Shown: in pieces, positions 1-32,000 of the stretch | How the letters are laid out: every line of letters starts with the position of its first letter | Position numbering within the stretch: position 1 is the first letter of the stretch | Assembly (NCBI RefSeq): GCF_001735745.1 | Contig: NZ_CP017260.1 | Span: 1,080,001 to 1,112,000, forward strand | From: Formosa sp. Hel1_33_131 | GTDB lineage: Bacteria; Bacteroidota; Bacteroidia; Flavobacteriales; Flavobacteriaceae | Reading direction: 5' to 3' | Length of the DNA: 32,000 bases | Notes under the pieces: generated by a model | Database searches by the model: none | Told to the model about the DNA's origin: nothing | Seen by the model: only the letters and a program-made list of their open reading frames with translations | Made by a program: the position numbers and the translations under genes

Positions 1-2
1 TC

Positions 3-185
3 GCCAATCTTTACGATCGCTTTCTGTATGGTTCGGTAACTGACTTTTTATATATAGATCTAGGGGGCGTACTCAAAACAGGCATCTTTAACAGTGCCGA
101 TTTATCAGTGACCACTGGTATGATTTTGTTGTTATTGTCGTCCTTCTTAAGTCGTCCTTCAAAAACTGCTGAACCGTCTAATTAA
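3..185 (+). CDS. lspA: Lipoprotein signal peptidase II, C-terminal fragment (5' end lies outside the window)
   Basis: Frame 3 reads ANLYDRFLYGSVTDFLYIDLGGVLKTGIFNSADLSVTTGMILLLLSSFLSRPSKTAEPSN*. It carries the conserved LspA C-terminal motifs GN(L/A)xDR, VxDF and FNxAD. It is missing from the ORF track because the window edge truncates it. Confidence 0.7.
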   Translation, partial: ANLYDRFLYGSVTDFLYIDLGGVLKTGIFNSADLSVTTGMILLLLSSFLSRPSKTAEPSN

Positions 186-188
186 TAT

Positions 189-1343
189 TTATTTGGACAG
201 AAAATCAATGATGGTTGAGGTAATAAAATCGATTTGATCGTCCTCCAATTCGGTATGCATTGGCAATGAAATGACTTCGTCAATTAAGGTATTTGTCACT
301 TTAAAATCTGCATCATTATAACGGTCATCCACATAAGCTTTTTGCTTATGTAATGGAATTGGATAGTAAACCCCACAAGGAATATCTTTTGATTGCAAAT
401 GTGCCGCTAAGGCATCTCTATCTGCATTTTGTATTTTTAAAGTGTATTGATGAAATACGTGACAATCACAGTTGTCACAAATTGTTTCACATCCGTTGCC
501 CGCTTTAGGCGTGATTATATTTTTATGATTTTTAAACGCAGCATTGTATTTTCGAGCAGCAGATTGACGTGCTTTGTTATACGCATCCAACTTTGGAAGC
601 TTTGCATCTAGAACGGCTGCTTGGATAGAATCCAATCGAGAGTTCACTCCTACCACATCGTGGTGGTAGCGTTTGTACATCCCGTGATTTACAATCCCTC
701 TGATTGTGTGTGCCAAGTCATCGTCATTGGTGAAAATAGCACCGCCATCTCCATAACACCCTAAATTTTTAGAAGGAAAAAAAGAAGTGGAAGCCACATG
801 ACCGATTGTTCCAGCTTTGGCTTTTGAACCATTTTTAGAAGTGAAATTCGCGCCAATGGCTTGCGCATTGTCTTCTATTACAAATAAATTATGTGCTTCT
901 GCCAGTTCCATAATGGCATCCATATTGGCACATTGACCAAATAAATGTACGGGCACAATGGCTTTTGTTTTTGGAGTAATGGCTTTTTTGACGGCTTCTA
1001 TATCGATGTTAAATTTATCTGGATCGACATCCACTAAAACAGGCGTCAGTCCTAGTAAGGCAATTACTTCAACGGTGGCTGCAAAAGTAAAATCGGCGGT
1101 GATGACTTCATCGCCCGGTTTTAAACCAAGTCCCATCATCGCAATTTGTAAGGCATCCGTTCCGTTGGCACAAGGAATCACGTGTTTGATTCCTAGGTAG
1201 GCTTCTAAATTTGCTTGAAATTCTTTAACTTTTGGACCGTTAATGAAAGAGGCGTTATCAATAACTTCTTGAATGGAAGCATTTACAACTTCTTTTATAG
1301 AGGCATACTGACCTTTTAGGTCAACCATTTGAATTTTGTTCAT
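189..1343 (-). CDS. DegT/DnrJ/EryC1/StrS-family PLP-dependent sugar aminotransferase
   Basis: 384 aa. The N-terminus MVDLKGQY...FINGPKVKEFE-like and the segments CANGTDALQIA, DNAQAIGA and SFFPSKNLGCYGDGGA (lysine region) are typical of this family. Confidence 0.85.
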   Translation of the reverse strand: MNKIQMVDLKGQYASIKEVVNASIQEVIDNASFINGPKVKEFQANLEAYLGIKHVIPCANGTDALQIAMMGLGLKPGDEVITADFTFAATVEVIALLGLTPVLVDVDPDKFNIDIEAVKKAITPKTKAIVPVHLFGQCANMDAIMELAEAHNLFVIEDNAQAIGANFTSKNGSKAKAGTIGHVASTSFFPSKNLGCYGDGGAIFTNDDDLAHTIRGIVNHGMYKRYHHDVVGVNSRLDSIQAAVLDAKLPKLDAYNKARQSAARKYNAAFKNHKNIITPKAGNGCETICDNCDCHVFHQYTLKIQNADRDALAAHLQSKDIPCGVYYPIPLHKQKAYVDDRYNDADFKVTNTLIDEVISLPMHTELEDDQIDFITSTIIDFLSK

Positions 1344-1383
1344 TTCTTTAAATTACGTTTCGAAGCAATATATTTTGCACAAA

Positions 1384-1399
1384 CAAAAATACAAAATTA
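1384..1399 (-). promoter_or_regulatory. Two adjacent Bacteroidota -7 box matches (TATTTTTG, TAATTTTG) upstream of the aminotransferase gene
   Basis: The reverse complements of 1384-1391 and 1392-1399 both match TAnnTTTG. They lie 41-56 nt upstream of the ATG at 1343. The DNA is AT-rich, so chance matches are plausible. Confidence 0.25.
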
Positions 1400-1433
1400 G
1401 CATTGCTTAGTCATAAAATTAATATAAAGAATG

Positions 1434-1441
1434 TATTTTTG
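1434..1441 (+). promoter_or_regulatory. Bacteroidota -7 box match (TATTTTTG) upstream of waaA
   Basis: TATTTTTG matches TAnnTTTG and ends 17 nt before the TTG start at 1459. The frame opens at 1423 and has no in-frame ATG until far downstream, which fits a short leader. Confidence 0.3.
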
Positions 1442-1458
1442 CCTCAAATAATAGGCTA

Positions 1459-2703
1459 TTGGGACTTTTTTATAACATCATCGTTGAACTCGCTGCAATT
1501 TCTGTTCGTCTTTTTGGAGGCCTTCACAAAAAAACTCAAAAGGGTCAAGAAGGTCGGAACGAAAGTCTTCAAATTTTAGCACAGGAACTGAAAGAAACGG
1601 ATAAAGTGATCTGGATGCACTGCTCGTCTTTAGGAGAATATGAACAAGGATTGCCTTTCTTTGAACCCTTAACAAAACAGTATAAAGACCATAAATTTGT
1701 GATGACTTTTTTCTCTCCTTCGGGCTATGAAATCAGAAAAAACAATCCCATTGCGGATGTGGTTGTGTACCTTCCTTTGGATCAAAAATCTATTGTAAAA
1801 AAGTTTTTAGACCTCACGCATCCTGAATTGGTGGTGTTTGTCAAGTATGATCTTTGGCCAAATTATTTGTTGGAAATAAAGCGTCGAAATATCACTTCCA
1901 TCTTAATTTCAGCCTTGTTTAGACCGTCTCAAGCGTACTTTAAATTTTATGGTGGGTGGCTCAAACAGTTGCTTTTTACATTTGATCATATTTTTACGCA
2001 GGATACAGATTCAAAAGTGTTATTGAATTCTATTGGATACGATGCCGTCACCGTTTCAGGCGATACGCGTTTTGACCGTGTTGGGAATCAAATGAACACA
2101 GACAATACATTGGATTTTATTGCGGAGTTTAAGAACAATCAAACCTGTGTCGTAGCTGGAAGTACGTGGCCAGAAGATGAAGTGCTGCTGGTTGATTATA
2201 TTAATAATTGCAAAGACGATGTCAAGTTTATCATTGCTCCCCATAATATGGATTTGAATCAGATTAAATCGATGGCAAAACGGATTGAAAAACCAACGGT
2301 ACTTTACTCGAATTATAAGAATGAAACGCTGAAAGACAAAACGGTTTTTGTAGTAGACACCATTGGTCTCTTAACCAAAATTTATAACTATGCAGATGTT
2401 GCTTATGTAGGTGGCGGTATGGGCACTACGGGGCTTCATAACACACTAGAGGCGGCTACTTTTGCGGTTCCTATTGTGATTGGGAAGAATCATAAAAACT
2501 TCCCTGAGGCAAAAGCCATGCAAACTCTTGGTGGTTTGATTAGTATCAGCAACTATGACGCGCTGCATTCGGCCTTAGATGGATTTGTTTATGATTTGGA
2601 AAAAAGAACAAAATCGGGTCAAATAAACAAACACTATGTAGAAGACAACAAAGGGGCTTCTGAAATTGTGATGACCGAATTACAACAGATTTTTAAGAAG
2701 TAA
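1459..2703 (+). CDS. waaA: 3-deoxy-D-manno-octulosonic acid (Kdo) transferase
   Basis: 414 aa. The VIWMHCSSLGEYEQGLP motif corresponds to the KdtA W(I/V)HxxSxGE motif. The C-terminal GT-B region reads VGGGMG..GLHNTLEAA. The apparent start is TTG. Confidence 0.8.
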   Translation: MGLFYNIIVELAAISVRLFGGLHKKTQKGQEGRNESLQILAQELKETDKVIWMHCSSLGEYEQGLPFFEPLTKQYKDHKFVMTFFSPSGYEIRKNNPIADVVVYLPLDQKSIVKKFLDLTHPELVVFVKYDLWPNYLLEIKRRNITSILISALFRPSQAYFKFYGGWLKQLLFTFDHIFTQDTDSKVLLNSIGYDAVTVSGDTRFDRVGNQMNTDNTLDFIAEFKNNQTCVVAGSTWPEDEVLLVDYINNCKDDVKFIIAPHNMDLNQIKSMAKRIEKPTVLYSNYKNETLKDKTVFVVDTIGLLTKIYNYADVAYVGGGMGTTGLHNTLEAATFAVPIVIGKNHKNFPEAKAMQTLGGLISISNYDALHSALDGFVYDLEKRTKSGQINKHYVEDNKGASEIVMTELQQIFKK

Positions 2704-2738
2704 TCTACGCTTTCTTTAGATGATTATTTACCACCAAA

Positions 2739-5033
2739 TTATAAAGTGATTTTGGTTTCCAATTTTGCATTGGAATCGCCTCCAACAAAGATTGAAAAAT
2801 CGCCTGGTTCTAAAACAAAATCGCCTTGATTGTTATAAAATCCAAGTTCTTTTTCTGTAAGGGTAAATGAAATTTCCTTGCTTTCATTTGGCTCAAGACT
2901 GACCAGTTCAAAACCTTTGAGTTCTCTAACAGGGCGTGTGACACTTGCGTAATGATCTCTAATGTATAACTGAACGACTTCTTTTCCTGTTAATTTTCCA
3001 GAGTTTTTTAGCGTGACGGATACGGTGACTTCTTTGTCAGATACTGCTTGCGCTTGAAGGCTACTGTATTCAAATGTGGTATAGCTTAGCCCATATCCGA
3101 AAGGGTATAAAGGACTGTTTTCTACATCTTGATAATGAGACCAAAACACTTTTCCGGGTGCCGGTAAGGTAGGACGGCCTGTATTTTTGTAATTATAATA
3201 GATGGGAATTTGACCCACAGCTCTTGGGAAACTCATCGGTAATTTTCCACTTGGGTTGTAATCGCCATAGAGTACTTGTGCAATGGCATTTCCACTTTGA
3301 GTTCCTAATTGCCAAGCCTCCACAATTGCGGGGAGGTGTTCCTGATGCCAGTTTAGTACTAAGGGCCTTCCGTTGTTTAAGACTAAAACAATGTTTTTAT
3401 TGACCTTGTAAATGGCTTCTAAAAGCTCTTGTTGAACCCCTGGCAATCCGAGTTCTGTGCGGCTTCTGCCTTCGCCACTTTGGTAGCCTATTTCACCCAG
3501 TACCATGACAACGACATCCGCCGTTTTGGCGACAGCAATGGCTTGCGGGAATTCGCTTTTATCGGTGGTGTTTATGTTGACTTCTACAGTGAATTCGGTG
3601 TTGCCTAAACTGACATCGGCGCCTTTCGCATAGGTCAATTGGTTTCCGGTGTAGGCTTGCATTCCTTCTAAAACAGAGACTGCGGTGTTGTCTTTTGCAG
3701 CAATTCTCCAGTTTCCTAAAGGGCTTGTTTTATCTGTTGCGAGTGCGCCAATTAACGCAATTTTCTGACCTTGTTTTTTGAGGGGTAATAATTGATTTTC
3801 GTTCTTTAAAAGTACGATGGACTTTTTAGCCATGTCTAAACAGGCATCGTGAAACGCTTGTTGTCCAATGACTTCTTTTTCGCGTTGTGCATCGCAATAT
3901 TTATAGGGGTCTTCAAAAAGACCTAATTCAAATTTTACACGCAAAATACGTTTGGCGGCATCATCGATATAGGCTTGTTTGACTTTTCCTTCTCTCACTA
4001 AATCTGCCAATTCATTGACATATAAATAGGATTCCATATCCATATCAGAGCCAGCGTTGGCTGCAATTTGGGCGGCATGCTTGTTGTCTTTTGCGTATCC
4101 ATGAGAAATCATTTCTTCAATAGAACCCCAATCCGAGACTACAAATCCGTCAAATTCCCATTTGTCTTTGAGAATATCTCGTTGTAAATAGCTGTTACCT
4201 GTGGCAGGAATTCCATTGAGTTCACTAAAAGAATTCATAAAGGTTCTGACACCTGCATCAATGGTGGCTTGAAAGGGTGGGAAAATAATGTTGTTTAAAG
4301 TGGAGGTTCCTACATCGGCGGTGTTGTATTCTCTTCCTGATTCGGCAAAGCCATAGGCTGCGAAATGCTTCGCACAGGCTGCCAATGTGGTGTGTTTTGA
4401 TAAATCTGATCCTTGAAATCCTTGCACTCTTGCAAACGCAATTTTGGAGCCTAAATAGGGATCTTCACCAGCGCCTTCCATGACACGTCCCCATCGGGCA
4501 TCGCGTGAAATATCGACCATGGGTGCAAAGGTCCAGTTTATGCCTGCGGCCGCAGCTTCTTCCGCCGCGACTTCTGCTGATTTTTTGATGGCTTCTAAAT
4601 CCCAACTCGCAGATTCTGCTAAAGGAATTGGGCTTAGGGTTTCATAGCCATGAATGACATCAAAACCTATAATTAAGGGAATGCCTAAGCGGGTTTCTTC
4701 GACGGCAATTTTTTGAATTTTGCGAACATTTTCAACGCCTCTAAGATTGAGCATGGATCCTACATAGCCTTTGCGAAGGTGTTCGTATTTTTTAGCAGCG
4801 TCGCCATTACTTGGTGCAGGGCCTGTAAGGTCCCAAAACCCACTGTATTGGTTCATCTGACCGATCTTTTCTTCGAGGGTCATTTGTTTCAGTAGGGTTT
4901 CTACTTTTTGCTCTACATCTACTACTGATGTTATTGAGGATGAACGGGTTTCTGAGTGGGTTGTATTCGGATTTTGACAGGCGTTTAATCCGATCAGAAA
5001 ACATACGATTGCTACTGTTAAATTGGGTTTCAT
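2739..5033 (-). CDS. bglX: GH3 family beta-glucosidase, lipoprotein
   Basis: 764 aa. The lipobox is LIGLNAC. GH3 signatures include KHFAAYG, GFVVSDW (nucleophile region) and a C-terminal fibronectin-like domain. The gene starts 4 nt downstream of the GH16 gene. Confidence 0.9.
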   Translation of the reverse strand: MKPNLTVAIVCFLIGLNACQNPNTTHSETRSSSITSVVDVEQKVETLLKQMTLEEKIGQMNQYSGFWDLTGPAPSNGDAAKKYEHLRKGYVGSMLNLRGVENVRKIQKIAVEETRLGIPLIIGFDVIHGYETLSPIPLAESASWDLEAIKKSAEVAAEEAAAAGINWTFAPMVDISRDARWGRVMEGAGEDPYLGSKIAFARVQGFQGSDLSKHTTLAACAKHFAAYGFAESGREYNTADVGTSTLNNIIFPPFQATIDAGVRTFMNSFSELNGIPATGNSYLQRDILKDKWEFDGFVVSDWGSIEEMISHGYAKDNKHAAQIAANAGSDMDMESYLYVNELADLVREGKVKQAYIDDAAKRILRVKFELGLFEDPYKYCDAQREKEVIGQQAFHDACLDMAKKSIVLLKNENQLLPLKKQGQKIALIGALATDKTSPLGNWRIAAKDNTAVSVLEGMQAYTGNQLTYAKGADVSLGNTEFTVEVNINTTDKSEFPQAIAVAKTADVVVMVLGEIGYQSGEGRSRTELGLPGVQQELLEAIYKVNKNIVLVLNNGRPLVLNWHQEHLPAIVEAWQLGTQSGNAIAQVLYGDYNPSGKLPMSFPRAVGQIPIYYNYKNTGRPTLPAPGKVFWSHYQDVENSPLYPFGYGLSYTTFEYSSLQAQAVSDKEVTVSVTLKNSGKLTGKEVVQLYIRDHYASVTRPVRELKGFELVSLEPNESKEISFTLTEKELGFYNNQGDFVLEPGDFSIFVGGDSNAKLETKITL

Positions 5034-5037
5034 TATT

Positions 5038-6144
5038 TTATTGATAAACTCTTATATAATCTACTTCCATTGCATCGGATGTAAAGTTAGGATCAATAGT
5101 ACCTCCGTTACTGCCACCCATTGCTAGGTTAAATATTAGAAAGAAGTTGGCATCAAAAGGCAGGGTACTGTTTGTGGAGAGTGCATAGGTTTCGACGCCG
5201 TCAATTAACGCTTTAATACTACCAGCTCTCCAGTCTAAAGAATAGATGTGAAACTCGGCAGGCGTGCTTAAATTCGTCGGCTGTCCATGACTAGCAGGGG
5301 TCCCATTATTATTCCAATGGCAGGTGGTTTGCACATACGATTTATCTTCAAATTGTTCCATGATGTCAATTTCTCCACAATACGGCCATCCTTCAGAACT
5401 AAAACTAGAGCCTAACATCCATAAGGCAGGCCAAGTCCCCGCAACGGATGGAAGTTTCGCGCGAATATCAATCCGTGCATATTTGAAGTCGATTTTATTT
5501 TGAGTTGTAATACGAGCAGAAGAATACGTTCCATTCGATTCTTTTACAGCCGTTATTTTTAAAATGCCGTTTTCTTTAACAACATTATTAGTATTGCTTG
5601 TGTAGATCTGAACTTCTTGATTGCCCCAGCCGCCGCCGCCAGTCTCAAAATTCCAAAATTCGGTATTGATAGATCCATTACCATCAAATTCATCTGACCA
5701 GACTAAAACATCATTATTGCCAGAACCTCCATTGGTGTTTCCATCCACCTCAATTGTTAAGTTTTTAATGGTACTGATGCGTTCGTCAGTGTTTGAATAT
5801 GCATAAATAGTGAGTGCAAATTGATTGGTTCCAGATGTATTAATGGTATGAGAAAAAACACCCGTGGTGTTTTGAGATTCTGTACCGTTACCCACTTTAA
5901 ATCCGTATTTAACAGCATTGGTTGCTGTGGCTGTACAGCTAAAAATACCAGATCCATCGCCATAAGGGTTTGCTGTGTCCTGTCCTTGAATTGTGACAGT
6001 TGCCACTAAGTTGGAGGGTGTGTTTTGTTGATTTCCACCACCTCCACTACCAGAGTCTGAGGAATCATCGTCGCCAGAAGAACACCCTATGAGGGTGAGA
6101 CTGACGATCGTAAATAAAAGTGTAAAAGATTTTAAGTTTTTCAT
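5038..6144 (-). CDS. GH16 endo-beta-1,3-glucanase (laminarinase) with N-terminal PKD/Ig-like module, lipoprotein
   Basis: The catalytic motif GEIDIMEQ matches ExDxxE, and WPALWMLG is also present. I chose the start at MKNLKSF...LTLIGC (ATG at 6144) because the longer ORF to 6201 runs through a perfect terminator palindrome. Confidence 0.85.
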   Translation of the reverse strand: MKNLKSFTLLFTIVSLTLIGCSSGDDDSSDSGSGGGGNQQNTPSNLVATVTIQGQDTANPYGDGSGIFSCTATATNAVKYGFKVGNGTESQNTTGVFSHTINTSGTNQFALTIYAYSNTDERISTIKNLTIEVDGNTNGGSGNNDVLVWSDEFDGNGSINTEFWNFETGGGGWGNQEVQIYTSNTNNVVKENGILKITAVKESNGTYSSARITTQNKIDFKYARIDIRAKLPSVAGTWPALWMLGSSFSSEGWPYCGEIDIMEQFEDKSYVQTTCHWNNNGTPASHGQPTNLSTPAEFHIYSLDWRAGSIKALIDGVETYALSTNSTLPFDANFFLIFNLAMGGSNGGTIDPNFTSDAMEVDYIRVYQ

Positions 6145-6149
6145 AGTTA

Positions 6150-6157
6150 CAAAAATA
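6150..6157 (-). promoter_or_regulatory. -7 box match (TATTTTTG) abutting the GH16 start codon
   Basis: The reverse complement of 6150-6157 is TATTTTTG. It ends 5 nt before the ATG at 6144 and sits directly downstream of the terminator. Confidence 0.25.
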
Positions 6158-6164
6158 AATAATA

Positions 6165-6199
6165 ATAAAAAAAGAGGCGAAATTTCGCCTCTTTTTTTC
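6165..6199. terminator. Bidirectional rho-independent terminator
   Basis: A perfect 20-nt palindrome agaggcgaaatttcgcctct lies at 6173-6192, flanked by an A-run on the left and a T-run on the right. It sits about 20 nt after the stop of the 6218-7168 gene. Confidence 0.8.
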
Positions 6200-6217
6200 A
6201 ATGTTTTACTGATTTGA

Positions 6218-7168
6218 TTAATTTGCTACTTTATATTTAGCATACCATGCAAATCCACCACCTTCTTGTATTGATCTGACATGAAGTTCTGTAGCACTGA
6301 TAGAAATGATATCGTAAACGACTTCACCTATATACCAACCCATAAAACCACCGTCTGAGAACTGAAAGCTAGTCATTCTATATGGGACATCGTCATAAGA
6401 TCCTTCAAGAGCGGCTTTGGATGATGATGGAGAAAATGAAACATTTTTAACTCCAAACATGGTTGTAGCCACTGTATCATCATGACAAGTGTCGCCACCG
6501 ACTCCTATAACATCAGCATAAGCTCCTGGTACAAATGCAGGGCCTACTGTTTGTTCAAAAGTAAGACCATTTGCTGTTGTTGTAAAAACAAATTCGTTGG
6601 TGTACATACATGATTTTTCTGGATCATTGGGTTGTATTGCATTCCACCAATTTGGCCATGCAAATTCGCCTCCGCCGTAGTCATCTGTAACAGGGCCTAG
6701 ACCTATATGTAATGGAATGTCCGAAGCCCAAACCCATGTTTTAGTATCGCCTTCATTGAGTCCACTTAAGAATTCTAAGGCCTCTAAGTCTTCGAATGAG
6801 CTAAAGACACTAATGTCAATAGAGGTGCTAGACAAGGTGCCGCCAGTACCTACAGCATTAATAATTACGGTGTAATCATTAATTCCGGTTTGAGAATACC
6901 TGTGAGATATCATCCCAGAAGGTGCTACTTCTGAATTTCCGTCTCCAAAGTTAAACTGATATGTAACTCCATTTACAGCAGTCACTGTAAAGTTTACAAA
7001 TCCATCGCCATCGCCATTTGGATTGTCGGCATCTTGACCAACAATTTCTGCGGTTACTTGTACGTTCGTTGGCGCAGTGATTGGACCAAACTCGTGACTG
7101 TCTTCCTCGCAACTTGTGAAAAGTGCTAAGGTTAAACATAAACTGAATAAATATTTTATTTGCTTCAT
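6218..7168 (-). CDS. PKD-domain surface lipoprotein, putative PUL-encoded glycan-binding protein
   Basis: I chose the start MKQIKYLFSLCLTLALFTSC (lipobox). The PKD-like module is VTAEIVGQDADNPNGDGDGFVNFTV...FGDGN, and the roughly 190-aa C-terminal domain is uncharacterised. Its position directly after the SusD/SGBP genes is typical. Confidence 0.7.
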   Translation of the reverse strand: MKQIKYLFSLCLTLALFTSCEEDSHEFGPITAPTNVQVTAEIVGQDADNPNGDGDGFVNFTVTAVNGVTYQFNFGDGNSEVAPSGMISHRYSQTGINDYTVIINAVGTGGTLSSTSIDISVFSSFEDLEALEFLSGLNEGDTKTWVWASDIPLHIGLGPVTDDYGGGEFAWPNWWNAIQPNDPEKSCMYTNEFVFTTTANGLTFEQTVGPAFVPGAYADVIGVGGDTCHDDTVATTMFGVKNVSFSPSSSKAALEGSYDDVPYRMTSFQFSDGGFMGWYIGEVVYDIISISATELHVRSIQEGGGFAWYAKYKVAN

Positions 7169-7193
7169 AATATTATTTTTAGATTTTAAAGGA

Positions 7194-9239
7194 TTAGTTT
7201 TGAGATATATCATCTACGTAGATGGTGTAATCTGCTGAGCCATCTCCTTGAGTTCCATTATCCATAATCAATACCATATTATACCAATCGATGCTCGTGT
7301 CTATCGCTGAATGATCGAATGACAACGTTTGCCACTGATTTGCTACGGTTGTCGTCGCTGTAATTTCAGCTGAACCAGCATTGTTTGGCCATGGCACAGC
7401 ATCTTCAAACTTCATCATAAGATTAAGACCTGCTCTAGGGGACCAGACTTTAACCGACACTGATGTTGATCCTGCAAAAGAAAATGGTGTTGGAACTGTG
7501 ATTTTAGATCCTGCCCATGGTTGTCCTGATCCTTTTACAAGTTCTAAGACTGAACCTGAAGTATTGCCATTTGTATCTGGATTTGCGATCACTGCTGTGG
7601 TACCACCATCAAAACCATCTAATGTAAAGCCTGGTTCAAAATCTAAAATTGGATCCGAAGATATATCATCTACGTAGATGGTGTAATCTGCTGAGCCATC
7701 TCCTTGAGTTCCGTTATCCATAATCAATACCATATTATACCAATCGATGCTCGTGTCAATCGCTGAATGATCGAATGACAACGTTTGCCACTGATTCGCT
7801 ACGGTTGTCGTCGCTGTAATTTCAGCTGAACCAGCATTGTTTGGCCATGGCACAGCATCTTCAAACTTCATCATAAGAGTAAGACCTGCTCTAGGGGACC
7901 AGACTTTAACCGACACTGATGTTGATCCTGCAAAAGAAAATGGTGTTGGAACTGTGATTTTAGATCCTGCCCATGGTTGTCCTGATCCTTTTACAAGTTC
8001 TAAGACTGAACCTGAAGTATTGCCATTTGTATCTGGATTTGCGATCACTGAAGTAGTACCGCCATCAAAACCATCTAATACATAAGGTGTTTCAAATGTG
8101 ATAGGTGTTGGTCCAGAAGTATTGCTAGATGTTTTGTAAAAATATAAATTATCTATATAAACAATTGCACTGTTACCAGTAGTATCATATAACAATTGAG
8201 TTATACCAGATACATCGGTTGTATAATCTGCTAAAGGAATTTCTACGCTTACCCAAGCACCTAAAGTGATAGGGCTCACAAATTCAATGTCTTCTTTTAA
8301 CGGGTCTCCATCTGGGTGAGAGGTGTTGACTAGTTTAAGACCTAAAACGGTCGCATCTGGTGTCCAATAGTCAAAATGTACAAATTCCATAGCTGAAAGA
8401 TCCGTTGCATTTCCGTAATCGGTTACAATTCCAGTATAGTTTAAATCGCTATAAAACCAAGTATTGTTTGCTTCAACTTGAACTTCGGTTAGGACTGTTG
8501 TTTGTCCCCATCCAGGATTTAGTTCAGATAAATCAACATTGGTATAGGCATCACTGTATATTGAGACTACATCCGTAGCTTGTCTTGATGGCGGTGTTGG
8601 TGCCGCTGTTAAAGGTGCTACAATAGCCGTGACTTCAAATTCTTCGGTATAGGTGGTTGTTTCAATAGCTGCTCCCATAACGACTACGGTAATTGTGTAC
8701 GTTCCAGCTTCTTCATAATCTAAAGAAACTATCTCTCCAATGTTACCAGTAACTGGCGTTGTTACACCTGTAACTCCAGAATACACATCAAAGCTCACTG
8801 CAAAATCAGCTTCGGCTAGGATGTTTACACGTTTTGAAATAGCTGTATCATTTTCAATGGTCACCACTAAGTTAGAGGGTGCTTCAAAAGAAATCACTAA
8901 TTCTTGACTCAAGGTTGTTTCTAAGCCTGTGATTCCATAAGCGACTGCGTTTACAGTATAAGTCCCTTCTGCATACGTATGTGCAATGTTTTGTCCGTTT
9001 TCTAAACTTTCAGGTTCGACAGTGTCGTCTCCAAAAGAAATATCAAAACTAACAGCACCTTCTGCTGTAGGAGTGATGGTTACCAAGCCTGTATTGTCTT
9101 GAGTTACTTGAAAAAGCATTGCTAATTCAGTAGGAGCCTCCACTTTGGAGACAAAGCTTAGGTCTGTTACATCGTCTGAACATGTAGTTAGTGTAAAGAC
9201 TACAAGACATAAACTAAATAAATATTTAAGTGTTTTCAT
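7194..9239 (-). CDS. Multidomain surface glycan-binding lipoprotein (SGBP-like)
   Basis: 681 aa. The lipobox is MKTLKYLFSLCLVVFTLTTC. The protein has two Ig/PKD-like modules, then a central putative CBM-like domain (VVSIYSDAYTNV...GWGQ...IYIDNLYFYK), then two near-identical 152-aa C-terminal modules. It lies immediately downstream of susD. Confidence 0.75.
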   Translation of the reverse strand: MKTLKYLFSLCLVVFTLTTCSDDVTDLSFVSKVEAPTELAMLFQVTQDNTGLVTITPTAEGAVSFDISFGDDTVEPESLENGQNIAHTYAEGTYTVNAVAYGITGLETTLSQELVISFEAPSNLVVTIENDTAISKRVNILAEADFAVSFDVYSGVTGVTTPVTGNIGEIVSLDYEEAGTYTITVVVMGAAIETTTYTEEFEVTAIVAPLTAAPTPPSRQATDVVSIYSDAYTNVDLSELNPGWGQTTVLTEVQVEANNTWFYSDLNYTGIVTDYGNATDLSAMEFVHFDYWTPDATVLGLKLVNTSHPDGDPLKEDIEFVSPITLGAWVSVEIPLADYTTDVSGITQLLYDTTGNSAIVYIDNLYFYKTSSNTSGPTPITFETPYVLDGFDGGTTSVIANPDTNGNTSGSVLELVKGSGQPWAGSKITVPTPFSFAGSTSVSVKVWSPRAGLTLMMKFEDAVPWPNNAGSAEITATTTVANQWQTLSFDHSAIDTSIDWYNMVLIMDNGTQGDGSADYTIYVDDISSDPILDFEPGFTLDGFDGGTTAVIANPDTNGNTSGSVLELVKGSGQPWAGSKITVPTPFSFAGSTSVSVKVWSPRAGLNLMMKFEDAVPWPNNAGSAEITATTTVANQWQTLSFDHSAIDTSIDWYNMVLIMDNGTQGDGSADYTIYVDDISQN
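7203..8114 (-). repeat. Perfect-phase tandem duplication, 2 x 456 bp (152 codons), inside the SGBP gene
   Basis: 7205-7600 and 7661-8056 differ at only 4 positions by hand alignment (3 synonymous, 1 N/T change). The promoter-proximal 50-60 bp of each unit diverge. The mirrored antisense ORFs 7381-7677 and 7837-8085 show the same 456-bp offset. Confidence 0.95.
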
Positions 9240-9251
9240 CGTTATATTTTT

Positions 9252-10757
9252 TTAATAAGTTGTGTTTTGTGTCCAGAGTCCATTTGAGAATTGAATTTCT
9301 TCAATTGGAATAGGAAATAATTCGTTTCTTCCAGCTACAAAGCCGTCTATTTCAGATGCTGCTTGACCTGTACGAACTAAATCAAAGAACCGATGTCCTT
9401 CTCCTACAAGTTCAACACGTCTTTCGTGATAGATTGCATCTGTAAGTGCTGTCCCTGAAGCAGACACATTATTAGTCGTATTTCCAAATGCACGTTCGCG
9501 TACTCTGTTTAAGTATAGTTGTGCTTTAGCATCATCAATACTTCCTCTGTTGTTCGCTTCTGCTGCCATTAACAATACATCTGCAAAACGAATCGATCTG
9601 TAGTTGTTTGGGTTTGTTAAATTTTGATCGCCCATATTTTGATCGCCTTGACGTGCAAGGTATTTTCTGTTGTAATAGCCTGTATGCTCATAACCAACTC
9701 CAAAAGTTGCTTGTGTTGTTGTTGCCCAAGCTTCAATGTCTAAAATAGAAACGTCTTTTCTAGAGTCTCCTGTTTCAAAAGCATCTACGGCTTCTTGAGT
9801 CGGTACATTAAAACTGTATCCAGAATCAAAAGTAGGTCCTGAATAGTTGCGAATTCCATTAAATCCAACGGCAATATTTCCTTCACTACATTGTAAACAA
9901 CCGAATCCTGCACCTTCAGCATCTGTATATTGTACTTCAAACACTGATTCTACATTATTCTCGCCTCCACTTTCAAAAATGGTAGCATAGTCTAATGCAA
10001 GATCGTAAGGTCCATTATTAATCACGTTGTCTAAAACAGTCGCAGCCTCTGTAAATTTGTTTTGATACAAATAGGCTTTTCCAAGTAACGCCTCTGCAGC
10101 TCCTTTAGTCACACGTCCTACTTGAGGAGCTGTGTATTCTAAGTTGTTAACTGCATAGGTCAAATCACTTTCAATAAGCGCATATACCTGAGCTGATGAG
10201 GATCTAGCAATCACTAGTTCATCGCCAGGAACAAAACGTTCTCCAGCACCCTCTAAAGCTGCTTCGTAATTTTTGATTGGAATTCCTCCAAACCATTTTA
10301 CCAATTCAAAATGGTAATAGGCTCTAAGGAAACGAGCTTCTGCAACCATAGCATCACGTCCGTCAAAGGCTGTTTTGTTTTGATTTTCTAAGAAGTAATT
10401 GGTTCTACTCACGCCTGCAAACATCCAGCTCCAAATATCTCTTAGGTTGCTGTTTACTTCGGTGTGTCCCATATCGTCAATTTGCTGAAAGCCTACAACA
10501 TCTGTTGCGCTTTCACCTCCACAGAGTGTGTTGTCTGAAGCAATTTCTCCTAAGAGTACATTTACGTAAGAAGCTTGTAGTAAATCATAAGCTCCAACGA
10601 GTGCTAAATAATAGTCTTCTTCCGAATTAAAGAAATTCTCAGAGTCAATATTATAATTTTCAGTTTCATCTAAGAATTCATCCGAACAGGAATAAATTCC
10701 AGTAGCAATTAGTGTAAACACTAGAATTGCAGATAGTATGTTTTTATTGTTTTTCAT
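9252..10757 (-). CDS. SusD/RagB-family nutrient-binding outer-membrane lipoprotein
   Basis: 501 aa. The lipobox is GIYSCSDEF, and TPR-like SusD signatures are present (RAYYHFELVKWFG, RFADVLLMAAEA). It lies immediately downstream of susC. Confidence 0.9.
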   Translation of the reverse strand: MKNNKNILSAILVFTLIATGIYSCSDEFLDETENYNIDSENFFNSEEDYYLALVGAYDLLQASYVNVLLGEIASDNTLCGGESATDVVGFQQIDDMGHTEVNSNLRDIWSWMFAGVSRTNYFLENQNKTAFDGRDAMVAEARFLRAYYHFELVKWFGGIPIKNYEAALEGAGERFVPGDELVIARSSSAQVYALIESDLTYAVNNLEYTAPQVGRVTKGAAEALLGKAYLYQNKFTEAATVLDNVINNGPYDLALDYATIFESGGENNVESVFEVQYTDAEGAGFGCLQCSEGNIAVGFNGIRNYSGPTFDSGYSFNVPTQEAVDAFETGDSRKDVSILDIEAWATTTQATFGVGYEHTGYYNRKYLARQGDQNMGDQNLTNPNNYRSIRFADVLLMAAEANNRGSIDDAKAQLYLNRVRERAFGNTTNNVSASGTALTDAIYHERRVELVGEGHRFFDLVRTGQAASEIDGFVAGRNELFPIPIEEIQFSNGLWTQNTTY

Positions 10758-10768
10758 CGTGCTTTAGT

Positions 10769-13700
10769 TTAAAATGAAACATTTAGTCCAAGAATATATT
10801 GTCTAACGGCTGGATAGAATCCACTATCAATACCGCCCCCAATGGCAGCACCATTTGTGGCTGCAGGGTCAAATCCTTTGTACTTCGTAAAAGTAAAAGC
10901 ATTGTTAACGGAAGTGTAAATTCTTACTTTAGACATCCCTATTTTTTGGAGGAGGTCTTCTGGTAAGCTGTATCCCAACTGAATGTTTTGGATACGAACA
11001 AATGAAGCATCTTCTACAAAGAAGTCAGAAAATAATTTATTAGTCGTAGCTCCTGTGGTCGCTCTAGGAACTGTATTGCTGGTTCCTGGACCTGTCCAAC
11101 GGTCTAAGTAATAATCAAGCCGGTTCACTCTGGGTTGGTCACGCTCATAATTACGCACCATTTCCTTACCTATTTCCGCATAGGTATAGGCACTAAAATC
11201 AAAGTCCTTGTAGTTGATTGAGAAGTTAAAGCCCATAAAATAATCGGCTAAAGGTTTTCCAATAAATGTTCTGTCATCGGCGTCAATTTTATTATCCCCA
11301 TTGACATCTACATAACGAATGTCTCCTGGCGCTGCTGCATAACCCAATCCTTCTTGAGTTGGATGGGCATTGACTTCGGCTTGGTTCTGAAAGATTCCAT
11401 TCGTTTGAAGTCCGTAAAAAGATCCTATTGGTTGACCAACGGTCATTATTGAGGGTAGCAAAGGCTGTCCTACTCCAAAAGATCCACCCGTAGGAGAAAC
11501 ATCTCCGATGATGTTAATGACTTCCCCTTTTATCTTAGTTACATTGTAGCTTACATTAAAGGATAGGTTTTCAGAAATATTATCGCTGTAGCTTAACAAC
11601 AACTCATAACCTTCTGATCGTGTAGTACCAGCATTAACTGTTGGAGCTGAAGAGCCTGGAGCAGTCGTTCCTAAAATTCCCGAAACTGGCAGGTTTTCAA
11701 TCAACAAATCCACTCGGTCTTCTAAGAAGTAATCTGCTACAATTTCTAATTTATTATTAAATAATTTAGCGTCCAGTCCAATGTCTAATTTTTCAGCTGT
11801 TTCCCATTGTGCAATTTTATTTGGAAGTTTTCCAAGCGCTTGACCATTGGATAAAGTACCATCAAATACGTAGGTTGCTTCTCCAGATAGTAATGCCTTG
11901 TATAAATCGGCACCAACAAGATTTCCTAGTGTTCCGTAACTTCCTCTTAACTTCAAGAAATCAATTGTTTGATTGTCTTTCAAAAAGTTTTCTTCTGAAA
12001 TTTTCCATCCAGCAGTGACCGATTTAAAGTAATCGATTCTGTAATCATTATCAAAGGCTGAAGATCCATCACGACGTACCATCGCAGACAATAAGTACTT
12101 CCCTTTAAAGTCGTATTGAAGACGTCCAAAATAAGACAACAAACGGTTGTCATAAGTATAAGAACTAGTATCATTACCTGTGCCTAAACCTGTTGTCTGT
12201 GAAATATCTGCAAAATCCCATGAATTGTAAGGGACGTCATAACCTGTTCCAGATAAACCATCACCCCAATTTTTGACAACGGTCATACCAACAGTTGTTT
12301 CAATGTTATGTTTATCTGCAATTGATTTTTTGTACGTTGCAAAAGAATCCCATGTGTAAGAGTCGTATTGATTTCGACCTTGATTGACGGTACTTCGAGT
12401 TGTATTAAATACTTTTCCTGATCCGTAATTTACAATCGGTGAAAAAGACTTGCTTTTATCGCTATAGGTTTTAAACCCGATTCTAGAGGTTACTTTTAAA
12501 GCATCTGTAAGTTTGTATTCTAATTGGAAGTTTCCTTCAATACTGCTTCCAGAATAGGAATTGTAAGTGTCTCTAATTTGAGACAATGGATTGATGATTT
12601 CATTTCCAAATAAAGGCGCATCAGATCCAAACACTCCCCCAACATCTTCTTGATCTAAAGTAAATAATGGCGAATAACTAATCGCATTAAATAATACCGA
12701 ACCTAAACCTGATTCGTTGATTGATTTTCTACTGTTAGAAAAGTAATTAAGATTTAAAGTCGTCTTTAAGCGGTCATTCACGTCCACGCCTAAGTTTAAC
12801 TTTATGTTATCTCTTACATAGTTTGACTTGTCTGGAGCAATGATTCCATCTTGGTCTAAATGGGTTGCACTTAAATAATACGTAATTTTTTCTGTACCTC
12901 CAGATAAACTTAGATTATGGTTAATCAATAGTGCTTCATCAAAAATTTGATCTTGCCAATCTAACCCTTCACCTAAACCACTTAGGTTGGTGTGAGGCAA
13001 ACTTTGTCCATTGGCTGCGTAACTTTCATTGACCAAGGCAGCATACTCCGTACCGTTAAGTAAGGAAAGTTTTTTGGTTGTTTGTTGTACGGCTGCAAAG
13101 GCATTGTAAGATACTTTAGGCGCCGTATTTTTCTTTCCATTTTTAGTTGTTACTAATATAACTCCATTAGCTCCCTGAATTCCATAAATAGCCGCTTGCG
13201 CATCTTTCAATACTGTAAGACTTTCAATATCATTTGGATTCAGACTGTTAAGACTTGATACTATATATCCATCTACAACTAATAAAGGGTCGTTACTAGA
13301 GTTACTACTAACCCCTCTAATTAAGAATTTAAATCCACTTCCTGGCGATCCTGACGCCGAAGAGACAGAAACTCCCGTTGTGGTTCCCTGTAATGCTTGA
13401 GAAACATCTACAGGTTTTAATTTTTCAATTGTTTCAGCGCCTACAAATGACACTGATCCCGTCACATCTTTCCTATTTTTGGATCCATATCCAATCACAA
13501 CAATCTCATCAAGAGATTCGTTGTCTTCGTCTAAAGAAACATCCATGTTTGCCGACGCTGGTAATTCTTTAGTCTCAAACCCTATATAGGTAAAGACTAA
13601 GGTTGCATTCGGTTGTACATTTGTGATGGTGAAATTTCCATCGAAATCGGACACAGCTCCAGTGCTTGTGTCTTTAACTATGACGTTTACTCCTATAAGA

Positions 13701-13810
13701 GGAAGACCATCAGCGCTAGATTTCACTGTACCGCTTACTGTCGAATTTTGGGCGGATGCTGTAAAAGCAAATGCTAAAGTCATCAGTGCGGAATAAAATA
13801 TTTTTTTCAT
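10769..13810 (-). CDS. SusC-family TonB-dependent outer-membrane transporter
   Basis: 1013 aa. It has a signal peptide, a carboxypeptidase-regulatory-like N-terminal domain (VSGTVKS..GLPLIGVNV), a plug region (IESLTVLKDAQAAIYG) and the C-terminal barrel ending LGLNVSF. Confidence 0.9.
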   Translation of the reverse strand: MKKIFYSALMTLAFAFTASAQNSTVSGTVKSSADGLPLIGVNVIVKDTSTGAVSDFDGNFTITNVQPNATLVFTYIGFETKELPASANMDVSLDEDNESLDEIVVIGYGSKNRKDVTGSVSFVGAETIEKLKPVDVSQALQGTTTGVSVSSASGSPGSGFKFLIRGVSSNSSNDPLLVVDGYIVSSLNSLNPNDIESLTVLKDAQAAIYGIQGANGVILVTTKNGKKNTAPKVSYNAFAAVQQTTKKLSLLNGTEYAALVNESYAANGQSLPHTNLSGLGEGLDWQDQIFDEALLINHNLSLSGGTEKITYYLSATHLDQDGIIAPDKSNYVRDNIKLNLGVDVNDRLKTTLNLNYFSNSRKSINESGLGSVLFNAISYSPLFTLDQEDVGGVFGSDAPLFGNEIINPLSQIRDTYNSYSGSSIEGNFQLEYKLTDALKVTSRIGFKTYSDKSKSFSPIVNYGSGKVFNTTRSTVNQGRNQYDSYTWDSFATYKKSIADKHNIETTVGMTVVKNWGDGLSGTGYDVPYNSWDFADISQTTGLGTGNDTSSYTYDNRLLSYFGRLQYDFKGKYLLSAMVRRDGSSAFDNDYRIDYFKSVTAGWKISEENFLKDNQTIDFLKLRGSYGTLGNLVGADLYKALLSGEATYVFDGTLSNGQALGKLPNKIAQWETAEKLDIGLDAKLFNNKLEIVADYFLEDRVDLLIENLPVSGILGTTAPGSSAPTVNAGTTRSEGYELLLSYSDNISENLSFNVSYNVTKIKGEVINIIGDVSPTGGSFGVGQPLLPSIMTVGQPIGSFYGLQTNGIFQNQAEVNAHPTQEGLGYAAAPGDIRYVDVNGDNKIDADDRTFIGKPLADYFMGFNFSINYKDFDFSAYTYAEIGKEMVRNYERDQPRVNRLDYYLDRWTGPGTSNTVPRATTGATTNKLFSDFFVEDASFVRIQNIQLGYSLPEDLLQKIGMSKVRIYTSVNNAFTFTKYKGFDPAATNGAAIGGGIDSGFYPAVRQYILGLNVSF

Positions 13811-13993
13811 GAATATTGGTTTGTTTTGGTTTACTGTAAATCTAAAACAACTAATTACATAATTTGTTTAAATAACCTCAACAAATGTTATACAAAATAA
13901 AAAAATGTCTGATGTTTAGTGAAATGGCAATATTATAGGGTAAAAAATATTGATTAACAAAATATGGTAAATGTTAAACAAAAGAAATTTGTC

Positions 13994-14001
13994 CAAATGT
14001 A
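13994..14001 (-). promoter_or_regulatory. Only TAnnTTTG match in the susC upstream region
   Basis: The reverse complement is TACATTTG, 184 nt upstream of the susC ATG. A long leader would be required. Confidence 0.2.
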
Positions 14002-14039
14002 GTGGATTTGTATGGGTAAAAAAGCGAGCTGTAGGGTTA

Positions 14040-16844
14040 TTATATTTCTAAAATATAATTTGTTAAGCTAGATTCATGGGGTAAATCCATTTTTTTTCGC
14101 AAACGATATCGTTTTACCTCTACACTTCTCGGGGATATATTTAGCAGTGGCGCTATCTCTTTAGAGGATAGATTTAGTCGTAAGTAGGCGCACAAACGAA
14201 GGTCATTTGGGGTGAGTACTGGGTGCTTTTCTTTGATAAGTTTTAGAAAGTCTTTGTCCGCATTGTTAAAGGCTTCTTCAAATAGCTTCCAATCGTCTGT
14301 ATTGTTTAGATTTTTATCAATAATCCTGATTACCTTCTTGATATCCTGTTGATTATCTTTTTCCTTTAATTCACTTTTGATGCTATTCAAGAACTCGTTC
14401 TTTTTAATCAAACTCATTGTAGAGACTGCCAACTCTCGATTCTTACTTTCAATGTCAAGTTTCAGTTTCTCGTTGGTTAACTGCATGAATTTTTGAGAGG
14501 TTTCAAGTTCTTTGAGTGCAAGTTGTTCGTGAGATTTCTGAAGAAGTTGTTGTTGTTGTTTTCTGTAATACCGTTTGTATAGGTTATGGATTAGGATCCA
14601 TAAAATAATAAAAAAGATTACATAAAGAGTTATTGCAGCATTTGAAAGGTGCCAGGGGCGGTTGATAACAAAAGAATAGGAGGCGGTATTGAGAGTTTCG
14701 GAATTCCCTATTTTCCCTTTAACTTTAAACTCATAACTCCCAAAAGGCAGGTTTTCAAATACTTGTTGGGATTCAGCTTGCCAATCCGACCAAGAATTGG
14801 ACCACCCTATTAGCTTGTAAGAATATTTTTTACTGACTACATTGTCGTAGTGAGGAATGCTGTAATTAATATAAATATTATTGTTTTCGGAGTCTAAAAT
14901 CTTTGGATCTGTAGAGTTGAGTCGAAATTTATCTTCATTAATTTTACTGGCCTCAACAGAGTTGATTTTTAAATTATAAAGGTGATTTGGTTTTGGTGTG
15001 TCTGAATTAAAAATAAAATAACCATAAGCAGAGCCTAGAAGATACTCATCTGTCCCAATTTTTGTGAGGTTCTCGAAACCAGAAACAACCTTTTTAAAGT
15101 TTGATATCGCAACTGGAATGATTTCAACTTTTGGTGTTTGCGTAACACTTCCTGCACTAATGATTAAAATATTGTCATCTGCAAAGCACCATTTAAGTCC
15201 CTCAGAGTCCTTGACATCCATAATGGTGGTACGTGTTGAGTACTCTTTTAAGACTTCTTTGAAAGGCTCTGATTCAATGAAGGAATGATCTGTAGGATTG
15301 AATTTGTAAACATCTTCAGACGAGGTGTAATAATAGTTTTTAGAGAATTTTAGAAAGTTGGAGCCATTACCCTTGGTGATTGGAGTAATATTAGAAACTT
15401 TAGAGACCTCAGTTAAATCTTTGTTTAAAGTGAGCTCATATAAACCTCTTAATTCATGGTTCACATATATTTGATCTCCTATGTGTTGATAAAAACGACT
15501 TGAGATATCAAACCCTTTAATTTTATTCCTATAACGCCACCGCCCTTCCGTTTTCTCTAAAAGGCTTAAGCCGTTATAATTTCCTTGTAATATGATGTTT
15601 GGGTTCTCTTTAAGGAGTTTAAAGTCCCACGTTCCAAGGGATTGACCTATACTGTATTGTAGTTTTTGGTTTTTGATGAGTAAGGTTCCGCGGTCATGTC
15701 CACAGAAAATTTGGTTGTCAATAACCTTAAGATTCCACACTTGACCATTTGTACCCTCTATAAAAGTAAAGCCAGAGTTCTTGTCTCTCCGTTTATAAAA
15801 CAGTCCTTGATTTGTCCCTAAGTATAAATAATCTTCAAATAGCACAGAAGTATAGACGGTACCGATGGCTCCTTTTGTATCGTTACAAATAATAAACTGA
15901 GAGGACAGATTTATATGGCTAATTCCAATATCAAGCCCTAGCCATAAGTTATTTTGGTAGTCTTCAAAAACAGATAATACCGTATTATTACTGAGACCCT
16001 TCTCAAAGTTAAGATCATATTTAAGCATCCCGTTTGGACTTAGGTGGTACAGTCCGTTGGAAACAGTCCCTATAACAATACTGTTGTCACTTAACTTAGT
16101 GGTGCTGTATATTGTAAGTGAATTCAGGTCAACTTTAGGGTCTATTTTCCATGGGGTTAGTTTCTTGTTTTCTAGGAGATAAAACCCATTGGATGCCGTG
16201 ATAATTAATAATTGGTTATTAAGCTCAAATACGCCCACAAGGTTATTAGATGTCAACCTTACATCTTCACTAACAAGCTCAACATTTCCATCAATTATTT
16301 TATAAAATCCTTTATTTAGCTGGTTAAAAAACAAGACCCCTTCCACCTCAAATATATTTGAGATGACATGATCAGATTCTATAAAAGTTGTTTCTTTTGT
16401 GAGTTCGTTCACTAAATAAATCCTGGAAAGAGATTGAAAAATTAACCAATCATCTAATTTAATAATGTCCCAAAACTGTTCGTCTTCGTCTAACTCAATA
16501 CCTAATTGCTGTACTAAAGAGGTGTACTCTAAGATGCTTTTATTATTTCGTTTCCAAACACCAAAATCCATATAACTCCCTGTGTAAATTAAGTCGTCAA
16601 TTGCCTTTACCGATCTTACAATAGAGTTGTCTGGGACTGGATAAAGTTTCCAATTCATACCATCATACTCCAATAATCCGGAGTTATTGGCAAAATACAT
16701 GGTTTGATCCGAGGTCTGAGAAATACTCCAGTTTTGATTTTGAGCAGCATAGGCATCTGGATTATAAGCCATTACAGGAGGGTGCTCTTGGGCAGAAATC
16801 ACCAAAGAGGCTAATAAAACTAATATATACTTAATAATCCTCAT
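14040..16844 (-). CDS. One-component PUL regulator with the order periplasmic beta-propeller, Y_Y_Y domain, TM helix, coiled coil, LuxR-type HTH
   Basis: I chose the start MRIIKYILVLLASLVISAQ. The Y_Y_Y motif is YSYKLIGWSNSWSDW...GSYEFKVKG and the TM segment is ITLYVIFFIILWILI. The C-terminal LTPNDLRLCAYLRLNLSSKEIAPLLNISPRSVEVKRYRLRKKM is a LuxR/GerE HTH. Confidence 0.85.
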   Translation of the reverse strand: MRIIKYILVLLASLVISAQEHPPVMAYNPDAYAAQNQNWSISQTSDQTMYFANNSGLLEYDGMNWKLYPVPDNSIVRSVKAIDDLIYTGSYMDFGVWKRNNKSILEYTSLVQQLGIELDEDEQFWDIIKLDDWLIFQSLSRIYLVNELTKETTFIESDHVISNIFEVEGVLFFNQLNKGFYKIIDGNVELVSEDVRLTSNNLVGVFELNNQLLIITASNGFYLLENKKLTPWKIDPKVDLNSLTIYSTTKLSDNSIVIGTVSNGLYHLSPNGMLKYDLNFEKGLSNNTVLSVFEDYQNNLWLGLDIGISHINLSSQFIICNDTKGAIGTVYTSVLFEDYLYLGTNQGLFYKRRDKNSGFTFIEGTNGQVWNLKVIDNQIFCGHDRGTLLIKNQKLQYSIGQSLGTWDFKLLKENPNIILQGNYNGLSLLEKTEGRWRYRNKIKGFDISSRFYQHIGDQIYVNHELRGLYELTLNKDLTEVSKVSNITPITKGNGSNFLKFSKNYYYTSSEDVYKFNPTDHSFIESEPFKEVLKEYSTRTTIMDVKDSEGLKWCFADDNILIISAGSVTQTPKVEIIPVAISNFKKVVSGFENLTKIGTDEYLLGSAYGYFIFNSDTPKPNHLYNLKINSVEASKINEDKFRLNSTDPKILDSENNNIYINYSIPHYDNVVSKKYSYKLIGWSNSWSDWQAESQQVFENLPFGSYEFKVKGKIGNSETLNTASYSFVINRPWHLSNAAITLYVIFFIILWILIHNLYKRYYRKQQQQLLQKSHEQLALKELETSQKFMQLTNEKLKLDIESKNRELAVSTMSLIKKNEFLNSIKSELKEKDNQQDIKKVIRIIDKNLNNTDDWKLFEEAFNNADKDFLKLIKEKHPVLTPNDLRLCAYLRLNLSSKEIAPLLNISPRSVEVKRYRLRKKMDLPHESSLTNYILEI

Positions 16845-16956
16845 AATGATTCGAAAGGCACAAGGTAATGAAAATTTGAAATTTAAGCTAATAGCAACGA
16901 AGGATAACACTATAAAACCATCGGAGATGTCAATAGCGCTACTCTAAGAATCAAGA

Positions 16957-17718
16957 TTACTTAATGTTTAAAAAGGATACTAAATCCTCTTTTCTTCGTT
17001 TGGCAACGGGCAATATAAGATTGCCAATTAACTCGCAGTTACTGCCATCGGCATTATTGATGTTTACAATATACTTAAGGTTTATCAAGTATTTTTTATG
17101 GATTCTAAAAAAATACCTTGGAGCTAAAATCTTATCATACTCTCCAATGTTTTTAGAAACAAAAAAGGTTGTCTTGTCAATTAGATGAATTATAGTGTAT
17201 CTTCCATCTGATTCAAAGTATAAAATATCATCTATCTTAATGAAGTCGATTTTTTTTGTGGAAGGAATTGCAATAAAATTATAATCAGAAGTTTTGGCTT
17301 CAATAGAAATTTTGGCAGATTCTAATTGAGGGTTGGTCGTAAAGAGTTTGTTCTTAAGATTGTCTTCAAGTGTTTTTACTGTTGTCATCAAATCCTTTGG
17401 ATCAATTGGCTTTAGAAGAAAATCAATGGCATTAAATTTGAAGGCGGATACTGCATACTCCTGAAAAGCTGTTATAAACACCGCGGAATAATCCTCATAA
17501 TCTATACCTTCAAGCACATCGAACCCCGTGCCGTCTTGCATCACAATGTCTAAGAAAATAAGTTTGGGTTGTAAGTCGTTGATTGTAGTGATTGCACTCT
17601 CAACAGTAGTAGCGATTGCTATTACTTCAATTATAGGGCAATATTTATCTAAATAAATGTTTAATAATTCATTGTTTTTAATTTCGTCATCGACGAGTAC
17701 AGCACTGATTTTTGACAT
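16957..17718 (-). CDS. LytR/AlgR-family response regulator (REC + LytTR DNA-binding domain)
   Basis: 253 aa. The receiver domain reads AVLVDDE...IFLDIVMQDGTGFD. The C-terminal LytTR-like region reads IDDILYFESDGRYTIIHL...LAPRYFFRIHKKYLINL. Confidence 0.85.
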   Translation of the reverse strand: MSKISAVLVDDEIKNNELLNIYLDKYCPIIEVIAIATTVESAITTINDLQPKLIFLDIVMQDGTGFDVLEGIDYEDYSAVFITAFQEYAVSAFKFNAIDFLLKPIDPKDLMTTVKTLEDNLKNKLFTTNPQLESAKISIEAKTSDYNFIAIPSTKKIDFIKIDDILYFESDGRYTIIHLIDKTTFFVSKNIGEYDKILAPRYFFRIHKKYLINLKYIVNINNADGSNCELIGNLILPVAKRRKEDLVSFLNIK

Positions 17719-17955
17719 AATAAATTAAGATAAGAACGCGATTTAGTGACTCAAATAATACATAATGTATAACTACTCAAAGAACAATTAGTTAAAAATT
17801 TATTATACTCTAGATAAGTAGGTTACAATACAAAAATAGGGAAAATAACTTAAAAACTATTAAAAAAGCCTTGAAACTACTATAAAACACTATAATAAGG
17901 TGAATTCATTTGTTCTTAAAAAGTAATTGTGTAACTTTAGTTTTTGTTTAGCAAA

Positions 17956-19770
17956 ATGGATGATTTAATGAAAATTTTAAGATCAATTTGGGCAATAACA
18001 AGTATTAGCTTGTTAAGTGTGTGTACGAATTGGATAAATGCTCAGAAAGCCACTACAAGAGATGCGTTTATTGAAAAAATAAATGCATCTCTTGACAATC
18101 AAAACACTCAGAACTCTGATAGTATCTTCAATAAGCTTAGAAATGAGGCTTGGTCTTTAAAAGAAGATTCTCTTTTTGTAGATCTCACATTTCAGCAAAT
18201 AGAAAAAAACAAAGGCTCGGTGGATGTTTTGGAAGACCTGATGATTAAAGAGTACGAGTACTTAAAAAATCACCCTAGACTTCTCCTTCTTTGTTATCTC
18301 AATATGAGTGAATTCTATTTATCTCAATACAATTCATCAAAAGCCTCTATAGGTCTTAGTAAATATTATTCTAATCGCTATTTTGAAATTCTAAAAACAA
18401 TTCCTTTTAACGATAACGATATTCGATTGCATCAAAAACACAGACTACACTATTTGCAAAAAACACAAAATGATAGTCTGTTATATTACCTGAACACATA
18501 CGACCTCCCAAAACAAACAAAAAATTTAATATTGACACGATGGTATCGGTCTCAAAACAATCACAAAAAAGAACTGATTCATGCCAAAAAAAGTGAGCAT
18601 ACCCATGAACTTTTGGTTGCGTATCGAAATAACCTACAACTCTCTAAAGTGGACAGTCTATTCCCTATCCTCTTAGAGAAATTTAAAGGGAAAAACAGTT
18701 TCAACGAACATATTTTATACCTCAATATGGGACATCGCTATGCCTTAGAACGTCGCTTTGGCACAGCCGACAAGATGTACCTTAAAGCATTGAACTATTT
18801 TGAAGACAATAAAAAAATGTATCAACTCCATGAATCCTTGGAGGCAATTATTGATGTTAAAACACATAGTGGTGATATAAGTGCATTCAAATTTTACAAC
18901 ACGAAGTTAAGTTCCCTTAAACAACAGCAACACGATAAACAATTACTCGTAATTGAAAAGTATTTAAGTTTTGTGAAAGATGTTACAGACTTAGAGGCGA
19001 AGACAAAAAAGAAAGCTGATAAACTAGAAAAAGAACAATCTAAAAATGACCTCAAGTACCAAAAAACAATAACATCTGTTGGGCTTGCATTCTTCTTAGT
19101 GTTTTCGATTTTTATATTTTTTTATTTTCAAAGTGTAAAAGAAAGAGAGTCTTTGGAATATAAGAACGAAAAAATGAAAGTTGATGTATTGAGATCAAAG
19201 TTTAAACCTCACTTCACATTTAACGCATTATCTGTCATCAATTATTTTATCGCCAAAAAAGATATTGAAAGCGCTTCTAATGCACTTACAAAAATGGCGA
19301 CGCTGTTACGGTCTACACTTGATAATATGAGTAAAGATTTAGTATCCTATCAGTCCGAATATAATATCTGTAAGGATTATATGTATTTAGAGCTGTTACG
19401 GTTTTCAGATAGATTTGAGTGTAATATTATGGATCTTAACGACCCAATTATTAAGGGGTGGAAAGTCCCTCCTGGGATTATAGAGCCTTTTTTAGAAAAT
19501 TCTGTAAATCATGCCTTTAAGGGTGTGAAAAGTAAGGGATTAATTTCTCTAACACATCAAATAGAGAAAAACTGTTTAGTGATCTGTGTGAAAGACAATG
19601 GTGTGGGGATTGATACAGAAAAAATGTATTCTGAAAAATTACATGGAATGAAAATCACTAAAGACGTTATAAAAGCAACCTCAAAGCTTTACAAGACTCC
19701 CATAAAATTTGAAATAAAATCAGATGGCGGTACAGTTGTAACTCTTACTGTCCCTCTGTTAAAGTCATAA
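17956..19770 (+). CDS. Sensor histidine kinase, LytS/YehU-type (PF06580-like His_kinase + HATPase_c) with a large extracytoplasmic helical-repeat domain
   Basis: It has a signal/TM segment (ILRSIWAITSISLLSV), a roughly 350-aa helical-repeat (TPR-like) region and a TM segment (VGLAFFLVFSIFIFFYF). These are followed by LRSKFKPHFTFNALSVINYFI and the ATPase N/G boxes (ENSVNHAF, DNGVGID). The start is ATG at 17956 or 17968; the track ORF opens at TTG 17944. Confidence 0.8.
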   Translation: MDDLMKILRSIWAITSISLLSVCTNWINAQKATTRDAFIEKINASLDNQNTQNSDSIFNKLRNEAWSLKEDSLFVDLTFQQIEKNKGSVDVLEDLMIKEYEYLKNHPRLLLLCYLNMSEFYLSQYNSSKASIGLSKYYSNRYFEILKTIPFNDNDIRLHQKHRLHYLQKTQNDSLLYYLNTYDLPKQTKNLILTRWYRSQNNHKKELIHAKKSEHTHELLVAYRNNLQLSKVDSLFPILLEKFKGKNSFNEHILYLNMGHRYALERRFGTADKMYLKALNYFEDNKKMYQLHESLEAIIDVKTHSGDISAFKFYNTKLSSLKQQQHDKQLLVIEKYLSFVKDVTDLEAKTKKKADKLEKEQSKNDLKYQKTITSVGLAFFLVFSIFIFFYFQSVKERESLEYKNEKMKVDVLRSKFKPHFTFNALSVINYFIAKKDIESASNALTKMATLLRSTLDNMSKDLVSYQSEYNICKDYMYLELLRFSDRFECNIMDLNDPIIKGWKVPPGIIEPFLENSVNHAFKGVKSKGLISLTHQIEKNCLVICVKDNGVGIDTEKMYSEKLHGMKITKDVIKATSKLYKTPIKFEIKSDGGTVVTLTVPLLKS

Positions 19771-19807
19771 AAAAGCATTACACTAAATTTAGTGTAATGC
19801 TTTTTTT
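19769..19807. terminator. Bidirectional rho-independent terminator between convergent genes
   Basis: A perfect 26-nt palindrome gcattacactaaatttagtgtaatgc lies at 19775-19800, flanked by A5 on the left and T7 on the right. It starts right at the kinase stop codon. Confidence 0.8.
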
Positions 19808-19845
19808 ATGCGATTTGATTATTGTTTTTTAAGCTGTTCTATGTT

Positions 19846-20016
19846 TTAGTCGTCAAAAATCCCATCATTAGATGGTGGGGGCAATGATACGGCCTGCGAC
19901 TTTCTTGGGTTGAGAGCTATAAACGTTCCTATAGCGGTTAGTGCTGCATATTTCCCCATTTTAGAAAGGGCTTCTTTGCGAGTGATTTGGTTTTTATTAT
20001 TATTTGATTTCTTCAT
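19846..20016 (-). CDS. Untracked small ORF, 56 aa, predicted single-pass small membrane or secreted peptide
   Basis: My own translation is MKKSNNNKNQITRKEALSKMGKYAALTAIGTFIALNPRKSQAVSLPPPSNDGIFDD*. The N-terminus is basic, one hydrophobic span is present, and the tail is proline-rich and acidic. The ORF is below the track length cutoff. It fills an otherwise empty 313-bp gap and is followed by the strong terminator. Confidence 0.45.
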   Translation of the reverse strand: MKKSNNNKNQITRKEALSKMGKYAALTAIGTFIALNPRKSQAVSLPPPSNDGIFDD

Positions 20017-20083
20017 GAATTTGTAAGTTGAAATTTAGTGCGAAATATTTACATTTAAGCCTTTTACGTCTTAAAATGAGTCT

Positions 20084-21640
20084 TTATTTGATAACTAACT
20101 TGGTTGTTTTAGATTGGTGTTTATTGTTCAAGTTTGCAACATACACTCCCGAACTTACGTTAGACACATCAATCTCATGTTTTGTTTGAGAAGCTTCCAA
20201 TTGATGCGTTTGTATCACGCGGCCTCTTATATCATATAATATTAATGTCGAGTCATGCCTTAATTGACCCTGAACGATTAGTTTTTTTGTAGTAGCCGAT
20301 GAGAAAATCTCAACAGAGTTGAGTGCCGTGTAAGGGCTTGAAAAAGTGGATGAAGTTGTGCCTAAATAAAAACGTCCAATTCCGCTTAAGTCAGATGAAG
20401 GTATAAACGTATAATCGTTAGAGGTTAGTAACGTTTGAACGTTTCGCACTCTATCGTCTAAATAAAATCTCGTACCTGAAGGAACGTCTAAATCGTCGAT
20501 ACTAATCGTTGCTTCCTGACCTGCTGCAACATTCACCTCCAAAGGAATGGCATAATCCGTTGCTGTTAAATCACTAGTAGATAGCGCTTGTATGGCCAAA
20601 TTATAACCTTGAGAATTTTCTACTAAATGAGTTCCTATATCAGACCCTAAAGACCCTGCATCAAAGGTCACGTCTAAGCCGCGTGAACCATATGCATCAA
20701 TAAAGTAAAGTGACGTGTCATAAACATTAGCATCTTTGGTTAACTTTAATTTAAAAGATGAACGACTATTTACCTGACTTCCAGGGATAAAATTATCTTG
20801 TGCAGAAGTACTCACTGTTCTAGCTGATTTAGGAAAGTTGAATGTGCCTCCAGCAGCAGTGGATATAATTATAAACCCTTGTCCTGGAGTGATCAATTCC
20901 GTACTTGTAAGACTGTTTATTACTTTCCAAGTACTAGCACTTGCAGTTGCTGCCCCATCATACCCGTAAATAGCAGCATATGTTGGGTCAATGACGGCAC
21001 TAGCAGCACCCAATGCTGTTACTATCGCTCCCGCATTAATATGTGTAGTAAAAGGATTTCCAACGAGGTTACTTTCTTTGTATGTACCAGCCACATAAAC
21101 TCCAGGAGCATGAACAATAGTTATACCAACATCGGAAGTGCTTACAACCCCTTTGTAAGCCAATGTTTGCCCACCTATACTACCTGCACGATAGCCTTTG
21201 GCAGCCACTAACGGTGTGACATCTGCAGCTGCATACTCTACGTATACTCCATTTGCAGTATCGAATGGACCATACATTAGGTTAGAAGTAGTAATGGTTC
21301 CTGTAGCAATTTTCCCAGTATTTGCAGTCGCAAATGAGGCAAAGGTTTGACCACTTACTGGTGGGGAGACTAAATCCCTGGTGGCAGAAGAGCCTGTGAA
21401 ATGACGATACTCTGCAGTTCCTGTAGAAGACCCAACAACAAAAAGGTCAGAAAAATCATCGGACACTGAGTCCATGATAAGCTCACCATTAGAGTCAATA
21501 CCAACGTTACTTGACGCATGGACAAATGCTGTGGGGGAGATATACATCTGACCACCTGCAGCTACATTCAAATCTTGAGCGAAAGCTGACAGGCTAAAAA
21601 AGATTGCAAAGATTGATATTTGTAAAGTAGGTTTTTTCAT
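20084..21640 (-). CDS. Secreted protein of unknown function with a T9SS C-terminal sorting domain
   Basis: 518 aa. The signal peptide is ...SLSAFAQD. The C-terminal roughly 80 aa (LILYDIRGRVIQTHQL...SGVYVANLNNKHQSKTTKLVIK) match the Por_Secre_tail/type A CTD pattern. I did not recognise any catalytic motif. Confidence 0.75.
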   Translation of the reverse strand: MKKPTLQISIFAIFFSLSAFAQDLNVAAGGQMYISPTAFVHASSNVGIDSNGELIMDSVSDDFSDLFVVGSSTGTAEYRHFTGSSATRDLVSPPVSGQTFASFATANTGKIATGTITTSNLMYGPFDTANGVYVEYAAADVTPLVAAKGYRAGSIGGQTLAYKGVVSTSDVGITIVHAPGVYVAGTYKESNLVGNPFTTHINAGAIVTALGAASAVIDPTYAAIYGYDGAATASASTWKVINSLTSTELITPGQGFIIISTAAGGTFNFPKSARTVSTSAQDNFIPGSQVNSRSSFKLKLTKDANVYDTSLYFIDAYGSRGLDVTFDAGSLGSDIGTHLVENSQGYNLAIQALSTSDLTATDYAIPLEVNVAAGQEATISIDDLDVPSGTRFYLDDRVRNVQTLLTSNDYTFIPSSDLSGIGRFYLGTTSSTFSSPYTALNSVEIFSSATTKKLIVQGQLRHDSTLILYDIRGRVIQTHQLEASQTKHEIDVSNVSSGVYVANLNNKHQSKTTKLVIK

Positions 21641-21706
21641 GATATTTTTATTTAAGGTAATTCCGAACGCAAATTAAGTTTCTTAAAGGGATTAACCTAT
21701 AGCTAT

Positions 21707-21758
21707 GTAACAAACGGCTGTTTCGTGTAACAAACGGTTGATTTAATGTTATAATCGG
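21707..21758 (-). promoter_or_regulatory. Phased direct repeats, core GTAACAAACGG (gene-sense CCGTTTGTTAC), upstream of the T9SS cargo gene
   Basis: Two exact 11-mers lie at 21707-21717 and 21727-21737 (period 20). A degenerate third copy, gttataatcgg, lies at 21748-21758 (8/11, period 21). The repeats are 67-118 nt upstream of the ATG at 21640. Confidence 0.6.
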
Positions 21759-21777
21759 TCAAGTCTTCAAAGTGTTA

Positions 21778-22983
21778 TTATGTATTAAGCCTTCTTTTTG
21801 ATATCCATGATATGAGATAAACAAAAGATGATAAAAATAACATTACAAAAAAATGACTGGTAATATCCCAAGATCTTAATGCTAGGGCAATCCCTGTAAT
21901 TATAATCGTGTAAATCACGATTATAAGTGTGCTCTCAAAATGAGAGAAATTTAAATATGTAAGGTGGTGGTGTAAATGATTTCTGTCGGGTATAAAAGGG
22001 CTTTTGCCTTGCACCAATCGCACGCAAAATACACGAAGGGTATCCAATAACGGGAAACTTATTAAAGCTAAAACGATTACACTTGCATTGTTAATAAAGT
22101 AGCCTGTTCCTCCAACAAGGTTGGCTCCATTAGTGGCTGTAATGACCGAAAAAACGCCAAAAGCAATGACCACCCCTAAACTCATTGAGCCATTATCTCC
22201 TAAAAATAAACGCTTTTTGAAATTAAATATTAAAAATGAGGTTAATGCCCCAGAGTAACAAAACATAATTACGGACTGAATCACTAAATCATTTAAAAAG
22301 AAAAATATACCAAAGCATAGGGTGCTAATTAAACCTACAGACGCTGACAAACCATCAATACCATCAATTAGATTAAAAGCATTCACGACGATTACAAATA
22401 CAAATACAGAAAAAACGTAACTAAAAACAGTAGGCAGTTCATAAATTCCAAAAAGCCCATCAAAATTATCAATTCGTATTTCACATGAAATGATTACAAA
22501 AAGAGCTGTAATGATTTGAAAAATTACTTTTTCTAAAGGGCTTACTTCAAATATATCGTCTTTAAGTCCAAAAAATACCATCAGTGAAACAGCACTACAC
22601 AAACCAAAAACTATTTTAAAATCTATATCAATACTAGGGTAGCTGTATAAAAGTAAGCTTGTGAGGGACAATGCGAAAACAACGCTCACAAATACACTAA
22701 CCCCTCCCAAAATAGGTGTCGATTTTATATGTTTTTTTCTTAAATCAGGATGGTCCACTAATTGAAATCTGTGTGCAAATCGAATCGCTTGAGGGATCAA
22801 CCATTGGGCTGTAAAAAAAGCAATTCCAAACACTAAAACAAACAAATAGATATTTGGAGTTACACTTGTTGATTTTAGAAATATTGGATGTGAAAACAAT
22901 AGGTCATTGATCCAAATTCTTGTACTAAATTCCGAAAGCATAAATAAGGTAAAAGTTTCAGTCATATTTAAAACAGTTAACAA
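21778..22983 (-). CDS. Polyprenyl-phosphate sugar-1-phosphate transferase, MraY/WecA (GT4) family
   Basis: This is a polytopic membrane protein with DHPDLRKKH...PILGG, NAFNLIDGIDGL and GDNGS motifs. The true start may be an internal Met (MTETF or MLSEF). Confidence 0.75.
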   Translation of the reverse strand: MLTVLNMTETFTLFMLSEFSTRIWINDLLFSHPIFLKSTSVTPNIYLFVLVFGIAFFTAQWLIPQAIRFAHRFQLVDHPDLRKKHIKSTPILGGVSVFVSVVFALSLTSLLLYSYPSIDIDFKIVFGLCSAVSLMVFFGLKDDIFEVSPLEKVIFQIITALFVIISCEIRIDNFDGLFGIYELPTVFSYVFSVFVFVIVVNAFNLIDGIDGLSASVGLISTLCFGIFFFLNDLVIQSVIMFCYSGALTSFLIFNFKKRLFLGDNGSMSLGVVIAFGVFSVITATNGANLVGGTGYFINNASVIVLALISFPLLDTLRVFCVRLVQGKSPFIPDRNHLHHHLTYLNFSHFESTLIIVIYTIIITGIALALRSWDITSHFFVMLFLSSFVYLISWISKRRLNT

Positions 22984-23094
22984 TTAGTAATAACATGTTT
23001 TAGGACGCTACAAAAATCTTCTTGTTAAGCTGTTAGACTCCTGTAGAGTTCATGAATCCACAATCTTTTAAAAAAGAGGTGGAGATCATTTTAT

Positions 23095-24438
23095 TTATTT
23101 TGTTCTAATAATTTCTACCCGTCTGTTAAGGCGTCTTCCTTCTCCTGTTAAATTTGAAGCCACCTGTCTAGTTTCTCCGAACCCTTCGGCAATGAGGTTT
23201 TCTGAGGGGATGCCACTACTTATTAGATAGTTGCGAACCGCATTCGCTCTTGTTTGAGACAAACGCTTGTTAGAATCATACCCTCCGGAACTATCTGTAT
23301 GTCCTTCTATCTTAAACTGAGCTTCTGGATGTTGTTTCATCATTTCAACAACTTTAATTAAAACAGGGTAGGATTCTTGTCTGAAATTAGAGTTTCCTGA
23401 ATTAAATAATATTCCTTTAGACACAATATTTAAATTTGTTTTTGTCGAGCCAATCTCTATTTCTTCGTAAGGGCAACCGTTATTAGACTCTACTCCTGGA
23501 ACATTTGGACATTTATCCGCTACATCTACGATGCCGTCATTATCACTATCAAGTAAAGGGCATCCATTGTTTGTTGGCAAGCCTTTGATTTTTGGACATT
23601 TATCTGCTGAATCTAAAACAGAATCTCCATCTGTGTCAGCTTCCATTAAAACTTCAGGACAACCGTTATCGGTTCCATATGCTTCAGGACATTTATCCAT
23701 AGCATCAACTACGCCATCTCCGTCGCTATCAGCTTCTTCTGGGCATCCATTGTTTTGTGCAACCCCAGATACATTAGGACAATCATCCATTTTATTTCTG
23801 ACACCATCATTGTCATCATCCTTATCTCTGCTAGCAAATCGATACATTAAAGATGTAGAGTATTGAAAATGATTGGAGTTATATTCCTCTTTATTTAACG
23901 TCCATTTCCCTGTCCCATTTAGATTGAGGCCAAATTGATCCGAAAACCAAATATTAACACCTGGTCCAACATTTAAAGTCATTCCAGATTGATCTGCTTG
24001 CGAGACTCTTCCAACTCCACCATGAAGATAGAGTTCTAACCAATCATTGCGATCGAACCAACCTCCAAAGGATTGATTGTAATAGTATTTCAAATCCAAA
24101 TCTATCGCTGAATATTTGACATCAGAGGGAATAATTGCCCCATCTATTCTTCCTTTGTTCGCTTTCCATTTATTGTTACTCCAAGCGACAGATAGACTTA
24201 AGGAGTTACTGAATCGATACTCTAGTTCAATATTGAAATTTTCAGAAAAGGCCATTTCATCAAAGCTGCTTAAAAACTCAAAAGGATTATATTTTCCTGT
24301 ACTATCGACTAAATTGAGTCCTAGTTTTAAAAGAAGCCCTTTGTTCGTCTTATTTATAGAGTCCGTGGATATAGATTCTTGGGCTTGTGCTGATACAAGT
24401 CCTCCGATAAAAAATAAAAGTAGTGCAAGTTTTTTCAT
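23095..24438 (-). CDS. OmpA-family outer-membrane protein with thrombospondin type 3 calcium-binding repeats
   Basis: 447 aa with a signal peptide and an N-terminal barrel-like region. It has repeated DxDxDGxxDxxDxCP units (DSDGDGVVDAMDKCP, DTDGDSVLDSADKCP, DSDNDGIVDVADKCP). The C-terminal OmpA domain reads GHTDSSG...NRRVEI. Confidence 0.85.
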   Translation of the reverse strand: MKKLALLLFFIGGLVSAQAQESISTDSINKTNKGLLLKLGLNLVDSTGKYNPFEFLSSFDEMAFSENFNIELEYRFSNSLSLSVAWSNNKWKANKGRIDGAIIPSDVKYSAIDLDLKYYYNQSFGGWFDRNDWLELYLHGGVGRVSQADQSGMTLNVGPGVNIWFSDQFGLNLNGTGKWTLNKEEYNSNHFQYSTSLMYRFASRDKDDDNDGVRNKMDDCPNVSGVAQNNGCPEEADSDGDGVVDAMDKCPEAYGTDNGCPEVLMEADTDGDSVLDSADKCPKIKGLPTNNGCPLLDSDNDGIVDVADKCPNVPGVESNNGCPYEEIEIGSTKTNLNIVSKGILFNSGNSNFRQESYPVLIKVVEMMKQHPEAQFKIEGHTDSSGGYDSNKRLSQTRANAVRNYLISSGIPSENLIAEGFGETRQVASNLTGEGRRLNRRVEIIRTK

Positions 24439-24545
24439 GCTGAATTTGGGGTTTATATTATGTCTTGCCTTGTTTTAAAAAGCAATTTCATTTCATGGTT
24501 TTACAAACAAAGAAAGCAAGCTTAAACGAAAGATACTAGCTTAAT

Positions 24546-24596
24546 GTAACAAACGGCTATTTGACGTAATAAACGGCTGTTTGACGTAACAAACGG
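24546..24596 (-). promoter_or_regulatory. Three phased direct repeats with the same core (GTAACAAACGG / GTAATAAACGG / GTAACAAACGG), period exactly 20 bp
   Basis: The copies lie at 24546-24556, 24566-24576 and 24586-24596. The full gene-sense 20-mers ccgtttgttacgtcaaacag and ccgtttattacgtcaaatag share 18/20. The repeats are 108-158 nt upstream of the OmpA ATG at 24438 and 177 nt or more upstream of the divergent alkB. Confidence 0.6.
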
Positions 24597-24750
24597 TATA
24601 ATTAAGGCATTGCGTTTGAAGTATAAAAATCGTTAATACTAAAATAAAAACACTTCAAAGTCAATATATTACACACAACAACTCATTTCTGCACAAACTA
24701 TATGCTAGAACTGGAAATTTTGAAGATGTATCAGAGAGCAACTCTTAATT

Positions 24751-24758
24751 TATTTTTG
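24751..24758 (+). promoter_or_regulatory. -7 box match (TATTTTTG) upstream of alkB
   Basis: It matches TAnnTTTG and ends 14 nt before the ATG at 24773. Confidence 0.3.
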
Positions 24759-24772
24759 TATATCTTTAAGTG

Positions 24773-25816
24773 ATGAGAAATTTAAAGTATCTTTTTGCTT
24801 ATACAGTACCACTTTCGGCGTTCATCTCATTTGAATCCATGGGGCTAGGAACCTACACTTCCGTTATTTACGCTTTCATAATACTCCCTTTTCTCGACCT
24901 CATTACTGGAAAAGGATCTGAAAATATATCCAAAGAAAAAGCGAATAACAAAAAAACAAGCTGGGTTTTTGATGTGATGTTGTATTTAAATCTACCCATT
25001 GTTTTTGGTCTTTTGTGGCTTGTTTTTTCAAAAATTCAAACACAAGAATACGCCGTTTATGAACTCATTGGATTGGGCCTCTCCGCAGGAATTTTATTGG
25101 CAACCAACGCCATTAATGTGGCGCACGAACTAGGACACAGAACACCTTACTTTGAGCGATTTATGGGAAAACTCCTATACATGCCCTGCTTGTATATGCA
25201 TTTTTATATAGAGCACAACTTTGGTCATCATCTGAATGTGGCGACTCCAAACGACGGCGCTACAGCAAAATACAACCAGACCGTATTTTCGTTTTGGGTC
25301 ACCTCTGTGACAAAGCAATACGTAGATGCTTGGAACTGTCAAATAAAACTTTTAAAAACTCAAAATCGCCCATTCTTATCTGTGAAAAATGACATGCTTT
25401 GGTATCATTTGATTCAACCCACCTATATATTTGGAGTGTTCTATATCTTTTCATTTGATGCGATGCTATTTGCCATCGCTGTTGGAGTGGTGTCTTTTCT
25501 GTTTTTAGAGAGCATCAATTATATTGAGCATTACGGATTGAGACGCTTTAAAACGCCTTCTGGACGGTACGAACGCGTGCAACCGCAGCATTCATGGAAT
25601 TCTAACTTTAAAATTGGAAGAATTGTGTTGTATGAATTGACAAGGCATAGCGACCACCACTTTAAGTCCTCCAAAAAATACCAACTGCTAAACAGTTATG
25701 ACCAAAGTCCAACTTTACCGCTGGGCTACCCCGCTTCTATTCTCTTAAGTTTTATCCCACCACTTTGGTTTAAAATCATGAATCCACGAGTACCAGAAGA
25801 AATGAAGAAGAACTAA
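24773..25816 (+). CDS. alkB: Alkane 1-monooxygenase / membrane fatty-acid-desaturase-like di-iron hydroxylase
   Basis: Four histidine boxes are present in AlkB order: HELGHR, EHNFGHH, NYIEHYGL and RHSDHH. Several TM segments are present. I prefer the ATG at 24773 over the GTG at 24770. Confidence 0.85.
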   Translation: MRNLKYLFAYTVPLSAFISFESMGLGTYTSVIYAFIILPFLDLITGKGSENISKEKANNKKTSWVFDVMLYLNLPIVFGLLWLVFSKIQTQEYAVYELIGLGLSAGILLATNAINVAHELGHRTPYFERFMGKLLYMPCLYMHFYIEHNFGHHLNVATPNDGATAKYNQTVFSFWVTSVTKQYVDAWNCQIKLLKTQNRPFLSVKNDMLWYHLIQPTYIFGVFYIFSFDAMLFAIAVGVVSFLFLESINYIEHYGLRRFKTPSGRYERVQPQHSWNSNFKIGRIVLYELTRHSDHHFKSSKKYQLLNSYDQSPTLPLGYPASILLSFIPPLWFKIMNPRVPEEMKKN

Positions 25817-25838
25817 AGGTTGTGAATTGAACTATCTA

Positions 25839-25951
25839 TTCTGAAGAGAATAATTCATAAATAAATTCTTTTTTAAAATTACATGAAACATATTTAGACC
25901 TGTCTTAATCTATTGATTTTGTCAAGTTCCTCAACTGTTTACGGGACTTAG
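25839..25951 (+). pseudogene. Decayed remnant of a Fic gene unit (5' leader plus about the first 26 codons), homologous to 30703-30808
   Basis: 25849-25901 and 30716-30768 are identical at 49/53 positions by hand alignment. The ATG is changed to ATA at 25861-25863 and an in-frame TAA lies at 25906-25908. The remnant translates to INSFLKLHETYLDLS*SIDFVKFLN, against MNSLLKLYETYLDLKKEDDFDFDKFNQ in the intact gene. Confidence 0.8.
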
Positions 25952-27261
25952 TTTAAAAAAACTTCTTTGATACGTCGATCATCTTTGTTTTGTCTAAACT
26001 TTAAAACAGCCCCTTTAGATTTTGTGTAAATTGAGAGCACTTTATCGATGCGATGTATTGAGAGTCGTAATTTTTTAACGCGAGATTCGTAGGACAAATT
26101 GGGTTCAAAAAAAGTTAAAATTGACGGAAAATCGACAGCAGTTGGGTGTTCCTTAAGTAGGAGTTCTAAAACACTAAAGTCTTCTGAACTTAGTTCTTTA
26201 CGGATATTGTTGGATCTCTTTACGATGATACTATAGTTGCTTTTGGGCTGTATTTTTAAATACACAAAAAAGAGGGCAATCATCAAAAACAGTGATAGAA
26301 GTATATACAATCCATATTGAATATCTTTTTGGTACAGTTGATATTCATTTGTAGAGGAACCTAACAACTCTAAAGGCGTCATAAAAACAAAGCGATACGA
26401 TTGAGAATTGTGTTTCAATTTCGAAATCATAAAAAGATTGGTAGATGGATTGAAATCAATACGGTCAATACTCTCAAAAAGAATTGGATTGACATCCATA
26501 AATTTTTTAATGACATTGTTTTTAATATCAAACAAAAACACCTCCCCACGACATATCGCAAGGGTTCCACTATTGTAAGAAACTTTTAGGGTAGACGGTA
26601 GAAATAGATTACTAGAGTTGTCAGAAAAATCAAAATCAGCTTTGCCCAAGTAGGTCCAAAAATGAGTGTTTAAATCTAATTTCCAAACATCCTTCAAAAC
26701 ATTATAACTCAACTCAAGTTGCTCATTAACCCGTTTGTTGGTTCCTCCGGCAACATACAGAAAAGAATCCTCCAATTGCCCGAATATACGTTGTCTCGGA
26801 GCAGGAATTTTTGAGTCTGGATGGTAAAAAAATTCACTCCATTCCTGATTTAATTCATTAAAAAAAGTGAGATTGGGATTAGTCATAAACAAACCATAAC
26901 CTCCAAAGGAATGTATTTTATTATCAAACGTAAAATCAAAAGATTTAAACTTATTTCGATGTTCAAAAGACTTATCCAAACGCTCAAAAGCATTGTCTTT
27001 GAACCGATACAGAACCCCACCCCCTTTTGTTACTAAAATTGTTTCGTTGGGGCGATGAATCGCATCGAAATCAAAATGTGGCCAATCCATTTTATGAGCC
27101 CATGTGTCGTAAGATTTTCCGTTTTTGGTAACAAACACAGAATCAGAATCAACGGTATAAAAGAATTCTTTTGAGTGGAAACTAAAAAATGATCCGCTCG
27201 GTAACTCTGAATAAGAGGGACTTACAAATGACAAGAAAAAAGCGATTACTAAAGGCATCAT
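25948..27261 (-). CDS. Membrane-anchored putative one-component regulator with the order signal peptide, Kelch-like beta-propeller, TM helix, C-terminal winged-helix-like domain
   Basis: 437 aa. Kelch-like blades are present (IHSFGGYGLF...NEW, LYVAGGTNKR...DVWKLDL..W). The TM segment is YGLYILLSLFLMIALFFVYL. The C-terminus LSSEDFSVLELLLKEHPTAVDF...SRVKKLRLSIHRIDKVL...VLKFR resembles an OmpR/PhoB-type effector domain. The function is inferred only. Confidence 0.5.
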   Translation of the reverse strand: MMPLVIAFFLSFVSPSYSELPSGSFFSFHSKEFFYTVDSDSVFVTKNGKSYDTWAHKMDWPHFDFDAIHRPNETILVTKGGGVLYRFKDNAFERLDKSFEHRNKFKSFDFTFDNKIHSFGGYGLFMTNPNLTFFNELNQEWSEFFYHPDSKIPAPRQRIFGQLEDSFLYVAGGTNKRVNEQLELSYNVLKDVWKLDLNTHFWTYLGKADFDFSDNSSNLFLPSTLKVSYNSGTLAICRGEVFLFDIKNNVIKKFMDVNPILFESIDRIDFNPSTNLFMISKLKHNSQSYRFVFMTPLELLGSSTNEYQLYQKDIQYGLYILLSLFLMIALFFVYLKIQPKSNYSIIVKRSNNIRKELSSEDFSVLELLLKEHPTAVDFPSILTFFEPNLSYESRVKKLRLSIHRIDKVLSIYTKSKGAVLKFRQNKDDRRIKEVFLN

Positions 27262-27353
27262 AAATACAGGATATATAGTGTAATGTACTAAAAATTCATG
27301 AAAATACTGCTTAACTCAATTAGATTTACAAACTAAATTTAAAAACTTTTGAT

Positions 27354-27833
27354 ATGAAGAAAATTATTATTTTACTTATGCTGCCATTACTACTCATAGG
27401 ATGCGGAGATGACGATGGAGATGGAAACAACAACAGCACTGCCTTTGACCCCAATGAACCAATGATAGGGGCATGGCAACAAATTTCTGAAGAGAGGTAC
27501 TTCTTTGAAGATGGATCGAATAATGTAAGAGCTTGTTTAGGTGAATTAGATCCAGAACTTCCGAGCAAAATTTTTGCGTATTCGAATGGAAAGTTGGATA
27601 TGTACTTTTATGAATGCATTGGAGGAACTAATGAATTTGATCCAGTACGATCGGAAGAATTATTGTCTTTGGGTGGAAATTGGGAACAAATTGGATCTCA
27701 AGGAAATTATTTGTTTTTTGACCCAGCAGACGAAGAACCTAATGAAGAAATTGTTTACTTTGAATTTAGCAGTGATAAATCGCAATTTACGCATGATACT
27801 GGTGAAGTTATACAAATTTGGGAACGACAGTAG
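27354..27833 (+). CDS. Small hypothetical lipoprotein
   Basis: 159 aa. The lipobox is LLLIGCGDDDGDG. The mature part is acidic with a lipocalin-like IGAWQQ segment. The gene is divergent from the propeller-wHTH gene and is followed by a terminator. Confidence 0.7.
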   Translation: MKKIIILLMLPLLLIGCGDDDGDGNNNSTAFDPNEPMIGAWQQISEERYFFEDGSNNVRACLGELDPELPSKIFAYSNGKLDMYFYECIGGTNEFDPVRSEELLSLGGNWEQIGSQGNYLFFDPADEEPNEEIVYFEFSSDKSQFTHDTGEVIQIWERQ

Positions 27834-27857
27834 TTATTGTTGTATTTTTTTAGTATT

Positions 27858-27887
27858 AAAACCTCGCAATATTGTGAGGTTTTTTTA
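27858..27887 (+). terminator. Rho-independent terminator after the lipoprotein gene
   Basis: The stem is cctcgca/tgtgagg (one G-U pair) with a 4-nt loop and A/T extensions, followed by a T7 run at 27880-27886. Confidence 0.7.
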
Positions 27888-27976
27888 TGCATACTGGGCT
27901 GATTCACACACTAAAGCAAGCTTCATTCGTTGCTGAAAACAAAATTAGATTCAACTTAATCAAAAAATGTGTATTG

Positions 27977-29452
27977 CTATTTAATTTTGAGCACTCCTTG
28001 ATCACTCTCCATAAAGGCATTACTCTGCTGTAATACAGATTCCATACCACCCATGTCTTCTCCTAAAAGCGTATGACTAAAAGCCTGTGCTCTATTGAGC
28101 ATGCGTATATAAACAGCGGCTTCTTGATCTCTGCTCAGCCGCCTCAAACCGCCTAAATAGTCCTCTCGATAGACCGTAGGTATAATTATTTTCGTTTGTG
28201 CTGCGCAGGCCAATTCTGCATTCATCATCACGCGAGCCAGTCTGCCGTTACCATCTAAAAACGGATGCACTTCACTGATGACAAACATCATATAGACCGC
28301 TTTCGCAAAAGGATGCGTTAGCGCCTGATAATAATCAAAACTTTTATGAAGCGTACCAACAACCAATTCCATGTCTACAAATGATGTATTACCAGCACGA
28401 TTGTTCTTGTCTTTAAACTTTCCTGGTTTCTTATCGTCTCTAGCACTTAATAAAGTTTGATGTCTGTATTTTAGAATGTCAATGAACTCTTCTTTTGAAC
28501 TTGGAACAATTTTCATTTCTCTAGGGTTGGAAACCAATTGATAGGTTCCTAAAACATCATGCGAATCTTCATTTCTGGCTGGCAAGGGTTGTTGCGTTGC
28601 AATAACCTGTTTTGCTTCTTCAATTTCAAAAACAGTACCCTCAATATAATTTGAGAAATAACTTTCATAAAACGCAAAATTACGATACGCTCCAGTAGTG
28701 CTGTTTTGCTCCTCTAAATTCTTGAATTCTTGTTGTTGTAATTCTCTAAACAAGTATTCAAATAACGCTATTCGATTTGAATCATAGGGTTGCCCATAAG
28801 CTCTTGCAGTTGCAACAGGAGACTTTAATATGTCAGATGGTTTGGTCGTTAGTAATGCACTAATTAGTTGGTTGAGTTTTTTAAATTCCTTTTGCATTCC
28901 AATTTCTTCTGAAATCGTTCTTGCTCTATCTCTTACTTTATTCAATTCATCTTCTCCATTAACACGTATAATCTGTTCTAATTTTTCTTCTATTTGAGGA
29001 AATGGAAGTGTTTTAGAATCTGACCCAGGTCGTTTTGAGGTTTGTAAATTTTCAAGTAATGCACGCTCTCTTTGAGAAACCATCAAACTTCCTGAAAATA
29101 AGTGATCCCCTTCAATAGCAGTCCAACCCTCTATAAAACGAATCGTTACGCCGGGAAGCTTTACTTTTTTTGTGTATTTGTAGGTTACAAATAATTGCCC
29201 TGTAGCCGTTGGTTTAAACTCAAATGCAGATCGATGACTTAATATAGATCCTGGATATTGATTTCCGAGAATGGAGAAAATGTTTCGCTGAATAATGTTT
29301 TCTGAGGTATCTTCAAAATTAGAAGTATAAATTTTTGAAGCGAGTTTTCTAATCTTACCCTCTTTTTTTAACTTAGATATCTGTCTTGAAATATTTGAAT
29401 CGCTAGATCCGTAAATGATTTCTTGGAGATGTATTTGACTGTTTTTTTCCAT
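27977..29452 (-). CDS. Class II Fic (AMPylase-type) protein with an N-terminal AbiEi-antitoxin-like winged-helix domain
   Basis: 491 aa. The canonical Fic motif HPFLDGNGRLAR matches HxFx(D/E)GNGRxxR. The in-cis inhibitory helix motif SNYIEG matches (S/T)xxxE(G/N). The N-terminus ISRQISKLKKEGKIRKLASKIYTS ... PGSILSHRSAFEF resembles AbiEi (G.l.rl.rGlY ... avis..SAl). Confidence 0.75.
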   Translation of the reverse strand: MEKNSQIHLQEIIYGSSDSNISRQISKLKKEGKIRKLASKIYTSNFEDTSENIIQRNIFSILGNQYPGSILSHRSAFEFKPTATGQLFVTYKYTKKVKLPGVTIRFIEGWTAIEGDHLFSGSLMVSQRERALLENLQTSKRPGSDSKTLPFPQIEEKLEQIIRVNGEDELNKVRDRARTISEEIGMQKEFKKLNQLISALLTTKPSDILKSPVATARAYGQPYDSNRIALFEYLFRELQQQEFKNLEEQNSTTGAYRNFAFYESYFSNYIEGTVFEIEEAKQVIATQQPLPARNEDSHDVLGTYQLVSNPREMKIVPSSKEEFIDILKYRHQTLLSARDDKKPGKFKDKNNRAGNTSFVDMELVVGTLHKSFDYYQALTHPFAKAVYMMFVISEVHPFLDGNGRLARVMMNAELACAAQTKIIIPTVYREDYLGGLRRLSRDQEAAVYIRMLNRAQAFSHTLLGEDMGGMESVLQQSNAFMESDQGVLKIK

Positions 29453-29679
29453 TACAACGACTTAACTCAACAAATTTGATAACTTTTTTCCAATATAGCG
29501 CTATTTTTTACAAATAATTTCCATTATAGGGAAATGCAAATTTCCTAATATAAGTTCAATTTCGATAGATTTTCTCCAATATGACTGAGTTGAAAAAGTT
29601 CAGGTTTTTCAACAATAGATCTACTTAGCTATTTCAAATCATAGAAGCGCGTGGAAATAAAAGATTAAAAAAAAACGAC

Positions 29680-29967
29680 TTAGCGCGTTTTGGCTAATGT
29701 ATCACAAAGTGCCTCTAAATTATCCATTTCGCCCCTTATCGTATCTATAATCTCTTTAGGACTTTTATCTCCTCTGACGGGTTTAAATAAGTCCATTACC
29801 TCTATACCTAAAGTATCCGCAAACTTACCGAGCATTTCAAAACTAGGTGTTTGAGAACCAATAATAATGCGATTAATGCTACCCCTTGACATACCTACTT
29901 CAATCCCAAACCCCTCATACGTATAGCCTTTCTTTTTAATTTGTTCTTTGATGTTTAAAAAATCCAT
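29680..29967 (-). CDS. XRE-family helix-turn-helix transcriptional regulator
   Basis: I chose the start MDFLNIKEQIKKKGYTYEGFGIEVGMSRGSINRIIIGSQTPSFEMLGKFADTLGIEV, a typical HTH_3. The track ORF extends 11 codons further upstream. Confidence 0.8.
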   Translation of the reverse strand: MDFLNIKEQIKKKGYTYEGFGIEVGMSRGSINRIIIGSQTPSFEMLGKFADTLGIEVMDLFKPVRGDKSPKEIIDTIRGEMDNLEALCDTLAKTR

Positions 29968-30038
29968 GAATAACGTTTTTAAGTTTAAGCAAATATACAA
30001 ATTACGTCACTAAACAAATAAAACGTACCATATTGTTT

Positions 30039-30057
30039 GTAATTGTGCCTAATTACA
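30039..30057. promoter_or_regulatory. Candidate operator: perfect inverted repeat TGTAATT-N6-AATTACA in the XRE/repeat-protein divergent intergenic region
   Basis: The sequence tgtaattgtgcctaattaca is centred in the 140-bp divergent region. Related half-site-like sequences lie at 29997-30005 (acaaattac) and 30062-30068 (atttgta). Outer imperfect arms are cgtcact (30004-30010) and agtgacg (30076-30082). Confidence 0.4.
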
Positions 30058-30107
30058 GTACATTTGTAGTCATAAAGTGACGCAATAGAAATCAAAATCT
30101 AAAAACC

Positions 30108-30587
30108 ATGAAACCCCAAACCGCCAAACAACTTACAGATGCCAATCAGAAAGCCCTAAAAGAGGGGAAACCAGTGCCCTACACCAAACAGCAGCACGCC
30201 GCCGCCAAAGGTTGCGACCCCGATGCTAAAAGGTATTGGAACTTTTTTTTAAACGGCAGGGAAGCCTACACCAAAAAAGAATATGCCAATACCAAAGGAT
30301 GTGATGCCCTAGCCGTAATCATATGGAATCGGCTTTTACCAGATGCAGAACCATTCAGCAAACAGGAATACAGCAACACCTATGGCTTGAGTGCTAAGGA
30401 CTTCATTTTATGGAACGAATGCCTGCCAGATGCCGAACCATTCACCAAACAAGAATACAACATCACCTATGGTTTTAGTGCTAACAACTTAACATTGTGG
30501 AACGAATGCCTACCAAATGCCGAACCATTCACCAAGGGTGAAATAAACGAATTGATTAAAGCAAATGACAACGAACACGCTACATAA
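30108..30587 (+). CDS. Hypothetical protein built from four to five tandem 29-aa repeats
   Basis: 159 aa. The repeat units follow the pattern (A/P)EP(F/Y)(T/S)K(Q/K)EY.N..G......WN..LP. The underlying DNA period is 87 bp, and 30339-30425 matches 30426-30512 at 73/87 by hand count. I recognise no known family. Confidence 0.6.
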   Translation: MKPQTAKQLTDANQKALKEGKPVPYTKQQHAAAKGCDPDAKRYWNFFLNGREAYTKKEYANTKGCDALAVIIWNRLLPDAEPFSKQEYSNTYGLSAKDFILWNECLPDAEPFTKQEYNITYGFSANNLTLWNECLPNAEPFTKGEINELIKANDNEHAT

Positions 30588-30727
30588 AATCACATTTGAT
30601 ATAGCGTTTGATTTATGTGAATGGAGACATCTAGGCGTAAAAAAATAATTAGAATCCTATTTTAATAGTATATTTGGATATATCAAAATTTAGTATTACA
30701 ATTTCTGAAGAATTAAATAATTCATAA

Positions 30728-31528
30728 ATGAATTCTCTTTTAAAATTATATGAAACGTATTTAGACCTAAAAAAAGAGGATGATTTTGATTTTGACAAAT
30801 TCAATCAATTTGCGATTGTTCATCACTCAAACTCAATTGAAGGATCTACACTTAGTAAGGAAGAAACTTATCTATTATTAAGCGAAAATTTAACCCCTAA
30901 AAATAAACCCTTAGAGCATACGTTGATGGCTATTGATCATTATGCAGCTTTAAAATACGTGATTGGTTTAGCAGCGTCTAAAACAGAACTGTCCGATGTT
31001 ATTATTAGAAAAATAGCATCCTTAATAATGGATAAAACAGGCTCGGAAATATCGTCTATGGCAGGTAATTTTGATTCCTCAAAGGGGGATTACAGAAAAG
31101 TGACAGTGAGAGCGGGCAATACGACGTTTATGGATTACCAAAAAGTTCCAGAAAAAGTTAATGAGTTATTAAACTATATTAATGACACTATTAATACAGT
31201 AAAAGGGTTTCAACAAATCAATGAATTAGCTTTTGACGCCCACTTTCAGATGGTTTCAATTCATCCATTTGCGGATGGAAATGGAAGACTCAGTCGGCTT
31301 TTGATGAACTATGTACAGCACTACCATAAAATTCCGTTAACAGCGATCTATTTAGAAAACAAATCAGACTATTTTACGGCCTTAGAAGACACTCGAAATC
31401 AGAAAGACATTACTATTTTCAGGAAATTTATGTTTGATCAAACAACTAAAAATCTATTAGAAAAAATAGAGGAACTCTCTCAGAAACAAGTCTCAAAAAA
31501 GGGGAAAGGAATGAATTTTCTTTTTTAA
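30728..31528 (+). CDS. Class II Fic family protein (short form)
   Basis: 266 aa. The Fic motif is HPFADGNGRLSR and the N-terminal inhibitory motif SNSIEG matches (S/T)xxxE(G/N). Confidence 0.85.
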   Translation: MNSLLKLYETYLDLKKEDDFDFDKFNQFAIVHHSNSIEGSTLSKEETYLLLSENLTPKNKPLEHTLMAIDHYAALKYVIGLAASKTELSDVIIRKIASLIMDKTGSEISSMAGNFDSSKGDYRKVTVRAGNTTFMDYQKVPEKVNELLNYINDTINTVKGFQQINELAFDAHFQMVSIHPFADGNGRLSRLLMNYVQHYHKIPLTAIYLENKSDYFTALEDTRNQKDITIFRKFMFDQTTKNLLEKIEELSQKQVSKKGKGMNFLF

Positions 31529-31786
31529 ATTATATTCGCTCAAAATACAATAGATTAATAGAAGGTTTTTTGCTGAAGACGGGACTTAGCTCCGCTGAGT
31601 CCCAGAACCAACATTTTGAGAAAAGCCGACGTCGTTCCATTATTTTCGAAACAAATGCTAATTTTTTGATCGTGCAGTGAAATAAAGCTTATAACTTAGG
31701 ATCTGCAAGAGGGCTAAGTGAAATTTTGTGAAGCCTGAACAAGCTAACGTATAAAATTAGCTCCTATAAAACCCTTGATTAATATA

Positions 31787-31825
31787 AAAAATTAGTGTAA
31801 CTGTTTTTTAGTTACACTAATTTTT
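31787..31825. promoter_or_regulatory. Long AT-rich perfect inverted repeat (15-bp arms, 9-nt loop) just upstream of hicA; operator or terminator
   Basis: aaaaattagtgtaac (31787-31801) pairs perfectly with gttacactaattttt (31811-31825). The repeat ends 12 nt before the hicA ATG. Confidence 0.35.
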
Positions 31826-31837
31826 ATATATTTGTTT

Positions 31838-32000
31838 ATGAGTAAGACAGAAAAACTCTTAGAAAAATTTAAAAGTATTCCTAATGATTTAACGTGGGAT
31901 GAACTCGTTAAAATATTAAATTATTTGGGGTATTTTGAATTATCAAAAAAAGGTAAAACAGGGGGTTCTCGACGAAAATTTGTAAATGAACTAAAAGACG
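31838..32000 (+). CDS. hicA: HicA-family mRNA interferase toxin, 5' part (runs out of the window)
   Basis: My own translation is MSKTEKLLEKFKSIPNDLTWDELVKILNYLGYFELSKKGKTGGSRRKFVNELKD... It matches the HicA/YcfA pattern (..W.EL.K.L...G....R..GSH..F). It is not in the track because it is truncated. Confidence 0.65.
   Translation, partial: MSKTEKLLEKFKSIPNDLTWDELVKILNYLGYFELSKKGKTGGSRRKFVNELKD

Follow-up and report, generated by a model that had tools for sequence, protein, structure and literature searches.

Three-unit direct-repeat arrays at two operons of Formosa sp. Hel1_33_131: probable activator sites of a flavobacterial regulon, with an adjacent LytTR-type regulator as candidate binder

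The window, by which we mean the whole 32,000-nt stretch of the Formosa sp. Hel1_33_131 genome that was analyzed, carries two minus-strand operons which are preceded by repeat arrays (Table 1). The first operon starts with the gene for a T9SS cargo protein, which is followed by a 56-aa ORF. This ORF is conserved in L065 (93%) and L024 (63%) and did not match any family (Pfam and other family models). Its position beside a LytTR system recalls that of peptide-signal genes. We considered it as an Agr/Com-like peptide signal and rejected this because it is absent from the syntenic loci at 65–69% regulator identity and is thus not a core part. The hairpin beyond this ORF is likely a bidirectional terminator common to the kinase gene and the cargo operon. 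The second operon had been taken as one gene (21778–24438) in an initial reading of the sequence alone (hereafter, the sequence-only reading) but consists of two, for an OmpA-family protein and a WecA-like glycosyltransferase.

The gene coding for the Y_Y_Y/LuxR regulator is adjoined by SusC, SusD, PKD, GH16, and GH3 genes (Pfam), a cluster which looks like a laminarin-type polysaccharide utilization locus (PUL). The histidine kinase has about 350 residues ahead of its single hydrophobic segment (approximately residues 373–399). That region lacks a Pfam match and is probably a periplasmic sensor region. Fic/DOC-domain genes (27977–29452 and 30728–31528) and a small Xre-type HTH gene (29680–30000) occupy the region 27977–31528 and look like an accessory or toxin-antitoxin-like islet unrelated to the arrays.

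Table 1. Coordinates of features in the window and of array-associated small RNAs in other genomes. Promoter boxes were identified by conservation; start sites are predicted.
Feature	Position	Strand	Remarks
Y_Y_Y/Reg_prop protein with LuxR-type HTH	14040–16910	-	Pfam
LytTR-family response regulator (receiver + LytTR)	16957–17718	-	PF04397 1.2e-16, PF00072 5.7e-15; best models BtsR, LytR
LytS/YehU-type histidine kinase	17944–19770	+	PF06580 and PF02518 (HATPase_c)
Hairpin flanked by A and T runs	19771–19809	.	read from sequence
56-aa ORF (MKKSNNNKNQITRKEALSKMGKYAALTAIGTF...)	19846–20016	-	directly after cargo gene, before shared terminator; probably co-transcribed
T9SS cargo gene, 518 aa, Por_Secre_tail C-terminal domain	20084–21640	-	PF18962 4.5e-11; TIGR04183; first gene behind array
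Cargo -7 box-like TTAATTTG	21670–21677	-	7/8 vs. TAnnTTTG; predicted start near 21665
TTTAAG, cargo promoter	21682–21687	-	spacer between -33 and -7
Cargo -33-like TAG (+8 to +10 after proximal unit)	21697–21699	-	position-specific conservation
Cargo proximal unit CCGTTTGTTAC	21707–21717	-	predicted about -53 to -43
Cargo middle unit CCGTTTGTTAC	21727–21737	-	predicted about -73 to -63
Cargo distal unit CCGATTATAAC	21748–21758	-	8/11; predicted about -94 to -83
WecA-like glycosyltransferase family 4 gene	21778–22983	-	downstream of OmpA gene
OmpA-family outer-membrane protein with thrombospondin type 3 repeats	23095–24438	-	first gene of second operon
OmpA -7 box-like TTTCTTTG	24508–24515	-	7/8 vs. 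TAnnTTTG; predicted start near 24503
TTTAAG, OmpA promoter	24521–24526	-	spacer between -33 and -7
OmpA -33-like TAG	24536–24538	-
OmpA proximal unit CCGTTTGTTAC	24546–24556	-
OmpA middle unit CCGTTTATTAC	24566–24576	-
OmpA distal unit CCGTTTGTTAC	24586–24596	-
Exact copies, read as GTAACAAACGG	21707, 21727, 24546, 24586	+
One-mismatch copy, read as GTAATAAACGG	24566	+
Degenerate copy, read as GTTATAATCGG	21748–21758	+	8/11 match, 21-nt period
First small RNA (other genomes)	L077:10895–10975; L009:5703–5785; L016, L028, L029, L033, L042 (x3), L049 (x2), L057 (x3), L068, L079, and others
Second small RNA (other genomes)	L039:495–607; L025, L061, L071, L003, L004, L040, L055, L076

The 11-mer CCGTTTGTTAC (gene sense) has four exact copies in the window, all of them upstream of the two minus-strand operons. 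From the base composition (GC 36.5%), the expectation for both strands together (64 kb) is approximately 0.01 exact copies. A position weight matrix (PWM) built solely from the arrays of other genomes gave pair scores of 33–45 at both window arrays, compared to a maximum of 6.9 over 20 shuffles of the window. The repeats are thus not due to chance, as the sequence-only reading had argued. When the whole window was scanned with the PWM, a third array was not found.

Three units are present at each of the two loci, 20–21 bp apart. Rechecking of the window positions confirmed the coordinates, the 20- and 21-nt periods, and the 8/11 third copy which had been described for the cargo promoter. A third unit had been described for that locus only; the OmpA promoter also has three. 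At the cargo promoter, the best pair of units has a PWM array score of 41.5, which increases to 55.5 for the triple that includes the degenerate distal unit; this unit is kept as CCGATTATGAC in L065. The string said to be common to both proximal units stands as agCCGTTTGTTACAT; its preceding triplet does not, since the second locus has “tag” instead of “cag.” In gene sense, the cargo upstream region reads CCGATTATAAC-attaaatcaa-CCGTTTGTTAC-acgaaacag-CCGTTTGTTAC-atagctataggttaatccc-TTTAAG-aaac-TTAATTTG-...ATG, and that of the OmpA gene reads CCGTTTGTTAC-gtcaaacag-CCGTTTATTAC-gtcaaatag-CCGTTTGTTAC-attaagctagtatctttcg-TTTAAG-cttgc-TTTCTTTG-...ATG.

The GTDB representative genomes were scanned with the pattern CCGTTTRTTAC-N9/10-CCGTTTRTTAC. 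This returned 76 loci, with about 0.5 expected by chance (calculated). Approximately 55 of these belong to the Flavobacteriaceae (Formosa, Tenacibaculum, Polaribacter, and many uncultured lineages), often with several loci per genome. We excluded the remaining loci, most of which represent simple tandem repeats from unrelated phyla (L006, L036, L056, and L070 are plain tandem repeats). Arrays were found at about 58 other promoters, mostly from Flavobacteriaceae, in the same fixed register to the sigma-A -7 box. Among the 60 arrays counted (58 from other genomes and the two from the window), 44 have three units, and the period is 20 bp in 88 cases and 21 bp in 20 cases. Array orientation is always toward a gene or a terminated small RNA.

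The window is 84–88% identical to an uncultured Formosa MAG (L065/L060) in which both arrays are kept. Arrays are also present at both orthologous promoters in L024, where the two array-driven genes have about 56–62% protein identity. Overall, the cargo and OmpA orthologs of L065, L060, L024, and L030 have kept arrays at their promoters, down to about 56–62% protein identity, and OmpA orthologs with an array occur in L060, L024, L030, L016, L073, L077–79, and L027. The two arrays of the window represent the same three-unit repeat as that of a putative regulon across marine Flavobacteriaceae. This upholds two proposals of the sequence-only reading: a shared activator-type promoter design is borne out by the same three-unit arrays at a fixed distance to the -7 box at about 58 other Flavobacteriaceae promoters, and assignment of the two operons to one regulon by the retention of the arrays at orthologous promoters of both. 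In our view, it is highly probable that the arrays serve as activator sites and belong to one common regulon. We infer activation rather than repression.

A freshwater metagenome contig carries a four-unit array (L101:330–385, minus strand) with the variant core CCACTTATTAC/CCATTTATTAC and a period of 20–21. A LytTR regulator with 48% identity is encoded at a distance of 3.6 kb. Judged from this variant, the strict pattern may not cover the whole motif family. In the searchable literature, the motif strings gave only an unrelated primer-type match, and a published study of such sites was not found in that on LytTR in Flavobacteria or on T9SS.

The promoter anatomy was derived from 48 nonredundant promoters which were aligned on the proximal unit and converted to an information profile. 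Information is strong over each 11-mer and moderate in the spacer (GTCAAATGG-like), with A/T at +1/+2. Downstream of the proximal unit, C-T-(A/T)-(G/T) is found at +7 to +10, followed by a stretch with almost no information (+11 to +30) and then by TAnnTTTG at +31 to +38 (T41 A30 n n T45 T47 T37 G28 of 48 promoters). T(T/A)(G/T) occupies +8 to +10 in 49 of the 58 other promoters, and T is found at +8 in 53 of them. The proximal core thus ends 7 nt before a -33-like T(T/A)G, and the TAnnTTTG -7 box follows 19–20 nt further. The flavobacterial sigma-A box TAnnTTTG occupies -12 to -5 in Flavobacterium (PMC9723704); on this numbering, T(T/A)G is at -35 to -33. From the predicted starts, leaders of 25 nt (from 21665, cargo) and 65 nt (from 24503, OmpA) are predicted. 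In both promoters of the window, TAG is found where TTG would be expected. This would represent a weak -33 element, which fits activator dependence, as a degenerate -33 is expected if an activator compensates for it. A scan of 19600–24800 for E. coli-type promoters and terminators was discarded as uninformative for Bacteroidetes; the sole “terminator” within an array was self-pairing of the repeats.

More than half of the arrays elsewhere drive two small-RNA families. The first small RNA (about 75–80 nt) starts exactly at the predicted +1 in 24 paralogous promoters of other genomes, which supports, indirectly, the predicted start sites. The transcript is made up of the 5′ hairpin GTAAT...ATTAC, the invariant AAGTTAAATTGGTTAAT, and a terminator hairpin which is rich in GC, shows compensatory changes, and has a U tract. 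The core was found in 25 exact copies, spread over 20 loci and with up to three in tandem. These are located either in the interval separating the LytTR and Y_Y_Y/LuxR regulator genes or ahead of the gene for a 234-aa secreted protein. A second terminated transcript of about 110 nt, with the core CCTTTTTTGCC...ATACCTAC, is found behind nine further arrays. In L039, it runs toward the 3′ end of a convergent ZIP-like transporter gene. These small RNAs show that the arrays precede real transcription units, in the orientation that we assume.

Neither a small RNA nor a target of the small-RNA core was found in the window. Rfam 15 did not return a match at gathering thresholds for the window and nine related loci; in E-value mode, both small RNAs gave terminator-driven noise only. 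The small-RNA core strings are absent from the searchable literature. Only 46 nt (16911–16956) separate the LytTR regulator and Y_Y_Y/LuxR genes in the window, and the same is true for L065, while in other genera this interval measures 400–700 nt and contains the small RNA together with one or two arrays. The Formosa-like lineage has thus lost this copy of array and small RNA there.

In L077 (6352–10856), the module consisting of the OmpA, kinase, and regulator genes is flanked by two arrays in the same orientation. The module is missing in L068, L028, L029, L033, and L008, where a single array has hybrid-looking flanks. These flanks are consistent with array-to-array recombination. A different deletion (7.4 kb) is seen in L074 (2873–3190), where the OmpA leader is fused to the last 46 codons of the regulator gene; it puts an array in front of the Y_Y_Y/LuxR gene.

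Members of the putative regulon in related genomes include OmpA/TSP3 proteins, several T9SS-CTD cargo families (among them a GH19 chitinase), the 234-aa secreted protein (with weak, sub-threshold TPR matches), “VGIGT” surface proteins, one SusC, the Y_Y_Y/LuxR regulator gene (behind the first small RNA), and the two small RNAs. Nearly all of the protein products have signal peptides.

The LytTR regulator and its PF06580 kinase are encoded 2.4 kb from the cargo array. Published LytTR operators consist of 9–11-nt repeats with 11–13-nt spacers (PMC4847170) and are placed 4–11 bp upstream of the -35 element (PMC6193735). The arrays agree with this geometry, having an 11-nt core at 20/21 bp, or equivalently the 9-nt core CCGTTTRTT with an 11–12-nt spacer. 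They also agree in placement, as judged from the 7 nt between the proximal core and T(T/A)G (boxes by conservation), and in that a LytTR regulator and a partner kinase are encoded with the sites. The 9-nt core CCGTTTGTT is identical in 8 of 9 positions to the AlgR site algD-RB3 (CCGTTTGTC; PMC4064291). The block of array-preceded OmpA gene, kinase, regulator, and array is conserved at 65–69% regulator identity, with regulator and arrays being syntenic in L016, L073, L077–79, and L085–90 (about 10 syntenic loci with both). In Draconibacterium sp., which belongs to a different class, a three-unit array (L041:6240–6290, minus strand; two copies of CCGTTTATTAC plus CCGTTTATAAA) starts 8 nt after the stop codon of a Y_Y_Y + PF06580 kinase gene. 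That array is followed by about 230 nt of noncoding sequence which ends in a terminator hairpin. The Y_Y_Y/LuxR regulator of the block, by contrast, has another conserved element before its expected target susC (see below). Taken together, we consider the LytTR regulator (16957–17718) the best candidate binder, which would read the arrays with moderate probability.

More distant homologs of the regulator provide weak support. Neither arrays nor other repeats were found near homologs with 44%, 42%, and 49% identity (L080/81, L083, L084). A 45%-identical regulator from Winogradskyella (L082) has significant arrays nearby, but an 80% relative has retained just one unit. Metagenomes provided 36 loci with relatives; 35 of these lack an array, and in the single array locus the distance is 3.6 kb. 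The intact arrays of the five genomes which lack the OmpA-kinase-regulator module at this locus, and of L074, also speak against the assignment. A phmmer comparison of the regulator to PDB matched the receiver domain alone, so that mapping onto the AgrA contact residues was not obtained. In the window, the PWM scan did not detect an array in the intergenic region between regulator and kinase genes (17719–17943), and autoregulation is thus not seen here. Positive autoregulation is common, not universal, among LytTR systems. Three units with 9–10-nt spacers are unlike the textbook repeat pair. The unit junctions AAA(T/C)GG|CCGTTT are near-palindromic and would also fit a dimeric helix-turn-helix protein.

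The arrays might be activator sites which are read by a regulator encoded elsewhere, either of the AraC/XylS type or another LytTR paralog, with adjacency merely reflecting synteny. AraC/XylS-type dimers read direct repeats with a period of about 21 bp abutting the -35 element. In addition, the arrays are spread over many contigs per genome, and several genomes have intact arrays and lack the kinase-regulator module at the syntenic locus: the OmpA-kinase-regulator module is missing there in L008, L028, L029, L033, and L068, and only the last 46 codons of the regulator are left in L074. Adjacency discriminates poorly, as the LytTR, YYY-LuxR, and TetR genes near arrays are all part of one syntenic block. 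On the other hand, an AraC-type gene (HTH_18/HTH_AraC) was not found among the scanned ORFs of the window, the repeat core resembles known LytTR sites, and the array beside a PF06580 kinase in Draconibacterium is an independent case. We thus regard a regulator encoded elsewhere as rather unlikely.

The same block contains the Y_Y_Y/LuxR regulator (14040–16910), which could bind the arrays, with dimers possibly occupying the near-palindromic junctions of the units, and would be autoregulated where an array precedes its gene. Homologs are found near arrays in nine loci, and the array precedes the gene in seven of them (L016, L028, L029, L033, L068, L074, L077), including L074, where the deletion again puts an array in front of the gene. 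Its HTH is 86% conserved across genera, compared to 50–58% for the sensor part. However, in most such loci it is a terminated small RNA which is driven by the array, and the gene follows 400–600 nt further; in the window and in L065, the gene lacks an array. Its expected target, the susC upstream region, has ACCCATACA-N3/4-CCnCTACA (window 13998–14017) and no array, and a homolog was not seen near the arrays of Draconibacterium (L041) and Winogradskyella (L082). Binding of the arrays by this protein is thus improbable, even more so than by a regulator encoded elsewhere.

The element in front of susC, ACCCATACAAATCCACTACA (CCATACA-N3/4-CCnCTACA; 13998–14017, minus strand), is located between the stop codon of the Y_Y_Y/LuxR gene (14040) and susC (13810) and is shared by all eight sequences upstream of susC that were aligned. 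It may serve the PUL regulator as an operator and differs from the arrays. A TetR-family gene, which is divergent from an array in nine genomes, was also considered as a source of the binder. Neither the window nor the Formosa-like loci contain this gene, and its proximity was hence attributed to synteny.

The hexamer TTTAAG had been highlighted in the sequence-only reading, which considered its conserved spacing as evidence for a shared design. The identical 19-nt offset after the proximal 11-mer is correct for both loci, and in only about 2% of shuffles do the two downstream regions (58 nt each) agree in register over 6 or more consecutive nt, a much weaker coincidence than that of the repeats. 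TTTAAG might itself be a functional promoter or factor-binding hexamer of both promoters. However, it is found exactly only in L065 (84%-identical ortholog), and 57 of the 58 other arrays lack it at that position, so that it does not qualify as a conserved hexamer. It occupies +20 to +25 after the proximal unit (predicted -23 to -18), where information is near zero across the 48 promoters, and thus falls between -33 and -7. An element in that interval is not known from flavobacterial sigma-A promoters. The orthologous promoters do not keep the repeat-to-TTTAAG spacing beyond L065: the counterparts are decayed in L060 (CTTAAG), L074 (CTTAGG), and L005 (ACTAAG), and the hexamer is absent from L024 (TTATTC/CTAATC), with a decay that corresponds to the rate of neutral sequence. 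The elements which keep spacing are instead T(T/A)(G/T) at +8 to +10 and TAnnTTTG at +31 to +38. The offset of TTTAAG is constant because the whole promoter is rigid, not because the hexamer is an element. On present evidence, TTTAAG appears to be incidental and not a promoter element, and a functional role is very unlikely.

That the repeats lack a function and represent chance, a small mobile element, or the remnant of a tandem repeat, for which the plain tandem repeats among the nonflavobacterial pattern matches might be quoted (L006, L036, L056, L070), can practically be dismissed, given the fixed register of the arrays to the -33/-7 boxes, their conservation across genera at orthologous and paralogous promoters with differing flanks, and their orientation, which is always toward a gene or a terminated small RNA.

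If the LytTR regulator reads the arrays, the following mechanism can be proposed. Each array would be the upstream activator site of a Bacteroidetes sigma-A promoter, with three direct 20-bp units at about -94 to -43, each consisting of the 11-nt core CCGTTTRTTAC and a semi-conserved spacer of 9–10 nt. The kinase (17944–19770) would sense a probably periplasmic signal and phosphorylate the adjacent response regulator. The regulator would oligomerize on the three units, all on one helix face, and would recruit or stabilize RNA polymerase at the weak -33 element. Expression of the T9SS cargo gene, of the small ORF behind it, and of the OmpA/WecA operon would thereby be switched on. The arrays of related genomes also drive the two small-RNA families, other secreted proteins, and a PUL regulator gene.

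Few types of regulator are as numerous in Bacteroidota as the LytTR/LytS-type two-component systems. A defined operator or regulon for any LytTR/LytS system from Bacteroidota was not found in the searchable literature, and the small-RNA-centered regulon outside the window is apparently undescribed. As a tentative synthesis, the arrays could define an undescribed LytTR regulon of marine Flavobacteriaceae with two multicopy Qrr/Rsm-like small-RNA families as main outputs, wired with an OmpA-type envelope protein, a T9SS cargo, and a laminarin-type PUL regulator; the flanking direct arrays may in addition be recombination sites which repeatedly delete the kinase-regulator module in natural populations. 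If the LytTR assignment is right, a single rule (three CCGTTTRTTAC units, 20-bp spacing, 7 nt upstream of -33) would provide a testable handle and would predict the regulon in many marine flavobacteria. Its predicted members would be outer-membrane and T9SS-secreted proteins, a polysaccharide-utilization regulator, and two new small-RNA families. The rule would also locate promoters and probable start sites for annotation in a phylum where E. coli-type scans are useless.

The arrays can be compared to several known systems. With respect to small-RNA output, they resemble LuxO-Qrr1–5 and GacA-RsmX/Y/Z in that arrays in related genomes drive small RNAs which are multicopy, end in a terminator, and have an invariant single-stranded core; one of the copies adjoins the regulator gene. 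This is an analogy only: the regulator family (LytTR), the sigma factor, and the phylum differ, and the small RNAs are absent from the window. The AlgR sites of Pseudomonas aeruginosa (consensus CCGTTCGTC) resemble the arrays not only in algD-RB3 (see above) but also in the consensus, with 7 of 9 positions of CCGTTTGTT being identical. Three AlgR sites are needed at algD (PMC4064291), which parallels the three units of the arrays. However, the AlgR sites are scattered (-470, -394, -45) and of mixed orientation, not tandem-phased, and the regulators are distant LytTR relatives.

In architecture, the arrays parallel LytTR operators (AgrA P2/P3, ComE, PlnC/PlnD, VirR, YpdB at yhjX, BtsR at yjiY, HdrR/BrsR). 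These share 9–11-nt direct repeats with a 20–22-bp period (PMC4847170), a location a few bp ahead of the -35-type element in promoters which depend on an activator (PMC6193735), and a cognate LytS/YehU-type kinase and LytTR regulator encoded close by. The arrays differ in having three units rather than two (44 of 60 arrays), mostly with a 20-bp period (11 + 9), and in being attached to a Bacteroidetes -33/-7 promoter. In the window, the regulator and kinase genes are not preceded by an array, and binding is putative. With the Bacteroidetes sigma-A promoter (-33 TTG/-7 TAnnTTTG), they share TAnnTTTG at a fixed distance and T(T/A)G about 20 nt upstream of it (PMC9723704), while the -33 element is degenerate here (TAG at both window promoters). 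The working principle would be that of a LytTR-type direct-repeat operator combined with a Bacteroidetes -33/-7 promoter.

Follow-up and report, generated by a model that had tools for sequence, protein, structure and literature searches.

The stretch that follows the alkB-like gene in the window analysed here (32,000 nucleotides of the Formosa sp. Hel1_33_131 chromosome) is an ordinary integrase-less genomic-island scar, with a structure of a known kind. The island extends from alkB to a leucine tRNA gene outside the window and holds Fic, AbiEi-Fic, HicAB and further toxin-antitoxin genes. It contains three copies of a repeated unit, U, in which a leader of 111 nt is followed by fic, a terminator and the final 15 nt of tRNA-Leu(UAA). 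The best reading places the recombination point in the T-loop of this tRNA gene. Serial insertion at that T-loop, each segment bringing its own fic unit and the older copies being displaced leftward and eroded, is the explanation towards which we lean.

From the left, the present order is alkB, the eroded copy U_L, segment A (Kelch, lipoprotein, AbiEi-Fic, XRE and repeat protein) and U_M, in which fic is intact and the 15-nt tRNA fragment exact. Then come segment B (R-hicAB-R-TA-R'-TA), U_R, tRNA-Leu, tRNA-Gly and mutS. The features within the window are:

24770..25816, plus strand: alkB-like membrane fatty-acid desaturase or alkane hydroxylase (Pfam FA_desaturase, E 2.4e-24)
25821..25901, plus strand: U_L part 1, fic leader and codons 1-14, remnant of an older fic copy
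25898..25920, plus strand: U_L part 2, remnant of the terminator (T), loop inverted
25935..25951, plus strand: U_L part 3, decayed tRNA-Leu 3'-end core CTGTTTACGGGACTT (12/15), then AG
25948..27261, minus strand: Kelch-repeat protein, first gene of segment A (Pfam Kelch)
27354..27833, plus strand: small lipoprotein-like ORF, no family match
27977..29452, minus strand: fusion of an AbiEi-like N-terminus with a Fic domain (HPFLDGNGR; Pfam Fic, E 7e-14)
29680..29970, minus strand: XRE-family HTH regulator (Pfam HTH_3)
30108..30587, plus strand: repeat protein of tandem 87-nt (29-aa) units, no family match
30617..31528, plus strand: U_M, intact fic unit, 111-nt leader (30617-30727) and fic (30728-31528)
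31529..31572, plus strand: hybrid flank 3' of fic, made of the fic 3' flank and the right half of the tRNA-Leu terminator
31573..31587, plus strand: displaced tRNA-Leu(UAA) 3'-end fragment, att-type core CTGAAGACGGGACTT (15/15 against the tRNA-Leu gene in L001-L011)
31588..31738, plus strand: R1, first copy of a ~154-nt repeat, beginning directly after the core
31838..32000, plus strand: start of hicA, first toxin-antitoxin operon of segment B (weak Pfam HicA, truncated ORF)

The tRNA-Leu core and the intact fic unit

At 31573-31587, ctgaagacgggactt reproduces the tRNA-Leu(UAA) gene's 3' end without a mismatch, and no second exact copy of the core exists in the window. Read on the tRNA sense strand, the core AAGTCCCGTCTTCAG starts at the fourth base of the T-loop TTCAAGT and passes from its AAGT through the T-stem and acceptor strand to the tRNA 3' end. 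The intact gene is found at 13888-13972 of contig L002 and at equivalent positions in L001-L010. Judged from contigs ~99% identical to the window (L003 and L007, 99.1%; L092, 99.8%), it lies ~2.6 kb past the window's end, on the minus strand with its 3' end toward fic. The first-pass annotation had noted a repeated 11-mer, acgggacttag, and a count over the 32 kb indeed gives exactly two occurrences, at 25941 and 31579. Its caution that the match could be chance can be set aside, since 31573-31587 is the exact 15-nt tRNA-Leu 3' end; the 11-mer does signal a boundary. After ...GGGACTT, segments A and B begin at the identical nucleotide, each opening with AG, and the cores at 25935-25949 and 31573-31587 bracket six genes without a recombinase.

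The fic gene of U_M (Pfam Fic, E 5e-17) has the active-site motif HPFADGNGR and an N-terminal SNSIEG inhibitory-type motif, and is assigned by PADLOC to PDC-S04 and SoFic. The AbiEi-Fic gene is assigned to AbiEi, SoFic and PDC-S04, and both proteins carry the Fic/DOC family (PF02661) motif HPFx[D/E]GNGR. The left boundary of U_M, 30617, is set by the extent of homology to the left copy in the sister strain L009. At its other end, the joint of the hybrid flank is a 14-nt repeat, ctcaaaat(a)caata, where the ~285-nt spacer of the third copy is missing. In L002, 10756-10825 is 97% identical to 13504-13573 and 10812-10860 is 88% identical to 13858-13905; the 49-nt flank plus core is 88% identical to the true tRNA flank. 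The third copy, U_R, beside the tRNA, retains the fic 3' end only, over 70 nt in strains of the L002 type and over 209 nt, at 92.8%, in those of the L001/L009 type. Between U_M and U_R, segment B runs past the window to tRNA-Leu, with full HicA and HicB present in L001-L010 and R recurring among the toxin-antitoxin operons (L002 10858-11011 against 11733-11882, 91%, and 12611-12700). Elsewhere, Fic homologs of 60-72% identity are solitary chromosomal genes and not mobile-element ends, and Kelch homologs (63-66% identity) occupy other chromosomal contexts, without a core 3' of the stop codon.

The eroded left copy

The Fic-like repeat reported next to alkB is real. Positions 25849-25901 match 30716-30768, where the leader and opening 14 codons of the intact fic lie, at 49/53, and the local alignment of 25839-25901 with 30703-30768 has 63 identities, one 3-nt gap and a score of 92, against a shuffle maximum of 32 (n=200). 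The loss of the start codon (ATG to ATA at 25861-25863) and the in-frame TAA (25906-25908) were also correctly described. The homology had been drawn as far as 25938; it stands up to 25901 but not beyond, since 25898-25920 is an inverted terminator loop, identical at 22/23 to the reverse complement of the tRNA-Leu-adjacent terminator in L002 (13856-13878). This match scores 41 against a shuffle maximum of 30 and includes a 19-nt exact match (E 3e-4); the supposed missing gatttt unit came from a wrong alignment of this region. The terminator remnant joins fic codon 14 at ACCT microhomology. Inside U_L the order is fic 5' part, terminator loop and decayed core; the stop codon of the Kelch gene (25948-25950, minus strand) spans the core junction. 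The decayed core is CTGATTACGGGACTT in L009 (13/15) and GCTGAATATCGCACTTAG in L125, where the CTGAA part lost in the window is kept.

Other strains retain different pieces of this copy. In L009 it is longer, at 152 nt, beginning 5 nt past the alkB stop and aligning to window 30617-30768 (130 nt at 90.8%, E 4e-48). The window's leader has a lineage-specific deletion of ~75 nt between ATCTAT..TGAAGA repeats, with its junction near 25839-25846, which created the 'ttctgaag' at 25839. The hexamer ctgaag is present at 25841, 30705 and 31573 as reported, but it marks no unit boundary at the first two, 25841 being a deletion junction. The proposed unit of ~887 bp is right in its two direct copies (~0.9-1 kb, ending ...acgggactt), while its start lies left of ttctgaag (30617, from L009). 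L125 holds another fic piece at the left copy, nt ~595-715 (window 31319-~31440; 79% identity, E 1.6e-21), adjoining the same core, AG and Kelch junction as in the window. U_L must therefore once have been a complete gene, and the L125 remnant is independent proof both of the two direct copies and of the collapse of the left one through an internal deletion of ~770 bp. Judged from these sequences, U_L is the wreck of a second, formerly complete fic gene. It has eroded independently in three lineages and is without present function, its promoter region and start codon being lost in the window's strain.

Relatives and the origin of the array

All same-species contigs examined carry the island, and its content varies. 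L125 has neither AbiEi-Fic nor XRE, and XRE is present in 0, 1 or 2 copies depending on the strain; the five-gene cassette first proposed does not have a fixed content. L011, the closest other species (AlkB 88%, MutS 96%), shares the synteny GT4-OmpA-alkB ... tRNA-Leu-tRNA-Gly-mutS, with alkB as the conserved left flank; it has zero island genes between alkB and tRNA-Leu, other genes lying there. At a distance of 145 nt from its own tRNA-Leu it also has a duplicated terminator and core, followed by R's initial 47 nt. A second genomic context also holds segment B with U_R, at an identity of 98-99.9% and with the breakpoint exactly at the tRNA 3' end, and in L106 segment B is flanked by ~85-nt direct repeats of non-tRNA sequence. 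The statement that the cassette has no integrase holds for the window ORFs, and no integrase or recombinase domain was found within 10 kb either side in ten long contigs (L001-L010). A search for an empty site had been proposed as a check in related genomes; no contig examined contained one in the form alkB-fic-tRNA-Leu, nor an excised form or circular junction.

How could such an array be assembled? Under serial insertion, the ancestor would have had alkB followed by one U running into the tRNA-Leu gene. Foreign DNA would have entered the T-loop at least twice, each incoming segment with its own U copy at the tRNA-proximal end. That copy would have rebuilt the tRNA, while the resident U moved leftward with the displaced tRNA 3' fragment. 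We infer the order of these insertion events from the present layout. A tyrosine integrase may have acted in trans at the T-loop, in which case segments A and B would be CIME-like units in a tandem array. Serial insertion is supported by the exact core of U_M and its tRNA-type flank, the order of the remnants in U_L, the L125 fic piece, U_R beside the tRNA, the shared starting nucleotide of A and B, the L011 duplicate and the second context of segment B. A regenerated tDNA with a displaced 3' fragment is the mark of island ends, tandem arrays exist, and attP sites in the T-stem region are a major class (PMC4383910). Several features count against this explanation: neither an integrase nor an empty site was found in the contigs, the Fic homologs elsewhere are solitary genes, the core of the window's U_L is only 12/15, the inverted terminator loop requires an extra loop-flip event, and mosaic alleles or gene conversion are needed because similarity to U_M is 91-95% for the U_L 5' part but 79% for the L125 remnant. 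The repeats also reach past the tRNA gene into terminator and fic, so that homologous recombination fits as well as site-specific recombination.

The same final topology could have arisen by homologous recombination (RecA-dependent, Campbell-type or homology-facilitated) with no integrase ever involved, a rather unlikely alternative. Circular or linear DNA from relatives with the same fic-terminator-tRNA-Leu region would have been added, not replaced, through ~1 kb of homology. Duplications extending well past the tRNA gene (leader, fic and terminator in the window; T' and core, ~38 nt, in L011) would follow naturally, and the missing integrase, the non-tRNA repeats around segment B in L106 and the switching of the right-hand variable TA modules at R repeats are all in keeping with it. 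However, A and B begin at one exact T-loop nucleotide, which is unexpected for exchange within a 1-kb repeat and is the precision expected for site-specific crossover. An internal origin, in which a segmental (tandem) fic-to-tRNA duplication in one genome was followed by deletions and later gene gain between the copies, appears improbable. In its favour, composition is uniform across the region, and in the 53-nt core a single position separates both U_L versions from U_M while the other 5 differences are lineage-specific, so the copies were nearly identical shortly before the strain split. Against this, several extra precise events would be needed to set the unrelated A and B at core boundaries, the divergence between U_R and U_M is 7%, the ~285-nt spacer of U_R is missing from U_M, and segment B is found in a second context.

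The first-pass annotation suggested that a mobile element had entered fic at its 5' end and brought along a new one, which would make the two copies of that end attL and attR. Direct repeats of the fic 5' end do flank the cassette, and islands that target a protein gene at its 5' end have been described, as at dusA, where such repeats likewise lie on both sides of the inserted DNA (PMC4482086). Unlike in dusA-type islands, the left copy here was a whole gene, the crossover lies in the tRNA T-loop and not in fic, and no integrase adjoins the repeat. This origin is contradicted by the full-length left copy, of which L125 retains nt ~595-715, and by remnants of the copy's own terminator and tRNA-Leu core, which separate what is left of the fic 5' part from the cassette; with the integrase also missing, it is very improbable.

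If serial insertion is correct, the puzzling 100-bp similarity becomes a readable history of the locus. The leucine tRNA gene outside the window would be an insertion hotspot where toxin-antitoxin and Fic modules accumulated; with every arrival, a tRNA fragment would have been displaced and a fic copy left to erode. For annotation, the 'cassette' is best treated as part of a larger island extending to tRNA-Leu, and 25821-25951 marked as a fic pseudogene with an att-type scar. The locus offers a natural example of integrase-less island remnants, of independent pseudogene erosion in sister lineages and of modular turnover of defence and toxin-antitoxin genes in marine Flavobacteriaceae.

Comparison with known mobile systems

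The closest parallels are the tRNA islands catalogued by Islander (PMC4383910), which share with this locus an intact tRNA at one end, several units stacked at one tRNA, and directly oriented, displaced 3' tRNA fragments at the inner as well as the outer boundaries. In both, the fragment starts in the T-loop/T-stem region and the cargo is of toxin-antitoxin and defence type. Here the intact tRNA is accompanied by same-orientation 3' fragments (15/15 at U_M; at the left copy 12/15 in the window and 13/15 in L009, with L125 keeping a complementary remnant). Unlike those islands, the present units are very small (about 3-6 kb), each has a resident-type fic copy and terminator next to the core, and they are without an integrase in the window ORFs or within ±10 kb in L001-L010. 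Cis-mobilizable elements (CIMEs) and the accretion of integrative elements in Streptococcus were reportedly described by Pavlovic in 2004 and by Bellanger in 2011. As there, att-type repeats flank segments without recombination or transfer genes, in tandem at a tRNA-type site; unlike there, no cognate integrative element or integrase was found, the host is a marine Flavobacteriaceae and mobilisation is putative.

The Vibrio superintegron, a chromosomal integron cassette array rich in toxin-antitoxin genes, resembles segment B in its short toxin-antitoxin operons separated by a recurring ~150-nt repeat, here R. It differs in that this locus has no IntI, R is without an attC-like hairpin and the array is anchored at a tRNA gene. 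An integron cassette array was rejected as a candidate: no integrase was found in the window or the related contigs, and R folds no better than shuffles (z = -0.13). R also matches no Rfam family. A more speculative proposal, to which we give little credence, is that the alkB-to-tRNA-Leu region is an unrecognised cassette-stacking system of marine Flavobacteriaceae, in which an unlinked integrase moves small integrase-less modules between loci. The modules (Fic, AbiEi-Fic, HicAB, MazEF and YafQ) would each be bounded by the T-loop core and a conserved ~150-nt R arm and would be added, swapped and moved, the fic-terminator unit travelling as a tRNA-restoring arm. Such a system would be functionally integron-like, anchored at a tRNA.

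A displaced tRNA-Leu fragment at the island boundary

The locus recurs in many marine metagenome assemblies, with identities to the window of 99.8% (contig L092) and 99.1% (L003 and L007). Longer contigs reveal an island spanning from an alkB-like gene to a tRNA-Leu(UAA)/tRNA-Gly(GCC) pair directly before mutS, and the window therefore ends inside an island. No tRNA gene lies in the window, the relevant one being seen only in the longer related contigs. On the plus strand the tRNA-Leu 3' end reads ...gtactgaagacgggacttgaaccc, and the 15-mer at 31573-31587 (ctgaagacgggactt) is an exact copy of it, covering on the sense strand the last four T-loop bases, the T-stem and the acceptor strand. Together with its left flank (49 nt in all), this 15-mer matches the terminator-plus-tRNA junction at 88% identity, and in every long contig the 15-mer is limited to two places, after fic and at the tRNA-Leu 3' end. 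The first-pass annotation had noticed that acgggacttag occurs twice, and indeed there are exactly two occurrences in 32 kb (25941 and 31579). The "ctgaag + acgggacttag" following fic is thus a piece of the tRNA that has been displaced, a classical sign of an island boundary (PMC4383910).

Features of the repeated unit (window coordinates unless a contig is named)
30728-31528: intact fic (Pfam Fic, E 5e-17), its leader and first 14 codons matching the left copy
CTGAAGACGGGACTT: tRNA-Leu core, adjoining the R repeat at junctions
CTGTTTACGGGACTT: decayed core of the left copy, following the terminator remnant, 12/15 to the tRNA-Leu core
31588-31738, and L002 11733-11882 and 12611-12700: R, a repeat of ~154 nt, 88-92% identical between copies

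Three copies of a fic-terminator-core unit

The unit, made up of a leader, fic, a terminator and the tRNA-derived core, is present as decayed left (U_L), intact middle (U_M) and tRNA-side (U_R) copies. The order is alkB, U_L, segment A (Kelch, lipoprotein, AbiEi-Fic, XRE and repeat-protein genes), U_M, segment B (R-hicAB-R-TA pair-R'-YafQ or MazEF module), U_R, tRNA-Leu, tRNA-Gly and mutS.

The fic-like repeat previously reported after alkB is real. Positions 25849-25901 and 30716-30768 are identical at 49/53 sites (repeat finder, family D2), and local alignment of 25839-25901 with 30703-30768, with one 3-nt gap, scores 92 against a mean of 22.6 and a maximum of 32 when the left intergenic region was shuffled 200 times. 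The start codon is changed from ATG to ATA (25861-25863) and an in-frame TAA is found at 25906-25908. The homology had been extended to 25938, but the fic match stops at 25901; 25898-25920 instead matches the terminator loop beside tRNA-Leu in reverse-complement orientation (22/23, including 19 exact nt, E 3e-4; score 41, shuffle maximum 30), overlapping the fic remnant by an ACCT microhomology, and the loop was presumably flipped. This match is much better than the earlier pairing of 25902-25938 with fic codons 15-27, which it replaces, and a likeness by eye between distal U_L and the spacer after U_R was not above shuffles. The decayed core, whose L009 counterpart is CTGATTACGGGACTT (13/15), is followed directly by AG and the Kelch stop codon. 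This stop codon (minus strand, 25948-25950) spans the junction of decayed tRNA core and inserted segment, and the gene therefore ends exactly at an att-type boundary, with no 3' flank of its own. Since fic 5' end, terminator and tRNA fragment occur in the right order, U_L represents the entire unit in collapsed form, as first proposed.

Related strains show how this copy eroded. A sister strain (L009/L010) is ~98% identical within the island and more divergent leftward; its left copy begins 5 nt past the alkB stop, is 152 nt long, aligns to window 30617-30768 and retains the ATG. U_L of the window is this sequence minus a further ~75 nt, deleted between ATCTAT..TGAAGA repeats, and the ttctgaag at 25839, formerly read as a unit boundary, therefore arose as the deletion junction. 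In the more distant lineage of L125, with a Kelch protein 89% identical to that of the window, the order is OmpA, remnant, Kelch, lipoprotein and repeat protein; alkB, AbiEi-Fic and XRE are absent from this locus. The remnant aligns to window 31319-~31440 (fic nt ~595-715; 79% identity, E 1.6e-21) and is followed by GCTGAATATCGCACTT, then AG and the Kelch stop codon; the CTGAA of the core, gone from the window, is still present here. Three lineages have therefore eroded a single ancestral fic-terminator-core unit of full length in three ways, and L125 independently proves the former completeness of the left copy. An oddity is that U_L in its 5' part matches U_M at 91-95%, as against just 79% for the L125 remnant, and within the 53-nt match just one position sets both U_L versions apart from U_M; mosaic alleles or gene conversion could lie behind this contrast.

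U_R is a fic 3' remnant adjoining the true tRNA-Leu. L002-type strains have 70 nt of it, at 97% identity; in L001/L009-type strains it extends to 209 nt (92.8%) and contains a premature stop. The flank 3' of intact fic is the U_R flank, fused at a 14-nt repeat to the tRNA-proximal terminator, and U_M has therefore lost a ~285-nt spacer.

The intervening cassette (compared over window 27945-30183) is no fixed unit: AbiEi-Fic and XRE are missing in L125, and XRE is present in zero (L109), one (window) or two (L002) copies. The two XRE copies of L002 (8512-9004) have an 86-nt repeat in common, and the 159-aa protein 5' of fic (30178-30535) is made up of tandem 87-nt (29-aa) units, PxAEPFxKxEY..., with no family match. 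L002 and L009 are 100% identical across the intact fic unit and 98-100% over most of the island, as against 93-97% in alkB and ~75% in the OmpA/GT4 region, which suggests that the island recombined or was swept relative to its hypervariable left flank.

The R repeat and island segments in other genomes

R starts right after the tRNA-Leu core and recurs 5' of each toxin-antitoxin operon of the island. It matched no Rfam family, and does not appear to be a decayed tRNA: there was no Rfam tRNA match, and past the 15-nt core its alignment to tRNA-Leu is gappy and weak. Nor is it an attC-like hairpin (fold z = -0.13, no significant fold), and a 10-bp hairpin at 31581-31603 is absent from R2. Relaxed ARAGORN runs gave weak extra tRNAs in L002 at ~5763-5854, inside the Kelch gene, and ~11665-11757, from the hicB end into the first ~25 nt of R2, both lacking Rfam support. 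Sigma-70 promoter and terminator scans were uninformative.

In the closest other species (L011; AlkB 88%, MutS 96%), unrelated genes lie between alkB and tRNA-Leu, and 145 nt from tRNA-Leu (14537-14745) is a duplicated terminator and core, after which come the first 47 nt of R. The 145-nt mini-insert contains the R start, a spacer and a terminator copy (T') between two copies of the terminator and tRNA-Leu 3' end, and resembles an island of which just the two arms are left. Segment B with a fic remnant also occurs in a second context at 98-99.9% identity (L104 1-4056; L106 6790-11804), where hicAB-to-MazEF lies between DUF1501/DUF1800 and a Kelch paralog (39% identity). Direct repeats of ~85 nt (T' plus acccaattga...) stand on both sides, and the breakpoint relative to L009 is exactly the tRNA-Leu 3' end. 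The core|Kelch junction is not conserved in more distant Kelch homologs.

Neither phage nor plasmid origin was borne out: core plus R matched no phage, no viral contig contained core plus AGYT, and the sole plasmid match was to the Fic domain. Other Flavobacteriaceae have fic homologs of 60-72% identity as solitary genes on the chromosome; fic is therefore no obvious mobile-element gene, and is not a conserved mobile-element end. In L094 (316-3256) an 89% fic allele lies beside a serine recombinase and is also preceded by an overlapping 71-aa HTH-like ORF, a different and possibly mobile context.

Assembly of the array and other repeats nearby

How might such an array have been assembled? The evidence best supports serial insertion at the tRNA-Leu T-loop, a model in which every incoming segment would bring its own fic-terminator-core arm and so rebuild the tRNA, the resident arm and tRNA fragment would be shifted leftward on each insertion, and redundant fic copies would decay afterwards. 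Segments A and B begin at the same first nucleotide after ...GGGACTT, both opening with AG, which argues for site-specific crossover, putatively by a trans-acting integrase; with such an enzyme, A and B would be CIME-like units. The cassette was correctly described as free of integrase genes; the window has none, and ten long contigs have none within 10 kb of the island either. Given this lack, and as the repeats also reach beyond the tRNA gene, recombination of a Campbell-type or homology-facilitated kind, acting through the ~1-kb unit, is still a serious rival to serial site-specific insertion.

Internal duplication is a less likely source of the copies. The original reading, integration of an element into the 5' end of fic, conflicts with L125 and with the remnants of terminator and core. 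Contigs with an exact AlkB or an exact Fic, and the JGI loci, gave no empty site; no contig held an excised form, and GC is 0.33-0.37 in cassette and flanks alike, giving no contrast. The locus is a genuine molecular fossil, well resolved and of a known kind: an island array anchored at a tRNA and lacking an integrase. Useful for annotation and a tidy case of modular TA/Fic turnover, it would not surprise a specialist.

Other repeats were observed nearby. The tRNA-Gly(GCC) of L009 (14405-14540) also has a duplicated 3' fragment (gagcgaaagacgagatttgaactc), flanking a ~110-nt insert with a perfect palindrome, cctgcctgccggcaggcagg. In the window, 7203-7502 and 7659-7958 form a 300-nt direct repeat (99% identical, 456 nt spacing) inside a SusC/SusD polysaccharide-utilisation locus, within a 681-aa ORF (7194-9239) that has no Pfam match; the repeat looks like a recent internal domain duplication. 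Tandem ~20-nt motifs, GTAACAAACGGCTGTTT, occupy intergenic 21682-21746 and 24521-24605, the first 3' of the minus-strand GT4 gene (21778-22983) and the second 5' of OmpA, on the side of alkB. Both L011 and L125 retain these motifs, which may be binding sites of a shared regulator.
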